From positions 104,721-168,720 of the forward strand of contig CAVXLD010000013.1 of NCBI GenBank assembly GCA_963762565.1: a DNA stretch of 64,000 nucleotides, given 5' to 3'. The DNA comes from an uncultured Verrucomicrobiae bacterium. Its GTDB lineage: Bacteria; Verrucomicrobiota; Verrucomicrobiia; Chthoniobacterales; JAFAMB01. This document shows, one piece after another, positions 1-64,000 of the stretch (position 1 is the stretch's first letter; each line of letters starts with the position of its first letter). A program made the position numbers and the translations under genes. The notes beneath the pieces are model-generated. The model had not been told where the DNA came from. It worked only from the letters and a program-made list of their open reading frames with translations, and made no database searches.

Positions 1-2
1 GT

Positions 3-713
3 CCGCGCAGGACCCCGGATTCTGATCCTTGTCATCTGTACGACAACGTCTTGGTCTCGCTCGATGAGGCCCGAAACATCAATAACGGTGAACCGCGTCT
101 TTGGGCTGTGTTATTTGATTTATTAGAGATCGGCGCCGGCGCCTCGGTCGCTCATGTCGGTTCGGGGACCGGATACTACTCAGCGATTTTAGCCGAGCTA
201 GTTGGACCGTCGGGAAGAGTCACTGCGATTGAAGTCGACCCAGATTTCGCGTTACAGACGTGGGAAAATCTGACACCCTGGCCGCAGGCGAAGACGGTTG
301 CGGGCAATGGGCTCACTGATTTGCCCGCTGACGTCGATTTTATCGTAGTCAGCGCCGGCCTGACTTTTGTGCCGGTAGTGTGGCTCGATGCGCTGCGTGA
401 GGGTGGGAAATTGCTTTTGCCGTTGACTGTCACCCATGGTTGGGGTGAGACCTCGGAACACGCGGGGCGGTGTGTAGGCCGGTTTTTGATTATTGAACAC
501 CAACATGAAACCTGGCCGGCACGGTTCGCGACCCCAGTGGCAATTATCGACTGTTCTCAGGGACGAGACGCAGACTCGGAAGAACGGTTGCGGTCTGCGT
601 TTCTAGGTGGAGATAGCGACCAAGTTAGATCGTTACACCGTTTCCCGGATTTGCCGGATGACACCTGCTGGCTGGAAGGTGAAGAGTGGTGGCTCTCGAC
701 TTCGCTGCCCTAA
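3..713 (+). CDS. Protein-L-isoaspartate O-methyltransferase family protein, 5'-truncated by the window edge
   Basis: SAM motif HVGSGTGYYSAILAELVG; frame is open back to position 3 (DPCHLYDNVLVSLD..NNG), so the start lies upstream of the window. Confidence 0.8.
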   Translation, partial: PRRTPDSDPCHLYDNVLVSLDEARNINNGEPRLWAVLFDLLEIGAGASVAHVGSGTGYYSAILAELVGPSGRVTAIEVDPDFALQTWENLTPWPQAKTVAGNGLTDLPADVDFIVVSAGLTFVPVVWLDALREGGKLLLPLTVTHGWGETSEHAGRCVGRFLIIEHQHETWPARFATPVAIIDCSQGRDADSEERLRSAFLGGDSDQVRSLHRFPDLPDDTCWLEGEEWWLSTSLP

Positions 714-842
714 CTTGGTAGGGCGAGGCTCCAGATTGGCCGGGTTGGTTTCGCGAAGCATCTGATTACCTCGTTCGATTGGATCGTTACGCCCAAACGC
801 GCGCCAAGCCGTGGTCTATCGTGGGCCACGGTCCCTGACAAA

Positions 843-964
843 GGGAGGGCGCGCGTCCCCGCGCGCCGCGAAAGCGTTCTGGGCCGTCAGGTGTGTTCAA
901 CTTTCTCGGACGATCAGCGCGACCGGCTCCGGCGACGACGGATCGCGGGGACGCGATCCCTCCC
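843..964. repeat. REPIN-like doublet, GGGAGGG family, copy 1
   Basis: GGGAGGGCGCGCGTCCCCGCGCGCCG ... CGGATCGCGGGGACGCGATCCCTCCC; further copies at 13663-13783 and 21415-21536. Confidence 0.85.
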
Positions 965-993
965 CGGTGCGGCGTCCGTGGTGACCCGCCCCC

Positions 994-1893
994 CTATTTC
1001 TCAATCAAATCGACCATCGAGGCGGCGCTGGTTTGTATCGAACTCACCTGAGGCGCCGAAAGCACATCGTTGTCTTTGAAAATCCCTCGCACCGTCTGGA
1101 GCTGAGCCGTGATTTTTTGGATCAGTTCGCTGCGTTTGAGGCGAGGGGATAACGTATTAAGGCGATCGAGATAATAGTCGAGAAGTTCAATGTTCCGCAG
1201 AGTCTTGGCTCTTTCCGGCGAATAATCTGCCGCTACACTGGCGGCAGCGATTTGCAGTCCTCGGATCCAGCCGCCCAAACTCAGCAGGTGCACAATGGGC
1301 TCGTCACGGAGTTCGAGTAAGGCCCTTTCCACGTCTTCTTGGGTGACAATCAATTCTTTTCGAAGACGATCCCAATCATTCTGTTTAGCCAGGTCCAGAA
1401 GCTTACGGCTATGCCGGCTTACGCGCTCCTCGACGCCCAAAACTTTCGCCCGTCGAATTAACTCACGACCAAGAGATTCGATGTCCTTGCTTTGCTCTGC
1501 TTCGACATCGAGAAAACCGTCTCCGATCAAAACCCCAAAACTTAATGCATACTTTGAGCGGTCAGCGGTGCTGAGCTCGGTCACCGGCCGGACCAGAGCA
1601 TTGATGGGGATCGGTTTCAGAGAGTCCAGCGTGTTAAACAATTTCTCGATGGACGGTGCCGTGAATTCATTTACACCGAGTTCTTCGCGATAGTCCTGAT
1701 CCTTAGACAAGTCATCGGGTGTGTTCTGCGCGGAAAGCGTCGCCGTAAAAACGATCAGGGGTGCGGAAGCGAGGAAAAACGAGCGTGAACGCCGTGAGCG
1801 CCGGCTTGTCCGACGAAGCCGCTCTCGGGCCTCGTTTGGCTGCTCGAGAACTGGCGGACTCGGAGAACGCCATGAACTTACAATCGGGTGCAC
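994..1893 (-). CDS. Hypothetical secreted helical protein (start uncertain)
   Basis: 299 aa ORF; signal-like segment FFLASAPLIVFTATLSAQ followed by a helical domain. Confidence 0.65.
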   Translation of the reverse strand: MHPIVSSWRSPSPPVLEQPNEARERLRRTSRRSRRSRSFFLASAPLIVFTATLSAQNTPDDLSKDQDYREELGVNEFTAPSIEKLFNTLDSLKPIPINALVRPVTELSTADRSKYALSFGVLIGDGFLDVEAEQSKDIESLGRELIRRAKVLGVEERVSRHSRKLLDLAKQNDWDRLRKELIVTQEDVERALLELRDEPIVHLLSLGGWIRGLQIAAASVAADYSPERAKTLRNIELLDYYLDRLNTLSPRLKRSELIQKITAQLQTVRGIFKDNDVLSAPQVSSIQTSAASMVDLIEK

Positions 1894-2197
1894 GTGTAAC
1901 CTATTATCCCAGGGCTTCGCGGTTCACCAGTCAGCATTTTCGGAGCTCCGCCTGCAACGCTTCGCGTAGCGATGCGGGCGTGGCGCCTTAGGCTCGCTCC
2001 GCATAACCGATAGCCAATAGCCAACGTGCAGGTGACCGGCTGAACAAGCGTTCGGTTGCGTGGACCTGGCTATTGGCTATTGGCTATCGATGATTCCAAC
2101 GCTGCAGGCGACTTCGCTGTTTCCACTTGACGCTCAGGGCCAAAGGCTCATCATGTCGCGGGTATCGGTTCGTTGCTAACCCTTTGATGCTCTTGGC

Positions 2198-3694
2198 ATG
2201 CACGGAAATGTCGGAATGCTCGCATGGACGTTTTGTTACATTGTTGTTCTCCTCGGCCTTTCTTTTTATGGCCTCCACCGATACTTCATCATCTATCTGT
2301 ATTTTCGGTATCGGAAGCGGAACCTGAAACCACATGGCCGCTTTGCAGAACTGCCGATGGTGACAGTTCAGCTTCCCATATTTAACGAGCGCTATGTGCT
2401 TGAACGGCTGCTGCGAGCCGTCAGCCGGATCGACTATCCGAAGGAAAAGCTGCAGATCCAAGTTCTCGACGATTCAACGGACGAGACCAGAGACATTGCG
2501 GTCCGGGAAACGGAACGGCTGCGTCAGGCAGGGTTTGACGCGGTCTGTTTGAGGCGAGAGGGACGAGTCGGGTTCAAGGCCGGTGCGTTGGATGCCGGGT
2601 TGAACCAGGCGCGAGGCGAGTTTTTCTTGATCCTCGATGCCGATTTTGTACCGCCGCCCGAGATTCTCTCGGAGACCATTCATTATTTCACCGACTGCCG
2701 GGTTGGAATGATTCAAACTCGATGGCAGCATCTTAATCGGTCCTATTCTTGGCTGACGCGGGCGCAGGCGATCCTGCTGGATGGCCACCTGGTTCTCGAA
2801 CAAACTGCGCGCAGCTCGACCGGTCGATTCTTCAATTTCAATGGCACAGCTGGTCTCTGGCGAAAGAGCTGCATCGAAGAAGCCGGCGGGTGGCAACACG
2901 ATACGTTAACCGAGGATCTGGATCTGAGCTATCGCGCCCAGCTCACGGGATGGCGCTTCGTGTTTCTGGTCGATGTCGTCACTCCGGCGGAACTGCCCGT
3001 TGAAATGAGCGCCTTTAAAACCCAACAACATCGTTGGACGAAAGGCTCGATCCAGACCTGTAAAAAGTTGTTGCCCCGTATCTGGACCAGCCGTTTACCG
3101 CTGTGGATTAGGGCAGAAGCGACGATTCATTTAACGTCGAATTTTACTTATTTGTTACTGGCCTTGCTTTGTGTGCTGCTGCAGCCGTCGCCAATCGGTC
3201 CTTTTGGAATCGGCGGTTGGTGGAGGGTCTGTCTCATCGATATTCCCATTCTGGCTGCCAATACTTTTGCCGCCGCCGCGTTTTATCTGGTCGCTCAGCG
3301 AGAGTTGCACCCGCAGCGTTGGTATCGCGATATTTTCTTTTTTCCTTTCGTTCTGGCGCTAGGAATTGGCATCTCGGTCAACAACGCTCGCGCCGTTCTA
3401 GAAGCGGTTTTCAATCATCGATCCGCCTTCAATCGCACGCCGAAATACGGGATTGAGGAGAACACAAAAAAAGCTCCCTTGTTCAGTTATTCCGCGTTTA
3501 AAGCTGTACTTCCGTTTGGAGAATTGCTATTTGCGATTTATTTTGCGCGCTTTATAATCACTGCCTTTGTAGCCAAAGAATACCTATCACTTCCTTTCTT
3601 GATGTTATTTCAAATTGGTTTTACATATGTCGCGTTCTGTTCCATTGGGGATCGCGTTAGAAGATGGCCCGGTAAACAGGTTCCTGTTCGCTAA
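2198..3694 (+). CDS. Membrane glycosyltransferase family 2 (cellulose synthase-like)
   Basis: DDSTD, DADF, TED and QQHRW (QxxRW) motifs; N- and C-terminal TM helices. Confidence 0.9.
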   Translation: MHGNVGMLAWTFCYIVVLLGLSFYGLHRYFIIYLYFRYRKRNLKPHGRFAELPMVTVQLPIFNERYVLERLLRAVSRIDYPKEKLQIQVLDDSTDETRDIAVRETERLRQAGFDAVCLRREGRVGFKAGALDAGLNQARGEFFLILDADFVPPPEILSETIHYFTDCRVGMIQTRWQHLNRSYSWLTRAQAILLDGHLVLEQTARSSTGRFFNFNGTAGLWRKSCIEEAGGWQHDTLTEDLDLSYRAQLTGWRFVFLVDVVTPAELPVEMSAFKTQQHRWTKGSIQTCKKLLPRIWTSRLPLWIRAEATIHLTSNFTYLLLALLCVLLQPSPIGPFGIGGWWRVCLIDIPILAANTFAAAAFYLVAQRELHPQRWYRDIFFFPFVLALGIGISVNNARAVLEAVFNHRSAFNRTPKYGIEENTKKAPLFSYSAFKAVLPFGELLFAIYFARFIITAFVAKEYLSLPFLMLFQIGFTYVAFCSIGDRVRRWPGKQVPVR

Positions 3695-4717
3695 ATGAGA
3701 CCCGCCGCACATATTGAGCTCCTTGTTGGCAGTTTGAGTCTGCTAATTGTCGTTCCCGCAGTCAGCGCCAGTGAAACAGCTTCACCTTCGGCTTCACCAG
3801 CTCAGACCTCATCCGCTGTGTCCACGTATGCTCGGACCTATTACGCTCACTCCGCAGCGTCGCCGAGTCCTGCGGCGTCGCCCGCCCGGTCAATCGTAAC
3901 TTATGTGCCGCCGGCCGCACCGACCGTTCAATTGGTTGTGAGCGTTGCGGACCAAAAGCTCGCCGTGGTGGTCAATGGGAAGGTTTATAAAGACTATCGT
4001 ATTTCAACGTCGCGATACGGTGAGGGTGATAATTGGGGGAGTTGGCGGACGCCCACGGGCGTGCTTCAGATCGCCGGCAAGATCGGTGCTTCGGCCCCAT
4101 CCGGCGCTGTTTTCCATGACCGGCAGGTAACCGGAGAGGTGTTGCCGGCCAATGCTCCCGGGCGAGATCCAATCGTTAGCCGCATCATCTGGTTACGCGG
4201 TTTAGAGGAAGCAAATCGAAACGCCTACAAGCGGTGTATCTATATTCACGGCACACCTCAGGAAGACTTTCTTGGCCGCAAGGCAAGTTTTGGTTGTATC
4301 CGGATGCGATCTGCCGATGTGATCGAAGTTTTTAATTGGGTCAGCATCGGTACACCGGTGGCGATCCTGGAAGACCCGTTGGGAAGGGCAGTCAAAGAAG
4401 CGGATAGGGAAACAGTAAATTTGCTGGCTCAAAACTCGCCGCTGCCGGGTCGGAATGTACCGGCTGCCAAGACCGTGCCGCCAGCGACTATCGCGGCCAA
4501 AATGAACGTAGCAGCAACGGCGAAAGTCACCGAGGTGGCTAAGGCGGCCGAAATGGCGAAGGCCGATGCTCCCAAGGCACCCGACGCTCCCAAAGCGAAC
4601 GACTCAGCCAAAGTCACAGATTACCGTATCCCGTCCCCGGTCATTCAGGCCCAACGGGTTGGTCCCCCCGATCCGGTCATGACGGCCGGTCATAAGAACG
4701 CCACGGCTGCAAATTAA
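3695..4717 (+). CDS. L,D-transpeptidase (YkuD family) with Ala/Lys/Pro-rich tail
   Basis: TPTG and IYIHGT...SFGCIRM catalytic motifs; signal peptide; abuts the GT2 stop. Confidence 0.88.
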   Translation: MRPAAHIELLVGSLSLLIVVPAVSASETASPSASPAQTSSAVSTYARTYYAHSAASPSPAASPARSIVTYVPPAAPTVQLVVSVADQKLAVVVNGKVYKDYRISTSRYGEGDNWGSWRTPTGVLQIAGKIGASAPSGAVFHDRQVTGEVLPANAPGRDPIVSRIIWLRGLEEANRNAYKRCIYIHGTPQEDFLGRKASFGCIRMRSADVIEVFNWVSIGTPVAILEDPLGRAVKEADRETVNLLAQNSPLPGRNVPAAKTVPPATIAAKMNVAATAKVTEVAKAAEMAKADAPKAPDAPKANDSAKVTDYRIPSPVIQAQRVGPPDPVMTAGHKNATAAN

Positions 4718-4748
4718 GCAGGGCTTATCTTCGCCCCCCCTGATTCCC

Positions 4749-4834
4749 GGAGGGGAGCCGCCTGCCCGTCCCGAAGTCTTTCGGTGGCTAAGAATACCAA
4801 TAGACCTTGCCGACCTACAAAGCGGCTCCCCTCC
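4749..4834. repeat. REPIN-like doublet, GGAGGGGAGCCGC family
   Basis: GGAGGGGAGCCGC ... GCGGCTCCCCTCC; family also near 8764, 17499, 27240-27449 and 32179-32389. Confidence 0.75.
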
Positions 4835-4896
4835 GGAGCCCTGCGAAGCGAATCCGCCGAGGTGAACGCAAATTCGGACTAGCCGCACTACGCCGA

Positions 4897-5065
4897 TACT
4901 CCAGTTCTCCATCACTCCGCTCCAACGGATTCGAGGACAGCCTGTCCGACGAAGCGCGCGCTCTATGTTGCCCGCCGCTCGAAGTCGGCCTCGCAAGCGA
5001 GGCGCGCTCCACAACCAGGCGTTGGCGAAGTCGGAAGGACGACGACGAGGACGAGGACGAAGCCC
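4897..5065. repeat. Nested composite repeat (~165 bp), copy 1
   Basis: Closely similar to 41045-41206; shorter 'empty' form at 42843-42906 in reverse orientation. Confidence 0.8.
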
Positions 5066-5196
5066 CTGGTGCCGCCGCCTTACCTCTCACTTCTCGCCTC
5101 TCACCAATCACTAATCACCCCCTTTTTGCCCCCTCTCCCAGGGAGGTTCCTCCCAGCCCAGAATATCTTGCGCTTTAAGTCGTTTTTTCTTTACGA

Positions 5197-5212
5197 ACAC
5201 AACATATAGTGT
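5197..5212. promoter_or_regulatory. NrdR box upstream of nrdJ; weaker candidates at 5158-5173, 5229-5244 and 5270-5285
   Basis: ACACAACATATAGTGT matches the NrdR consensus acaCwAtATaTwGtgt and lies upstream of an RNR gene. Confidence 0.85.
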
Positions 5213-5350
5213 TCATATTGGAGACGCTGCTCTACAGGCTGGGGTTATCATCAAATAATCACCAATTGGGCACAGGATATTGACCGTGCAGGACAGAGTT
5301 ATTGACAACTTGTGAGCAGATAAAAAATAAACCCCCTAGCAAGTACTGCG

Positions 5351-8300
5351 ATGATCAAATTAAAGTCAGGTGTGCATGCCAGCGATTTCAAGGTGCGAGG
5401 GCGCGGATCGCGTTCGGCACGGCAAAAGGGACTGACCTTTCAGAGAGTCTTCAGCACAAAAGGAAAGGCTCCTCTGGATGACGTCGAATGGGAACGACGG
5501 ACGGCGGAAATCACTGATGACAGCGGCAAGGTGATCTTCCGGCAAGAGGACGTGGAGGTGCCGAAAAACTGGAGTCCTTTGGCGACCAAGATTGCGGTCT
5601 CGAAGTACTTTTATGGTGATATCGCGCACGGAACCGATCCGCTTAAGGGAGGCCGGGAAAACTCGGTTCGGCAGCTCATCCATCGTGTGACCAGAACGAT
5701 CACGGATTGGGGCGTGCAGGATGGCTACTTTTCCAGCAACCAGGCGGCAGAAACCTTTTACGATGAATTGACCTGGCTATGCGTGAACCAGCATGGAGCT
5801 TTCAACAGTCCCGTCTGGTTCAACGTCGGGCTTTATCAACAGTACGGCATCGGCAAAGGCTCCGGGCAGGGCAACTTCTATTTCAATCCAGAGGTTGGTC
5901 AGGCCGAAAGAGCGGCGACTCAATATGAGCATCCACAGGCATCGGCGTGCTTCATCCAAGCGGTGGATGACACGATGGAAGACATCATGCGCCTGGCCAC
6001 AAGCGAGGCGATGCTTTTTAAATACGGAAGCGGCACCGGCAGCGACCTGTCGACTTTGCGTAGTACTCGAGAAAAACTGAGCGGCGGTGGACGTCCGAGT
6101 GGGCCGCTTTCATTCCTGAAGGTTTACGACCAGGTAGCCAACGTTGTGAAGAGTGGTGGCAAAACTCGGCGTGCGGCCAAGATGAACACGCTCAAAGATT
6201 GGCATCCGGACATCGAGGAGTTCATCGAGGCCAAGACGAAGGAAGAGAAGAAAGCCTGGGCGCTGATCGAGCAAGGCTATGACGGCAGTTACAACGGGGA
6301 TGCCTATGGCTCGATCATGTACCAGAACGAGAACCTGTCGATCCGGGTCAGCGACGAGTTCATGCAGGCGGCGATCGATGGTAAAGAATGGTGGACCCGA
6401 CGTGTCTTAGACGGCAAGCCTTGCGAACAGAAGGAGGCCAGAACCTTGCTGCGGAAGATCGCAGAAGGCACGCATGTGTGTGGCGATCCGGGAATGCAAT
6501 TCGATTCCACGATCCATCGTTGGCACACCTGCAAAGGAACCGGCCGGCAGAACTCCACCAACCCATGCTCGGAGTATCTTTTCCTGGATAATACTGCGTG
6601 CAATCTGGCGTCGCTAAACCTGATGAAGTTCAAGGCGCCGGATGGGAGCTTCGATGTCGAAAAGTTTAAGGCGGCAGTCCGGATCTACATCACGGCGCAA
6701 GAGATTCTGGTGGACAACGCTAGCTATCCAACCAAAGAGATCGCGGAGAATAGCCATATCTTCCGGACATTGGGGTTAGGGTTCGCGAATCTGGGAGCGC
6801 TGGTGATGAGTTACGGCCTGGGGTATGACAGCGATGGAGCACGAGCTCTGGCAGGTTCAATCACTGCGATCATGACCGGGCAAGCCTACGCGCACAGTGC
6901 CCGGATTGCCGAAGTCATTGGAACGTTCCCCGGTTATCACGATGCGCGTGCGACCGGAGTGCCGAACCCGGTGGCTAAGGATAACGTGGAACCAATGCTT
7001 GAGGTTATTCGCCTGCACCGGGAATACTGTGATCGAATTCAAAGCTCAATCGAGTTTGCGGACTTGAAAGCCGAAGCGATCAAGGCATGGAATGACGCCT
7101 TGAGTCTAGGAGAGAAATCTGGGTTCAGGAATGCGCAGGTCAGTGTGCTAGCGCCAACGGGAACGATCGGGTTCTTGATGGACTGCGATACCACAGGGAT
7201 CGAGCCGGATATCGCCTTGGTGAAATACAAGCTGCTAGCCGGCGGCGGTATGTTGAAGATCGTGAACCAAACGGTGCGACCGGCATTAGAAAAGCTGGCC
7301 TATACCGAGAGCGCGATTGAAGGCATTCTCGCGCATATCAATGAGCATGACACCATCGAGGATGTGGTCATTCCAGAAACGAACCAGGTAATTGCCAGCG
7401 GGCTTAAGGTCGTCGCCAGCGGGCATCAGGTCGTCGCCAGCGGGCTTAAGCCCGAACATTTACCAATCTTCGATTGCGCCTTTAAGCCGTTCAAGGGCAA
7501 GCGAAGTCTGCACTATCTTGGACACCTGCGGATGATGGCGGCATGCCAACCGTTCTTAAGCGGCGCGATTTCGAAAACCGTGAATCTTCCGAACGAGGCC
7601 ACGATCGAAGACATCACGGAAACCTACATCGAAGGATGGCGATTAGGATTAAAAGCGATCGCGATCTATCGAGACGGTTCCAAACGTTCCGCGCCGCTGA
7701 ATACCAAGAAGACCAAGGACATGGGCGGCGAGCAGCCCTCCGCCGAGCAGGTATCGGAAGAGACAAAACGTTTGCTAGGCCGGATCGGCGAGCTCGAACG
7801 CGAGGTATCGACTTTACAACAGCCTTCTCGCCACCGGATGCCAGACACGCGGGTGTCATTGACCCATAAGTTTGAGATTGCGGGTCATGAAGGTTACATC
7901 ACGGTTGGTCTATACGAGAACCAACAACCCGGCGAGCTCTTCATCCAAATGGCAAAGGAAGGGAGCACGATTGGCGGGTTGATGGATACCGTGGCGACAT
8001 TGACATCACTAGCGCTGCAGTACGGGGTTCCGTTAGAGAGCCTGGTCAAAAAGTTCGCCTATCAGCGGTTCGAGCCGAGCGGTTTTACCAAGAACCCCGA
8101 TATCCGGAACGCGACCAGTATTACGGATTACGTTTTCCGATGGTTAGGTTGCCAGTTTATCAAGGGCTATAAGGAAGCAATCTCACCGAACCGTACCCAA
8201 CCGGACCTGCCGATGCGCGAGATTAGCGATATCGAGAAAAAGGCGGTAAACCGGCCGGTGGCAGAATTGCCCAGAACGGCGGAGAAAGAGATTATCGACG

Positions 8301-8503
8301 TAATCACCAATCGGACAAATTCGGATGGACTGCCGATCCGAGCGAGCAACGGCCACGCCCATTCGCATGCGGAGCGAGTGCGCGAGGCGCTAGGTAACAT
8401 GTATATGGATGTTACCTGTACTCACTGCGGAAGTTCGAAGGTGATTCGGGCCGGTGCTTGTGGTGTGTGTACCGAGTGTGGGACGTCGCAAGGTTGTAGT
8501 TAA
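5351..8503 (+). CDS. nrdJ: Vitamin B12-dependent (class II) ribonucleotide reductase
   Basis: FNSPVWFN, SACFI, TNPCSEY and APTGTI motifs; C-terminal TSCPD-like domain and Cys4 Zn ribbon (CTHC...CTEC). Confidence 0.95.
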   Translation: MIKLKSGVHASDFKVRGRGSRSARQKGLTFQRVFSTKGKAPLDDVEWERRTAEITDDSGKVIFRQEDVEVPKNWSPLATKIAVSKYFYGDIAHGTDPLKGGRENSVRQLIHRVTRTITDWGVQDGYFSSNQAAETFYDELTWLCVNQHGAFNSPVWFNVGLYQQYGIGKGSGQGNFYFNPEVGQAERAATQYEHPQASACFIQAVDDTMEDIMRLATSEAMLFKYGSGTGSDLSTLRSTREKLSGGGRPSGPLSFLKVYDQVANVVKSGGKTRRAAKMNTLKDWHPDIEEFIEAKTKEEKKAWALIEQGYDGSYNGDAYGSIMYQNENLSIRVSDEFMQAAIDGKEWWTRRVLDGKPCEQKEARTLLRKIAEGTHVCGDPGMQFDSTIHRWHTCKGTGRQNSTNPCSEYLFLDNTACNLASLNLMKFKAPDGSFDVEKFKAAVRIYITAQEILVDNASYPTKEIAENSHIFRTLGLGFANLGALVMSYGLGYDSDGARALAGSITAIMTGQAYAHSARIAEVIGTFPGYHDARATGVPNPVAKDNVEPMLEVIRLHREYCDRIQSSIEFADLKAEAIKAWNDALSLGEKSGFRNAQVSVLAPTGTIGFLMDCDTTGIEPDIALVKYKLLAGGGMLKIVNQTVRPALEKLAYTESAIEGILAHINEHDTIEDVVIPETNQVIASGLKVVASGHQVVASGLKPEHLPIFDCAFKPFKGKRSLHYLGHLRMMAACQPFLSGAISKTVNLPNEATIEDITETYIEGWRLGLKAIAIYRDGSKRSAPLNTKKTKDMGGEQPSAEQVSEETKRLLGRIGELEREVSTLQQPSRHRMPDTRVSLTHKFEIAGHEGYITVGLYENQQPGELFIQMAKEGSTIGGLMDTVATLTSLALQYGVPLESLVKKFAYQRFEPSGFTKNPDIRNATSITDYVFRWLGCQFIKGYKEAISPNRTQPDLPMREISDIEKKAVNRPVAELPRTAEKEIIDVITNRTNSDGLPIRASNGHAHSHAERVREALGNMYMDVTCTHCGSSKVIRAGACGVCTECGTSQGCS
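7385..7447 (+). repeat. 3 x 21 nt in-frame tandem repeat in nrdJ
   Basis: caggtaattgccagcgggctt / aaggtcgtcgccagcgggcat / caggtcgtcgccagcgggctt. Confidence 0.85.
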
Positions 8504-8525
8504 GACCGGGTGGATGAGCGCAAGC

Positions 8526-8561
8526 GTGGGCAACGACCGTCGGGTGGCGGCCGTTGCCCAC
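8526..8561 (+). terminator. Hairpin after nrdJ (possible terminator or REP)
   Basis: GTGGGCAACGACCG...CGGCCGTTGCCCAC stem; no U-tract. Confidence 0.4.
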
Positions 8562-9049
8562 CGATACAACGCCGGCAACGCGCGGGAGCGCCGGCATCGC
8601 CGGCAACGATGCGCTTACCGGCATTGGGTGATCTTGGGTAAATCGCTATTGCGTTATCTTAACGGGAACGGGCGATATCGCGGTTAAAGCTCGAGCACGT
8701 TCTCCGCATTCATTGTCGGGGTTGACGCGCGGCATTGGTCTATAATTGTCGCACACCCGAACCGGAGGGGAGCCGCATTCCGCTGTACCAAACCGAGGGC
8801 GAGCTGTTCCAGACATGGCGTGCTTGGTCCGATGCACGTTTTAGCTGCGGCTCCCTTAAGCGCGTGACGGGGCCCATCGACGTGGAACCCTAGCAGGCCT
8901 GGTACGGTTCTCAGGGCGTCGCAGTTGTGGCGCACGAAAATCGTTGCACTCGATTTAAGATCCGGGAAACCCTCGACACAGCACGCCAAATGCAACGCCC
9001 CTCCGCAAGGGCTTCGGGACCGCGTTGGAATGACAGGCGCGCCAGGTTT

Positions 9050-11236
9050 CTACTGCACGAGCACTACGATCGAGCGTGGTCCCACAGTGTATTGAGTGCC
9101 GAAGACCTGCTGTTCTTGGCCAGGTTCACACAGGTCGAGTGGAGAGTTTTGGCCGGTGTCGATGACCCGATACCACGGCTTGTATGAGCCATCAATAATA
9201 GTGAATAACAACGGCTCGGTGAAAGCGTTGATCATCACGTACAGATCTTGATCACCCAAGCTTCCCCCTTTCAAATGATAGGCGAGGCTGTGTGAATTGT
9301 AGGAAAGATCAGCCGCCGGGCCTACTCCGCGCCAACGGATGTCATCTCGCCAGAACCGGCTCCGACAGATGCTCGGGTGGGCTTTACGGAATGCGATCAT
9401 CAGCCGGCAAAAACGGAAGAAACCGGCGTTTTCATCCAGTCGCTTCCAATTCAACCAAGCCGTCGCGTTATCCTGATTGTAGGGGTTGTTATTTCCGCCT
9501 TGGCTGTGCAAAAACTCGTCTCCGGCCATGAACATGGGAAGGCCGTTGGAAAGCATTAGAAGGCAGAACAGATTCTTCGCCTGACGCTGTCGCAGAGCGG
9601 CAATTTCCGGGGCCAGACCTTGATCACCTTCTATCCCACAATTCCAGCTGAAATTATTAGGGGTTCCATCCTCGTTATCGAGACCGTTCGCCTGGTTGTG
9701 CCGCTCGTTGTACGACACCAAATCGTAGAGCGTGAACCCGTCATGGGAGATCACGTAATTGATGCTGTAGAACGGTCGCCGAGCTTCTTCGATCCGGTCG
9801 GGAAAGAGATCGTCGCTGCCATAAAGCCGTTGCATCAGCTTTGGCACCATGCCAGCGTCACCACGCACAAACCGGCGCACATCATCTCGAAACTGGCCGT
9901 TCCATTGATGCCAAAACATTCCCGGGAAACCGGTCCCTAATTGATACGCGCCGGCTGCATCCCAAGGTTCAGCAATTAGGCGGGTGTCCGCGAGGATCGG
10001 ATCCGTGCGGATGGCCGAAAGCAGGGGAGGATCTTCTAGGTCGATGGAACCATCCTCAGATCGAGTTAGGATCGAGGCCAAGTCGAACCGGAACCCATCG
10101 ACTTGCATCTCGGTGGCCCAATAACGCAAGCTATCAAGAATCAGATTCCGGACGAACGGATCACTAACGTCGAGGGTATTTCCAGTCCCGGAAAAGTTGG
10201 CGTACGGCTGCGCCGGATCCTGCGTCATCAGATAGAAGCTCGCATTATCGATCCCTTTGAAAGAATATTTCGGCCCGGTGTGATTTGCTTCGGCGGTGTG
10301 GTTATAAACAACGTCCAAAATGACCTCGATATCGGCGGCGTGCAGAGCAGATACCAACTCTTTGAACTCAGCGATAGCAGCCTGCTGGTTCGCCGCGTAG
10401 CGCAAGTGCGGGCAAAAGAAATTCAGGGTCATATAACCCCAGAAGTTATTCTCTTGCGGGTCGAACTGATGGACCGGCATTAACTCGACGATGGTGACTC
10501 CAAGATCCCGTAAATAAGGAATCTTCTCGATGAGTCCGGCGAAGGTGCCCCGCTTCTCGGCGGAGATGCCACTCGACTCGCTCTCAGTGAAGCCTCGCAC
10601 ATGTAACTCATAAATGATGGCATCGGAATAATGACGGGGTCGCCGGCATGTCGCGTCGGAGCGAAGCGAGGCTGGAACCTGTCGCGCCGTAGTCTCCGAA
10701 GGCGGAACCTGTCGCGCCATAGTCTCCGAAGGCGGAACCTGTCGCGCCGAATCTTGCGAAGGCGGTACGGTCAAACCGAGCTCGTGCCGGATCACGCCCA
10801 AAGGGGCGCATCCGGCGTTGCTGCCCGGGCAACAAGCAGCGGCGCGACTAAAAGCCGGTGGGAAGAAAACCCGCTTCGCGTAAGGATCCAGAAGAATCTT
10901 GTCCGGATCGAACGCATGCCACTGATTCGGCCCATGTGGAACGGGGCCGTCCACCCGGTAGGCGTAATACATCGCGTCCGCCAAATGCGCTTCCGGTAAC
11001 CGGCAATGCCAAACCCGTTTTGTCTTATGCGCGAGCGGGTCCAGCCAATACTCAGCCAGAGGCGTGACAAAATCGTCGGCGCCATAAAGCAAGAGCGTCA
11101 CCTCGCGAGCATTTTGCGAATACAAAGCAAAATTGAATGCTTTCTCTTCGGCGATATAGGTGACACCCAATGGCATCGGGGAGCCTTCGATGGTTGGCCA
11201 AGCAATAGTCTTCGGTTGCCAAGAATTCGGATTCAC
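9050..11236 (-). CDS. glgX: Glycogen debranching enzyme / isoamylase (GH13 with CBM48)
   Basis: YELHVRGFT, DVVYNH, DGFRFDLAS, IAEPWD and HDGFTL motifs. Confidence 0.92.
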   Translation of the reverse strand: MNPNSWQPKTIAWPTIEGSPMPLGVTYIAEEKAFNFALYSQNAREVTLLLYGADDFVTPLAEYWLDPLAHKTKRVWHCRLPEAHLADAMYYAYRVDGPVPHGPNQWHAFDPDKILLDPYAKRVFFPPAFSRAAACCPGSNAGCAPLGVIRHELGLTVPPSQDSARQVPPSETMARQVPPSETTARQVPASLRSDATCRRPRHYSDAIIYELHVRGFTESESSGISAEKRGTFAGLIEKIPYLRDLGVTIVELMPVHQFDPQENNFWGYMTLNFFCPHLRYAANQQAAIAEFKELVSALHAADIEVILDVVYNHTAEANHTGPKYSFKGIDNASFYLMTQDPAQPYANFSGTGNTLDVSDPFVRNLILDSLRYWATEMQVDGFRFDLASILTRSEDGSIDLEDPPLLSAIRTDPILADTRLIAEPWDAAGAYQLGTGFPGMFWHQWNGQFRDDVRRFVRGDAGMVPKLMQRLYGSDDLFPDRIEEARRPFYSINYVISHDGFTLYDLVSYNERHNQANGLDNEDGTPNNFSWNCGIEGDQGLAPEIAALRQRQAKNLFCLLMLSNGLPMFMAGDEFLHSQGGNNNPYNQDNATAWLNWKRLDENAGFFRFCRLMIAFRKAHPSICRSRFWRDDIRWRGVGPAADLSYNSHSLAYHLKGGSLGDQDLYVMINAFTEPLLFTIIDGSYKPWYRVIDTGQNSPLDLCEPGQEQQVFGTQYTVGPRSIVVLVQ
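10644..10765 (-). repeat. 30 nt tandem REP-like insertion in glgX (3 clear copies plus 1 degenerate)
   Basis: (GGAACCTGTCGCGCCRTAGTCTCCGAAGGC)n; encodes VPPSQDSARQ VPPSETMARQ VPPSETTARQ VPAS. Confidence 0.88.
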
Positions 11237-11265
11237 GGGCGCAAAAAAGAAACGAGGACACTAGC

Positions 11266-13392
11266 CTATGGCTTTCCATTCGCCAGGCCGAAAGTTTTCA
11301 AAATGAATGCATATTCGGCGGCGAGTTCATTTAACCGGTCGAACCGCCCGCTCTCTCCCATATGGCCGGCCCCCATATTGGTCTTCAATAGTACGAGCCT
11401 ATGCTGGTGCGTCAGGGTCCGCTGTTTCGCTACCCATTTGGCTGGTTCCCAATAGCTCACCCGGCTGTCGTTGAGACCCGCGGTAACAAACAGGTTCGGG
11501 TACGGTTTATCGACAACATTGTCGTACGGCGAGTAGGACCGGATATAGTCGAAATAGGTCGGGTCGCTGGGATTCCCCCATTCCTCGTACTCCGTCACCG
11601 TTAAGGGCAGAGAAGGATCCGACATCGTGTTTAGCACATCAACGAAGGGTACTCCGGCGACTACAGTCGTGAAAAGGTCCGGCCGCATGTTCATAACCGC
11701 GCCCATCAACAGACCGCCCGCGCTTGCGCCGGAAATCGCCAGTTTTTTGGAAGAGCCATACTTCTGCTCCACCAGATATTCGGCACACGAGATGAAGTCC
11801 GTGAAAGTGTTTTTCTTATTTAGCAGCCTCCCGGCATGGTACCAGGTTTGTCCGTACTCGCCGCCGCCGCGGATGTGAGCGAGCGCCACCACAAATCCGC
11901 GGTCCGCCAGAGAAAGGTGGCTTGAATTGAAGTCCGCATCCTCATTGAGACCATAGGCGCCATACCCGTCCAGCAGGATGGGCGCTGCCCCGTCTTTGAC
12001 CAGCCCTTTTCGATAGAATAACGAGATGGGAACTTTGGTTCCGTCGGAAGCAACCGCAAAAATGTGTTCTTCGGTGTAGTCGTCGGTCGAAAAACCTCCC
12101 AGGACCGGAGTCCGTTTCTTTATCGTCTGAGCCCCGGTCTTGAAATCAACGTCGATCACCGACCTGGGTGTGATCAACGAACTGAATTCCAACCGCAGCT
12201 GGGTTGCGTCAAAAGAGGGATTATCCCCAAAATCAACGTCGTAGGTGGGCTCTTGGAGGTCGACATAACGACTATTGCCTGACTGCAGATCGTAGATCTT
12301 GATGACCGGGAGGCCATCGCGCCGTACCAGCACCACCAGATAGTGGGCGAATGCTTCTAGTTCTTCAACTGGTTCGTTAGGGTCGTACGGCACGAAGTCA
12401 GTCCAATTCTGATGACCCGGGTCTGAGAACGGTGCGGTTACAATCTTGAAGTTCTCGGCCTGATCATTGGTGACGATGAAAAAACGATCTCCGGAATGGT
12501 CCACCTGATAAAGGATCCCTTGGCTGCGGGGGCTTAATATTCGGAACTCGCCAGCCGGTTCATCAGCCTCCAGATATTGCACCTCAGTCGTGGTCTCGCT
12601 CTCTGAGACCAGGAAAATGAACTTGCGGCTTCTCGATTTTTGAAGGCTCAGTTCGAACCGCTGATCCTTTTCCTCAAATAGCAAAGTGTCTTTCTTAGGA
12701 TCCTGTCCGAGCACATGGCGAAAGAGCTGGTACGGCCGGTTAGCGTCGTCGAGCGTAAGATAAAACAAGGTTCGACTGTCATTAGCCCACGCAATCGAAG
12801 GAGCCGTGTTTTTGATGGTGTCCGGCAAAAGCTTACCGGAAGTCAGATCCTTAACCTGTAAAACGAACTTTTCGCTGCCGCTGGTGTCAGTCGAGTAAGC
12901 CAGCAAATGCTGGTCCCGACTAACATTCAAAGCTCCAAGATGGAAATACTTCCAACCTTCGGCCAGCTGGTTCCCGTCGAGCAGGATTTCTTCAGGACCC
13001 GGTAGCGACGGCAGCCCGCTCGTCTGCGCCTTTCGACAATAGATCGTGTACTGTTTCCCGGCCTCAGTTCGGTCATAGTAATCGTACTGGTCGATTTGAT
13101 ACGGAACCGACGAATCTGCTTCTTGAATCCGGCCACGCATCTCCTGATAGAGATTCTGCTGCAAACCGGTCAGAGGCTTCATCATCGCCTCGGTGTACTG
13201 GTTCTCGGCGTTCAGATATTTCAGCGTGCCGGGATTATTTCGATCGCGTAACCAAAAGAACGGGTCGTTCCGAGTCGTCGAATTCTGCGTGATTTTATGA
13301 GGATGCTGCGGTGCTTGGGGAGGGGTTTCGGACAGAAGATTGGATTGGAGAAGCATTAGAGACGCGATGGATACAAGAAATTCACGGTACAT
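11266..13392 (-). CDS. ptrB: Oligopeptidase B (peptidase S9A) with signal peptide
   Basis: D.FFWLRD N-terminus, GASAGG nucleophile, DSRV and GAGH; likely ATG at 13392 (MYREFLVSIASL); the longer ORF call runs into repeats. Confidence 0.9.
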   Translation of the reverse strand: MYREFLVSIASLMLLQSNLLSETPPQAPQHPHKITQNSTTRNDPFFWLRDRNNPGTLKYLNAENQYTEAMMKPLTGLQQNLYQEMRGRIQEADSSVPYQIDQYDYYDRTEAGKQYTIYCRKAQTSGLPSLPGPEEILLDGNQLAEGWKYFHLGALNVSRDQHLLAYSTDTSGSEKFVLQVKDLTSGKLLPDTIKNTAPSIAWANDSRTLFYLTLDDANRPYQLFRHVLGQDPKKDTLLFEEKDQRFELSLQKSRSRKFIFLVSESETTTEVQYLEADEPAGEFRILSPRSQGILYQVDHSGDRFFIVTNDQAENFKIVTAPFSDPGHQNWTDFVPYDPNEPVEELEAFAHYLVVLVRRDGLPVIKIYDLQSGNSRYVDLQEPTYDVDFGDNPSFDATQLRLEFSSLITPRSVIDVDFKTGAQTIKKRTPVLGGFSTDDYTEEHIFAVASDGTKVPISLFYRKGLVKDGAAPILLDGYGAYGLNEDADFNSSHLSLADRGFVVALAHIRGGGEYGQTWYHAGRLLNKKNTFTDFISCAEYLVEQKYGSSKKLAISGASAGGLLMGAVMNMRPDLFTTVVAGVPFVDVLNTMSDPSLPLTVTEYEEWGNPSDPTYFDYIRSYSPYDNVVDKPYPNLFVTAGLNDSRVSYWEPAKWVAKQRTLTHQHRLVLLKTNMGAGHMGESGRFDRLNELAAEYAFILKTFGLANGKP

Positions 13393-13662
13393 GCGGGATT
13401 CAGTGCCGTAAACAGAGCCCATGCCTCGCGCAGTTGCGAGCGGCAATTGGGATTTTTGGGGAAGGGGGAGCAGGGATTGTTTTTGGTGGGCGAGGCTCCC
13501 GGAAGACCGAGAACACTTAACAGAGTTTGAGCGTTTTCCGAAGCCCAGCGCGAAGCTGGGCCGAGCCGCTGGTCTATCAGGGGAGCACGCCTGCATGCTT
13601 GGCAAATCAGGGGAACCGCCCTGAGAACATCGCAACTCTCAGGGATCGCAGGGTGCAAATCG

Positions 13663-13783
13663 GGGAGGGCGCACGTCCCCGTGCGCCGCGAGGACGTGCC
13701 AAAACCTAATGATGTTTTTCGCCCACGACTATGATACGTCCTCGGCTTCCGTAACAACGGATCGCGGGGACGCGATCCCTCCC
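13663..13783. repeat. REPIN-like doublet, GGGAGGG family, copy 2
   Basis: Same terminal palindromes as 843-964; 121 bp. Confidence 0.85.
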
Positions 13784-13788
13784 TGGCC

Positions 13789-15729
13789 CTACCGCGGCTC
13801 CTCGCCCGAACCGCCCTCCGGCTTATGCTCAAGCGGCGGCTCCACTGGCGTAAATTCAGGCTTCGGTGTCGCTGATGGTGGCTCGTTGGGAGCGGACTCT
13901 GGCTTGTGAGCAAGCGGTGGCTCGCTGGGACTGGACTCTGGCTTGTGAGCAAGCGGCGGCTCGGTGGGACCGGGTTCCGGCTGGTGAGCAAGCGGCGGCT
14001 CGCTAGGACCAGACCCAGGGGTAGGCGGCGGAGGCGTAGGTTGGGTGGGTCCAGACTCGGGGCCGTGAGCTGGCGGTGCTGGTGGTGCAGGCGGAGCGGG
14101 CGGTGGTGGAGCTGTCGGTCGAGTAGAAACGACTTGGGTGTTTGTGATTTTATCGTGCCACGTCTCACGTGCCGGATCGAAGAGCGTCCAGAAAAATCCT
14201 AGACCTAGTGGCATCAGGGATAACAAGCTGCTCAGAGCGCGCACTGCGGCGGTGCCGTAGTCGCTGGAGATTAGAGTGCCGTCGAATCGTTGGACCCGGA
14301 GACCAAGAGCGAGTTCGCCGATGGTCGCACTTCGCCAGACGTACATCCCAAAGCGATACAAAACCCAGAGCGGGAGAATTACTCGATGCACGTGGATTAA
14401 AGAAATCAGAGCAAAGATGACCAGCAAATCGATCGCATTGGCGCCCAACCGCGGCCAGAAGGGAGCGGACGGTGTTGTTCTCGCCACTGCTAACGGCGCG
14501 GCCACACGCGGAGCGGGAGCTGCCGGTTTGGTTGGTTCAACCGCGACAGGACGTTCAACCGCGGCAGGAGTGCCTGCCGGCAACTGAGCAACCGGGACCC
14601 GATTCTTATTGCGCTCAATCAAATACAAACTGAAGGATCCAAGGCCCGCCAGCAACACGATGCTGCCGGCCAGGAAGCCGATCACAGGGATACAATAAAC
14701 GATCCAGCACACCACCGCTCCCAGCCCGATCCACAACAGAGTCGGATACTTCTGGTTGCTCATTTGGGGAGCGATCCGCTGGCCGATCAGTTGAAAGACC
14801 ACGGCATTCCCCACCAGGGCCAAGGCGAAAACCGCTGCCAACACCAGAGGTATCGCCACGGCGCCGACAACGGTGATGAGCAACAGAAAACAGAGCAACG
14901 CTGCGGCCGGCACAATGGCTAAACCGCATAGAAACGAGGCGGGAGCCCGTCCCCGCAGAATGACGCCAGTATCGGCGACAGGTCTCGGAAAGAAGTGCCC
15001 TATCGCCAGACAGAGCCCCAAGATTAGCAGGGCCCAAAACCAACTAAGGAATGAATCAGGAGACATAGGTCGTAGAAAAAAGATGGTGCCGCTCAGCCAT
15101 TGACCGAGATCGATGGCTGTTCCGGTCGGTAAGAAATCGAGGTTAATACGGCTGCCGCTAACATGGAGGTCGCTGTCGTGTTCGACTGCGGAAACGACAG
15201 AACTGAAATCTCCGGTTACCACTGCGCCCTCCTTAAAGCGGGCCTTCGATGCCAATGCGACGATGTCGCCGTTAATCGTACCGCTGATTTCCGCATCGCT
15301 GCCGATCAACGCTAAATCGCCGTTGACGACACCGTCGATGCGGGCATGTCCGTGAATCACGATGACATCGCCATTGGCAGTGTCGCCGGCTCGCAAGGTG
15401 TAGGTTCTTCCTGTGATTACTTGGTCCCCGGAACGATCACCGTGGCGGATTCTGCAAAACAGGGCGTGCGGCTGGCAGGATGGGTTTAAGCCAAAGATTT
15501 GTCCAAATGTCTTGCTGGTGATGTTCCCCAGAACGTTCGCCGGTACTTGTCCGGCCAAACCGATGTCTGAGGCAAGCGTTGCACCGACCATCGGTTGGTA
15601 TAGTCGGACGGCTTCTGCCGGGGATGCCGGCGTTGATTCAGCAGCGAGGAGCGACCGAACGGTGAACGCAGCCGCTAGCAAGAGGCCAAGGCAAAGTGTG
15701 CTGCCTCGGAAACGGAATTTGGTCTTCAT
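13789..15729 (-). CDS. Membrane protein with beta-helix (bactofilin-like) N-domain, multi-TM core, RDD domain and Pro-rich tail with 13-aa repeats
   Basis: GDVIVIHG..IDG.VNGD repeats; FWPRLGANAID...WHDKI RDD motif; PSEPPLAHKPES repeats (39 nt). Confidence 0.8.
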   Translation of the reverse strand: MKTKFRFRGSTLCLGLLLAAAFTVRSLLAAESTPASPAEAVRLYQPMVGATLASDIGLAGQVPANVLGNITSKTFGQIFGLNPSCQPHALFCRIRHGDRSGDQVITGRTYTLRAGDTANGDVIVIHGHARIDGVVNGDLALIGSDAEISGTINGDIVALASKARFKEGAVVTGDFSSVVSAVEHDSDLHVSGSRINLDFLPTGTAIDLGQWLSGTIFFLRPMSPDSFLSWFWALLILGLCLAIGHFFPRPVADTGVILRGRAPASFLCGLAIVPAAALLCFLLLITVVGAVAIPLVLAAVFALALVGNAVVFQLIGQRIAPQMSNQKYPTLLWIGLGAVVCWIVYCIPVIGFLAGSIVLLAGLGSFSLYLIERNKNRVPVAQLPAGTPAAVERPVAVEPTKPAAPAPRVAAPLAVARTTPSAPFWPRLGANAIDLLVIFALISLIHVHRVILPLWVLYRFGMYVWRSATIGELALGLRVQRFDGTLISSDYGTAAVRALSSLLSLMPLGLGFFWTLFDPARETWHDKITNTQVVSTRPTAPPPPAPPAPPAPPAHGPESGPTQPTPPPPTPGSGPSEPPLAHQPEPGPTEPPLAHKPESSPSEPPLAHKPESAPNEPPSATPKPEFTPVEPPLEHKPEGGSGEEPR

Positions 15730-16154
15730 GGTCGTTTAGCAATCGCCAAATGCCGAACCGTCGACGCGGCGAAAATGCAGGTTAAATAACTAAAGCCGGC
15801 CACCAGAGCGACCAGCCATCCTAACGGCAACTGAAAGATGCGCAGATTGGTTAGAATCGTGCGCCCGACATCTAACATGTCGCCAATGACATGCAGAAAA
15901 GGGAACCGGGTTAAGAAACCAATAACCGCTCCTGCTGGGTTAAAAAGTGGCACCAACACCATCACGGCCAAAGCCAGGCCCAAACCGGAGTTCTTTATAA
16001 ATGGTAAGTGTTGCCGGAAAATCGACAGTGCCCAGCGTTGAACAGAACGTCGCTGAACTGAACGCATCACTTTCGGCAAGAGCTCGGGCGGCGCTTCCAA
16101 ATCAGGGAGACGCTTAAGCTCCTCATCTAACCAATCTTCGTTCGGTTCCTTCAT
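15726..16154 (-). CDS. Putative membrane anti-sigma factor
   Basis: LKRLPDLEAPPELLPKVM N-terminus plus two TM helices; overlaps the ECF sigma stop. Confidence 0.65.
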   Translation of the reverse strand: MKEPNEDWLDEELKRLPDLEAPPELLPKVMRSVQRRSVQRWALSIFRQHLPFIKNSGLGLALAVMVLVPLFNPAGAVIGFLTRFPFLHVIGDMLDVGRTILTNLRIFQLPLGWLVALVAGFSYLTCIFAASTVRHLAIAKRP

Positions 16155-16711
16155 GACGTTTTAACTAGAATTTTGCGGAGGCTATCGCGGCCTCGATGGA
16201 TGTCGGTCTTGACCTTAGCCAATGAGATCCCGAGCTTATCGGCGATCTCGTCATAGGACAGGTCTTGAAAATGGAAAAGTACTATGGGGACTCTTTGAGC
16301 ATCGGGCAGTTTCTGGATGGCGAGCTCAAGCATTTCGCGGCGGTCATCAGTTGGGGGATCCAGAACCGGTATCTCGACTTCTGTCTCTTCTTCCGAGAAA
16401 AACCGCCACCTCGCCCGGTAACGATTCAGATGATTAATTGATAAGTTAGTGGCGACAGTTTTGAGCCATCCGCCGACGGTGCCGCTATCTTTCAATTCAT
16501 CATACCGTTCATAAGCTTTAATAAAAACTTCTTGAGCGATATCTTGGGCATCGATCGGGTTTCCGACAATTCTTGCCGCTACCGAGAAAACCATGTTCTG
16601 GTAGTTACGGACGAACGTCTCGAACTCCTGGACTTCAGCCATTCTAGCCTCGAGACCGCTGGCATCCTGGTCATCGATTCCGATGAGCGGCAAGGGCGCG
16701 GCGTTTACCAT
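16151..16711 (-). CDS. ECF RNA polymerase sigma factor
   Basis: DAQDIAQEVFIKAY, WL and region 4 LSYDEIA..LGISLAKVKTDIHRGR. Confidence 0.92.
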   Translation of the reverse strand: MVNAAPLPLIGIDDQDASGLEARMAEVQEFETFVRNYQNMVFSVAARIVGNPIDAQDIAQEVFIKAYERYDELKDSGTVGGWLKTVATNLSINHLNRYRARWRFFSEEETEVEIPVLDPPTDDRREMLELAIQKLPDAQRVPIVLFHFQDLSYDEIADKLGISLAKVKTDIHRGRDSLRKILVKTS

Positions 16712-16746
16712 TGAACTGCATGGGCCTAAAGGGAGGCCGGTTAAAG

Positions 16747-16929
16747 TTAGTAGACCTTAAGAAAGCCGAGTTGGCCAATGCATTCGACCGTGGCGGCTAA
16801 CGTCCAAACTCCCAGCCAAAGAGCCAGGAACCAGTCGGCCCGTTCAGCCCACAGTAGAGTTGCGGTGCGTAAAGCTAATCGCGAGGTCGTTGATGTCCTC
16901 GGTGGGAAATCGATGATTTTGGTTTGCAT
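16747..16929 (-). CDS. 60-aa small membrane protein leading the ECF operon
   Basis: AAGGAG RBS before ATG (MQTKIIDFPPR); one C-terminal hydrophobic helix. Confidence 0.6.
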   Translation of the reverse strand: MQTKIIDFPPRTSTTSRLALRTATLLWAERADWFLALWLGVWTLAATVECIGQLGFLKVY

Positions 16930-16964
16930 TTTCTCTCCTTTGAAAAGTTCGGTTTCATTGGCAG

Positions 16965-16991
16965 TACACGGTGTTGCGCGGAAAAGTTGCA
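16965..16991 (-). promoter_or_regulatory. Candidate ECF-sigma promoter
   Basis: TGCAAC-N15-CGTGTA (AAC/CGT signature) directly upstream of the ECF operon. Confidence 0.5.
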
Positions 16992-17264
16992 AAAAGTGGA
17001 GCGCGCCTCGCTTGCGAGGCCGACCGGTCGGGGCCAAATGACCGAAGGGGCCAAGAGAAAACGTGTGGGCGTGTCGGCGAGCGCTTGGGCGCTGCCTTCG
17101 AATGGGATCCGCCTTCGCCAAGCCTTCGGCGCGACGGGCCCTATGGGACTTATAGGACCTATGTGATCTGATACGTGCCTCCTGTGAGTCCAATCGGTTT
17201 TGCCACACCCACAGTTCCCAACTCCTAGCTCTTAGATTCTAGCTCCTGGCTCCTATTCTTTAAT

Positions 17265-17293
17265 TTGACGTCCCACCCCTCCCGGAATACTCT
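17265..17293 (+). promoter_or_regulatory. Sigma70-type promoter for tRNA-Ser
   Basis: TTGACG-N17-TACTCT ending 14 nt before the tRNA. Confidence 0.55.
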
Positions 17294-17307
17294 GGCGACT
17301 CGTGCTT

Positions 17308-17395
17308 GGTGAGGTGGCTGAGCGGTCGAAAGCGGCGCTTTGCTAAAGCGTTGTACCTCAAAAGGGTACCGAGGGTTCGAATCCCTCCCTCACCG
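17308..17395 (+). tRNA. tRNA-Ser (GCT), CCA not encoded
   Basis: GGTGAGG/CCTCACC acceptor stem, anticodon loop TTGCTAA, long variable arm, GGTTCGAATCC T-arm. Confidence 0.96.
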
Positions 17396-17531
17396 TTCTG
17401 AACTTCGTACTCGTTCTCGTCGTCGTCCTCGTCCTCGAAAAACGTGCCGTAGCGCGTCGCGTTAATCCTCCGAGCGGGAACGCAAAGCCCCTTACCCGGA
17501 GGGGAGCCGCTTGCAGCGAACAGATCGAGCT

Positions 17532-17623
17532 AACGCCAAACGCCAAACGCCAAACAAACGCCAAACGCCGAACGCCGAACGCCAAACGCCAAACGCCAAA
17601 CGCCGAACGCCAAACGCCAAACG
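17532..17623. repeat. Heptamer tandem array (AACGCCR)n, about 13 units
   Basis: Read directly; abuts the stop of the adjacent minus-strand gene. Confidence 0.92.
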
Positions 17624-17624
17624 T

Positions 17625-18758
17625 TCACCAGCCGCGAATCTTCTCCCACTCAACCAAGCCGTCGCCGCGATCAACATGGTATCGATCGAATGGTGCAACC
17701 GTCATACAAGCGTGATTCGGCAGCACGCGCACTTTGGTGCCGATGGGAAGGAAATCCCAGGGTAGTTCGCCCTCAGCGGCAGCAATCATGCCATGTTCCT
17801 GGGCGACGTCGGCGACGTACAAATGTGAAGCTGGCAATGCCGCGCCGCGGAATGGCCGGACTAAACCGTAGCCAACGTTTTTCGTAAACTCGGAAGCACT
17901 CAAATCTTTGGAGAGTGCCAGGGCGCCTGCATCGATCAGGACTCGGCTTCTCCGCTGGTTGTGACCGATTACGGTGGCTACGACCGAGACCGCGATGTCG
18001 TCTTCAGTACAAACACCTAGGCCAACCTGGTCTAGATCGAAGAACGTATAAACACCAGGCCGCATTTCGGTGACACCGTCTAATCGTTCCGCGAACACCA
18101 TCGTTGGAGTGGAACCGACGCTCACCGTCTCGCATGGCATTCCGGCTGCCCTAATCCGTTGAGCCGCCTGAACCACACCCGACCGTTCCTGTTCTGCGAT
18201 ATGCCGGATCTCGTCAACGCTGTGAGCACGGTAACTGTGTCCAGCGTGACTTAGCACGCCGGCGAGTTTAAGGGACTTAGATTCAGCAACGGCCTTTGCG
18301 ACTGCTAACAATGCCGAACCATCGGGATCAACGCCGGCTCGACCGCCGCCGGTATCGATCTCAACAAACACTGAGAAAGCGGAATGTTCTTTTGCTGCGG
18401 CAAACGACGCCGCGGTTGCCGTTGCCACATTATCCAGAATTAAATTGATCGTCGCGTCGTGTTTTCGCTGGATCGCTGCAAGCGCAGGAATCTTGTCCGG
18501 CGCGATCCCCACCCCATAGGTCAAATCCCTGAATTGATGCGCCGCAAAGTAAGCCGCCTCGGCAATCGTCGAAACGGTGATGCCGCCGAACTGTCCTCGA
18601 GTCGCGATTGCTCCGACCTCAGTAGATTTTGCTGTCTTGAGGTGTGGCCGTAACCGGACTCCGTGACGTTTGGCCCGTTCAGCCATGGCAGCGCAGTTGC
18701 GCTCAAGCACTGCCAGATCAAGAACCAAAGAAGGTGTTTCCAGTTCGTCGATGCGCAC
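17625..18758 (-). CDS. PLP-dependent D-threonine aldolase / D-serine dehydratase (DSD1) family enzyme
   Basis: LRPHLKTAK, HAGHSY, GSTPT, RPGVY, QEHG and PNHAC motifs; likely GTG start at 18758. Confidence 0.88.
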   Translation of the reverse strand: MRIDELETPSLVLDLAVLERNCAAMAERAKRHGVRLRPHLKTAKSTEVGAIATRGQFGGITVSTIAEAAYFAAHQFRDLTYGVGIAPDKIPALAAIQRKHDATINLILDNVATATAASFAAAKEHSAFSVFVEIDTGGGRAGVDPDGSALLAVAKAVAESKSLKLAGVLSHAGHSYRAHSVDEIRHIAEQERSGVVQAAQRIRAAGMPCETVSVGSTPTMVFAERLDGVTEMRPGVYTFFDLDQVGLGVCTEDDIAVSVVATVIGHNQRRSRVLIDAGALALSKDLSASEFTKNVGYGLVRPFRGAALPASHLYVADVAQEHGMIAAAEGELPWDFLPIGTKVRVLPNHACMTVAPFDRYHVDRGDGLVEWEKIRGW

Positions 18759-18762
18759 GGAT

Positions 18763-19512
18763 CTATCCCCGGTGTATGGCCAGTGGACCAAAGGCTTGGG
18801 TTACCGGCATGAGCTCAATTGTGTTGATGTTCATCCGAGCCGGTAACGTGGTCACCCAGTACACCGTGTCGGCCACGTCCTCCGCGGTAAGCGCATCTGC
18901 TCCCTCATAAATTTTGCCCGCTTTGTCGCTGTCACCCTTGAGACGCACAACCGAAAATTCGGTACCGCCGACTAACCCAGGTTCGACGTCGGTTACTCGC
19001 ACCTTAGTTCCAAGCAAATCAGCACGCAGGTTAAGCGAGAACTGACGGACAAAAGCTTTGGTGGCGCCATATACATTGCCGCCCGGGTAAGGATAATTTG
19101 CGGCGGTCGAACTGATGTTGACGATGTGGCCGCGGTTGCGAGCAACCATACCCGGAAGGATAGTGCGAGTAACATACATCAGCCCCTTCACGTTAGTGTC
19201 GACCATTTGTTCCCAAGCTTCGATGTCGGCTTTGTGGGCCGGCTCCAAACCGAGTGCCAGGCCGGCGTTGTTCACTACCACATCGATTTCCGCAAACTCT
19301 GCCGGCAAGGTTTTAGCGGCATGCTCAACTGCAGGACGATCTCGGACGTCGAGCACCAGTGTGTAGAGGCGGTCGGTGGCGAGTTCGGCGGCGAGCGCTT
19401 TGAGCCGCTCCTGTCGGCGCCCCGAGGCTACCACTCGATGTCCTTCCACAATAAATTTCTTTGCGATCGCTGCACCGAACCCAGCGCTTGCCCCAGTGAC
19501 GAATACGGTCAT
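18763..19512 (-). CDS. ydfG: SDR family NADP-dependent 3-hydroxy acid dehydrogenase (YdfG-like)
   Basis: TGASAGFG, NNAGLALG and YGATK motifs; GGAG RBS before ATG 19512. Confidence 0.85.
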   Translation of the reverse strand: MTVFVTGASAGFGAAIAKKFIVEGHRVVASGRRQERLKALAAELATDRLYTLVLDVRDRPAVEHAAKTLPAEFAEIDVVVNNAGLALGLEPAHKADIEAWEQMVDTNVKGLMYVTRTILPGMVARNRGHIVNISSTAANYPYPGGNVYGATKAFVRQFSLNLRADLLGTKVRVTDVEPGLVGGTEFSVVRLKGDSDKAGKIYEGADALTAEDVADTVYWVTTLPARMNINTIELMPVTQAFGPLAIHRG

Positions 19513-19594
19513 CGACATGCTCCAGTATGAATGCGAATCGTTTTCAGGCAACCGAGGTGGTGAGTTAGGGAAACAGCTCGGATGGCCCAAGGTT

Positions 19595-19881
19595 GGTGGG
19601 GCGAGGCTCCGGCACGGTCATGGTACTTTGCGAGAATGTGCGACATCGAGGGACGACTTTATGTTTTGGGTCAAAACGCTGCCGAGCCGGACCCAACGCG
19701 CGGCCATCATCCGTGGCTTTGAATTGGACCGGGCCCGCGTTCGATTTGCGCCAGCCCATTTTTGCTGAAGCCTCGCACTGGGCCCCGCGGCTCGGCGGCT
19801 TTCTGGCCCTGCCAACTACAGATTCGACAACCTTAGCAGCCCTGCTCGCCCTTAAAGGAAGATCCGGAGCCTCGCCCTACC
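19595..19881. repeat. Inverted pair of GTAGGGCGAGGCTCC REP units
   Basis: GGTGGGGCGAGGCTCC ... GGAGCCTCGCCCTACC; family also near 718, 13487, 35176-35383 and 63751-64000. Confidence 0.75.
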
Positions 19882-20272
19882 AATTCGCCTCCTTCACATA
19901 GGAGGCCAGGCCGTTACCGAAGGACCAATCCTCCCGAGTGTTCGGCGAAAGAATCACCTGGACATCTTCAGGCCGCAATCCAGCGTTTGCGGAAAGCAGC
20001 TCGGCTAAGCGTTTGTAAAGCCGCTGTTTCGCCGGCGTGTCCCGCCAATTGCTCGCGGTGATATTGATGAACACGACGTCTTTTGAACGATGGATACCCA
20101 TATAGTCAGAATCATAGATGAATTCTTCCGGCTCATATTGATCAACGAACTGGAAACGGTCGTCTGCCGGCACCTCGTAGGTTTCGGTCAGGGCCTGGTG
20201 AACATTGTCCGCAATAGCCCGGATCTGGTCGTTGGATTTGCCCTTGAGCAATGAAATTCGAACGAGTGGCAT
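19877..20272 (-). CDS. Tautomerase family protein
   Basis: N-terminal Pro (MPLVRISL); DRFQ and DWSFGNG motifs. Confidence 0.9.
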   Translation of the reverse strand: MPLVRISLLKGKSNDQIRAIADNVHQALTETYEVPADDRFQFVDQYEPEEFIYDSDYMGIHRSKDVVFINITASNWRDTPAKQRLYKRLAELLSANAGLRPEDVQVILSPNTREDWSFGNGLASYVKEANW

Positions 20273-20425
20273 AGGTTTCTAATCCTTTAGTTAAACGGTG
20301 TCTCTAAGGTGGAGCGCGCCTCGCTTGCGAGGCCAACCCGTCTCAGCTTGACGACGAAAGCCTAATACCGGAGCATAGTTCTACAATTTGAAAGTTTAGC
20401 GACGATCTATCAACAAAATCGAACG

Positions 20426-21322
20426 ATGACTCCTCGCGTCAATCTGAATATGGATGTGCTGCGCACGTTCGTGACTGGGTTAGAGCTGGGAAGTTTCTCG
20501 AAAGCAGCACAGCGTTTAGGCCGTTCACAATCCGCCATCAGCACTCAGCTTCGCCGGCTGGAAGAACAAGCCGGGAAGGCGCTGTTTAAGAAGTCCGGCA
20601 GAGGTTTAGCGCTGACGACGGCAGGGGAGAGTTTGTTGAGCTACGCGAAGCGGATTCTCGAGCTCAATGATGAGGCAATCGACGGGTTACAGGACAGCGA
20701 AGTTGAAGGCTGGGTGCGACTCGGCATTCCTCAGGACTTCGCCGAAGGATGGCTAACCGGCGTGCTTGGGCGGTTCGCGCGTGCCCATCCGAAAGTGCGG
20801 GTTGAGGTGCGAGCCGAGCAAAACGTCTTGGTTATTGAGCGACTGGCTGAGGGAGAACTAGACTTGGCGATCGCCTGGGGCGCCGACGATAAGGTGCATG
20901 CCGAGAGGCTCCTCGACCTGCCGATGGTCTGGATAGGCCGCCCGGATTGGACTGGCGTCAAACGCTTGGGCTCGGAACCGTTACCGTTGGTCGCGTTTGA
21001 GCCTCCTTGTGTGTTCCGCTCCGCTGGAATGGCGGCACTCGATGCGGTAGGCATTTCGTGGCGCTTAGCGTTCACCAGCCCGAGCCTCGCGGGCTTGTGG
21101 GCTGCGACTGAAGCAGGATTGGGTGTGACCCTTCGAACTGGGATTGGCCTTCCGCGTTCCTTGACGGTTTTGAAGCTGGCAAGCTCGGGACTTCCGGCAC
21201 TACCGAAAGTTCAGCTGACCCTGTGTAGAAAGAAACGCGGTGCGGCTGCTGCTGTGAATCGCCTTTCTGAGATTCTGCGTGAAACGATCACCGAGCGGAC
21301 TCAGGAAGTGAGAGGTGATTAG
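20426..21322 (+). CDS. LysR family transcriptional regulator
   Basis: HTH SFSKAAQRLGRSQSAIS; divergent from the tautomerase. Confidence 0.93.
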   Translation: MTPRVNLNMDVLRTFVTGLELGSFSKAAQRLGRSQSAISTQLRRLEEQAGKALFKKSGRGLALTTAGESLLSYAKRILELNDEAIDGLQDSEVEGWVRLGIPQDFAEGWLTGVLGRFARAHPKVRVEVRAEQNVLVIERLAEGELDLAIAWGADDKVHAERLLDLPMVWIGRPDWTGVKRLGSEPLPLVAFEPPCVFRSAGMAALDAVGISWRLAFTSPSLAGLWAATEAGLGVTLRTGIGLPRSLTVLKLASSGLPALPKVQLTLCRKKRGAAAAVNRLSEILRETITERTQEVRGD

Positions 21323-21414
21323 TGATTAGTGATTAGTGAGTTACCGTCGGTAGCGGTCCGGCAGCCGCCGATGCGCGTCAAGATAAGGGCGCAGGCGTTG
21401 GCCGGCCCCTGACC

Positions 21415-21536
21415 GGGAGGGCGCGCGTCCTCGCGCGCCGCAAAGACGTGCCAAGCTTACAGACGTATTCCGATCACTCGACTGACAAACACGCTCGCCT
21501 TCGGGAACAACGGATCGCGGGGACGCGATCCCTCCC
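21415..21536. repeat. REPIN-like doublet, GGGAGGG family, copy 3
   Basis: Same terminal palindromes as 843-964; 122 bp. Confidence 0.85.
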
Positions 21537-21654
21537 AGCGCTGGGTCCGGCACGTGCCTGGCAGCTGCCGGGCCGCTACCGAGTTTGGTGCAGAGGACAA
21601 TTTTGTTATTATTTTCGCCTTTCCTTTCCGATTTTGGGTTACAAATAGTGCGCT

Positions 21655-22782
21655 ATGACTTCGCTTAAATTCAGCACTGCTGCGGCGATCGGCGCGCTGC
21701 TGCTTGCCGGGAACGGCGCCGATAGCAGAGCAGATTCTCAAGCGCCGAGTGGAAGCCTTACCAAAATCCGGGTTGGCTATATCGGCATTACCTGTGAAGC
21801 CCCGATTTTCAGCGCCGTCGAAAACGGTTTTTTTAAAGAGGAAGGGTTGGATCCCGAACTCGTGAAGTGTGAATGGTCGAAATACAAGGATGTGCTCGCG
21901 TTGGGGGGGTTCGATATCACCCACCATCTAATCATGTATCTGCTGAAGCCGATCGAGCAGGGGTTGGATGTGAAGTTCACTGCCGGTATCCATACGGGTT
22001 GTCTGCGAGTGCAAACGGCCGTCGATAGTAAGATCAAAACCGTGCCGGACCTGCGTGGGAAACGGATTGGTGTACCGGGAATGGGGACGCCGCCGTTCAT
22101 TTTTGCGATGCGAGTTCTAACCGCCAACGGGATTGATGGGAGCCGAGACGTTACTTGGACGGTTTACCCGTCCGGTGAGCTTGGTTTAGCACTGGAGAAA
22201 GGCCAAGTAGACGCCATAGCCGATTCCGAACCGATCGGTACTTTATTATTGGCTGATGGGAAGGTGCGGAATGTTGCTGATCAAGCGACGGATGCTCCCT
22301 ACAAGGATGAGTATTGCTGTGCGGTTGTAGTGAGAGGAAAGTTCCTGGCTGACAATCCGAAGGCGGCGGCAGCGGCTACCCGAGCATTGCTCAAAGGTGC
22401 TAAATGGGTGCAAGAGAATCCGGCGGCGGCAGCCCGGTTGTCAGTTGAGAAAAAGTATCTGGCCTCAAATCCTGAATTGAACGCCCTGGCGCTCTCGCAT
22501 CTGCGTTATGTTCCCAGTGTTTCGGGCGCTGAAGCTGCCATTAACTCCGCGGCTGTTCAGATGAAGGCTGCAGGGATGCTCAACCCGGAAACGGATGTTG
22601 CCGCGTTAGCGAAAAAAGCGTTCGTTCATTTGGATGGTGTGTCGGATGAATGGATCCAGAGTCTTCAGGTAAATAAGGTAGCGGGCGGTCAGGTACCGCC
22701 AGACGAGATCTACCGGGTCAGAGCCGAATTGGCTGGAAACGGGAGTCATCCGTCGCTCGCATCATGTTGTTCACCAGACTAG
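21655..22782 (+). CDS. ABC transporter substrate-binding protein (NitT/TauT/SsuA family)
   Basis: Signal peptide; GFFKEEGLD and DLRGKRIG motifs; Cys-rich. Confidence 0.88.
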   Translation: MTSLKFSTAAAIGALLLAGNGADSRADSQAPSGSLTKIRVGYIGITCEAPIFSAVENGFFKEEGLDPELVKCEWSKYKDVLALGGFDITHHLIMYLLKPIEQGLDVKFTAGIHTGCLRVQTAVDSKIKTVPDLRGKRIGVPGMGTPPFIFAMRVLTANGIDGSRDVTWTVYPSGELGLALEKGQVDAIADSEPIGTLLLADGKVRNVADQATDAPYKDEYCCAVVVRGKFLADNPKAAAAATRALLKGAKWVQENPAAAARLSVEKKYLASNPELNALALSHLRYVPSVSGAEAAINSAAVQMKAAGMLNPETDVAALAKKAFVHLDGVSDEWIQSLQVNKVAGGQVPPDEIYRVRAELAGNGSHPSLASCCSPD

Positions 22783-23060
22783 TGCACCGTCTCGCATATA
22801 ATGGTGACACCGTTGCGTTCAAAATGTGCCTGCGAGGCGCGAGGAGGGCGCATATGAATCGATACGTAACCGACGAGCAACGAAGCAGCCAGCCCATTTT
22901 CAACGCAACCCTTCGGGCCGTGGCCAGTTGGCGGTTTTTCCGCGTTGCTCGCTCGACCCGTATGAATCAAGATATGGGCGCTTCGCTCGCGCCTTGAAAA
23001 ACCGCCAACTGATCCGGCCGCTGCCGGACGGTGTCATCATTATATGCGAGACGGTGCACT
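22781..23060. mobile_element. Non-autonomous structured element (MITE-like), terminal-repeat type A
   Basis: ~32 bp terminal inverted repeats AGTGCACCGTCTCGCATATAATGRTGACACCG; interior homologous (inverted) to 24934-25226. Confidence 0.8.
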
Positions 23061-23064
23061 TAAA

Positions 23065-24147
23065 GTGAAGGAATTAGCAGAGGCTAACGAGCCGGCTCAG
23101 ACCAGCAGCGAGAATACGCAGCCGTCTAAGCCGCAGAAACGAGACGGGACAGATTTCGCGCCGTCGCTCCCCTTAGCTATCTCGGCCGAGCGGCCTGCAG
23201 AGAAAATGCGGTGGCCGACTCTGTTGGCCGTGCCATTCGCGGGAGCAGTGGCGCTTGTCCTGCATGGATTCGCGAGCGCAAACGAGGCTCCGGCGGAAGC
23301 TCTTTTATATACCTATTTCTTGAGCGCAGTACTCGTTGCCGCGTTAATCGCTGCCGCCGTGCAACCGGTATGGTCTGGACTGCGGAAATGGATGCGAGAG
23401 TCGTGTCCGCTGATTGCCGCCGCACTATTCTGCCTGGTGGCTTGGGAACTGGTGACTTCCCTGCTGCATTTGCTCCCTTTGCCCTACTTTCCAGGCCCAG
23501 CTGGGGTCTTATCAAGCCTGGTGAACGACAGAGACGTTCTTTTTGATAGCACGTGGCATTCGTTGGTCTTGCTTTTAGGCGGTTATACCGTGGGCGTGGT
23601 CGTCGGACTAGTCAGCGGAATCTGCATCGGATGGTTTCCTCATGCCCGCTATTGGGGAATGCCGATACTAAAGATCGTGGGCCCTATTCCCGCCACGGCC
23701 TGGATTCCTCTGGCAATGGTGATTTCTCCCTCGGCGCTGTTTTCCGCGATTGGCCTGATCGCATTAGCGGTTTGGTTTCCGGTGACGATGCTAACTGCAT
23801 CCGGAATTTCCAATACCCGAGCTTCCTACCTTGATGTCGCCCGTACCTTGGGCGCCCGGCCAGTCTACTTAATCTTCAATGTCGCTATTCCGGCGGCGAT
23901 GCCGAGCATCTTTATCGGTCTCTTTATGGGGTTAGGAGCTTCGTTTCTGACATTGGTTGTCGCTGAGACTGTAGGCGTAAAATCCGGCCTCGGCTGGTAT
24001 GTGAGTTGGGCGCAAGGATGGGCGGAGTACGGGAAGGTCTACGCGGCGCTACTCATTATGGCGGCGTTTTTCTCGACCATTATGACGGCGCTGTTCAAGG
24101 TCCGTGATCGTGTGCTCGCCTGGCAAAAAGGGGTAATAAAATGGTAG
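23065..24147 (+). CDS. ABC transporter permease (TauC/SsuC-like)
   Basis: Multiple TM helices; YLDVARTLGA EAA-like loop; LVVAE...GLG; GTG start just after the element. Confidence 0.88.
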   Translation: MKELAEANEPAQTSSENTQPSKPQKRDGTDFAPSLPLAISAERPAEKMRWPTLLAVPFAGAVALVLHGFASANEAPAEALLYTYFLSAVLVAALIAAAVQPVWSGLRKWMRESCPLIAAALFCLVAWELVTSLLHLLPLPYFPGPAGVLSSLVNDRDVLFDSTWHSLVLLLGGYTVGVVVGLVSGICIGWFPHARYWGMPILKIVGPIPATAWIPLAMVISPSALFSAIGLIALAVWFPVTMLTASGISNTRASYLDVARTLGARPVYLIFNVAIPAAMPSIFIGLFMGLGASFLTLVVAETVGVKSGLGWYVSWAQGWAEYGKVYAALLIMAAFFSTIMTALFKVRDRVLAWQKGVIKW

Positions 24148-24935
24148 CAACACAGGTCAGCGGCGTTGTTAAAGAGGGCTCTTCGTTACATGTGACCAAC
24201 GTGACGAAAGATTTCGCCGCCAAGGACCGCACGAATCAGCGCACTCTCGCTCTGGATCAGGTCTCATTTTCTGTCGGTGCCGGCGAGTTCGTTTCTATCA
24301 TTGGACCGAGCGCGTGCGGTAAGTCTACCCTGCTACGCTTGATCGCCGGGCTCGATTTTCCTAGCACCGGTGAACTCCGCGTGGGCCCCGAGGTAATCAG
24401 CGGTGCAAACGCCGAGCGTGGACTTGTTTTTCAAGATCCGAACTTATTCCCCTGGCTAACAGTCCGGCGAAACATCCGATCTGGTCTAGTGGCCCTCGGT
24501 GTAGTCCGCGAGAAAAACCACGAAGTCGATGAATTTATTCGCTTGGTAGGGCTCGAAGGTTTTGCTGATGTCTATCCTCATCATCTTTCCGGTGGGATGG
24601 CTCAGCGGGTTGCGTTAGCCCGGGCTCTAATCACGCATCCCAAAGTTCTTCTGCTGGACGAGCCCCTCGGCGCACTTGATGCGTTCACTCGGATGCAGAT
24701 GCAGGATGAAATGTTACGCCTGTGGCAAGCGCGCCTCACCACGATGCTCCTGGTCACTCATGATATCGATGAAGCGATCTATATGAGCGATCGTATCCTC
24801 ATGATGACCCCGCGCCCTGGCCGGATCGATCGCGTGATCTCGTTGGATATGGAGCGTCCTAGAGACCGGAGCCACCCGGATTTTCTGCGTCTCCGCAGCG
24901 AGATCCTTCAACTGCTCGATTTTGGCCGGCGTTAG
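24141..24935 (+). CDS. ABC transporter ATP-binding protein (TauB/SsuB-like)
   Basis: GPSACGKST, LSGGMAQR and LLLDEP motifs. Confidence 0.93.
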   Translation: MVATQVSGVVKEGSSLHVTNVTKDFAAKDRTNQRTLALDQVSFSVGAGEFVSIIGPSACGKSTLLRLIAGLDFPSTGELRVGPEVISGANAERGLVFQDPNLFPWLTVRRNIRSGLVALGVVREKNHEVDEFIRLVGLEGFADVYPHHLSGGMAQRVALARALITHPKVLLLDEPLGALDAFTRMQMQDEMLRLWQARLTTMLLVTHDIDEAIYMSDRILMMTPRPGRIDRVISLDMERPRDRSHPDFLRLRSEILQLLDFGRR

Positions 24936-25226
24936 TGTCCTGTCCCATAAATAACGTGGCTTTCGCCGTCGGTCAGTTGGCTGTTTTTCAAGGCGCGAGC
25001 GAAGCGCCCATATCTGGTTCATACGGGTCGAGCGAGCAACGCAGAAAAACAGCCAACTGGCCACGGCCCGGAGGGTTGCGATGAAAATGGGCCGGCGGCT
25101 GCGTTGCTCGTCGGTTACGTATCAATCTAGATATGCGCCCTCCTACCGCCAGTCCGGCTCGGACCGCCTTGCCGGCGGCCCATTTTGATCGCAACGAAAG
25201 CCACGCTATTTATGGGACAGGACACC
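24934..25226. mobile_element. MITE-like element, terminal-repeat type B, copy 1
   Basis: 31 bp inverted repeats GTGTCCTGTCCCATAAATAACGTGGCTTTCG; closely similar copy at 59433-59726. Confidence 0.85.
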
Positions 25227-25231
25227 AAGGA

Positions 25232-26179
25232 ATGAGCAAAAAGAACTCCGGCGACGGAGAGATTGCACTCGCGACAGGCCCAGGCCCAATAGTCGCTGGT
25301 GTGCCGCCTGAATTGATGGCGATCGGTTCAATGCTGTGTGTCCAGCTCGGTGCAGCGCTGGCTGTGCCGGTAATGGCCGCTATCGGACCCGCAACCACAA
25401 CCGCACTACGGCTTCTTTGGGCCGGGATAGTGTTGGCTTTCTTCGTGAGGCCACGCTTCAGCCGTATGACCCGCGACCAATGGCTCAGCGGCGCGGGCTT
25501 AGGAGTCGTGATTGCAATGATGACACTCTGTTACTTTGTTGCCATTTCCCGCATCCCGATGGGTCCGGCGACTGCAATCGAATTCCTTGGACCTTTAGGG
25601 GTCGCTTTGATCGGCGCCCGCAGGCCCTTGCATTTGGTGCTGGCGATCGTTGCCGCCGTCGGCGTGTTTCTTTTGACTCGGGAAAATTCGCACTGGAGCG
25701 TCGATGCGGCCGGAGTCGGTTTTGCAGTGGCCGCCGCGTTAGGGTGGGCATCCTATATCCTGCTCATGAAGAGAGTAGGGGCTTCTTTCCAGGGATTGCA
25801 AGGCCTAGCGGTCGCGCTATTGGTCGCTGCTGTTGCTGCGACCCCAGTGAGCTTTTTTGTAAGGCGCGATGTTCTCGCGCTTGGGCCGCTAGTGTCTACC
25901 ATCGGCTTGGCTATGCTTACGCCGCTACTCCCGTACGCCCTCGAGTTGATGGCGCTCCGCAAGATGAGCACCCGGGCATTCGGGATTTTCATGAGCATGG
26001 AACCCGCCATCTCTGCCGTACTTGGTTATCTTATTCTGTCCCAGCGCCTGAGCCTGCGGCAGATCAGCGGTATCGGTTGCGTGGTAGTCGCCAGCGCGAT
26101 CACCGCGTTCAGAAACAAGGAGGAGTTAGAGGTTCGGAAAGAGAATCGCAGCGTTCACGGCGATCTCGGCGCTTCTTGA
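25232..26179 (+). CDS. EamA/RhtA-like DMT transporter
   Basis: About 10 TM helices; ATAIEFLGPL and LPYALEL motifs; ATG at 25232 (longer ORF call starts inside the element). Confidence 0.88.
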   Translation: MSKKNSGDGEIALATGPGPIVAGVPPELMAIGSMLCVQLGAALAVPVMAAIGPATTTALRLLWAGIVLAFFVRPRFSRMTRDQWLSGAGLGVVIAMMTLCYFVAISRIPMGPATAIEFLGPLGVALIGARRPLHLVLAIVAAVGVFLLTRENSHWSVDAAGVGFAVAAALGWASYILLMKRVGASFQGLQGLAVALLVAAVAATPVSFFVRRDVLALGPLVSTIGLAMLTPLLPYALELMALRKMSTRAFGIFMSMEPAISAVLGYLILSQRLSLRQISGIGCVVVASAITAFRNKEELEVRKENRSVHGDLGAS

Positions 26180-26246
26180 GACCGAAATCTGCGTAAATCT
26201 GCGTCCATCCGCCTCCGCAAAGCCTGCGGCGCGACAGGTTCTGCGG

Positions 26247-26780
26247 TTAAGGCCTTTCTAGCGTTTCCGCCAACAAACTCTCCAGATTCAGCGCCCGGGT
26301 GAAAATATGTAGCCGGCCATCTGGAAGATGTGGCCATTGTTCGCGAGGGCGATCCCAGCAGAGCTCCACGCCATTTTGGTCGGGATCGCGCAAATAAAGA
26401 GCTTCACTCACCCCGTGATCAGAGGCTCCGTCGAGCTGAACACCGGCATCCATCAAACGCTGGAGCGCATCGCTCAACTCGGCACGCGTGGGATAAAGAA
26501 TGGCCAAGTGATAAAGCCCCGTCGTTCCTGGTGGAGGCGGGGAACCACCACGGCTTTCCCAAGCATTAAGACCGATGTGATGATGATAGCCACCCGCCGA
26601 AATGAACGCAGCTTCGTCGCCAAAACGGGCGACTAGTTCAAACCCAAGCACCCCACAATAGAATCCAAGCGCTCGCTCAATATTGGCGACCTTCAAGTGT
26701 ACGTGGCCGATACGCACATCTTGGCTAATAGGTCTGTCGCGGTTGTCAGGATGCTTGAAGTCGTCTTGCTTTGTTTCCAT
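26247..26780 (-). CDS. VOC/glyoxalase family protein
   Basis: IGHVHLKV, GGYHHHIGLN and DHGVSEALYLRDPD motifs. Confidence 0.9.
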   Translation of the reverse strand: METKQDDFKHPDNRDRPISQDVRIGHVHLKVANIERALGFYCGVLGFELVARFGDEAAFISAGGYHHHIGLNAWESRGGSPPPPGTTGLYHLAILYPTRAELSDALQRLMDAGVQLDGASDHGVSEALYLRDPDQNGVELCWDRPREQWPHLPDGRLHIFTRALNLESLLAETLERP

Positions 26781-26864
26781 TTCTCAGGGGAGTCCGCGCT
26801 TGGTTTTGTAGCGCCGCATTCTATGGTTGCTTAATGACGGACTTGCCCTAACGGATTGTGTAAA

Positions 26865-27167
26865 ATGATCCCCCAGAACATTCCCCTCTGCATTCGTTTT
26901 CTTTGCGGTCTGATGGCGATGTCATCGGTCGCTCGTTCGGATGCCGCGCAGCAAACCGCGGCAGCGACTCCGGCCTCAACTGGGTTTGTCGACGTAGATG
27001 GAGGCAAGCTCTACTACGAAGAGTCGGGTCAAGGCGCTCAAACCGTGGTTCTGCTTCATGACGGAGTAGTCGACTCAGCGGTTTGGAATGAGGTCTGGCC
27101 GGAGTGGGCCACCTTCTGTACCTGGAGAAGCCGGCGGAGTTTGCTCGGCTGGCTATCAATTTTCTAG
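26865..27167 (+). pseudogene. Truncated alpha/beta hydrolase (signal peptide plus N-terminus only)
   Basis: GGKLYYEESGQG..VVLLHDG...W, then sequence breaks down into a REP cluster; no nucleophile elbow. Confidence 0.65.
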
Positions 27168-27239
27168 AGACTAACCAAGCGAGTGAGCCGCGTGAGGAAA
27201 TGAGAAGCCGGGGCGATTGATTTGCGGGGCCTAAGATCT

Positions 27240-27449
27240 GGAGGGGAGCCGCTTTGTAAGTCGGCAGCTCCATCGGATAGCAGCAGGCGGCTCCCGGAAT
27301 TACCCAGCGTTTGCCAAGCTGCGGGAGCGCCCTTTATAACAGGCACCGATTTGCGAGGCTGCCACAGAACTGCCTAGATACGGGGCCGTGCTCGGGAGCC
27401 GCCTGCTGCCAACTTACAGAGCTGCCAACTTACAAAGCGGCTCCCCTCC
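27240..27449. repeat. REPIN cluster, GGAGGGGAGCCGC family (large inverted repeat)
   Basis: GGAGGGGAGCCGCTTTGTAAGTCGGCAGCTC ... GAGCTGCCAACTTACAAAGCGGCTCCCCTCC; similar to 32179-32389. Confidence 0.8.
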
Positions 27450-27766
27450 AGATCTTGGGCTCCGCGGCCACTCCAATACTGTGTCGCAAGGAGCGCGCGC
27501 AACCAACTCTGGTGCACGCCACGAACTCCCTTCAAGAATTCTGCCTATGCCACGGAAAACCACAGTCAAAAAGGCCCGCAGAGCTCAGCACCAAGGGAAA
27601 GCCGCCGCGGCACGTAGGAGAACGGGTGCGACTGGGAAGACTCGATCTTCGGCGCGAAATGGAGCGCGTCGGACTAGATGAACTAAAGACTAGTTCTCGC
27701 GATAGTTTGGTCGGAGGCGATTGCTCCGGCGCCTAATCCTTTTGTTGGCGGCTCGGTCCTTGGAAC

Positions 27767-28051
27767 TCAGTCCGTCATAGAAACGGTTCTGACCTGTTTC
27801 TTTGTTAGCTCTTGTTTCCTAGCGAGCCGCTTGGCCTCTGCCTTTTGCCCAGCGATATGCCGATGGTGCTCCGTTGCTCTGTGGCGGATGAAATCAGTTT
27901 GAGTCTGGATAATCCGCTTGGTCGCATCGTCCTCACCCAGAGCGAAGCTTGCCGATTCAAGAAATAACATACAGACCGACACCGACAGGCATTGGAAAAT
28001 CGGGCGATTCACAACGACCCAAACTGTAATTCCAACCCAGTTTGACAGCAA
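27767..28051 (-). CDS. Small hypothetical protein, possibly secreted
   Basis: Hydrophobic N-region followed by a charged helix; start uncertain. Confidence 0.4.
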   Translation of the reverse strand: MLSNWVGITVWVVVNRPIFQCLSVSVCMLFLESASFALGEDDATKRIIQTQTDFIRHRATEHHRHIAGQKAEAKRLARKQELTKKQVRTVSMTD

Positions 28052-28094
28052 GTTCGTTCTGGTTAGTGCGGTTTAGTAATTCAGACATTGCCCA

Positions 28095-31000
28095 ATGCCA
28101 AGTTGTTTGGTACTAAAAATGTTTGTGCAATTCTCAGACCCTTCTTTGGTGAGTTTCTTTTCACCTAAGCATTGGCTGTCTGGCGTTGGCCTGTTGTTGA
28201 TTGGGGCAACGACTTTGTACGGCCAAGATTCCTGGCAAGGACCGGTGGGCGCAAGTGGTGATTGGTTCACAGGCACCAATTGGACAAGTGGTGTCCCCAT
28301 GACTGGGGTTGATGCCACGGTCAACAACGGGGGAACAGCGCAGATCCCGCGAGGAACGGCAACGGTGGGTACTCTCACAATTGGGGATTCGGTTGCCGGT
28401 AGCACCGTTCAATTGATTGGTGGCGACCTCAACGCCACCACCGTAACAGTTGGACCGCAAGGGACGTTTGAATTCAGCGGCGGTTTACTAAGCGTGTCTT
28501 CAAGTTTCGTGGATGACGGCGGAACCGTCTTATTTAATACGGCGCCCGTCCAGCACCTTTCTGGTCTTTCCGGCTTTGGCCAGCTAATTATTGATGGGAT
28601 CGCCTTAACCCTAAATGGGGACAACACGTTTACTGGCGAAACAATCATCAGCCAAGGAGGATCGCTCCAGATTGGTACCGGTGGAACAATCGGGAGTATT
28701 TCGGGAAACATCGACAACAGCGGAACGGTGATTTTTGATCGCAGCGACGTGCTAACGTTTGCCGGGGTCATCAGCGGCACGGGGAATGTCACTCAGATCG
28801 GGACCGGGACGACAGTCCTGACCGGCAACGATACCTACACCGGAGGCACGACCATCAGCGCTGGCACACTTCAGCTTGGCAATGGTGGAACCACAGGAAG
28901 CATAACCGGGAATGTTATCGACAATGGAACTCTGGCTTTTGACCGGAGCAACACGTTGACGTTGGCGGGGAGCATCACAGGTACCGGCGACGTCGTCCAA
29001 GCCGGGACCGGGACAACCGTCCTGACCGGCAGCAACACCTACACCGGAGGCACGACGATCAGCGCTGGCACATTGCAAATTGGTGATGGCGGGACGACGG
29101 GAAACATCGCCGGAAATGTCACCGATAATGGCGTCCTGGTCTTCGATAGAAGCGACTCTGTCACTTTTGCCGGGTTGATCAGTGGTAAGGGCAGGGTTGA
29201 ACAAATTGGGACCGGGACGACGGTTCTGATCGCAGACAACACCTATAGCGGCGGAACAACCATCAGCGCGGGTACACTCCAGCTGGGCAATGGTGGAACC
29301 AGCGGCAGCATCACCGGCAATGTCGTCGATGATGGGGCATTAGCCTTTGACCGCAGCGACGTCGTTACTTTTGGCGGGCTGATCAGCGGCACCGGCGGCG
29401 TCCAACAAATTGGGACAGGAACGACCGTTCTGACCGCAGACAACACCTACACTGGCGAAACCATCATCAGCGCCGGCACACTTCAGCTAGGCAACGGTGG
29501 AACCGCCGGCGGTATCGTCGGCAATGTTATCAATAACGGAATCTTACTCTTTGATCGCAGCAACGCTTTCACCTTCTCGGGGACAATCAGCGGCAGGGGC
29601 AGGGTTGAACAAATTGGGACCGGGATGACGGTTCTGATCGCAGACAACACCTACAGCGGCGGAACGACCATCAATGCGGGAACACTTCAACTGGGCAACG
29701 GTGGAACGACCGGCAGCATCGTTGGGAATGTCACCGATAACGGAACATTAGCCTTTGATCGCAGCGATAGTTCAACTTTCAGCGGATTGATCAGTGGTAC
29801 GGGAGGCGTCGAACAAATTGGGACTGGCTCAACCGTTCTGACCGCGGCAAACACCTATACTGGGCAGACGACGGTGGACGACGGAAGCTTGATTGTCGAT
29901 GGGTCAATCGCGAGTCCGGAGACGGTGGTCAATCCGGGCGGCACACTGGCGGGAACAGGTTTAATTGGGGGCAACCTAGTCAACAACGGAATCGTTAGCC
30001 CAGGCAACCCTATCGGGACCTTGACGATTTCCGGTAACTACGTCCAGAACTCGAGTGGAACATTACGCATCGGAGTTAGTGGCACTGCCCCTGGCCAGTT
30101 TGGCGTATTAGCAGTCAACGGCCATGCCACCCTTGGCGGGACCCTTCAACTCGTTCCCGTCAACGGGTTTCTACTGGCCGTTGGAAACAAGCTCACTTTC
30201 CTAACTGCAGTCGGTGGTGTGAGTGGGACATTCAGCTCGATTCAAAACCCATTCATGAGCAATACCGCCGTCGCAGCGGAATTCATCGTGCTACCGGACG
30301 CGGTCGTGGTCGAAGGGACGCAAGGCTCGTTTGTGTCGATACTGCAGTCGTTGGGACCTACCGTCACACCGAACGACTTGGCCGTCGCAAAAGCACTCGA
30401 CAGCGCGAGGGGTGACCCCAGGGAAGCGGCGCTGTTTGCGTTCCTTAACAGCCAGCCTATCGCTAACCTGCCTCATGACCTTAGCTTGATCGCGCCGACT
30501 CAGATCAGTTCAATAAACGCCGCCGTCTCAGTGGGAAAGGTCCAGACCTCCAACATTGGACAGCGCATGGCCAACATCCATGCGGGCAGTACCGGCTTCA
30601 GCTCTTCTGGATTCACGTTAAACGGCGACGCTCCAGCTTTTGGCAACGGTTTAGCAGGGGAGACAGGGGCTGAGGGCAAGAGTGGGCCATCGGTCCTGGC
30701 CCCGATCCCAGAAAATCGTTGGGGCTTTTTTGTGACCGGACTCGGCGAGTTCACCAACGTTGACAGTACTCCGAACGCAAACGGATATGACGTTAATACT
30801 GGCGGTATTACCCTTGGCGTAGACTACCGCGTGACTCCCTACTTCGCCGTGGGGTTGTTAGGAGGTTATGCTCATAACAACGTCAGTCTGGTTGGCGGGG
30901 GTAATATTGACGTGAATGGCGGGACATTCGGCGCCTACGCTACACTTTTTGGTAATGGCTTTTACTTGGATGCTGCGATCACCGGTGGGCCCAGCGGATA

Positions 31001-31532
31001 CGACACGCACCGGACAGCGCTTCAGGGGAGCGCCAGCGGCAGCACTGAGGGCGCAGACCTCAATGTGGTAGTGTCGGCAGGCTACGATTGGAAATATGGG
31101 AACCTCAGCATCGGTCCGACGGCGAGCTTCGAATTTGGCTATGTCGATCTCGATGCCTTTAGCGAGACCGGTTCACTGGCTCCGCTGAAGTTCCCGGATC
31201 AGAATACCGAATCGGAGACTACGGCTTTTGGCGCCAAAGCCATGTACGAATGGAAGATAGGTAAGGTGACCCTAATCCCTCAAGTCAGCGCGGCCTGGCA
31301 ACACGAGTACGGATCCGTGGCATACCAAGTCATTGCAGGTTTCGCCAGCGGTGCAGGTACAAACTTTACAGTTAATGGGCCTGAGATCGGCCGCGATAGC
31401 CTGTTAATCGGGGCTGGTGTCTCGATGATCTGGAGCGACCGCTTTTCCACCTATGTTTTCTATGATGGCGATGTCGCCCGCACCAATTACGATTCTCACA
31501 CCGTCACCGGCGGCGTCCGGATAACTTTTTGA
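28095..31532 (+). CDS. Autotransporter with passenger-associated transport repeats and C-terminal beta-barrel
   Basis: About 6 repeats of ~66 aa (NTYTGGTTISAGTLQLGNGG...FDRSD); barrel ending GVRITF; start uncertain. Confidence 0.93.
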   Translation: MPSCLVLKMFVQFSDPSLVSFFSPKHWLSGVGLLLIGATTLYGQDSWQGPVGASGDWFTGTNWTSGVPMTGVDATVNNGGTAQIPRGTATVGTLTIGDSVAGSTVQLIGGDLNATTVTVGPQGTFEFSGGLLSVSSSFVDDGGTVLFNTAPVQHLSGLSGFGQLIIDGIALTLNGDNTFTGETIISQGGSLQIGTGGTIGSISGNIDNSGTVIFDRSDVLTFAGVISGTGNVTQIGTGTTVLTGNDTYTGGTTISAGTLQLGNGGTTGSITGNVIDNGTLAFDRSNTLTLAGSITGTGDVVQAGTGTTVLTGSNTYTGGTTISAGTLQIGDGGTTGNIAGNVTDNGVLVFDRSDSVTFAGLISGKGRVEQIGTGTTVLIADNTYSGGTTISAGTLQLGNGGTSGSITGNVVDDGALAFDRSDVVTFGGLISGTGGVQQIGTGTTVLTADNTYTGETIISAGTLQLGNGGTAGGIVGNVINNGILLFDRSNAFTFSGTISGRGRVEQIGTGMTVLIADNTYSGGTTINAGTLQLGNGGTTGSIVGNVTDNGTLAFDRSDSSTFSGLISGTGGVEQIGTGSTVLTAANTYTGQTTVDDGSLIVDGSIASPETVVNPGGTLAGTGLIGGNLVNNGIVSPGNPIGTLTISGNYVQNSSGTLRIGVSGTAPGQFGVLAVNGHATLGGTLQLVPVNGFLLAVGNKLTFLTAVGGVSGTFSSIQNPFMSNTAVAAEFIVLPDAVVVEGTQGSFVSILQSLGPTVTPNDLAVAKALDSARGDPREAALFAFLNSQPIANLPHDLSLIAPTQISSINAAVSVGKVQTSNIGQRMANIHAGSTGFSSSGFTLNGDAPAFGNGLAGETGAEGKSGPSVLAPIPENRWGFFVTGLGEFTNVDSTPNANGYDVNTGGITLGVDYRVTPYFAVGLLGGYAHNNVSLVGGGNIDVNGGTFGAYATLFGNGFYLDAAITGGPSGYDTHRTALQGSASGSTEGADLNVVVSAGYDWKYGNLSIGPTASFEFGYVDLDAFSETGSLAPLKFPDQNTESETTAFGAKAMYEWKIGKVTLIPQVSAAWQHEYGSVAYQVIAGFASGAGTNFTVNGPEIGRDSLLIGAGVSMIWSDRFSTYVFYDGDVARTNYDSHTVTGGVRITF

Positions 31533-31589
31533 AAGTGCTTGGGGTAATCCGCTAGCTTGTTCGCCAGCGCCCGCTAAGATTCGGCTGCT

Positions 31590-32165
31590 TTGAAAAACCC
31601 GCCAGAATCTGTAAAACGCTGGAAGAGAAAGAGCCGTAAAGAATTGGTCAAAGATCGATGGATCTCACTTTATGCGGATACGTGCGAGCTCCCGGGTGGT
31701 CACCTTGTCGAACCATTTTACGTTCTAGAGGAAAAAGAATGGGTTCATGTCGTGGCCATCGATGTCGATGGGGCAATACTGCTGACTCGGCTTTATCGTT
31801 ACCCCGCGGATTGGCTTGGTTGGGAGCTGCCGTGTGGCGGCGTCGATCTCGGTGAGGAGCCGCTAGCGGCGGCCAAGCGAGAACTGAAAGAAGAAACAGG
31901 ATTCATTGCAGCCGAGTGGCAACAGGTCGGAGGCGCCTTATATGCTAATCCAGCCCGGCAAACCAACCAGATCTATTGCTTCATCGCCCGAGACCTGACC
32001 AAAGCAGGACCGCAGTCGTTGGATGTCACCGAGGATATCGAGTACGAGTTCGTCTCCCCGAGCGAGGTCATGAACCGAATTGCCACGGGCGATTTCTGTC
32101 ACGCTCTCCATGTTGCCTGCTATTTGCTCGCAGCGGATGCGATGGGAAGAGGACGAGCGGAGTAG
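31590..32165 (+). CDS. NUDIX hydrolase (ADP-ribose pyrophosphatase-like)
   Basis: Nudix box GGVDLGEEPLAAAKRELKEETG. Confidence 0.9.
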   Translation: MKNPPESVKRWKRKSRKELVKDRWISLYADTCELPGGHLVEPFYVLEEKEWVHVVAIDVDGAILLTRLYRYPADWLGWELPCGGVDLGEEPLAAAKRELKEETGFIAAEWQQVGGALYANPARQTNQIYCFIARDLTKAGPQSLDVTEDIEYEFVSPSEVMNRIATGDFCHALHVACYLLAADAMGRGRAE

Positions 32166-32178
32166 TGGAGCCGAACGC

Positions 32179-32389
32179 TGGAGGGGAGCCGCTTTATAGC
32201 GCGGCAAGTCTATCGGTCAGTTGCAGGCGGCTCCCGGAAGCGACCCAGCGTAGCGCCTTTATCGGGAGCTTGGTTAGTTTAACTTTCGTTCGGCGCAGGC
32301 CGATAAAACTGCGGACCGCTCGACCATTCTCGGGAGCCGCCTGCTGCGAACACTGATAGAGCTGCCAGGTTACAAAGCGGCTCCCCTCC
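32179..32389. repeat. REPIN cluster, GGAGGGGAGCCGC family
   Basis: Same end sequences as 27240-27449; lies between convergent genes. Confidence 0.8.
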
Positions 32390-32422
32390 GGGGCTTGGGG
32401 CTCCGCGAGGACAATACCCCCT

Positions 32423-32797
32423 CTAGAGCAGCGTCCTTCCCTCCATCGACCGTATGAGCCGGTCTAGAGCGGCCTCGTAGTCTCGTCTCCAGCGATTCGC
32501 ACGGACGGTATCCGAGGCGACCAGCAAGGAACTGATAACTAACCAGATCAGATCGAGCAAAATTCCGGTTTGAGGCACCAGCAGCAAGGCTACGCCGACG
32601 CCAACAACGAAGCAGTAACCAAAGACTCCTTCTCCTAACACTAGTTTCGGTCTCCGCCGCCACATCCATTCGGCCCGGGTACGTTCAGTCGGATCGACCT
32701 CGGGAGAACCCAGTAGTTCCTGTAAACGTGCGGGAGCGATCTCGGGGAACCGCCAATCATTTTCCCTATTAAAATCCCTCCAGAACTTGGTCCACAT
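32423..32797 (-). CDS. Hypothetical two-TM membrane protein
   Basis: 124 aa with two hydrophobic helices. Confidence 0.55.
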   Translation of the reverse strand: MWTKFWRDFNRENDWRFPEIAPARLQELLGSPEVDPTERTRAEWMWRRRPKLVLGEGVFGYCFVVGVGVALLLVPQTGILLDLIWLVISSLLVASDTVRANRWRRDYEAALDRLIRSMEGRTLL

Positions 32798-33039
32798 AAT
32801 GACTCGCTGATCTGTTCAATAGTTTACGCTGCTGACGGTTTTTTTGAAAGCTTTCTCCCGCCCATAACGCTTCCGTCGCAACGGACGCCGGTGGGCCATT
32901 TTTTCGACTCATTCATGAGGGCGGTAGGACGTGCCCTTTCATCCTTGTCGAGCGACACCCTTGTCTCCTTCGTGCCCTGATACACGTCCTCCGCCCCCCT
33001 ACCCCCCAATTCAAAAAATCATGCTGCCGATTCACGAGA

Positions 33040-34434
33040 TCAGTTCCTGGTAGAAACGGCTGAGAACAGCGGAATGAGCCCTTCTAACATCGTGGGATGC
33101 GTAAATATAGCGTCCCGTAAGACGGTGTAAGGAAGACCCGCCAACATCGCGACTTGAACCGTAGCGATAATCTCTCCGGCCTCGATTCCCAAGGCGGTGA
33201 AACCAAGAATGCGATCGCTCTCGCTATCAATCAGGGCTTTTAAGAATCCGCGCGTCTCCGACACCGTGCGAGTTCGCAGAATTGCGATCATGGGTACTTT
33301 GGTCAGCCGGTAGGCGATCCCGCGTTCCTTCGCTTCGAATTCGTTAAGACCGATGCGAGCGAGCTCGGGATCAGTGAACATGCAAAATGGTACCTGCCGT
33401 CCAGTGGTGACTTTGTGCCCGCCGGCCAGGTTATCGGTTACGACGCGATGGTCATCAAAAGCGATATGGGTAAAATGCGGGCTGCCAGCACAATCTCCGA
33501 CTGCCCACACTCCCGCAGCAGTGGTTTGTAAGCGTTCGTTCACCTTCACATGGCCGCTCTTGGTGGTCTCAACTCCGGCCAACTCCAGACCGATGTTCTG
33601 AGTATTAGGAGTTCGTCCGCTTGCTACGAGAATATGGGTCCCTTCCAATTCGATCTTCTCACCGTTTCGCACGGCGTGAAGTTTCACCTGGTCACCGGAT
33701 TTTCCTTCAACCTGGGTAATCGTGGCGCTGGTCACGATGTCGATACCCTCCTCGCGAAAGATGTCGCTCAGCATCTCGGTCACGTCTTCGTCTTCCCGAT
33801 GAGCTAGACGGCCGTTTCTTTCAATGATGGTAACGTTGCTGCCGAACCGGCGCATGGCCTGGGCTAGTTCGAGACCGATGTAACCACCGCCAATAATCAA
33901 GAGGTGTTCAGGCAGTTGATTCAGATCAAGGGTTTCGATATGAGTCAATGGGCTCGACTCCTGGAGTCCGGGGATAGGTTCGATCGTCGCCCGCGACCCC
34001 GTGCTGATAACCACGTTTTCAGCGCTCAAGCTGCGGGTCCCACCCTCTGGAAGCGTAACCTCGATCGTTCTAGGTCCGGTAAAACGTCCCGATCCAATCA
34101 ACAGTTCTGCGCCGCTCGCTTTGAAATTAGCCAGATGCATGTCAACCAGGCCGTGAACCATCTTGCGCTTGCGATCGCGCACGCCGGTCATGTCGATGCG
34201 CCAGTTGTCCTTGGTGATACCGTATTCTTCGCTTCTGCTGAAGTACGAGGCGATCTTTGCGCTGTGGATGATGTTCTTGCTCGGAAGACAGGCGATGTTC
34301 GGGCAGGAACCGCCAATATACTTTCGTTCAACTACAACCGCTCTCTTCCCTTTTTTAGCCTGGGTCCAGGCAATGTATTTGCCTGCTTCGCCGCTACCTA
34401 ACACAACGACGTCATATTGTTCTGCGGTTGGCAT
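33040..34434 (-). CDS. Pyridine nucleotide-disulfide oxidoreductase (mercuric reductase/RclA-like)
   Basis: GSGEAG, GGSCPNIACLPSK, GGGYIG and HPT motifs; lacks the MerA C-terminal CC pair; ATG at 34434. Confidence 0.9.
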   Translation of the reverse strand: MPTAEQYDVVVLGSGEAGKYIAWTQAKKGKRAVVVERKYIGGSCPNIACLPSKNIIHSAKIASYFSRSEEYGITKDNWRIDMTGVRDRKRKMVHGLVDMHLANFKASGAELLIGSGRFTGPRTIEVTLPEGGTRSLSAENVVISTGSRATIEPIPGLQESSPLTHIETLDLNQLPEHLLIIGGGYIGLELAQAMRRFGSNVTIIERNGRLAHREDEDVTEMLSDIFREEGIDIVTSATITQVEGKSGDQVKLHAVRNGEKIELEGTHILVASGRTPNTQNIGLELAGVETTKSGHVKVNERLQTTAAGVWAVGDCAGSPHFTHIAFDDHRVVTDNLAGGHKVTTGRQVPFCMFTDPELARIGLNEFEAKERGIAYRLTKVPMIAILRTRTVSETRGFLKALIDSESDRILGFTALGIEAGEIIATVQVAMLAGLPYTVLRDAIFTHPTMLEGLIPLFSAVSTRN

Positions 34435-34510
34435 AACGGTGGTTCTAGGTCTTAAGTTGTAAGTTTTAAGCTGGGGGAGTGGAGCGGAGGATAACCTGTG
34501 AAACAGGATG

Positions 34511-34729
34511 TTACAGGTTGCTGATGATGGTTTGGATCTCTCCGTCGCTGATATGTCCGAACACGGAACGATGCCAGGTGAGCTCGGCTTCCAATTCGGC
34601 AATGCGCGTCCTTAGCGCTTCTGTGCGCCTGGCTACGTCGGCGGCGGTGAACCGGGGAATCAAGTCGTGGAACGCACTCCAATTTGCTTCGTCAGGTGCA
34701 GGCAGGATCTGTGGGTATTTTTCGGTCAT
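34511..34729 (-). CDS. Small hypothetical coiled-coil protein
   Basis: 72 aa ORF containing EALRTRIAELEAEL. Confidence 0.45.
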   Translation of the reverse strand: MTEKYPQILPAPDEANWSAFHDLIPRFTAADVARRTEALRTRIAELEAELTWHRSVFGHISDGEIQTIISNL

Positions 34730-34784
34730 TGGTGGGGGTTCCTGTTTTATGTCTCTTTCAATGATCCTGATGCCTGAATCGGCG

Positions 34785-34967
34785 TCACTTGCGTTTTAAC
34801 GAATCGATAAAGAGAAGCGCCCGGCCCTGTAATGCCAGCATCTGCATTTCGTGTTGCGTCGGCCGGTACTCGAAAGCTTCCTGGTCAAGCCAGTAGTCGC
34901 CAATGTCGGCTTGTGTGTTCAGAAACTCGTCCCATTCTTCGCTCGATCTATCGTCGGTTTCGTACAT
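34785..34967 (-). CDS. Small acidic hypothetical protein
   Basis: 60 aa; GGAG upstream of ATG. Confidence 0.45.
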   Translation of the reverse strand: MYETDDRSSEEWDEFLNTQADIGDYWLDQEAFEYRPTQHEMQMLALQGRALLFIDSLKRK

Positions 34968-35397
34968 CTGACGGCTCCAATAGTTGTGTCGCCAGTAGCC
35001 AGATCAGGTTGCGTGCCAATCGTTGTACCTCGTTGTATGTTACTGATAATAAGGTGCTTGTGACTTCCGCTACCCAGGATAATCGGGGTACGAGAATTCA
35101 GACCTTACGCTTTTCCGTTGGTCGCTCTCGTCCCGAAGGGCGCTTCGTTCTCGTCGTCGTCCTCGTCCTCGGTTTGGTAGGGCGAGGCTCCCGAATTGTC
35201 CAAGCGTTCGAACGAAGCGCTCGGTGACGCCCGCCTCTATCGCGCTGTTACGCCTAGAATCGCGCCGAGCCGTGGCCCATCGTGGGCCACGGCCGCCTCT
35301 GTCGGCCTTGGTCATTTCGTCTCCCGGCGTTCGCACGGTGCACTGTTGGTCAACCGTCGCGCTCTTCGGGAGCCTCGCCCTACCAATGTCGACGCAA

Positions 35398-35511
35398 GTG
35401 GTTGCTCGAATCCGAGCCTTCTCTCAGAAGACGCGTGCTGATAAAAAATTCTTGGATATCAACGAGGCGATTGAAGAGATAGCTGTTCTAACTGGCGCAG
35501 AATTGCGGAGA
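35398..35511 (+). pseudogene. Histidine kinase fragment
   Basis: VVARIRAFSQKTRADKKFLDINEAIEEIAVLT resembles VISRMRALFKKAPMTKERFDINEAIEEVVAMT in the 61494-63047 kinase; sits next to a REP. Confidence 0.65.
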
Positions 35512-36026
35512 CCCTGCGAGACTCCGGAATCGGCAGCGGCGCACCCGAAGCCTTCGATTTTGCCCGACCGACCGCTGCGATCGCGACGTAGGCCTTGCGG
35601 AGTCGGGCTACGATCACTCGGTCCCTACGGGACAGAAGCTGTCACCTCCTGTCCGCAAAATCGACTCCAACCCCATGTTATGGGGCACTCACTTGGCGTC
35701 CTCACACGTTGCATTGCGAACAAGACCTTGTTCGGATCAGACCGTGCCTCACGGGCTACCGTCATTTAGTCCCCGCCCGCCACGCTTCGCGTAGCGATGC
35801 AGGCCGGGCCAACGGGACAAGATCCTCCCACCGGCCCAGGGACGATTGTTCGTACGTTCAGGAATTCGTCCGGGTCAAAATCCGATTAAACATGTTATAA
35901 CTTGCTCGGAGTAAACAGATTACACAGTGCTTGCGCCTTGGCCCGAGAATTGTTATGCCTCGTATGGAATAGGAAGTATTCGGCGCCAGTCTTACCAGAA
36001 ACATACTGCGATTAGCAGAAACAACT

Positions 36027-36566
36027 ATGAATCGAATTCAACACGTGCATTCAATCAGACTTAGTTTTGCCGTTTTCGCCTTGTGGGCATTTGTAGCAAC
36101 CAGCAGCAACGCAAGCAATGTAGCGCCCGAGAACAAAGATCTGACTCGGCCAAGTGTACAGGTCTGGCTGACGAAAGGTCAGCACAAATTAAACTTGGAT
36201 AGCAAAGGCGTTATTCTAAAGGGATACGATCCGGTCGCTTATCTCATGCTAAGAAAGGCGGTAAAAGGAAATCCCAAGTTCCAGACTACTTACGAAGGAG
36301 CGATCTATTATTTCAGTTCCGCGACAAATCTAGCTACCTTCACGAAGAACCCTACAAAATTCGTCCCTCAATACGGCGGATTTTGCGCAAATGGAATGGC
36401 GAATAAGAAAGCCGCTGATATCGACCCGAACGTTTTCTTTGTTGTAAAAGGAAAACTGTACGTCTGCACTTCACCGGCAGCAGAGAAAGAGTTCCAATCC
36501 AATCTGCAGGAGAACATCAAGAAAGCGGATCAAAATTGGGGCGACCAGTACGAATGGTTTTATTAA
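36027..36566 (+). CDS. Secreted YHS-domain protein with C-terminal YEWFY tail
   Basis: Signal peptide; GYDPVAY, PQYGGFCANG and KADQNW motifs. Confidence 0.85.
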   Translation: MNRIQHVHSIRLSFAVFALWAFVATSSNASNVAPENKDLTRPSVQVWLTKGQHKLNLDSKGVILKGYDPVAYLMLRKAVKGNPKFQTTYEGAIYYFSSATNLATFTKNPTKFVPQYGGFCANGMANKKAADIDPNVFFVVKGKLYVCTSPAAEKEFQSNLQENIKKADQNWGDQYEWFY

Positions 36567-36934
36567 AAGCGGCGTAGCGGCATAGCTGCTAATCGTCGTC
36601 GAGCACGAGCGGGTTCGGCCGTTTGGACGGCCCGCTCGCTGCCTGAGAAAGTAATCAGTAACCACTTATCAGTTTTAGGAGGTAGGGGCTATAAGGCGCG
36701 AGGCGGTCTTGGTCAATATTGGAGGGTCGCGTTTCTGGGGCCGCGGGGCGAGGGTGCTGGACTCATTAAAATCTATAATGCACCATTTACTGGAGCGTCC
36801 GCTCCTAGATTCTGGCTCCTAGCTCCTCGACTGATTACTGACCCACTGATTACTGAACACTTTTTAGGCCCGCCCAGAGCGTCCTCGCGAAATCTGGCGC
36901 AGAATGTGCGAACGTCCCAAGGAAGGAACCGAAA

Positions 36935-38662
36935 ATGACTCAAAAGACGGTCGCAGAGATTTTTATCGAAACACTCATTGCTGCTGGCGTGACCCGGATT
37001 TACGGAGTCGTAGGCGACTCACTGAATGGGATTCTGGAAGAGGTTCGACGCAATAAACAAATTGAGTGGATCGGAGTACGGCACGAAGAAACCGCGGCAT
37101 TCGCAGCAGGCGCTCAAGCCCATTTGACCGGAGAGCTGGCCGTTTGCGCCGGCAGTTGTGGTCCAGGCAACATGCACTTGATCAATGGGCTTTATGATTG
37201 CCACCGAAGCCGCGTACCCGTCTTAGCTTTGGCGGCTCAAATTCCGAGCCAGGAGATCGGAAGCAATTATTTTCAGGAAACACATCCGGACCAGCTTTTC
37301 CGCGATTGTAGTGACTACTGTGAGTTGATTTCCCAGACCACCCAGATTCCGCGAGTGCTAGAGATCGCGATTCAAACCGCGTTAACCAAGAAGGGTGTAA
37401 CCGTTGTCGCGATACCCGGAGATATCGCACTCAAGCCGGCAGCGTATCGCAAACCGAGCGCGACCGTAAAGCCGTGTCACCCGGTAGTGAGCCCTTCGGA
37501 CGAAGAGATCAATAGCTTAGCGACGCTGCTTAATCAGGGTAAAGCGGTTACTATTCTTGGTGGGGCTGGATGCGCAGGAGCGCACGCCGAGCTGATGCAG
37601 CTAGCCGGCAAACTAAAATCGCCCATGGTTTCTGCGCTAAGAGGGAGGGAACACATCCAATACGATAATCCGTATGACGTGGGTCTAACCGGGCTAATCG
37701 GTTTCTCTTCCGGTTACCACGCCATGATGGAGGCCGACACGGTGTTAATGCTGGGTACCGACTTTCCCTACACTCAGTTCTACCCAGAGAAAGCCACGGT
37801 TATCCAGGTCGATCTCCGGGGCGAGAACCTGGGTCGTCGCACGCGATTGGACCTCGGGGTCGTCGGGGACGTGAAAGCGACGCTGCGTGGACTATTGCCG
37901 CTGGTCACCCAGAAGGAGGATAACGCGCATTTAAAACGGTTCGTCAGCCACTATGAAGATGTACGTAAGGGATTAGATGAACTGGCGGTGGGGCACCCGG
38001 GTCGCAAGCCGATGCATCCGCAATTTGTCGCGAAAGTGGTGGATGAATTGGCAGCTGAAGACGCAATTTTTTCCTGTGATGTCGGCACACCGACGGTCTG
38101 GGCCGCCCGTTACCTCACCATGAATGGCAAGCGGCGCCTATTAGGTTCGTTTAATCACGGATCGATGGCGAACGCGATGCCTCAAGCCATTGGCGCGCAG
38201 CTTGCCTTCCCGGATCGTCAAGTTGTCACCTTTTCCGGTGACGGTGGGCTATCCATGATGCTAGGCGATCTATTGTCGCTCCATCAGCACAAGCTACCGG
38301 TTAAGATAGTCGTTTTCAGCAACAGCGCGCTGGCGTTTGTCGAATTGGAAATGCTGGCAGCCGGCATTCTAGGTGAGGGGACTGAGTTGGTGAACCCTGA
38401 TTTCGTCGGGTTAGCCCGTTCCGCAGGGATGTTTGGTGTTAAGGTGGAAGACCCGGGCGATTTGAAGCAGGCAGTAACGGAGGCGTTCCGTCACGACGGA
38501 CCGGCGCTGGTCGAAGCAGTGGTTAATCGTTCGGAGCTTTCCATGCCGCCGACGATCAAGCTCAATCAGGCTGTCGGGTTCAATTTGTGGGCGCTGAAAG
38601 CCGTCCTCAATGGCCGCGGCGATGAGGTCATCGACCTGGCGGTCAGTAATTTAGTTCGGTAG
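36935..38662 (+). CDS. poxB: Pyruvate dehydrogenase (quinone) / pyruvate oxidase
   Basis: GDSLNG, RHEE, GSCGPGN, GSFNHGSMANA and GDGG TPP motif. Confidence 0.95.
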   Translation: MTQKTVAEIFIETLIAAGVTRIYGVVGDSLNGILEEVRRNKQIEWIGVRHEETAAFAAGAQAHLTGELAVCAGSCGPGNMHLINGLYDCHRSRVPVLALAAQIPSQEIGSNYFQETHPDQLFRDCSDYCELISQTTQIPRVLEIAIQTALTKKGVTVVAIPGDIALKPAAYRKPSATVKPCHPVVSPSDEEINSLATLLNQGKAVTILGGAGCAGAHAELMQLAGKLKSPMVSALRGREHIQYDNPYDVGLTGLIGFSSGYHAMMEADTVLMLGTDFPYTQFYPEKATVIQVDLRGENLGRRTRLDLGVVGDVKATLRGLLPLVTQKEDNAHLKRFVSHYEDVRKGLDELAVGHPGRKPMHPQFVAKVVDELAAEDAIFSCDVGTPTVWAARYLTMNGKRRLLGSFNHGSMANAMPQAIGAQLAFPDRQVVTFSGDGGLSMMLGDLLSLHQHKLPVKIVVFSNSALAFVELEMLAAGILGEGTELVNPDFVGLARSAGMFGVKVEDPGDLKQAVTEAFRHDGPALVEAVVNRSELSMPPTIKLNQAVGFNLWALKAVLNGRGDEVIDLAVSNLVR

Positions 38663-38766
38663 GATCCAGGAGATCACCAATCGTGATAGGCCATCGGCGC
38701 ATTTGATTACACACGGACTGGTCCTGCTGGCAGTTAGAGCGTGGGCTACGCAATGGTAGCCGAAAA

Positions 38767-39720
38767 ATGATTATCAAGATTATTGAACCGCTTGGCGAAT
38801 CAGAAGACGCGATCCGCGCTCGGATCGGGGATCTTCTTGATGAAGGCGGCCATCACCTGTTGATGTGTGACACCCGCGGCCTGGCTGATGCCGACGTGAT
38901 CAAGGTAATAAAGGACGCTGATATCCTCTTGCTTAGTAACCGGCCGCTTTCCGCGGATGTGATTAATGCGTGTCCCAAACTTAAGTTAATTTGTGTAGCG
39001 TTTACTGGTATTGATCATGTGGACCAAGGGGCGTGTAAGGCGCGCGGTATTATTCTCCATAATGCGGCAGGTTATGCTGTGCACGCGGTTAGCGAGTTGG
39101 CCATCGGTCTGATGATCGCACTGCTCCGGCGAATCATACCGGCCAACGCCAAGGCGCGCAGCGGCGGTACTAACGATGGTCTGGTCGGGCACGAACTGTT
39201 TGGGAAAACTCTGGGCGTGATCGGATGTGGCCATATTGGCTTGCAGGTGGCCCGTTTAGGCAATGCTTTTGGTTGTCAGGTGCTCGGTTTCGATCCGCAC
39301 GTAGTTAAGGTCGATGACGTAGAAGTGGAGCAAGTTCAGTTAGATGACCTGTTGAGCCGAAGCGATATTGTCACTTTGCATTTACCACTGATCCCCGAGA
39401 CCCGTGGCTTTGTTGGACGCGACCAGTTAACAAAAATGAAGCGATCCGCGATCCTCATCAATACGGCGCGCGGGCCAATCATCGACCAAGCAGCGTTGAT
39501 AGAAGCACTCAGCCAGAACCGGCTTGCCGGCGCCGGACTCGATGTATTCGACTTGGAACCGCCGCTGCCTGCGAATCACCCGATTTTGGCGGCGCCGAAC
39601 ACGGTGCTGACGCCTCACATCGGGTTCGAGACCGTCGAGGCCATGGCGGCAAAGGCAAATATCGCCCTCGGCCATTTAGAAGATTTTTTAAGGCAACAAT
39701 CGAAAGGAAAAAATTTATGA
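38767..39720 (+). CDS. D-isomer specific 2-hydroxyacid dehydrogenase
   Basis: GCGHIG, NTARG, DVFDLEP and TPHIG motifs. Confidence 0.92.
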   Translation: MIIKIIEPLGESEDAIRARIGDLLDEGGHHLLMCDTRGLADADVIKVIKDADILLLSNRPLSADVINACPKLKLICVAFTGIDHVDQGACKARGIILHNAAGYAVHAVSELAIGLMIALLRRIIPANAKARSGGTNDGLVGHELFGKTLGVIGCGHIGLQVARLGNAFGCQVLGFDPHVVKVDDVEVEQVQLDDLLSRSDIVTLHLPLIPETRGFVGRDQLTKMKRSAILINTARGPIIDQAALIEALSQNRLAGAGLDVFDLEPPLPANHPILAAPNTVLTPHIGFETVEAMAAKANIALGHLEDFLRQQSKGKNL

Positions 39721-40046
39721 AGCCCACAAGCGTTCGAAAGAAACACCCTTTTAATAGCGCATTTCTCGCGGTCCTGGCCGCGGTTTTGACGCTAATGCTC
39801 AATGCCGCTGCGGACCCAGTCAGCGACCTCCGGTCACTGTCGGCTCTGAAAGACTTGGACCTCTCCAGACTATCCGGAGGAAATGTGTCAGCGACTGGTG
39901 AACCTCTTGGCCGGTTCGCACGGGGGATGTCCGTACAAAGTGCCTACGTTGTTCGAGCTCCCGTCAGATCTACGGTCGTCCTTATCCAGCAATGGAATCC
40001 GACGCGGTATCCAAGGTTGCGGATTTATCTCGCCCCCGGTTGTTAA
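39717..40046 (+). pseudogene. Probably truncated secreted protein
   Basis: Signal peptide plus ~75 aa, then an abrupt end overlapping the next gene's signal-peptide region. Confidence 0.5.
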
Positions 40047-40972
40047 TCGCCCTTAGCCTGACCGCCCTTAATCTAGGCGTGTACAGTGCGGATGCCCAAA
40101 ATCTCGCGACGGCCCCGACCTTATCGACTGGAGGTGGAGTCTCGCAGAGCGGCAACTTGTCGACGTTCTCTTACGAATTCTCAACCGATGGCGCCTTTAT
40201 CGGTAGGGGCTCGGTCGACCTCGGCAACAAGACGGTTGGCATCTTTAAGGAGGTCACCAGCTCGGCGAATTTCGTGCTCTCTGACCAGATCTCGACTCCT
40301 TTTATTCTGCGGTTAGGTATCGACTGGGACCGGTTCGCTTTCAACACCACTAACCGGCTGACCCCGTTACCCGCTTCTGTCGACGCTCTGGACGCCGTCA
40401 TCGGGGGTGATATTCAGCTAACCTCGGCGTTATTGATCAGGATCGAGGCTCACCCGGGTATCTACGGCAGCTTCAACAGTGTTACCGGACGCGATTTTAA
40501 CGTCCCCATTCGGATTGGTGCATCTTACGTTGAAAGCTCTAATCTGATCTTCATAGCGGGTCTCAGTATCGACATAGATTCTGATTGGCCGGCGATTCCG
40601 GCAGTCGGTGTCTACTGGAAGGTGTCGGACCAATGGGTAATCAACGGCGTCGCTCCCCGGCCACAGCTGCAGTATGTCGTTTCCGATAAGCTAACCTTAT
40701 TTGTTGGAGCCGATCTGCAGACTGAGACCTTTCGGGTGGACAACGAGTTCGGCACATCCCGCGGTATACCAAAGTTAAATCACGCCATTTTGGACTTTTG
40801 GGAGATCAGAGGTGGCGCCGGTTTCACCTGGGCCATCACCGACGCAATCAAACTTGATCTCGAAGGGGGTGCCGTTCCCTATCGCCAGTTCGATTTTAAT
40901 CGAGCAGATTTCAATATGTCATCTTCCAGCTGGTCGCCGTATATTAGTCTCAGGCTTTCTGCCAGCTTTTGA
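39992..40972 (+). CDS. Outer-membrane beta-barrel protein (DUF6268-like); start uncertain
   Basis: Amphipathic beta strands; PAIPAVG..W and P.P motifs; C-terminal ISLRLSASF. Confidence 0.75.
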   Translation: MESDAVSKVADLSRPRLLIALSLTALNLGVYSADAQNLATAPTLSTGGGVSQSGNLSTFSYEFSTDGAFIGRGSVDLGNKTVGIFKEVTSSANFVLSDQISTPFILRLGIDWDRFAFNTTNRLTPLPASVDALDAVIGGDIQLTSALLIRIEAHPGIYGSFNSVTGRDFNVPIRIGASYVESSNLIFIAGLSIDIDSDWPAIPAVGVYWKVSDQWVINGVAPRPQLQYVVSDKLTLFVGADLQTETFRVDNEFGTSRGIPKLNHAILDFWEIRGGAGFTWAITDAIKLDLEGGAVPYRQFDFNRADFNMSSSSWSPYISLRLSASF

Positions 40973-41044
40973 GACCAACGGCGGTTCTTACGCGCCTTCT
41001 GCGTTTCCGACCTGCTGCGCGGATGCTTTGCGGACTTGGCGCGG

Positions 41045-41206
41045 TACTCCAACACTCCATCACTCCGCGTGGCCGGATTCGAGGACAGCCTGTCCGACGA
41101 AGCCTAAGCTCTATGTTGCCAACCGCTCGAAGTCGGCCTCGCAAGCGAGGCGCGCTCCACAATCAGGACGTTGGCGAAGTCGGAATGACGACGAGAACGA
41201 AGCGCC
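41045..41206. repeat. Nested composite repeat, copy 2
   Basis: Matches 4897-5065. Confidence 0.8.
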
Positions 41207-41313
41207 TTGTGAGCGACAGACAGCCGTTCAGACAGTGGTTACGGCTGTCCAAACAAAAATGCTCCTCCGTGCGGATTTTGACATTCCATTAACGAACCCG
41301 AAGCTACCAAAAA

Positions 41314-42126
41314 ATGTCTACGATCCTTTTACAGGTTAACGGAATTTCACTGCACGTTGAGGATCTTGGCAGCGGTAAGCCGGTGCTCTTGCTCCACGGG
41401 TGGCCGGACTCGGCGTATCTTTGGCGTAACCAGATCCCGTTTCTGGTCAAGAACGGCTTCCGCGTAATCGCGCCGGACTCGCGTGGCTTGGGACGTTCCG
41501 CTCGCCCGGAGGGAGTGGCTGCGTATGCCGTGCAAAACTCGGTCAGTGATGTAGTCGGCATTCTTGACGCGCTTGGTGTCGACACCGCGGATGTCGTGGG
41601 CCACGACTGGGGAGCGGCCGTTGCTTGGTTCACGGCGTCGGTTCACCCGAATCGCGTTTGCAGGCTCGTCGTTCTTTCGGTGCCACATCCGCTCGTACCG
41701 CCCACGCTGCGGCAGCGGGAGATGGCTTGGTACCAGCTGTTCTTCCAGTTTGAGGGAATCGCGGAAGCTTGGCTACAGCAGGACAATTGGGCGCTGTTCC
41801 GGCAGTGGAGCCGAGGCAACGGTGATATCGATCGTCATATCTCGGATTTGTCGCGGCCGGGGGCCCTGACCGCATCGCTTAACTGGTACCGGGCAAACCT
41901 CGCGCCACGCATGCCGGGGTCACCCCGTGAGCTGCCGCCGGTACAGGCTGCAACACTTGGCATCTGGTCCACAAATGATCACTACCTCGACGGCGAGCGC
42001 GTGCAGATGTCGAATCGCTTCGTGAAAGGACCCTGGCGCTACGAGCAGATAGATGGAGCCAGCCACTGGATTCCGCTGGATGCATGCGACCGGCTGAACC
42101 AGCTCCTCATCGAGTGGCTGCGCTGA
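41314..42126 (+). CDS. Alpha/beta hydrolase (epoxide hydrolase-like)
   Basis: HGWP, GHDWG, LNWYRAN and ASHW motifs. Confidence 0.9.
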   Translation: MSTILLQVNGISLHVEDLGSGKPVLLLHGWPDSAYLWRNQIPFLVKNGFRVIAPDSRGLGRSARPEGVAAYAVQNSVSDVVGILDALGVDTADVVGHDWGAAVAWFTASVHPNRVCRLVVLSVPHPLVPPTLRQREMAWYQLFFQFEGIAEAWLQQDNWALFRQWSRGNGDIDRHISDLSRPGALTASLNWYRANLAPRMPGSPRELPPVQAATLGIWSTNDHYLDGERVQMSNRFVKGPWRYEQIDGASHWIPLDACDRLNQLLIEWLR

Positions 42127-42129
42127 TCG

Positions 42130-42268
42130 TTGCCGCCGCAGCAAGGCGTGAATGGGAATCCACCCTCTCCCGATCAACTGCAGCACTTCGTTCTCACCAG
42201 CAACCGTTATGGTTATTGGTTAGCAACTCCAGAAGAGAATGCTGCAGCCGGAATTTCGCTTTTTTTAA
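42130..42268 (+). pseudogene. Orphan C-terminal gene fragment (resembles tails of cupin-type proteins)
   Basis: PPSPDQLQHFVLTSNRYGYWLATPEENAAAGI reads as protein-like but has no N-terminus; family assignment from recall. Confidence 0.4.
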
Positions 42269-42841
42269 CTACCGGACAGCCCTCGCGATTTGCAGGCTCA
42301 GTTTTAATACCGCTTCACTTAACAGCGCGACCATTCGCGCGTCGTCTCCCAGTTTCCAGCCGGAACGACGGATTGAGAAGGAATTGGTTGCCACCGTCGT
42401 GCCGCTGGAGGAGGCAATGCGCCACGTGCCGGCCACGATGACATCTCCGGTTTGATGTCCTTCGAAGTGGGTGATCCGAATGATCACATCCAGTGTGTGA
42501 GCGGGCGGCCGCTGGGCTGGCCGAAAACCCATAGCAGGTATCTCAGCGCCGCTCAGGTTCGCCGCGACGGCGTCCGCGATCGTTTCATCTAAAGGCGCCG
42601 CCCATAAACCCCTAGGCGAGTACCGGACCTCGTTCCCCTCCATGCTTGCCAGGTTCCTCCTCGCGAGATCAGCCGGTACCTCGACTTTTTCGACGTAGAT
42701 CTTTATCGGCCCCGACTGCGCCGGGCCTCCTTGGATCCCGAGTACGTAATAGGTCAGCGACGGCCGTGTTGTTGCGCACCCCAGCGGAAGCCCGGCGCAC
42801 AGCATCAGAGCTGTTGGCCAGATCAGTGGAGCGTGCTTCAC
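42269..42841 (-). CDS. PqiC-like ABC auxiliary lipoprotein
   Basis: Lipobox PLGC; YYVL, WAAPL and FEG motifs; GTG at 42841 (longer ORF call is in repeats). Confidence 0.78.
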   Translation of the reverse strand: MKHAPLIWPTALMLCAGLPLGCATTRPSLTYYVLGIQGGPAQSGPIKIYVEKVEVPADLARRNLASMEGNEVRYSPRGLWAAPLDETIADAVAANLSGAEIPAMGFRPAQRPPAHTLDVIIRITHFEGHQTGDVIVAGTWRIASSSGTTVATNSFSIRRSGWKLGDDARMVALLSEAVLKLSLQIARAVR

Positions 42842-43144
42842 TGGGCGCTTCGTTCTCGTCCTCGTCCTCGAATCCGGTCGAGCGGAGTGATGGAATACCG
42901 GAGTGATGGAGGAGTGCGTCCGCGCCCGTGGGGTCGCCGATCCGGTCGAAACCGTGGAGCGCTGCCTCGCTTGCGAGGCCGTGGTGAACAGGGGTGATAT
43001 TGTGCCAGGCGCGTCGTCTGGCTGCGCGCCAGCCTGTGCTCGAGGGCAGACCTCGCGCAATAGAGCACCGACCGAAATAGGGTTGGCATCACGAAGTTCC
43101 CTGCTCACCACGGCCTCGCGAGCGGGGCAGCGCTCCAAAAGTGG

Positions 43145-43570
43145 CTAAGACAAAAATTTCGTGGTCAGAGTGATGTTGGCCTTAAGTACGCGTGAGACCG
43201 GACAACCGGCTTTCGCCTGATTCGCGATTTCTTCAAACTTGGCCGCATCAAGGCCTGGAACCCGGCCAGTCAAATCCAGGTGGACTGCCGTAATGGTCCA
43301 GTTGCTCTCGACTTGTTCCAACGTGAGCGTCGCTTCAGTCGTGAGTTCTTCGGGTGTGAAGCCGGCGCCACCCAGAAACGCGGATAACGCCATGGTGAAG
43401 CAACCGGCGTGAGCAGCCGCTATGAGTTCTTCGGGATTCGTTCCAATACCGCTCTCAAATCGCGTCGAGAACGAGTATTGGGTTTTGTTTAAGACGCCGC
43501 TTTGCGTGGAAAGCGTGCCCTGGCCCTTCTTGAGGTCTCCTTGCCAAACTGCGGATGCTGTACGATTCAT
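43145..43570 (-). CDS. osmC: OsmC peroxiredoxin
   Basis: GTNPEELIAAAHAGCF and CPVS motifs. Confidence 0.95.
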   Translation of the reverse strand: MNRTASAVWQGDLKKGQGTLSTQSGVLNKTQYSFSTRFESGIGTNPEELIAAAHAGCFTMALSAFLGGAGFTPEELTTEATLTLEQVESNWTITAVHLDLTGRVPGLDAAKFEEIANQAKAGCPVSRVLKANITLTTKFLS

Positions 43571-43716
43571 ATTGGTTTTGTCTGGTTAGATATCGGTCGA
43601 ACCATGAGGATTCGATTTTCGAGGCATACTACACCGAGATGTGTGCCGCAAAAGTGTCTTCGTCATCCTCAACGGAAAATAAATCATGGATGCAGGTGAT
43701 CCAATTCGGGCAGGGG

Positions 43717-46700
43717 CTATGATTTTAAGCCGCTTCGCGGCGGCGCCAACCTTCCAACTAGGGACAACCATCGCCAGATCCGTGACACTCGTGGAACAAT
43801 GACCTCAATAGTCGTGCCACTGCCCGGGCAACTGGTGATCCGGATCCTACCGCCGAGTCGTCGGACGCGTTCCTCGATTCCAACAAGGCCCAGTCCACCC
43901 GACATCCCGCTTTCGTCCGGAGCGGTCTTGATCGATCCGCCGCACGGCTTGTAGTCAAATCCAATTCCGTCATCGCGAAGGCAAAGCCGCAGCTCCTCTG
44001 GTCGGTAATTCAATTCTAGATCGAACTGGCTCGCCCTGGCGTGTTTCAACGTGTTGGTGAGAGATTCCTCAGCAATTCGCACTAGAGCTTGCTCACAATC
44101 GGACCCGATTCGGTATGGTGCGCCCAGGACTTTAAGTTGGCAGCATAGTCGTGTGCCATCCGCGGTTCGGTTCAGAACCGCCTCTAATGCGGATGGCAAG
44201 GACACACTGGTCTCGAATACCCCTGAGCGCAGTGCTCGCATAGCGAGGCGCGTTTCCTTCAGGTTCTCACGCGCCAATTTGGACACGTCATCAAGGCTTT
44301 CGAGCACCGGATCGAAATGCATTTTCTTGGCAAGACTCTTGGTTGCTTCAAGCCGCCAGACGAGTCCAACCGTGCCTCTTGCCACGGTGTCATGTAGCTC
44401 GCGCGCCAACCGGGTCCGTTCTTCCAGTATCTGTTGCAGCCGCCACCGCCAAAGAAGCCAGACGGCCAGAATGAATGCCCCGGCGCACAAAAGGGCAAAC
44501 CAGATTGTCTGGTAAAAATGTGGTTGCACAACTATGGTCGTGGAGGCAGCAGCTTCTTCCGGAACCCAAAGTCCGTCATTGTTACAAGCAACGACTCTGA
44601 ACCGGTAGGTACCAGGAGCGAGATTTGTGTAGTAGGCTTCCGCGTTCGTTCCTGCATCGATCCAATCTTTATCGAACCCATCCAGCCTATATTTGAATCG
44701 AACCTTCTCAGGCGCTGTAAAACTTAATCCGGCATAGTCGAATTCCAAATAATGAGCGCCGGGACCGAGCTGGACGACTTGGTTTCCCGCTCGGATTGGG
44801 AGGACGTGGATTAGGTCGGCAACGACCCGCTCAATTTGTACCGCGGGTAGCAGGGAATTGAATTGCAAATGGTTAGGATCGATCACAGCCAGCCCGGCGA
44901 TCGTTCCAAACGCAAGCCGGCCATCGGGTAATCGGCACCCGGCAGGAAAATAAACGTTGCTACAGTCTGGAGATTTGAGACCATCAGCTTTTCCGAAAGC
45001 CCGGCAATTAACCGAAGAGCGTTTCCCATCGAAAAACTCATTCAACGCGTGCTTCGAAACACAAAAGATCCCGCGTGAGCCGCTCGACCAGAGGTTGCCA
45101 TTGTCATCCTCCAGAAGACAAAAGAATTCTGGTGCAAGTATTCTTTCGTCGGGTCGAAACGCGACAAGAGCCCATTTTCCGGCCTTCAACCGGTAGAGCC
45201 CGTTTACTCCGCCGGCCCAAACCGTCCCGTCCGAATCGTCGTACGTTGAAAGGATCGTAGTTTTCGACAGCATTTCGGCGTTCACGCCTGGGATGCTGAT
45301 CGTTGAATCTTGAAGTACGTCGACCTCGGGGGTTTCGCCAATCCAAGCTCTTTCCTCACGATCGATGGTTAGCGAAAAAATCGAGCGATTCCGCAGCCCA
45401 TCTGCGGAAGTAAACGTTCTTACCAGTTGGCCATTGCGAAACACTTGGAGACCGGCGCCGGCCGTACCGACGAGGAGATCTCCGGCACGGTTGTTGCAGA
45501 TCCCCATTGCGTAGCCCGGGCCACCCTCTCTATTTAACGCCGCTACCCGCTGGTCTTGACCATTCTGCAACCGATGCAACCCACCATCCCTAGTGCCAAA
45601 CCAGACCATTCCATGAGGATCCTCGTACAAGGAAGTCACTTCCATCGATGAAGCTGGCTCTCCCTCCGACCCCAGCGATATGCGCTCAATTGTGCCGTTC
45701 TTAAGGCAAGCTAAACCACCGCTTGTCCCGATCCAGATCCGTCCCTCGCTACCGGCTGCGACAGTGCCAACGTTGTCACTAGGGAGTCCGTCACGCGTGG
45801 CGTAAGTAATGACTCTGACATCAGAGAGTCGTTCAAGTCCTTCGCTTGTCGCCAGCCAGATATTCCCTTCTCGATCTTCGAAGATTTGCTGGATATTTGG
45901 CAGAGGCCGCCCATTTTCTGGCGGCAATTGACTCAACTGATCGGTACCCGGCTCAATCCGCCACAAGCCACCACCAGCGATGCTCGCCCATATCATACCG
46001 TGCGAGTCAGTCATTAGGGTCTGGATCGAGAGTCGGCCCAGGTCGTTGGGAATCGGTTGAAAGATGCCGTTCTCAAGCCGAGCCAGACCGAGGCCAGTCC
46101 CAGCCCAAAGGCGGCCCTTCGAATCGACGCACAGGCCGTAAACCTCATTAGCAGGTAAGCCATCGATCTTAGAAAATCTCCGTATCTCACCAGATTTCCT
46201 ATCGATTCGATCGACCCCAGATGCTGTGGCAACCCAGACCGCACCATCGTTGGTTTCGCTGAACGCGTAAACCTGATGACGTGCCAAATCCAAAGACCCT
46301 GCGTAGGTCGAAAAGCGGTTCTCTTTGAACTGGAGCAAGCCGTAATTTTCGGTTCCAACCCAAAGTATTCCCTCTTTGTCCAGAAAAAGAGGCTGCAGCG
46401 GATCGTCCGGTACACCATCTTTATTGCCGAACCGCTTAAACTCACCGTTTGGCAGCCGGCAGTACATCGCTTTCCAAGAGCTGATCCATAACTCGCCGGA
46501 AGACCCCAGAAGTAGTGAATAAACATCAAGCGGCAGCTCGATGTTGGCCTGAATGTCCTTTCCCACATCGAACTTCTTGCCGTCGAATCGAATTAGACCA
46601 TGCACAAACCTAAGCCAAAGAAAGCCGTCCTGGGTCTGAGCAATGCCTGCAGTCACGTTCTGGGGAAGCCCCTGATCCTGATCCCAACGAACCAATCGGT

Positions 46701-46890
46701 ACTGGCCTAGCGACCGGCCAGGGTCCAGAGCAAAAGTAGTACTCAGCAGAGGAATTGACACCATTAACCAAAACGCTAGAGCCCGAAAGCTACACAAACG
46801 CCTCGTTCGATATCTTGTTAGCTTGAAACCGAAGGCCGAATCATAAGCACGGAGCTCAGATTTCAGTGGCAGAGTTGACTCTGATTTCAT
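43717..46890 (-). CDS. Sensor histidine kinase with periplasmic beta-propeller (Reg_prop) repeats, Y_Y_Y domain, TM, HisKA_3 and HATPase
   Basis: D..G.LW.GT repeats, YTNLAPGTY.F.V, ERTRLARELHD, DDGIG and GLGLVG motifs. Confidence 0.93.
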   Translation of the reverse strand: MKSESTLPLKSELRAYDSAFGFKLTRYRTRRLCSFRALAFWLMVSIPLLSTTFALDPGRSLGQYRLVRWDQDQGLPQNVTAGIAQTQDGFLWLRFVHGLIRFDGKKFDVGKDIQANIELPLDVYSLLLGSSGELWISSWKAMYCRLPNGEFKRFGNKDGVPDDPLQPLFLDKEGILWVGTENYGLLQFKENRFSTYAGSLDLARHQVYAFSETNDGAVWVATASGVDRIDRKSGEIRRFSKIDGLPANEVYGLCVDSKGRLWAGTGLGLARLENGIFQPIPNDLGRLSIQTLMTDSHGMIWASIAGGGLWRIEPGTDQLSQLPPENGRPLPNIQQIFEDREGNIWLATSEGLERLSDVRVITYATRDGLPSDNVGTVAAGSEGRIWIGTSGGLACLKNGTIERISLGSEGEPASSMEVTSLYEDPHGMVWFGTRDGGLHRLQNGQDQRVAALNREGGPGYAMGICNNRAGDLLVGTAGAGLQVFRNGQLVRTFTSADGLRNRSIFSLTIDREERAWIGETPEVDVLQDSTISIPGVNAEMLSKTTILSTYDDSDGTVWAGGVNGLYRLKAGKWALVAFRPDERILAPEFFCLLEDDNGNLWSSGSRGIFCVSKHALNEFFDGKRSSVNCRAFGKADGLKSPDCSNVYFPAGCRLPDGRLAFGTIAGLAVIDPNHLQFNSLLPAVQIERVVADLIHVLPIRAGNQVVQLGPGAHYLEFDYAGLSFTAPEKVRFKYRLDGFDKDWIDAGTNAEAYYTNLAPGTYRFRVVACNNDGLWVPEEAAASTTIVVQPHFYQTIWFALLCAGAFILAVWLLWRWRLQQILEERTRLARELHDTVARGTVGLVWRLEATKSLAKKMHFDPVLESLDDVSKLARENLKETRLAMRALRSGVFETSVSLPSALEAVLNRTADGTRLCCQLKVLGAPYRIGSDCEQALVRIAEESLTNTLKHARASQFDLELNYRPEELRLCLRDDGIGFDYKPCGGSIKTAPDESGMSGGLGLVGIEERVRRLGGRIRITSCPGSGTTIEVIVPRVSRIWRWLSLVGRLAPPRSGLKS

Positions 46891-47134
46891 TTGGCCAATT
46901 CCCCTGGGGTACGTCAGAAAGCTTGGCTCGAAACAGCGGTCGATGTCCTTGAGTGGTCTTTAAGCTGAATTAGCGCAATAGAAAAGTCACTTTCCGAGGA
47001 GCTCGACGAGTTCACCTGAGGCTCCCCCTGAATAGCAGATAGCAAATAGCAAATCATCCAGCGCTCGGTAGCTCTAGTGCCCTTTTTCCATGTGTTATTT
47101 GCTATTCTGAACGAGCCTAAGCAAGTTCAGCTCG

Positions 47135-47215
47135 CTCCCTCTAAAGACAGAGGACCATTTAGTCCGCCTGCGGGCCGTTACCCTCTCTCATCGGGCCAAC
47201 TTTTTTCCTATCTTA
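47135..47215 (+). promoter_or_regulatory. Conserved promoter module (operator palindrome, CTC...CGG element, TATCTTA)
   Basis: CTCCCTCTAAAGACAGAG is 16/18 identical to the minus-strand site at 53700-53717; downstream elements have the same spacing. Confidence 0.6.
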
Positions 47216-47277
47216 CGTCGTATGGCAGCGATCGAATCAACAAACGATTTTGTACACGTAAATCAACTTACATCGAA

Positions 47278-47505
47278 ATGAACTACGCGATTAAATCATT
47301 ATTGAATAGCAAGCACGGTCTCCAAGTCATGCTGATGGCGCCGGTACTGGGCATCTTGGCCTTTACCGGATGCTCCCACATTGACGGTACGGCTCAAAAG
47401 CAGCCATTAAAGAAAAACAGAGTAGCCGTCTACTCCGAATGGAGCCAAACGGAAGCACAAGCGGCTGATTCTAATCCGGATCCGGGATATGAATGGTTTT
47501 ACTAA
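47278..47505 (+). CDS. Small lipoprotein (75 aa) ending in DPGYEWFY
   Basis: Hydrophobic region with lipobox FTGC; C-terminus identical to that of the YHS protein. Confidence 0.7.
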   Translation: MNYAIKSLLNSKHGLQVMLMAPVLGILAFTGCSHIDGTAQKQPLKKNRVAVYSEWSQTEAQAADSNPDPGYEWFY

Positions 47506-47700
47506 GCGAATAGGCGCAGTCGAACGCGGCGGAAAGGCTACAGAGCGGCTCCCTCGAAAGAGGCAAAGCGGCATTCCTCATGCCTCTTACCATGACCCTC
47601 TCGTCGGTGGCGGATATTTTCCTGTCGTAAGCCGTATAGCGGCTTTGGAACTAACAACCGAATCTGTACCCCTAGTTAACGACTAACAAACTCGACTACT

Positions 47701-48609
47701 ATGGAAGAATCCACATTGGCCACCCGATCAGCAATATCCGGTAGAAAGAAGGCACGGCCGCTGCCCGAGGCCGGACGATTAAGCAAAACTGCTGCCCCGG
47801 GTGGAGATTATGTTCTTGGCCATTCGCAAAGAGAGATTCGCCGTTTGACGACGCAGGCAGCCATACTGAATCCCATTACCGAGCGTCTCATGCGTAACAC
47901 GAGAGTCGGCCCCGGGATGCGAGTGCTTGATTTGGGTTGTGGCGCCGGCGATGTTTCTATGCTGGCTGCGGAGCTCGTCGGGTCAACCGGCTCGGTAGTT
48001 GGGATTGATCGAAACAAGGATGTTCTTGCTGTAGCGGCTGAGCGGGCTCGACTAGCGGGATTCCCACAAATTCACTTTGAGCAAGCGTCGGCTGAGACCT
48101 TCTGGTCGGGTGAACCTTTCGATCTGGTGATCGGCAGATACGTTTTGATCCATCAGTCCGATCCGGCTGGACTCCTGCGAGGCGCGGCACGCCTGGTTAG
48201 ACGCGGAGGGTCGATCGCTTTCCATGAGATTCGACTGAACGAAATCCTTAATTCGTCGCCATACGTTCCGCTCTGGCAGCTGACGGGAAGCCTCATCGAG
48301 ATGGCATGTCATTCTGCATTGCCGCACTACGATGTGAGCGACCGGCTAATCGAATGTTTCTCCGAAGCCGGCTTACCGCAGCCTGACCTATTCTCTGAGA
48401 CCCCCGTTGGCGGCGGTGTTGATTCGCCTCTCTACGCTTGGGCCGCCGAAACTCTGAATAGCTTTCGCCCGCAACTTACAAAAATGGGGATCGCGTCAAG
48501 TGGATTCACTGGTGTTGAAACACTTGCGAGGAGCCTGAGAGCAGCCGTCGTCGATGCCCGCAGCCAGATTACAGCGCCCCGGCAAGTCTGTGCATGGGTA
48601 ACGGTCTGA
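47701..48609 (+). CDS. Class I SAM-dependent methyltransferase
   Basis: YVLG...E..RL..QA, VLDLGCGAGD and FDLVIGR motifs. Confidence 0.9.
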   Translation: MEESTLATRSAISGRKKARPLPEAGRLSKTAAPGGDYVLGHSQREIRRLTTQAAILNPITERLMRNTRVGPGMRVLDLGCGAGDVSMLAAELVGSTGSVVGIDRNKDVLAVAAERARLAGFPQIHFEQASAETFWSGEPFDLVIGRYVLIHQSDPAGLLRGAARLVRRGGSIAFHEIRLNEILNSSPYVPLWQLTGSLIEMACHSALPHYDVSDRLIECFSEAGLPQPDLFSETPVGGGVDSPLYAWAAETLNSFRPQLTKMGIASSGFTGVETLARSLRAAVVDARSQITAPRQVCAWVTV

Positions 48610-48706
48610 CCACGGGCGAAGTAGGGAGTAATGAATGGGTATCGAAACCGTCCAGCCGCGAAGCGGTAAGTTCGACAGCTGCTTAGACTACCGCGGGTCA
48701 CAGCTT

Positions 48707-48901
48707 CTACGTGATCTTTCGTTGCCTGGCGGGCACGGCCGAGAACAGCGGGATGAGCCCCTCTAGCATCGTGGGGTGCGTGAAGATAGCGTCACGCAAC
48801 AGGGTATAGGGCAGTCCCGCAAGCATCGCGACCTGGACGACTGCGATGATTTCTCCTGCTTCCGCTCCGAGAGCAGTGAACCCCAGAATGCGATCACTCT
48901 G
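48707..48901 (-). pseudogene. C-terminal remnant of a mercuric-reductase-like oxidoreductase
   Basis: SDRILGFTALG.EAGEIIA.VQVAMLAGLPYT.LRDAIFTHPTMLEGLIPLFSAV is near-identical to the end of 33040-34434. Confidence 0.85.
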
Positions 48902-48951
48902 CAAATTCTCTTTCCATAGCGACCGGCTCCGATCGACATTTTCGCCCCGGC

Positions 48952-49446
48952 TTAGCGAGCGTTATTTTCCGATTGCCCGGGACCTATCTCGGCCGGCGAG
49001 GTGGGACCATGCGAAGTCGGGCCCAGAAACTCCTGTCCAAATCTGGCCGCGATCTGGTCGAGTCGTTGGAAGTTTGGTTCGGGCTTACTCCATTCTTCGG
49101 CACAGGCCGCCACATAATGATCAAAACCTCCCGGGACACAGATCGCTAAGACCTGCGCTCTCTCGCCGCCTACCACTCTCGGTGCATGTGGGATATCTTT
49201 TGGCAGGTAAACCGCGTCGCCTTTTCGGAGGCGAACGGTCTCCCTACCTCGATTTACCTCGAGCTCGCCCGATTCCACAATGAAGATCTCGTCTTCAAAA
49301 CGATGGATGTGTAGCGGCACGTCGTTCCCGGGTGAGGCCAAAACTCGCAAGACACAGGATGTGCCTCCGGTCTGCTCAGAGCTGACTAATACATTGAACT
49401 CGTGACCGAAAGCCCTAAGCACTTTCTGAATTTGATCAAGATTCAT
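48952..49446 (-). CDS. Cupin domain protein
   Basis: PLHIHRFEDE and PKDIPH motifs; ATGA overlap with the upstream micro-gene. Confidence 0.85.
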   Translation of the reverse strand: MNLDQIQKVLRAFGHEFNVLVSSEQTGGTSCVLRVLASPGNDVPLHIHRFEDEIFIVESGELEVNRGRETVRLRKGDAVYLPKDIPHAPRVVGGERAQVLAICVPGGFDHYVAACAEEWSKPEPNFQRLDQIAARFGQEFLGPTSHGPTSPAEIGPGQSENNAR

Positions 49447-49697
49447 CGATTGAAAGTGTAAAAGAGCAATGCCCCCGCTAATGTGATGGCCGCAAATAGA
49501 TAGGAGACAGCCAAGATTCCGGCAAACGCCTCGAACAAACTTGTTAGGCGCCAAACCGATCTCCAACTCCGAAGGGCGGGTCTCGCGACGGTAACACTCT
49601 TAGATTCCTTTTGTTTGGTCACGATCGTCGTCGGCTGACCGACAGTTAACATGCTGTGGATCGAACTGATGTTTAAACTAGGTGTCATATTGGACAT
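49443..49697 (-). CDS. Tail-anchored small membrane protein, 'LFYTFNR' paralog 1
   Basis: C-terminal TM helix homologous to 53727-53951. Confidence 0.7.
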   Translation of the reverse strand: MSNMTPSLNISSIHSMLTVGQPTTIVTKQKESKSVTVARPALRSWRSVWRLTSLFEAFAGILAVSYLFAAITLAGALLFYTFNR

Positions 49698-49707
49698 GGT
49701 GATTGAT

Positions 49708-51066
49708 TTAATAACTTCTTCTAACCGGCAAGACCTTTACGGTCGGCTGAGTTGGGGAGCTGCACTGGCTGAGCGAGCGTTTCGGCCCCACCGATGCGGT
49801 TTTCAAGATCTCCTCAGTTGTTTCGAGTAGTTCGTCGGACGCAGAAAAACTCGTCTCCAAGAGGCGAAGCGATCCATTCGTTGTCGCGACGCCGATGGTT
49901 GGAGCGCCTGCAAATCTCGCTGAAACTGCCGGACCCCATATTGCGTCTAACCGCAATTGTCCGAAGTCGGAACCGAATGGTAAGTTCCCGAGGTTTGTTA
50001 ACATGATGTCGTGAGCGAACGCCTGCGCACAGATCGCAGCTGCGGCCGGAACATCAACGCCGTCTGCGAGGGCTTGGCAAAGGGCTGACCTCGACGCAAC
50101 AACCCCTTTCAAGGTTTGGGCTCGACTTAAACTCACCGTCGACTCTCGGGCTAGGTCCCAAAAATCGACGGGCATGTGAGGCCGGATATTGACTATTCCC
50201 GCGTCGACAAGCGCAGCGCAGTCCTCCCCTAGTCCCAATAATTTCCGGGTATCGATCGGCGAACAGATGCGAATCGGAGCATGCTTGAAATTCGGGTTCT
50301 CTAGCCAAGCAGCTAGAGCGACCGCGGCAGAGATCGCTCCGTGTACCGTAGTCCCTTCCTGTCGGGCGCGTTCTCGTAATTTTCTGGTCAGCCCGGGAGT
50401 CAGACGCAAGCTCTTAATGCGGGGACGCAGGTCCTCTTTGCTTATGTAGGTCGCTAGTCTCGCCGCGGGTGCGACCGGTGAATGTGTATCTGCGATCAAC
50501 CTGTCCGGTCTAATCGCTCCATTCCCGGTTAGACCAAGGATCTCTTCATGCGGGGGTAGTAGCGGCAGCGAATCGAGTGTCCTTCCCGATAGCGCTTGTA
50601 GCAAATCCCGAATCACAAAGGCGATGGAACGCCCATCTGCAATGGAATGATGAGCGACCAAGATGAACGCCGCTTGGTCAGCCTCGTGTAGTAGTACGGC
50701 GCGCACGAGTGGTGCCCCTTGTGGATCAAAAGGAATCGATAATTCCAGCTCCATTTCATCCGCCCAGTCCCGGGTCGCGTTATTTTCTTGCCGTACCCGA
50801 AGTGGAATTGTTGTCTCAACTTCCTGACGGAAGTGCGGACGACCGCTTCCGTTTGTTTCTATGCGGACCGAGAGGAGGGGATGGCGGCGCTGCACTAGTT
50901 TGAGGGCGTCGCGCCAAAGCTGTATTTCAGTGGTTCCTTGCACTTCAGCCGCTAAGGCAAAGTGGACCGGCCGGTTCTGATCGAGCAGCCAAAAGAAGTG
51001 TTCAAAGCTTCCAAGCGGTCGAAGTGACGGGTTGACGTGTTTGGCGAAAAACAGGGGATTTATCAT
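49708..51066 (-). CDS. Stand-alone condensation-domain / CoA-dependent acyltransferase (PapA5/AATase-like)
   Basis: RPLGSFE, RHPLL, HHSIADG (HHxxxDG) and LTNLG motifs. Confidence 0.85.
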   Translation of the reverse strand: MINPLFFAKHVNPSLRPLGSFEHFFWLLDQNRPVHFALAAEVQGTTEIQLWRDALKLVQRRHPLLSVRIETNGSGRPHFRQEVETTIPLRVRQENNATRDWADEMELELSIPFDPQGAPLVRAVLLHEADQAAFILVAHHSIADGRSIAFVIRDLLQALSGRTLDSLPLLPPHEEILGLTGNGAIRPDRLIADTHSPVAPAARLATYISKEDLRPRIKSLRLTPGLTRKLRERARQEGTTVHGAISAAVALAAWLENPNFKHAPIRICSPIDTRKLLGLGEDCAALVDAGIVNIRPHMPVDFWDLARESTVSLSRAQTLKGVVASRSALCQALADGVDVPAAAAICAQAFAHDIMLTNLGNLPFGSDFGQLRLDAIWGPAVSARFAGAPTIGVATTNGSLRLLETSFSASDELLETTEEILKTASVGPKRSLSQCSSPTQPTVKVLPVRRSY

Positions 51067-51067
51067 C

Positions 51068-51361
51068 TCAATTTTCTTTTGTGTCGGTGGTTAGTTTGAC
51101 AAATTTCCGGGAGCCGCAGGCGCTTCTTACGATTGGTAGATGAGGCTTTGGTGCAAAAGGCGAAACGTCACGATCAGAGCTAGTCACAGCACAAACCGGT
51201 TTCCGACCGAGTCGGCCTCGCAAGCGAGGCAGCGCTCCACGAAGATGCCTTCCATCTTGCTGCGGATAAGTTTCGCGTTCTGGCCTAGCTGAGCAATTTA
51301 TCGAGGAGCGTATGTGCTCTCGCAATTGTACGTTGTAGGATAAAATTAAAACGAGTTCCAT
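51068..51361 (-). CDS. Small protein or remnant, 'MELVL..QDGRHL' module copy 1, followed by a REP
   Basis: First ~40 aa homologous to 52647-53063; REP at 51214-51240 follows directly. Confidence 0.5.
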   Translation of the reverse strand: MELVLILSYNVQLREHIRSSINCSARPERETYPQQDGRHLRGALPRLRGRLGRKPVCAVTSSDRDVSPFAPKPHLPIVRSACGSRKFVKLTTDTKEN

Positions 51362-51500
51362 TTTATTAGTTGACCGGCAAGCCTTTGATCTATGCCTTTT
51401 TGGGAACACTGGTAAACGGGTTGAACACCGCGAGTGAGGACCAATGGTTTGCGGAACGGGGAGCCCAGAGGACAAGCACGAGGTTTCTACGAAGTGTTTC

Positions 51501-52586
51501 CTAGGCGAAACGGACAATCAACATCAGGGAAACGATGCTGATGAACAGCCAGAGCAGGACGCCCTGCAAGAATGGTCGCCAGCCGACGGCGCGCAGCGTT
51601 TTTGGCGAGAGGCCTGCCCCGATCAGAAACAGCGTGAGCGTTAGACCGGTTCCGGCCACGTGCTGCAACGCGGGCGCTACGTCTGCCACCCCAGGCACAA
51701 AACTGCGGGCAACCGAGGCCAGCACGAAAAGGCCGATGAACCAGGGGATCTGCATCGTCTGCCGGCTGTGTGTCTTGGTTTGGTGATCACCCCGGCGTGA
51801 CCGGAAGATGGCCGCTGCGCCCAAGGCCACCGGGATGATCCACAGCGCACGAGAGAGTTTGACAGCCGTAGCCGTTTGCAAGGCATCCAGTCCGTAATGC
51901 GCACTCGCGCCGACCACGGAGGAAATATCGTGAATGGCGATGCCGGCCCAGGTGCCAAATTGCACCTGCGTCAGCCCAAGTGTGTGACCTACAACCGGGA
52001 ACATGTAAAGCGCGGTCGCATTAAGGATGAAGACGGTGCCCATTGCGACACTGATCTCGCTTTCGCCCGCGCCGATGACCGATCCCACGGCTGCGATAGC
52101 CGAGCCGCCGCAGATCGCAGTGCCTGCAGAGATAAGGGCCGAGACTTTGCGATCGATGCCGAGACGTTTGCCCAGGATCCAGGCCAGTCCAACCGTTGTG
52201 GCGATAGTCGCCGCGGCTAAGCCGGCGCCTTGTAAACCAGTACGAAGAACAACCTGCAAATCCATGCCAAAGCCAAGAAAGACAACGCAGACCTTCAGCA
52301 GCGTGGCCGAGATTTTCTTGCCCAGGCGAGCGAACGGGTTCTCGTGTGTAAGCGCAAGGATGGCGCCCAGAGCCAGGGCCAGCGAAGATGAGACCCACGG
52401 TGTCAGGCAGAAAGCCGCTGCAACGATAAAGATGGCCTGCCGCACGCCTCGAGGAAGAGCCTGGGAATCACGTGGCCAGCGCCGGCGAGTTGAACTTTCT
52501 GGGGTCGCCAATCTTCCGGAAACGGCAGGCAAAGCTGAAATTGGCGCCGGGTTAACGAGTTTAGCGAAAAATGGTGGGTTTATCAT
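51501..52586 (-). CDS. YeiH family (putative sulfate exporter) membrane protein
   Basis: GTAICGGSAI, AIHD.SSVVGA and VKLSRALWI motifs. Confidence 0.9.
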   Translation of the reverse strand: MINPPFFAKLVNPAPISALPAVSGRLATPESSTRRRWPRDSQALPRGVRQAIFIVAAAFCLTPWVSSSLALALGAILALTHENPFARLGKKISATLLKVCVVFLGFGMDLQVVLRTGLQGAGLAAATIATTVGLAWILGKRLGIDRKVSALISAGTAICGGSAIAAVGSVIGAGESEISVAMGTVFILNATALYMFPVVGHTLGLTQVQFGTWAGIAIHDISSVVGASAHYGLDALQTATAVKLSRALWIIPVALGAAAIFRSRRGDHQTKTHSRQTMQIPWFIGLFVLASVARSFVPGVADVAPALQHVAGTGLTLTLFLIGAGLSPKTLRAVGWRPFLQGVLLWLFISIVSLMLIVRFA

Positions 52587-52646
52587 CTTACTTCTTCTGT
52601 GCGGATAGTTAGTTTGCTAAGTTTCTGCGGCCTGGAGGGCGCTATT

Positions 52647-53063
52647 TTACGGGTGGTGGATGAGGCCTTGTTGTAAAAATACCGCCCCCGCAATTAGAGC
52701 TAGAAAGAGGAGCAAACCTAACGTCGATTCGATAAGTCCGACTTTAATTCGATCGAAAGGTGAAAACTCCGGCCAATCGATATTTATCTCTTCAGTCATT
52801 GCTTCAAACGCGTCATTAAGGTCAACTGGCTGTCCGGGCGTTGTATCTGGCTGCGCCATCCCTGTCGCGCTATAGCGAAGCGACGGCGGAGTATTTGGAA
52901 CGGTCTTCTCCGTTAGATTCCTTGAAGCTTCAGAACCACAGATCAAATGCCTTCCATCCTGCTCCGGGTGCGCGCGATGATCCGGCTTAGCCGAACGGCT
53001 GATCGAGGAGCGCATGTGCTCCCGCACTTGCACATAGTAAGATAACATTAGAACGGTTTCCAT
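52647..53063 (-). CDS. Small tail-anchored protein, 'METVL..QDGRHL' module copy 2
   Basis: Conserved N-terminal module plus C-terminal TM helix. Confidence 0.6.
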   Translation of the reverse strand: METVLMLSYYVQVREHMRSSISRSAKPDHRAHPEQDGRHLICGSEASRNLTEKTVPNTPPSLRYSATGMAQPDTTPGQPVDLNDAFEAMTEEINIDWPEFSPFDRIKVGLIESTLGLLLFLALIAGAVFLQQGLIHHP

Positions 53064-53140
53064 TTTGTTAGTGTTATTTGTTCCGCCGTCACCGGCCCCT
53101 TTGCTGCACTCGCGCGCCAAAGGGCTAATTCCGGCTTGAG

Positions 53141-53551
53141 TTAAAATTTGAAAATCGCAGCCAGACAGAAAATGAGACCAAAAATCGCAGCCCCGGCGAC
53201 AATTAGCGCTGCCACTAGCTCGAAACCGGTCCAGAGGTGACAGTTAGGTGTTGTTCTCCGGAATGACCCGGCTTCCTTTGTTGGGTCGCTCGCAGTGTCT
53301 ACTCGGATCAGTTGCAGGCGACCGTCCGACGGTGTTGTTTCGTAGTAAGGAACAGAACGAGTAATCTCTTCGGCTTCAATCGGGCCTACACCCCGTTCCA
53401 CCCTGGAGCTCCTTTTTATATGATCTATCTCGATTTCCGCGACACCGTGGGCCGCTAACAACTCGCGCGCGTAATTCGCTGCGGAATCGGCTAGCAGATT
53501 GTCAAGCTTCTCTTCAGTCCACCTTAGCGCCCTGACAATGTTTGTTAACAT
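53141..53551 (-). CDS. Tail-anchored hypothetical membrane protein
   Basis: 136 aa; C-terminal W...ELVA-TM segment. Confidence 0.6.
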   Translation of the reverse strand: MLTNIVRALRWTEEKLDNLLADSAANYARELLAAHGVAEIEIDHIKRSSRVERGVGPIEAEEITRSVPYYETTPSDGRLQLIRVDTASDPTKEAGSFRRTTPNCHLWTGFELVAALIVAGAAIFGLIFCLAAIFKF

Positions 53552-53636
53552 AACGGTTAGTTTCAGTAGGTTGCGGGCAGCGCTTTTTCGCTATGGATAC
53601 AGAGTGCCCCGTGATCTGTAGGGCTGCTAGATGCCA

Positions 53637-53717
53637 TAAGAATCAATTTTGACTGTCCCGGACGAGAGAAGCATGGCCTTGTGATGGAGAGAGAAAGTTA
53701 TCTGTCTTTCGAGGGAG
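53637..53717 (-). promoter_or_regulatory. Conserved promoter module, copy 2
   Basis: CTCCCTCGAAAGACAGAT; CGGG at offset 57 and TCTTA at offset 76, as in 47135-47215. Confidence 0.6.
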
Positions 53718-53726
53718 AGTCCGTGT

Positions 53727-53951
53727 TCACCGATTGAAAGTATAAAAGAGCACGGCTCCAGTTAATGCGAGCGCAGCCAATAGATAGAAGGCGATGAAAA
53801 CACCGGCGATCAGTTCTGCGCCGCACCTAAGCGAGGACCACATCCCCAAAAGGCTTTTCGTCCAGGTCAAATTTGCTATGGACTCAGATTGTCTAGGGGC
53901 GATGGCGGGTGCTTCAGTAACACTGGGATACATGTTTACCGTTGAATGCAT
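53727..53951 (-). CDS. Tail-anchored small membrane protein, 'LFYTFNR' paralog 2
   Basis: GAGGAG RBS; ends GAVLFYTFNR. Confidence 0.7.
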   Translation of the reverse strand: MHSTVNMYPSVTEAPAIAPRQSESIANLTWTKSLLGMWSSLRCGAELIAGVFIAFYLLAALALTGAVLFYTFNR

Positions 53952-54219
53952 ATGATCGATCTCCTCTGATCTGCTAAACAGGTTAGTTTGGCTTGTTTTT
54001 ACACAAGGAATGTGGACCGTAAGCTGCGGCGTCACTATCTTGCCTAAGATGGGAAATTCCCTGTGCCGAACGAGGGGAAAGTCATCTGAGAAGAGAGGTA
54101 CGAGTGTGTAGTTCTATAGAACTAGTTCTGCGAGAAATCGCAGCCCTGGCTGGAGGAGAAACAGCGCCGTCTCGGAGAAGCAATGCTTCCTTCCCATTTC
54201 GGGCGAGAAGGAAATGCAA

Positions 54220-57200
54220 CTAAAACCAGCCGGGACGACAGGCGGATGCGGGCGCAATCACTTGAATCTCGGTTCCCTTGCCAGTTTGACTTAAAATCGT
54301 GAATTGACCGCCCAATGCTCTACAGCGTTCCTTCATACCGGGAATACCGAGGCCCGACGAGGTCGCGGTCACCGGCCCAGTGTCGCCGGCAGAATCGGCA
54401 ACGCCAACGCCGTCATCTCGCAGTTGAAGGGTAAGGCCTTTGCGTTCAAAGAAGAGGTCAACTTCGAACCGGTGTGCATTAGCATGTTTAAGTGTGTTGG
54501 CCACCGCTTCCTGAGTGATCCTGACGAGCGCCTGTTCGCATTCCGAGCGCAAACGAAAGGGCCGGCCGTGAACCCGAACTTCCGTGGTTAAGGTTGTCGC
54601 AGATGTCGCTTTTTTAACGATGTTTTCGAGGGCGTACGCCAAAGAAGGCGACGCAGTTAAAATGCCGGCTCGCAATGCTCTCAGTGCGCCTCGCGCCTCC
54701 GTCAACGTTTCCCGGGCGAGCATGCGCATGCTCTCCAGAATCTGGATAGTTTTATCTCCCTGTCCTTTTCGTTCTGAGTTAATTGCCTTCTCAGTTTGCC
54801 ATAATATTCCAACCAGGCCTTGCGCCAGGGTGTCATGCAGATCGCGCGCTAGACGCGCTCTTTCTTGCAAGATCTGGGCGAGACGCCAGCGATACAGGCC
54901 CCAGATCCCCAGGGCGATGAGGACCAGGCAAAGAGAATAGAACCACCAAGTCTGATAGTAATGGGGCTGGATTACAAATTCGGTTGTGGCAGCGAGGTTG
55001 TCCCGAGGCCAGATTCCATCCCGGCTGCATGCGATCACCCGGAAAAGGTAATCGCCGGGTGGCAGACTGGTATAATACGCCACACGCCGAGTACCGGCAG
55101 CGACCCAGGTAGCGTCGAAGCCATCGAGCCGGTATCGGTATTGCAGATTTTCGGGCGCCGACAAACTGAGGCCAGCATAATGAATCTCGATGCTATGAAT
55201 ATCCGGGGAAAGCACTGTAGGAGGCTCACCCGGACGCAAGGGAATGTATTGGGTAAGGTTAGCTATTAACCTCTCGAGTACGATGGGCGGTGCTCGCGAA
55301 CTGGCGACGAGAGTTTCCCGAGCCGCAACCGCTAGTCCTCCAGCGGTTGCGAACCAGAGGCGACCGTCGACTGATTGGCAGCTGGTGTTAGCGTTGCCAC
55401 CGCTGCATTCCGCTGTGGCCAGGCCATCAGCCGCCGTGAAGCGCCGGCAAGTCACCGTTGATCGCTTTCCATCGAAGAAGTCGTTTAGATCTTTGATCGG
55501 GGTCGCAAAGATTCCCCGATTACTAGTCGCCCAGAGATTCCCTGTGTCGTCCTTAAGCAGGGTGAAAAACTCATCGCTAAACAGGCCATCAGCTGTATTG
55601 CATAGATTGCCCGCTGATCCGTTTCGGATCCTGGCGAGCCCGTAGCCGAACGTTCCGGCCCATAGCGTGCCATCGGAATCGGCGAGCAACGTGATAAATC
55701 CCAGATCATGGGCAGGACTATCCTTTGGAAGCGCATCCCGGAGCACGCCGTCGGAGTACCTCAACAGACCACGTCCGGGAGCAATCCAGAGGGCGCCATC
55801 GGGTCCGAGCGCTATCGCGCGCGCGACATTGTCTCTGATTCCGTCTCGCTCGGTAAACCTGCGAATCAACTTACCGTCATGAAAGCAAAAGAGACCAGCT
55901 CCACCGGTCCCCACCCACAAGTCACCCGACGGAGTCCCATAGAGCGCGATAATGTCGGCCGCAGGAGTGAATCGGATAGGCTCTGTCTCGACTGAAAATG
56001 GAACTTCGCGAAATGCTTGCAGAGAGCCATCCGCGGTCCCCACCCATAGTAAGTTCCGCGCGTCTTCGTACAGTGCGGCCACCTGCTCCGATAAAATCGA
56101 TGAAACTGGCGATACCAGCGTTGCTTGCGCGTCAGCCGCTGAGTTTAGAAATGCAAGACCAGCTTCAGTGCCTACCCAAATTTTTCCCGTTCGGGAAGCA
56201 AGCACCGAGAAAACCAGATCGCTAGGTAGACCCTGCTTTGAGTTGAAAATGGTAAACCGAGTATCAGAAATTCGAAATAGACCCGCGTCCGACCCGACCC
56301 AGACATCGCCCTCCCGATCCTCGCAAAATGCTGAAACCGGGATGGTTTTGCGCCCCTCTATCGGTGAAACAAGCGACCGGAATTCCGCCTCTCCAATCTT
56401 TGGATCGGGCAACATGCGCCAGACCCCACCGTTTTTAGAACCGGCCCAAATCATCCCGTGACTGTCAGTAAAGAGCGCAGTGATCTCACTATTGTCGGTC
56501 CGCGGCAACCGAACCGGTGAAACTTGATTATCCTCAATAGAAAACAGGCCCTGGTCGGTGGCCACCCAGACTCGATCGAGCAGGTCTGTTGTAAGAGCCC
56601 CGGTGGGCGCACCAAGGAGACCAGTCTTTGCGTCCATTAAGCGCACGGTTCCGCTGGCTTTGTCGATGCGATAAAGGCCGCCCGAGGCGGCGACGAAAAG
56701 ATCACCTGATTTTAGCGAACAAATCCGTTTGACCACTTGCCGCCGGAGCCCCTGGGCCAGCGTATGCTCGATGAATCGGTCACCGCTTTGCCGGAACAAA
56801 CCTCCTTGATATGTTCCAATCCAGACGATTCCTTCGCTGTCCACCGCAATTGCCGAAACATCCGCATGCGGTACTCCATTCGTTTGATCCAGATAATGAA
56901 ATCTGCCTTTTCCAGCGCGACAATAGACTCCTGCATAGCAGCCCATCCAGAGTTCACCGGCTGCATCGACGCACAAACACGTCGCTCTCCGGCGCCTGAA
57001 GGGCTTCTGCTGAAATTCGCCGGGCACGAAGAATTCGGCTCCATCGAATCTTACCAGCCCTTCTTCGCTCGCGACCCAAAGAAATCCATCCGGGGTTTGG
57101 GCGAGGCCACGAATGGAATCCTGCAGCAGACCATTCTGCTGATTCCACATCGCCATCCGGCACTGGGCCAGCGGGGTATCTGGATTTAATGCTAGGAGGG

Positions 57201-57309
57201 AATGAGAGAAAACCCAGATAGAAAACACCGCGGCGCTGCGTAGAAAACCTTTAAAAAGCAGGGGTTTTCTTGTTGTCACTGGGTGAGAATCTTTCCAGAC
57301 TTTTAGCAC
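54220..57309 (-). CDS. Second beta-propeller/Y_Y_Y/HisKA_3 sensor histidine kinase
   Basis: ALNP..LAQ N-terminus, propeller repeats, YTSLPPGDY, ERARLARDLHD and DDGVG motifs. Confidence 0.93.
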   Translation of the reverse strand: MLKVWKDSHPVTTRKPLLFKGFLRSAAVFSIWVFSHSLLALNPDTPLAQCRMAMWNQQNGLLQDSIRGLAQTPDGFLWVASEEGLVRFDGAEFFVPGEFQQKPFRRRRATCLCVDAAGELWMGCYAGVYCRAGKGRFHYLDQTNGVPHADVSAIAVDSEGIVWIGTYQGGLFRQSGDRFIEHTLAQGLRRQVVKRICSLKSGDLFVAASGGLYRIDKASGTVRLMDAKTGLLGAPTGALTTDLLDRVWVATDQGLFSIEDNQVSPVRLPRTDNSEITALFTDSHGMIWAGSKNGGVWRMLPDPKIGEAEFRSLVSPIEGRKTIPVSAFCEDREGDVWVGSDAGLFRISDTRFTIFNSKQGLPSDLVFSVLASRTGKIWVGTEAGLAFLNSAADAQATLVSPVSSILSEQVAALYEDARNLLWVGTADGSLQAFREVPFSVETEPIRFTPAADIIALYGTPSGDLWVGTGGAGLFCFHDGKLIRRFTERDGIRDNVARAIALGPDGALWIAPGRGLLRYSDGVLRDALPKDSPAHDLGFITLLADSDGTLWAGTFGYGLARIRNGSAGNLCNTADGLFSDEFFTLLKDDTGNLWATSNRGIFATPIKDLNDFFDGKRSTVTCRRFTAADGLATAECSGGNANTSCQSVDGRLWFATAGGLAVAARETLVASSRAPPIVLERLIANLTQYIPLRPGEPPTVLSPDIHSIEIHYAGLSLSAPENLQYRYRLDGFDATWVAAGTRRVAYYTSLPPGDYLFRVIACSRDGIWPRDNLAATTEFVIQPHYYQTWWFYSLCLVLIALGIWGLYRWRLAQILQERARLARDLHDTLAQGLVGILWQTEKAINSERKGQGDKTIQILESMRMLARETLTEARGALRALRAGILTASPSLAYALENIVKKATSATTLTTEVRVHGRPFRLRSECEQALVRITQEAVANTLKHANAHRFEVDLFFERKGLTLQLRDDGVGVADSAGDTGPVTATSSGLGIPGMKERCRALGGQFTILSQTGKGTEIQVIAPASACRPGWF

Positions 57310-57365
57310 CCTTCTTATGCGCGGTCATTTGCTAAGGTCGATTCGAGCGAGGGACTGGCGGCTGG

Positions 57366-58559
57366 TTACACATTCAAGATCGGGAGCGTCGCGCACACGC
57401 GAGTACCGTGCCCAGCGCGACTGAAGATTTCCAGCATGCCACCCCGCTGGGTTGCGCATTCCTGCATGCCTTTGATGCCGTACCCTTCGCTATGCTCTTC
57501 GGATGCGCTCGGGTCGAAGCCGGCGCCGTCATCTGCAATCTCAAGTTTGACCCGGTCGGCGTACCAAATGAGAGTGGCTTCCAACCTCCGCGGCCGGGCG
57601 TGGTGCAAAGCGTTATTGATTGCTTCTTTCGATATTTGAAACAATCCTTTCAGCGTCTCTGCTCCGACCGTTCGGGGGGCTTCACCGATTTCACGGAAGT
57701 GGGAGATGAGGTCGCTTTCGTCGCCCGCTTCTCGAATCAGATCGATCAGCATCTGCGATGGGCTGGTTGAGCCGGAGTGCTCCGGGCGCAATACAAGTGT
57801 TGTGCGTCGAACCAATTCAATCCCAAGCCTGGCCAATTCCCTGGCCCTATCAATTGCTCTCGAAGCCTTCGCCGGATCTGATTTCAAGAAAGACTGTGCA
57901 CCGGCCAAATGCATGGAGATAGCAGCCAAAGACTGAGCGACACTTTCATGTACTTCACCAGCCGCCCGCATCCCTTGATGCGCGATTTCAGCGTCCTTAG
58001 CCCGATTACTGATCCTCAATAGCTGAATGGCTAGGGCAGCCTCATTCATGAGATTCTCGACGAAGTCTAACCGGCTGGAAGGAGGTGGTTGCAATCTCCG
58101 GCAACCGAATACGGCCAGACCGATCGGGCGCGCATTAAAGATGAGGGGCACGGCAAGCCCTCCCTGCAAACCCAGGCGTCGATACCAAGGAATTAACCAT
58201 TTGAAGGAGAGCTTGTTTTCGTCATTTAAATCGCGCCATTGATACGTCCCGCTGGTCATCAGCTCCTGCCAAATGGTTGACTGATGGACTGAAAAAGGTT
58301 CGCGTAGTTCGATGAATCGGTCTTCGTTGAAAAAATCGACTGGCTGGCCATCCTCGAGGACGATCGCCGTTCGCATCCGGTTCGACTGCTCATCGAACAA
58401 GAAAATTGCGGCTGAAGGCGCGGCTATTGCCTGAGCGGATTCCGTAAGCGCGCCGATCACGAACGGCCACAAATCGTCGGCATTTGTCAGGCTAGCTAGC
58501 GATCGCCTTAAAGCGTCGTTAGCGGCCGCAAGTTCGGCCACCTCGTCTTCATCAACCAT
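57366..58559 (-). CDS. Cytoplasmic GAF-domain HisKA_3 histidine kinase
   Basis: GAF-like LAVPL...PIG; RAAGEVHESVAQ (degenerate H-box); DDGAGF and GYGIKGM. Confidence 0.85.
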   Translation of the reverse strand: MVDEDEVAELAAANDALRRSLASLTNADDLWPFVIGALTESAQAIAAPSAAIFLFDEQSNRMRTAIVLEDGQPVDFFNEDRFIELREPFSVHQSTIWQELMTSGTYQWRDLNDENKLSFKWLIPWYRRLGLQGGLAVPLIFNARPIGLAVFGCRRLQPPPSSRLDFVENLMNEAALAIQLLRISNRAKDAEIAHQGMRAAGEVHESVAQSLAAISMHLAGAQSFLKSDPAKASRAIDRARELARLGIELVRRTTLVLRPEHSGSTSPSQMLIDLIREAGDESDLISHFREIGEAPRTVGAETLKGLFQISKEAINNALHHARPRRLEATLIWYADRVKLEIADDGAGFDPSASEEHSEGYGIKGMQECATQRGGMLEIFSRAGHGTRVCATLPILNV

Positions 58560-59196
58560 GACCACGCACCAAACCCCTTCGGATTGCCGTCGATACTGCT
58601 TCTGAGCGGCTAATAACATCCAGCTTATAAAAGATGCTCTTCACGTGAGTCTTGACTGTCCCCTCAGTGATAAAAAGCTTTGAGCCGATCTCTTTGTTAG
58701 ATTTGCCTTCGCACATCTGGCGTAGTACCTCGAGTTCCCGCTCGGTCAGTTCAGCTCGGAAAGCAAACGTGGCCAGTTTTCCCCCTAGTTTTGCGGGCAA
58801 GTAGTTTGCACCTTGGGATACGGTTCGGATTGCATCGGCGATTTCTTCTTTTTCAGCTTCCTTCAGCAAGTAACCCTTGGCGCCAGCCTTCAGGCTTTGC
58901 TTCAGATCTTCCTCGTTGTCGAATGTGGTGAGGATGATTACTTTCGCTTGGAACTTACTCACTAGCTCGCGTGCGACCTGGATCCCGTCCTGCTTCGGCA
59001 TGCGAAGGTCCAATAGCAAGACGTCGGGCAACAACCTGGCATATTCTTCGCAAGCCTGTTCTCCATCTTCGGCGAAACCGACAAACTCAAAGTCCGGTTC
59101 CTCGCCCAGCACCGTGACCAGGCCCTCGCGAACGATCAAATGGTCGTCCGCCAACATGATACGGATCTTGTTCTCTTGTTTATCGGTTGTTTTCAT
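58552..59196 (-). CDS. NarL/FixJ family response regulator (REC plus LuxR HTH)
   Basis: DDH, LLDLRMP and LTERE...SNKEI...TVKTH motifs. Confidence 0.95.
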   Translation of the reverse strand: MKTTDKQENKIRIMLADDHLIVREGLVTVLGEEPDFEFVGFAEDGEQACEEYARLLPDVLLLDLRMPKQDGIQVARELVSKFQAKVIILTTFDNEEDLKQSLKAGAKGYLLKEAEKEEIADAIRTVSQGANYLPAKLGGKLATFAFRAELTERELEVLRQMCEGKSNKEIGSKLFITEGTVKTHVKSIFYKLDVISRSEAVSTAIRRGLVRGHG

Positions 59197-59344
59197 TTTC
59201 TCTTTTCCGGTTGCCGATCGGCATCAGCTTTTCGCGCATGGGGAGACACCCCGGACTGCCCATGCAACACCGCCACGAAAAGCCCGGGAGCCATGTAGCC
59301 CCAGAAAACGCCAGCCAACAAACTATCGGACAGATTATTCGGTT

Positions 59345-59371
59345 GTAATCTCCCTCTTTCGAGGGAATTAC
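59345..59371. promoter_or_regulatory. Palindromic operator candidate upstream of the response regulator
   Basis: GTAATCTCCCTCTTTCGAGGGAATTAC; core TCCCTC-N4-GAGGGA is related to the 47135 and 53700 sites. Confidence 0.55.
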
Positions 59372-59432
59372 AGATTCGAGGTTCGAGGCATACTACACCC
59401 AGGTATAGCCGGCGAAAGGGCTTTCACCGCCT

Positions 59433-59726
59433 AGTGTCCTGTCCCACAAATAACGTGGCTTTCGCCGTCGGTCAGTTGGCTGTTTTTCAAGGCGTGAGCG
59501 AAGTGCCCATATCTGGTTCATACGGGCCGATCCGCCGCGGCGGAGGAAAAACAGCCAACTGGCCACGGCCCGGAGCGTTGCGATGAAAATGGGCCGGCGG
59601 CTGCGTTGCTCGTCGGTTACGTATCAATCTAGATATGCGCCTCTACCGCCAGTCCGGCTCGGACCGCCTTGCCGGCGGCCCATTTTGATCGCAACGAAAG
59701 CCACGTTATTTGTGGGACAGGACACC
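59433..59726. mobile_element. MITE-like element, terminal-repeat type B, copy 2
   Basis: Perfect 31 bp inverted repeats; closely similar to 24934-25226. Confidence 0.85.
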
Positions 59727-59800
59727 AGGGGTGGAGTTGTCCAATTATTCGTCGAGCGGAACTGGCGGCGAGAACCGACAACGATTAGAGTTCGCGCTGA

Positions 59801-60934
59801 ATGGACCCGGTTACCCTCGAAGGTAGGCAGGCTCCGGCACAGCACCCCCAATCCCGATCGCCGAAAGAAGCGCTTACTGCTATTCGACACTATGGCCTAG
59901 CAGTGCTCGCCGTTGCTGTAGCGGTGGGCTTAGCACTGTTGTTTCAACAGTTTCAGTTCCGTGACGTGGAGGTCCCTCTTTTCCTTTTTGGCCTCGCCAT
60001 TGCCGCCTGGTTCGGCGGGCTTGGAGCTGCCCTTCTGGCCTGGGTGCTTTCGTGTCTCAGCTTCGACTATTTCTTCGTACCACCGATTCATACCCTTGCC
60101 GTTGAGCCAAGCGAGATCCCTTACTTTGCCATATTTGCCGTCTTTGCGAGCCTGGTGACGTGGTTTAGCACCGTTCGACGCCGAGTTGAACGCGACCTTC
60201 GTCAGGCCCGCGATGACTTGCAAAAACGAAGTGTTCAACTTGAGGCGAGCAACAAAGAACTGGAAGCGTTTGCTTATTCCGTCTCCCACGACCTTCGGGC
60301 TCCACTTCGTCATATGGCGGGGTTTTCGGAGCTTCTCCAAAAAAACAGCGCCCAAGTTTTCGACGATAAGAGCAAACGCTATGTTGGGGTGATCCTGGAG
60401 TCTGCTAAAAAAATGGGGGCTCTTATCGATGATCTCCTGGCGTTTTCTAGAATCGGCCGGGCTGAAACCAATAAGACGACAATCAACCTGGGGCAACTGG
60501 TAGAAGAAGCTCTGGCCGAAGTTCGACGTGACGTCGGCGATCGCAAAATTGTGTGGAAGGTCGGAAAGATACCCACTGGTTACGGAGACCGGGCGATGGT
60601 GCGGCTGGCGTTGGTCAATCTGATTTCCAACGCGGTAAAGTTTACCCGCACGCGAACGCCGGCCGAAATCGAGATCGGACAGATGCCCGCAACCGATGAT
60701 CAGGTGGTCATTTTTGTCCGAGACAATGGCGTTGGCTTTGATATGAAATATGTTGGCAAACTTTTCGGCGTGTTCCAACGTCTTCACTCGACGGAGGCGT
60801 TTGAGGGGACCGGCATCGGTTTGGCGACTGTGCAACGGATTGCGCACCGGCACGGCGGGAGGGCTTGGGGCGAAGGTTCGCTGAACCAGGGAGCCACGTT
60901 TTACCTTTCAATATCCAAATCGCAGCAAAATTAA
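59801..60934 (+). CDS. Membrane histidine kinase (DUF4118-type TM region plus HisKA/HATPase)
   Basis: FAYSVSHDLRAPLR, NLISNAVKF, DNGVGF and GTGIGL motifs. Confidence 0.92.
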   Translation: MDPVTLEGRQAPAQHPQSRSPKEALTAIRHYGLAVLAVAVAVGLALLFQQFQFRDVEVPLFLFGLAIAAWFGGLGAALLAWVLSCLSFDYFFVPPIHTLAVEPSEIPYFAIFAVFASLVTWFSTVRRRVERDLRQARDDLQKRSVQLEASNKELEAFAYSVSHDLRAPLRHMAGFSELLQKNSAQVFDDKSKRYVGVILESAKKMGALIDDLLAFSRIGRAETNKTTINLGQLVEEALAEVRRDVGDRKIVWKVGKIPTGYGDRAMVRLALVNLISNAVKFTRTRTPAEIEIGQMPATDDQVVIFVRDNGVGFDMKYVGKLFGVFQRLHSTEAFEGTGIGLATVQRIAHRHGGRAWGEGSLNQGATFYLSISKSQQN

Positions 60935-60937
60935 CTT

Positions 60938-61399
60938 ATGAGCGCTATCGGACGTATCTTGCTGGTTGAAGACGACCCCCACGATGTCGAACTCACGATG
61001 ACGGCTTTAGAGGATTATCATTTGGCTAACGAGGTAGTGATAACTCGCGATGGTGCGGAAGCGCTCGATTATCTCTATCGGCGAGGCGCCTATGCTAATC
61101 GTCCGAATGGCAGCCCAGCGGTTCTGCTTTTGGATTTGAAACTGCCCAAAGTCGACGGATTAGAAGTGCTTCAACAGATTAAACGAGATGACAAGCTCCG
61201 GTTAATTCCGGTGGTGGTGCTGACCTCGTCCCGTGAAGAGCGAGACATGGTCGCTAGCTACCGGCTGGGGGTGAATGCCTATGTGGTAAAGCCGGTGGAT
61301 TTTCACGAATTCGTCAACGCCATTAAAGAACTGGGAGTCTTCTGGGCAATCATCAATGAGCCACCCCCAGGAAGTATCAAGAAAACTGGCGATGCGTAG
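60938..61399 (+). CDS. Single-domain response regulator (Rcp1-like)
   Basis: ILLVED, LLDLKLPKVDG and YVVKPV motifs. Confidence 0.93.
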   Translation: MSAIGRILLVEDDPHDVELTMTALEDYHLANEVVITRDGAEALDYLYRRGAYANRPNGSPAVLLLDLKLPKVDGLEVLQQIKRDDKLRLIPVVVLTSSREERDMVASYRLGVNAYVVKPVDFHEFVNAIKELGVFWAIINEPPPGSIKKTGDA

Positions 61400-61493
61400 T
61401 GCGCCCGTCGTTACGACTATCCATGGGCTCGAATAAAAACAATCGAGTTTTCTCTCTGTCTCCCGAATTTGGGGGTTGGGCAGGCAGCAGGGA

Positions 61494-63047
61494 ATGAAAG
61501 CAGCCCTCCGCGTACTGTACCTGGAAGATGAGCCCAGAGATGCGGACCTTGTCCATGAGACACTCGCGGCCGATGGCATCGAATCCGAGATAATCAGAGT
61601 TGAAACCGAGACCGGATTTATAAGTGCGCTTGAACAGGGCGGCTTTGATCTAATTCTCGCTGACTACACTCTGCCATCGTTCGATGGTCTTTCGGCGCTC
61701 GAAATTGCCCAGAAGAGCTGGCCGGAGTTGCCGTTGATCTTTGTCTCCGGAACCTTGGGTGAAGAACTCGCCATCGAAGCACTGAAAAAAGGTGCTACCG
61801 ACTATGTGGTCAAGACGCGGTTATCCAGGATCGTGCCGTCCGTTCAACGGGCTTTGAGAGAGGCCCAAGAACGCAGCGATCTCACCCGGGCTCAAGAAGC
61901 TCTCCGCCAAAGTGAAGCTTACTTGGCGGAGGCGCAGAGAATCAGTCACATCGGTAGCTTCGGTTGGGATGTTGTCAGTGGCAGGATCTATTGGTCGCAG
62001 GAGACCTATCGTATTTTCGAATATGATCTGGCCAGTGAACCGAGATTAGAACTGGTTTTCGCTCGAGTTCACCCGGAAGACAAAGCGATGGTGCAGCAGT
62101 TAGTCGACCGGGTTTCGAATGAGAAAACCGATTTCGATTTCGAGCATCGCTTGTTGATGCCGAATGGTTCCGTTAAATACCTGCGGGTTGCCGGTCGTCC
62201 GGCGAAAGGTAATTCGGGCGGCTATGAGTTCATGGGGCTCGTCTCAGACATAACGGAACGTAAATTGGGCGAGGAAGCGTTGCAGAAGGCGCAAGCGGAG
62301 CTCACTCATGTCACCCGGGTAACGACGTTGGGAGAGCTAACCGCGTCGATCGCGCATGAAATCAATCAGCCGTTGACCGCAATCGTGAACAACGCCAACG
62401 CCGGTCTGCGGTGGTTGTCGAACGAATCACCTGATATCGGCGAAACCCGCGAAGCGATTCGCCGTATCATCCGCGATGGAAACCGGGCAGGCGACGTGAT
62501 TTCAAGGATGCGGGCGCTCTTTAAGAAAGCTCCCATGACAAAGGAGCGATTTGATATCAACGAGGCGATAGAAGAAGTAGTGGCCATGACCCAGGCCGAA
62601 GCGCAAAGGAATCGCGTCCTCGTTCGTACCCGGCTCGGAGCGGAGGTACCATCGATTTTTGGAGATAGAGTTCAATTGCAACAGGTGGTGCTCAATCTCC
62701 TGATCAACGCAATCGAAGCCATGAGTGCAACGAACGAAGGCCGGCGAGAACTTCTAGTAAGCACCCAAAGAAAGAGTGAGACCAAAGCGGTGACGAGCGG
62801 AATCGGTTGTTCAACGGACGAGAACGCCAACGTCGTAGTTGCGGTGCGAGATTCCGGTCCCGGCCTCCATCCTGACAGCCAGAACCAGCTTTTCAACGCG
62901 TTCTACACAACCAAACCCAAAGGCCTCGGCATGGGCCTCGCGGTTAGCCGCTCAATCATCGAAGCGCACAGAGGGAGTCTGGAAGCCCTTCCCAACGATG
63001 GTCCCGGCGCGACTTTCCAGTTCACTCTGCCTGTTTTGCGTGGTTGA
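61494..63047 (+). CDS. Hybrid REC-PAS histidine kinase
   Basis: N-terminal receiver, PAS domain, SIAHEINQPL and GLGMGL motifs. Confidence 0.92.
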   Translation: MKAALRVLYLEDEPRDADLVHETLAADGIESEIIRVETETGFISALEQGGFDLILADYTLPSFDGLSALEIAQKSWPELPLIFVSGTLGEELAIEALKKGATDYVVKTRLSRIVPSVQRALREAQERSDLTRAQEALRQSEAYLAEAQRISHIGSFGWDVVSGRIYWSQETYRIFEYDLASEPRLELVFARVHPEDKAMVQQLVDRVSNEKTDFDFEHRLLMPNGSVKYLRVAGRPAKGNSGGYEFMGLVSDITERKLGEEALQKAQAELTHVTRVTTLGELTASIAHEINQPLTAIVNNANAGLRWLSNESPDIGETREAIRRIIRDGNRAGDVISRMRALFKKAPMTKERFDINEAIEEVVAMTQAEAQRNRVLVRTRLGAEVPSIFGDRVQLQQVVLNLLINAIEAMSATNEGRRELLVSTQRKSETKAVTSGIGCSTDENANVVVAVRDSGPGLHPDSQNQLFNAFYTTKPKGLGMGLAVSRSIIEAHRGSLEALPNDGPGATFQFTLPVLRG

Positions 63048-63104
63048 TGCCCCTCTTGTTGAGAGTGCGTTTTCGGTAGCGGCCTCAGTTTAGGCGCGAA
63101 GCGC

Positions 63105-63299
63105 TCATTTGGCTCCACTCTGTTCTCCGGGCTGGGCAAGCCTCAAGATATAAGCCAGCCTAGCATCGTATTCATCGCAAATAGGAGAGTTGCCGTTCGG
63201 CTCTACCCATTCGGGATGCTGCGACCGTAATGATGCCCGGATCAACGCTCGTAATTCAGCGTAGCTGCGGACATTTTTATCTGGTTTCACGACAACCAT
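63105..63299 (-). CDS. Small hypothetical protein (LR.QHPEWV.PNG.SP.CD.Y.ARL type)
   Basis: 64 aa; motif recalled from Verrucomicrobia small proteins, not verified. Confidence 0.6.
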   Translation of the reverse strand: MVVVKPDKNVRSYAELRALIRASLRSQHPEWVEPNGNSPICDEYDARLAYILRLAQPGEQSGAK

Positions 63300-63303
63300 G
63301 GGT

Positions 63304-63573
63304 CTAAGCCTGAGGCCGCGCGGCGAGCCGTATTGGTTCAGATTGGTGGTGTAGCTCGGCCGCAGTGAGCGCTCGCCACATACCGTACCAGGCATTGCTT
63401 GGACCGGACCACACTCGTTGCCACATTGCGCGACGGCGAGCTCGCATCGCGGCTTTTCTGTCCTGCATGGCCAGCAAGTAGCCAAGTGCACCACTTTGAG
63501 TAAGGGTCGGGATTGCCGCGGTATCAGGATACCGTAGTCGATATTCATGAACAGTTTCGATCGTCCGATACAT
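63304..63573 (-). CDS. Small hypothetical protein
   Basis: 89 aa ORF with AAGGA RBS; 4 nt gap to the next gene. Confidence 0.5.
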   Translation of the reverse strand: MYRTIETVHEYRLRYPDTAAIPTLTQSGALGYLLAMQDRKAAMRARRRAMWQRVWSGPSNAWYGMWRALTAAELHHQSEPIRLAARPQA

Positions 63574-64000
63574 AGTCGTCCTTTTGTTAGCAGTTAATTG
63601 CGTTTCCAGAGTCCATGATCAGTTTCCATGCCACTCAAGTTTGCTAACGCGTAACTCGGCTGAAATAAGCGACTTACGTTACATATCAGTCGAGCATTCG
63701 CCCGAGACTAATTCTTGTACGTTCGAAGAATCGTTCGTGGCGGAATGCTTGGTAGGGCGAGGCGGCCGGAATAGTTGTGTCGTGTTCACAACGCGGCGGA
63801 AGTTCGACGTTAGCGTGGACGGCTTGGGCCGAAAGGCTGCCGAGCCGTGGTTCTATCGGGATTCCAGCTGAAGAATCGTCCGGGCAATGGTGGTTCGCGA
63901 TAGACCTCGGCTCGGCAGTTTCGAGTCCTAACCACGGCGAACGGATCATTCCAAATCAGCGCCGCGGCGAATGATCAGAGGCATTTCCGGAGCCTCGCCC

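Follow-up and report, generated by a model that had tools for sequence, protein, structure and literature searches.

Short conserved motifs at the C-terminus of exported bacterial proteins have been described in several settings. PEP-CTERM, GlyGly-CTERM and LPXTG are motifs of this kind; the β-signal of outer-membrane proteins combines aromatic residues at positions -1, -3 and -5 with a consensus glycine; and the Phr peptides of Bacillus consist of a signal peptide, a linker and a C-terminal pentapeptide that is cut off and sensed. Closest to the system we describe here are MucE and DimA of Pseudomonas aeruginosa, small proteins that end in WVF and WTF, respectively, and activate the site-1 protease AlgW; DimA has a signal peptide, a low-confidence body and a W-x-F end that is needed for AlgW activation, and MucE is expressed in an AlgU-dependent manner, giving rise to positive feedback (PMC3819740, PMC8545111, bioRxiv 10.1101/2025.04.28.651061). 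Also relevant are the ECF26 sigma factors, which have the consensus promoter -35 GGAATA/-10 GT and are exemplified by S. meliloti RpoE1 with SMc01418, where a sigma/anti-sigma operon is accompanied by a small exported protein; the activation of ECF26 sigma factors is described as hypothetical (PMC6180224).

The two carriers in the window

The window, a stretch of 64,000 nucleotides from an uncultured Verrucomicrobiae bacterium, contains two genes whose products end in YEWFY immediately before the stop codon. The initial annotation had reported this for the open reading frames at 36027-36566 and 47278-47505, and translation bears it out for both. We refer to this end and its close variants as the type-A tail. 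The relevant features are as follows.

35939..35953, + strand: putative sigma-54-like motif upstream of the YHS gene
35966..35991, + strand: ECF26-type promoter-like motif (GGAATA, 16 bases, AGTC), 61 bases before the YHS start
36027..36566, + strand: P0001, 179 aa, member of the YHS-domain (seleno)protein family; predicted signal peptide, YHS domain at residues 62-172, free type-A tail
36549..36566, + strand: codons of the YEWFY tail and stop of the YHS gene (from sequence)
43717..46890, - strand: Reg_prop/Y_Y_Y/HisKA_3 sensor kinase, divergent from the lipoprotein gene; candidate partner of one subfamily only
47278..47505, + strand: P0002, 75 aa, lipoprotein (microprotein); predicted signal peptide, lipobox Cys32, polar/acidic linker, type-A tail
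47371..47373, + strand: codon of the lipobox cysteine, invariant in 33/33 aligned rows of relatives of P0002
47488..47505, + strand: codons of the YEWFY tail and stop of the lipoprotein gene (from sequence)

The two tails differ by synonymous codons, as originally stated, and we accept the N-terminal export signals assigned to both proteins as predictions, judged by eye and with a hydropathy window. P0001 belongs to YHS_seleno_dom (NF041384) by profile score (132 bits, cut-off 70), and because the match spans residues 62-172 the tail lies after the domain. Two models of the YHS protein place the tail at pLDDT <50, and in both it is predicted to lie outside the YHS fold without packing on its own YHS domain. 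A fold search with the YHS model returned partial YHS/TRASH-like matches only, and covariation between tail positions and YHS-domain positions did not exceed 0.27 bits. Apart from NF041384 on the YHS domain of P0001, Pfam and NCBIfam hold no family for the carrier proteins; matches to the WGxxGxxG family fall below cut-off, and the nearest clusters in the ESM Atlas are either without a name or generic lipoproteins. It had also been claimed that the rest of the two genes is unrelated. This holds further upstream, where we see no likeness, but the last 17-19 residues are alike (hhalign probability 90 over 17 columns; BLASTP 9/19) and include an AD-x-N motif at an equal offset in both proteins, so that the ends look like shared modules.

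Distribution, conservation and exchange of the tail

The shared end proves to be part of something larger than the window discloses. A pattern search of the proteome, which the initial annotation had proposed, uncovered further YEWFY-like ends and brings the genome to seven carriers of a YxW[FW][YN] end, namely six exported microproteins (65-75 aa) and the YHS protein, five of the seven lying outside the window. Exact YEWFY stands at four stop-to-stop ORF ends genome-wide, whereas six-frame composition predicts 0.003 among 327,548 ORF ends. All six genomes of the genus encode between 2 and 7 type-A microproteins, and among the genomes searched the tail is restricted to this genus; a pattern search of the phylum gave one match each in 12 of 400 other genomes, a level below that of the reversed control (counted as pattern matches). 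A literature search found no published account of the tail system or of its motifs, in keeping with its earlier description as undescribed.

Only microproteins and YHS proteins were found to carry the tail, both among pattern loci and in family searches. At least 114 loci were listed by a metagenome pattern search, and 18 of these are real carriers, every one a microprotein or a YHS protein; the remaining 96 of the 114 were set aside, being ORFs that end this way by chance or fragments that could not be resolved. For long carriers the search used a whole-protein profile alone, a weak search that scored 7,996 candidates and did not recover the YHS carriers themselves. The initial annotation had entertained a C-terminal sorting signal, and the tail does resemble PEP-CTERM, GlyGly-CTERM and LPXTG in being a short conserved C-terminal motif that is strictly terminal and confined to exported proteins. 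Its presence on only two carrier types nevertheless argues against a general sorting or anchoring signal, which we consider very unlikely: in contrast to those systems there is no diverse cargo, the stop directly follows the motif with no membrane helix and no transmembrane or basic segment after it, and the microproteins have no cargo to sort.

Selection on the peptide, which had been suggested from the codon differences, is upheld by the wider comparison. W-[FW]-Y stands at the very end in 117 of the best 120 YHS homologues, and in one more the core is followed by six residues; W is invariant in 117/117 of these tails, in contrast to position -4, where E (74) and R (43) both occur. In the microproteins W occupies position -3 in 120/120 (a set gathered by a profile that includes the tail), the last residue is Tyr except for Asn in 3/120, and one pentapeptide is common to 96/120. 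Both synonymous codons are used at the Y, E, F and Y positions across 29 distinct loci. Homology between the 3' UTRs of carriers is at the null level, which argues against a mobile DNA cassette. The tail is thus strictly terminal and is selected at the level of protein. At one locus (L266) we note a YHS remnant from which the core has been deleted, and the genome also encodes a YHS paralogue that lacks the tail (C7:270359).

Some copies of the tail are truncated or read through. Such copies, like the coreless YHS remnant, are what chance or neutral debris of gene shuffling might leave behind, but we find this origin extremely improbable in view of the excess of exact YEWFY ends over expectation, the invariance of W despite diverging linkers and varied codons, and the recurrence of type-A microproteins in 6/6 genomes of the genus.

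Four other tails (B, C, D and E) are found in sister genera on the same microprotein scaffolds and on YHS proteins, and several tail types are sorted by genus. Since the four other tails sit on the same two carrier types, where they replace type A, tails behave as exchangeable modules, and they are exchanged between YHS proteins and microproteins. The original finding is therefore confirmed and enlarged, but YEWFY is one of five exchangeable tails, which could not be seen from the window. Whole-tail exchange between a folded domain and microproteins also provides a visible route by which the ends of larger genes may give rise to microproteins. For the YHS (seleno)protein family, which is uncharacterised, it offers a handle, since the C-terminus seems to be functional in its own right. 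It is possible, although doubtful, that this family of Verrucomicrobia keeps a library of C-terminal peptide cassettes, at least five of them and mutually unrelated, which pass between membrane-tethered microproteins and a YHS domain. Each tail would then be an address for a lineage-specific envelope receptor, one genus would have exchanged tails B and E for YEWFY, and the microproteins would be stripped-down mimics of YHS ends that control an ECF26-type stress circuit.

Types D and E contain the YHS helix end, which is what would be expected if tails were detached structural elements docking in trans on a folded domain, with types D and E corresponding to the last YHS helix and type A to a free copy of the segment that opens DUF6600. 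The DUF6600 domain follows acidic residues and Y-[DSN]-[VLI]-F-Y in 33 proteins from the family, with Tyr in 32/33 (FY was used for site choice); the microprotein profile matches four genus-g4 proteins at 17-24 bits across signal, linker and motif, with no reversed control among the matches listed, and a type-A microprotein faces a DUF6600 gene in genomes G002 and G005. We nevertheless regard this reading as unlikely: each of the 33 DUF6600 proteins retains a copy of its own and no empty socket is therefore seen, the DUF6600-linked scores are low and the linkers are of low complexity, the two models show no packing of the tail against its own YHS domain, and a structural element does not demand a strictly terminal position.

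In genomes G000, G001, G002, G004, G005 and G011, genes for type-C microproteins lie immediately after Porin_5 genes or flank them. This arrangement, together with a three-copy barrel family of the genome that ends in V-E-W-[YF]-F and the aromatic residues at -1, -3 and -5 of type A, which fit the β-signal pattern, could mean that the tail imitates the final strand of an outer-membrane barrel and is a ligand of the BAM machinery or of a porin. Such mimicry is decidedly unlikely, however, because the carriers are not barrels, the β-signal glycine (-6) is mostly absent (17/120 microproteins and 1/117 YHS tails have it), and no type-A gene adjoins the V-E-W-[YF]-F barrels of this genome.

Neighbouring genes and promoter motifs

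The lipoprotein gene is divergent from a propeller kinase gene, and the initial annotation had proposed that P0002 is a tethered ligand of that kinase. The genome encodes only two such kinases, both in the window and one of them 387 bases from the lipoprotein gene, and in G002 and G004 the divergent arrangement persists although the other surrounding genes differ. Against this, just 1/7 carriers of the genome is near a kinase and the other six lie elsewhere, the kinase was not found in the tail-bearing genomes G003 and G005 (78-81% complete), and its paralogues have no tail gene beside them; moreover, in G002 the tail of the copy next to the kinase is interrupted by a stop, although this could be an assembly error. 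A ligand-kinase relationship seems to us improbable.

Two further readings would lead one to expect a constant neighbour. With their signal peptide, variable linker and short conserved C-terminal motif of several types sorted by genus, the microproteins resemble the Phr precursors, including the C-terminal pentapeptide, and might be thought to release a tail that is cut off and sensed. Unlike Phr, the carriers have no adjacent cognate receptor (no receptor gene is constant among the neighbours of 41 type-A loci), paralogues have one tail in common rather than diverging, the host is diderm, many carriers are lipid-anchored, and a folded domain carries the tail as well, so that the YHS carriers would be left unexplained; we judge a released signal to be clearly unlikely. 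The three to four aromatic residues in five positions, preceded by acidic residues, might likewise suggest a RiPP core or a modification site, but no modifying enzyme recurs among the neighbours of the 41 loci (judged by eye from first residues) and the N-terminus is an export signal rather than a leader, which makes this reading highly improbable.

The ECF26-type motif upstream of the window YHS gene precedes 7/10 type-A YHS genes and 7/26 type-A microproteins, against a background of 4% for the loose form and 8/4179 for the strict form, with the caveat that spacing discriminates poorly across the genome (35 and 35 occurrences at 16-17 bases vs 22-36 at other spacings). Five of the seven motif-bearing microproteins make up one subfamily, and most type-A microproteins (19/26), as well as the lipoprotein at 47278, are without the motif. 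The motif also occurs at 25/30 loci of the ECF sigma factor C7:426576 and its orthologues, so that the promoter motif is found before the sigma gene too, as in ECF26 regulons, the membership of this sigma factor in ECF26 being tentatively assigned from its promoter and layout. Of 36 places with a sigma factor of this type, 8 have a type-B microprotein or a type-E YHS gene no more than 6.5 kb away. The sigma-54-like motif is found at 6/10 type-A YHS loci vs 0.5% of background genes.

A candidate ligand of a PDZ protease

We tentatively favour the possibility that YEWFY is a free C-terminal ligand of a PDZ protease. The end would be displayed as a free peptide on a membrane-tethered or exported carrier and would dock into a periplasmic reader of C-termini, most probably a PDZ domain within a protease of the HtrA type. 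Much as in Pseudomonas with MucE and DimA, docking may then adjust proteolysis in the envelope together with signalling through an ECF sigma factor; the promoter motif before the YHS gene and one microprotein subfamily could provide feedback on a sigma factor of the ECF26 type. The periplasmic location, the binding, the PDZ reader and the ECF26-type feedback are all inferred.

The genome encodes twelve PDZ-bearing proteins (18 matches). A single-PDZ, DegS-like HtrA protein on C10, beside the rpoE-like operon, has its catalytic serine replaced by Glu, Gly or Ala in 6/6 genomes, and there is thus no evident active DegS/AlgW; intact two-PDZ HtrA proteins are encoded elsewhere in the genome. Further HtrA proteins lie at C12:352283 and C1:1465261, and the genome also encodes two CtpA proteins. 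A tandem DegP-like pair, located here at C7:540526 and C7:543036, is present in 5/6 genomes of the genus vs 0/5 other family genomes checked, which counts as one event among kin. No genus-specific PDZ protease was found among four candidates, and all but one of the PDZ proteases tested also occur in genera without type A. We note that none of tails B, C, D and E has a hydrophobic last residue, and a PDZ reader therefore cannot explain the whole system. If type A is nonetheless a MucE-like activator, then microprotein control of envelope proteolysis extends to Verrucomicrobia and the ECF26 sigma factors acquire a candidate input.

The likeness to MucE and DimA is one of architecture, with no sequence relation seen. 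The microproteins share with them a small exported carrier, a body of low structure and a free W-x-aromatic C-terminus in which Trp stands two residues from the terminal aromatic, and expression, which in MucE is tied to an ECF sigma factor, may be so here for some carriers, as judged by motif. Unlike MucE and DimA, they occur as many paralogues per genome and include lipoprotein forms, the last residue is Tyr rather than Phe, the same tail is found on a folded YHS protein, four alternative tails occur in sister genera, and no catalytically intact DegS/AlgW lies beside the rpoE-like gene. Compared with the ECF26 systems, the YHS protein and the tail peptide are distinctive, neither being mentioned in the available part of PMC6180224. 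In common with ECF26 operons, the system has a -35 GGAATA/-10 GT promoter motif, an anti-sigma factor at C7:425776 with a zinc finger, a membrane helix and a periplasmic part, and small exported proteins in its putative regulon.

YEWFY carriers and the conservation of the tail

The initial annotation had pointed to an identical C-terminal tag on two exported proteins, and both open reading frames do end YEWFY-stop, with different synonymous codons:

36027-36566 (+), YHS protein
47278-47505 (+), 75-aa lipoprotein microprotein

The exact end is carried by four stop-to-stop ORFs in the 6.1-Mb genome, where 0.003 would be expected, and three further carriers end YEWFN, YEWWY and YSWFY. Export is predicted for all seven carriers of these YEWFY-like (type A) tails: the YHS protein plus six microproteins 65-75 aa long. 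The names of database homologues assign the organism to Verrucomicrobia, Chthoniobacterales. That the window pair is otherwise unrelated holds for the upstream parts, where likeness is absent, but not for the last 17-19 residues, which resemble each other. The microproteins, for which no family assignment was found, comprise a lipoprotein scaffold with an invariant lipobox Cys (33/33), a Phe-rich scaffold and smaller groups. In the window YHS protein the NF041384 match spans residues 62-172, so the type-A tail is an addition after the YHS domain; it has pLDDT <50 in two AlphaFold2 models (one built from 95 tail-bearing sequences), and the genome's other YHS paralogue is without it.

W-[FW]-Y closes 117 of the best 120 YHS homologues (out of 1,438), with E (74) or R (43) at position -4 and Y (104) or D (13) at position -5. 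All 120 microprotein homologues listed end W-[FW]-[YN], and 96 end YEWFY, in a set gathered by a profile that included the tail and that therefore overstates tail conservation. A word-free search placed the tail on 50 of 63 new matches, the remaining 13 being truncated, frameshifted, other-tailed or unrelated. Across 29 loci both synonymous codons are in use at the Y, E, F and Y positions, and DNA similarity between carriers ends at the stop codon.

Of the 43 genomes of the family, 5 contain the exact pattern, every one of this genus (reversed control, zero), and a profile search finds 2-7 microproteins per genome in all six genus genomes. Twelve of 400 other genomes of the phylum had a single match, fewer than the control. 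At least 114 loci in metagenomes matched the pattern; 18 of them proved to be family members (microproteins 15, YHS proteins 3), and no third carrier type was seen. A weak search among longer proteins yielded nothing but microproteins whose calls were over-long or read-through.

Exchange of tails between carriers

Beyond the genus, profile matches span the signal region and have different ends, and four other tails occur on the same two kinds of carrier.

Tails found on both YHS proteins and microproteins
Tail B: Y-x-P-P-x-S-P-G-F...G-S
Tail C: Y-N...F-x-x-P-W-P-F-G
Tail D: G-Q-P-Y...G-P-R (two examples only)
Tail E: V-x-A-A-N-R-x-W-Y-Q

A hydrophobic export region is present in 82 of 94 non-YHS ORFs bearing tails. 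A single scaffold cluster carries tails A (18), C (15), E (4) and B (2), and the Phe-rich scaffold carries A (9) and B (7). Next to similar LysR genes, this genome and G057 each encode a lipoprotein, which ends in tail A here and in tail C in G057. In a phylogeny of 40 YHS core sequences, many of whose branches are weakly supported, the six tail classes require 9 changes (minimum 5), and A and E fall within a common clade. Tails D and E, as well as some copies of A, contain the final part of the YHS domain's last helix, and a YHS remnant in genome G007 has its core deleted and bears tail C; this suggests that YHS ends may have been donors. Four microproteins (P0054, P0088, P0101 and P0171) are chimeric, joining a lipoprotein N-terminus to a Phe-rich C-terminal half or a YHS type-D end, and may be assembly chimeras.

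Of the 43 family genomes, 40 have matches to type C and 33 to type B (E up to 0.1, some weak). This genome has three type-C proteins in tandem and no significant match to type B; in one other family type C occurs in 3 of 11 genomes. Type A is narrow in reach, and the exchangeable-tail principle is family-wide. The microprotein system with exchangeable tails is real and apparently undescribed; in 8.1 million PMC papers and bioRxiv (most subscription journals being outside the search) we found no mention of YEWFY, no relevant paper among the 25 listed of 38 matches for the other tail motifs, and no paper on DUF6600, a domain considered below.

Two short ORFs of the window (26856-27167 and 39717-40046) resemble broken genes. 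One looks like the beginning of an exported hydrolase-like protein; the other, which overlaps a DUF6268 barrel gene, looks like a piece of an exported protein. Further small exported proteins at C5:93752 and C3:757476 have Trp/Tyr/Gly/Pro-rich ends unrelated to tails A-E.

Promoter motifs and an ECF sigma factor

A GGAATA-16/17-[GA]GT[AC] motif lies upstream of the window YHS gene and is absent before the 47278 lipoprotein gene. By a loose pattern (background 4%) it precedes 7/10 type-A YHS genes, 7/26 type-A microproteins and 5/18 type-B microproteins; the strict pattern has a background of 8/4,179. The motif also flanks an ECF sigma gene accompanied by one for a zinc-finger anti-sigma factor (C7:425776-427088) and is found in 25 of 30 loci of this sigma factor; according to PMC6180224 the ECF26 consensus is -35 GGAATA/-10 GT. 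Eight of 36 sigma places lie at most 6.5 kb from the gene of a type-E YHS protein or a type-B microprotein (about 0.2 expected, by hand), in two genera only and by a test devised after the first cases were seen. The YHS gene of both G012 and G020 is last in an operon divergent from the sigma gene.

At C7:425776-429504 (L395) the sigma and anti-sigma genes are divergent from genes that encode a metallophosphoesterase of the Tat type, a membrane protein and a cytochrome c; the GGAATA promoter motif is present on both sides. A sigma-54-like motif (window 35939-35953) lies 27 bases ahead of the ECF motif, and 6 of the 10 YHS genes with type-A tails have such a motif upstream. Phe-rich microprotein genes (L032, L036/L207, L069) have an upstream ATCAG-N5-CTGAT inverted repeat, which we take to be a LysR-like box; it is found at 4/26 type-A microproteins versus 0.1% of background genes.

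Candidate readers of the tail and comparison with MucE and DimA

The type-A tail is probably a docking peptide of some kind, a reading that in our estimate ranks above any single reader. The initial annotation had offered a divergently encoded kinase as partner:

43717-46890 (-), Reg_prop/Y_Y_Y/HisKA_3 sensor kinase, divergent from the lipoprotein gene

The gene pair is indeed kept in G002 and G004, but it concerns one of the seven carriers, and the G002 tail holds a stop. The genome has just one other Reg_prop/Y_Y_Y kinase (54220-57309), which is also in the window, behind another HisKA_3-like kinase gene (57366-58619).

Another candidate reader is the DUF6600 domain, which is preceded by acidic residues and Y-x-V-F-Y, a motif one change away from the type-A tail; a DUF6600 clade of a related genus, scoring 17-24 bits, resembles the microproteins along a stretch of 60-70 residues. 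Barrels are candidates too: one barrel family of the genome ends V-E-W-[YF]-F. In six genomes, drawn from two genera, Porin_5 genes have type-C genes next to them, and the small type-C proteins are candidate porin-binding peptides. Two or three of them (P-W-P-F-G) follow or flank Porin_5 at C13:9371-10401 (L278), L277, L332, L333, L392 and L393; in this genome the group lies just before pstB.

PDZ proteases are also candidate readers, and the genome encodes twelve PDZ proteins. The PDZ protease adjoining an rpoE-like gene is catalytically dead in 6/6 genomes, and a tandem DegP-like pair is present in 5/6 genus genomes versus 0/5 others. The tandem DegP-like genes at C7:540526-544517 adjoin a two-component pair. 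At C10:411320-413560 (L076; orthologues L428-L432) lies an operon tolB-pal-ECF sigma-anti-sigma-HtrA, whose HtrA is without the catalytic serine in 6/6 genomes and keeps the PDZ binding loop; the anti-sigma factor has a conserved C-terminal P-V-S-Y-x-x-P-x-S-F, possibly a ligand of that PDZ domain.

As described in PMC3819740, PMC8545111 and bioRxiv 10.1101/2025.04.28.651061, MucE and DimA are small, exported, unstructured proteins whose strictly terminal W-x-aromatic end activates AlgW via its PDZ domain. The host of type A is without an intact DegS-type protease and tails B-E cannot serve as PDZ ligands, and for these reasons we do not assign type A to their class. Nevertheless, its W-x-aromatic end is likewise strictly terminal and its carrier small, exported and unstructured, and this likeness of end and carrier suggests, by analogy, that type A may work as MucE and DimA do, via a PDZ protease, a tentative reading that we nonetheless prefer to any other single reader.
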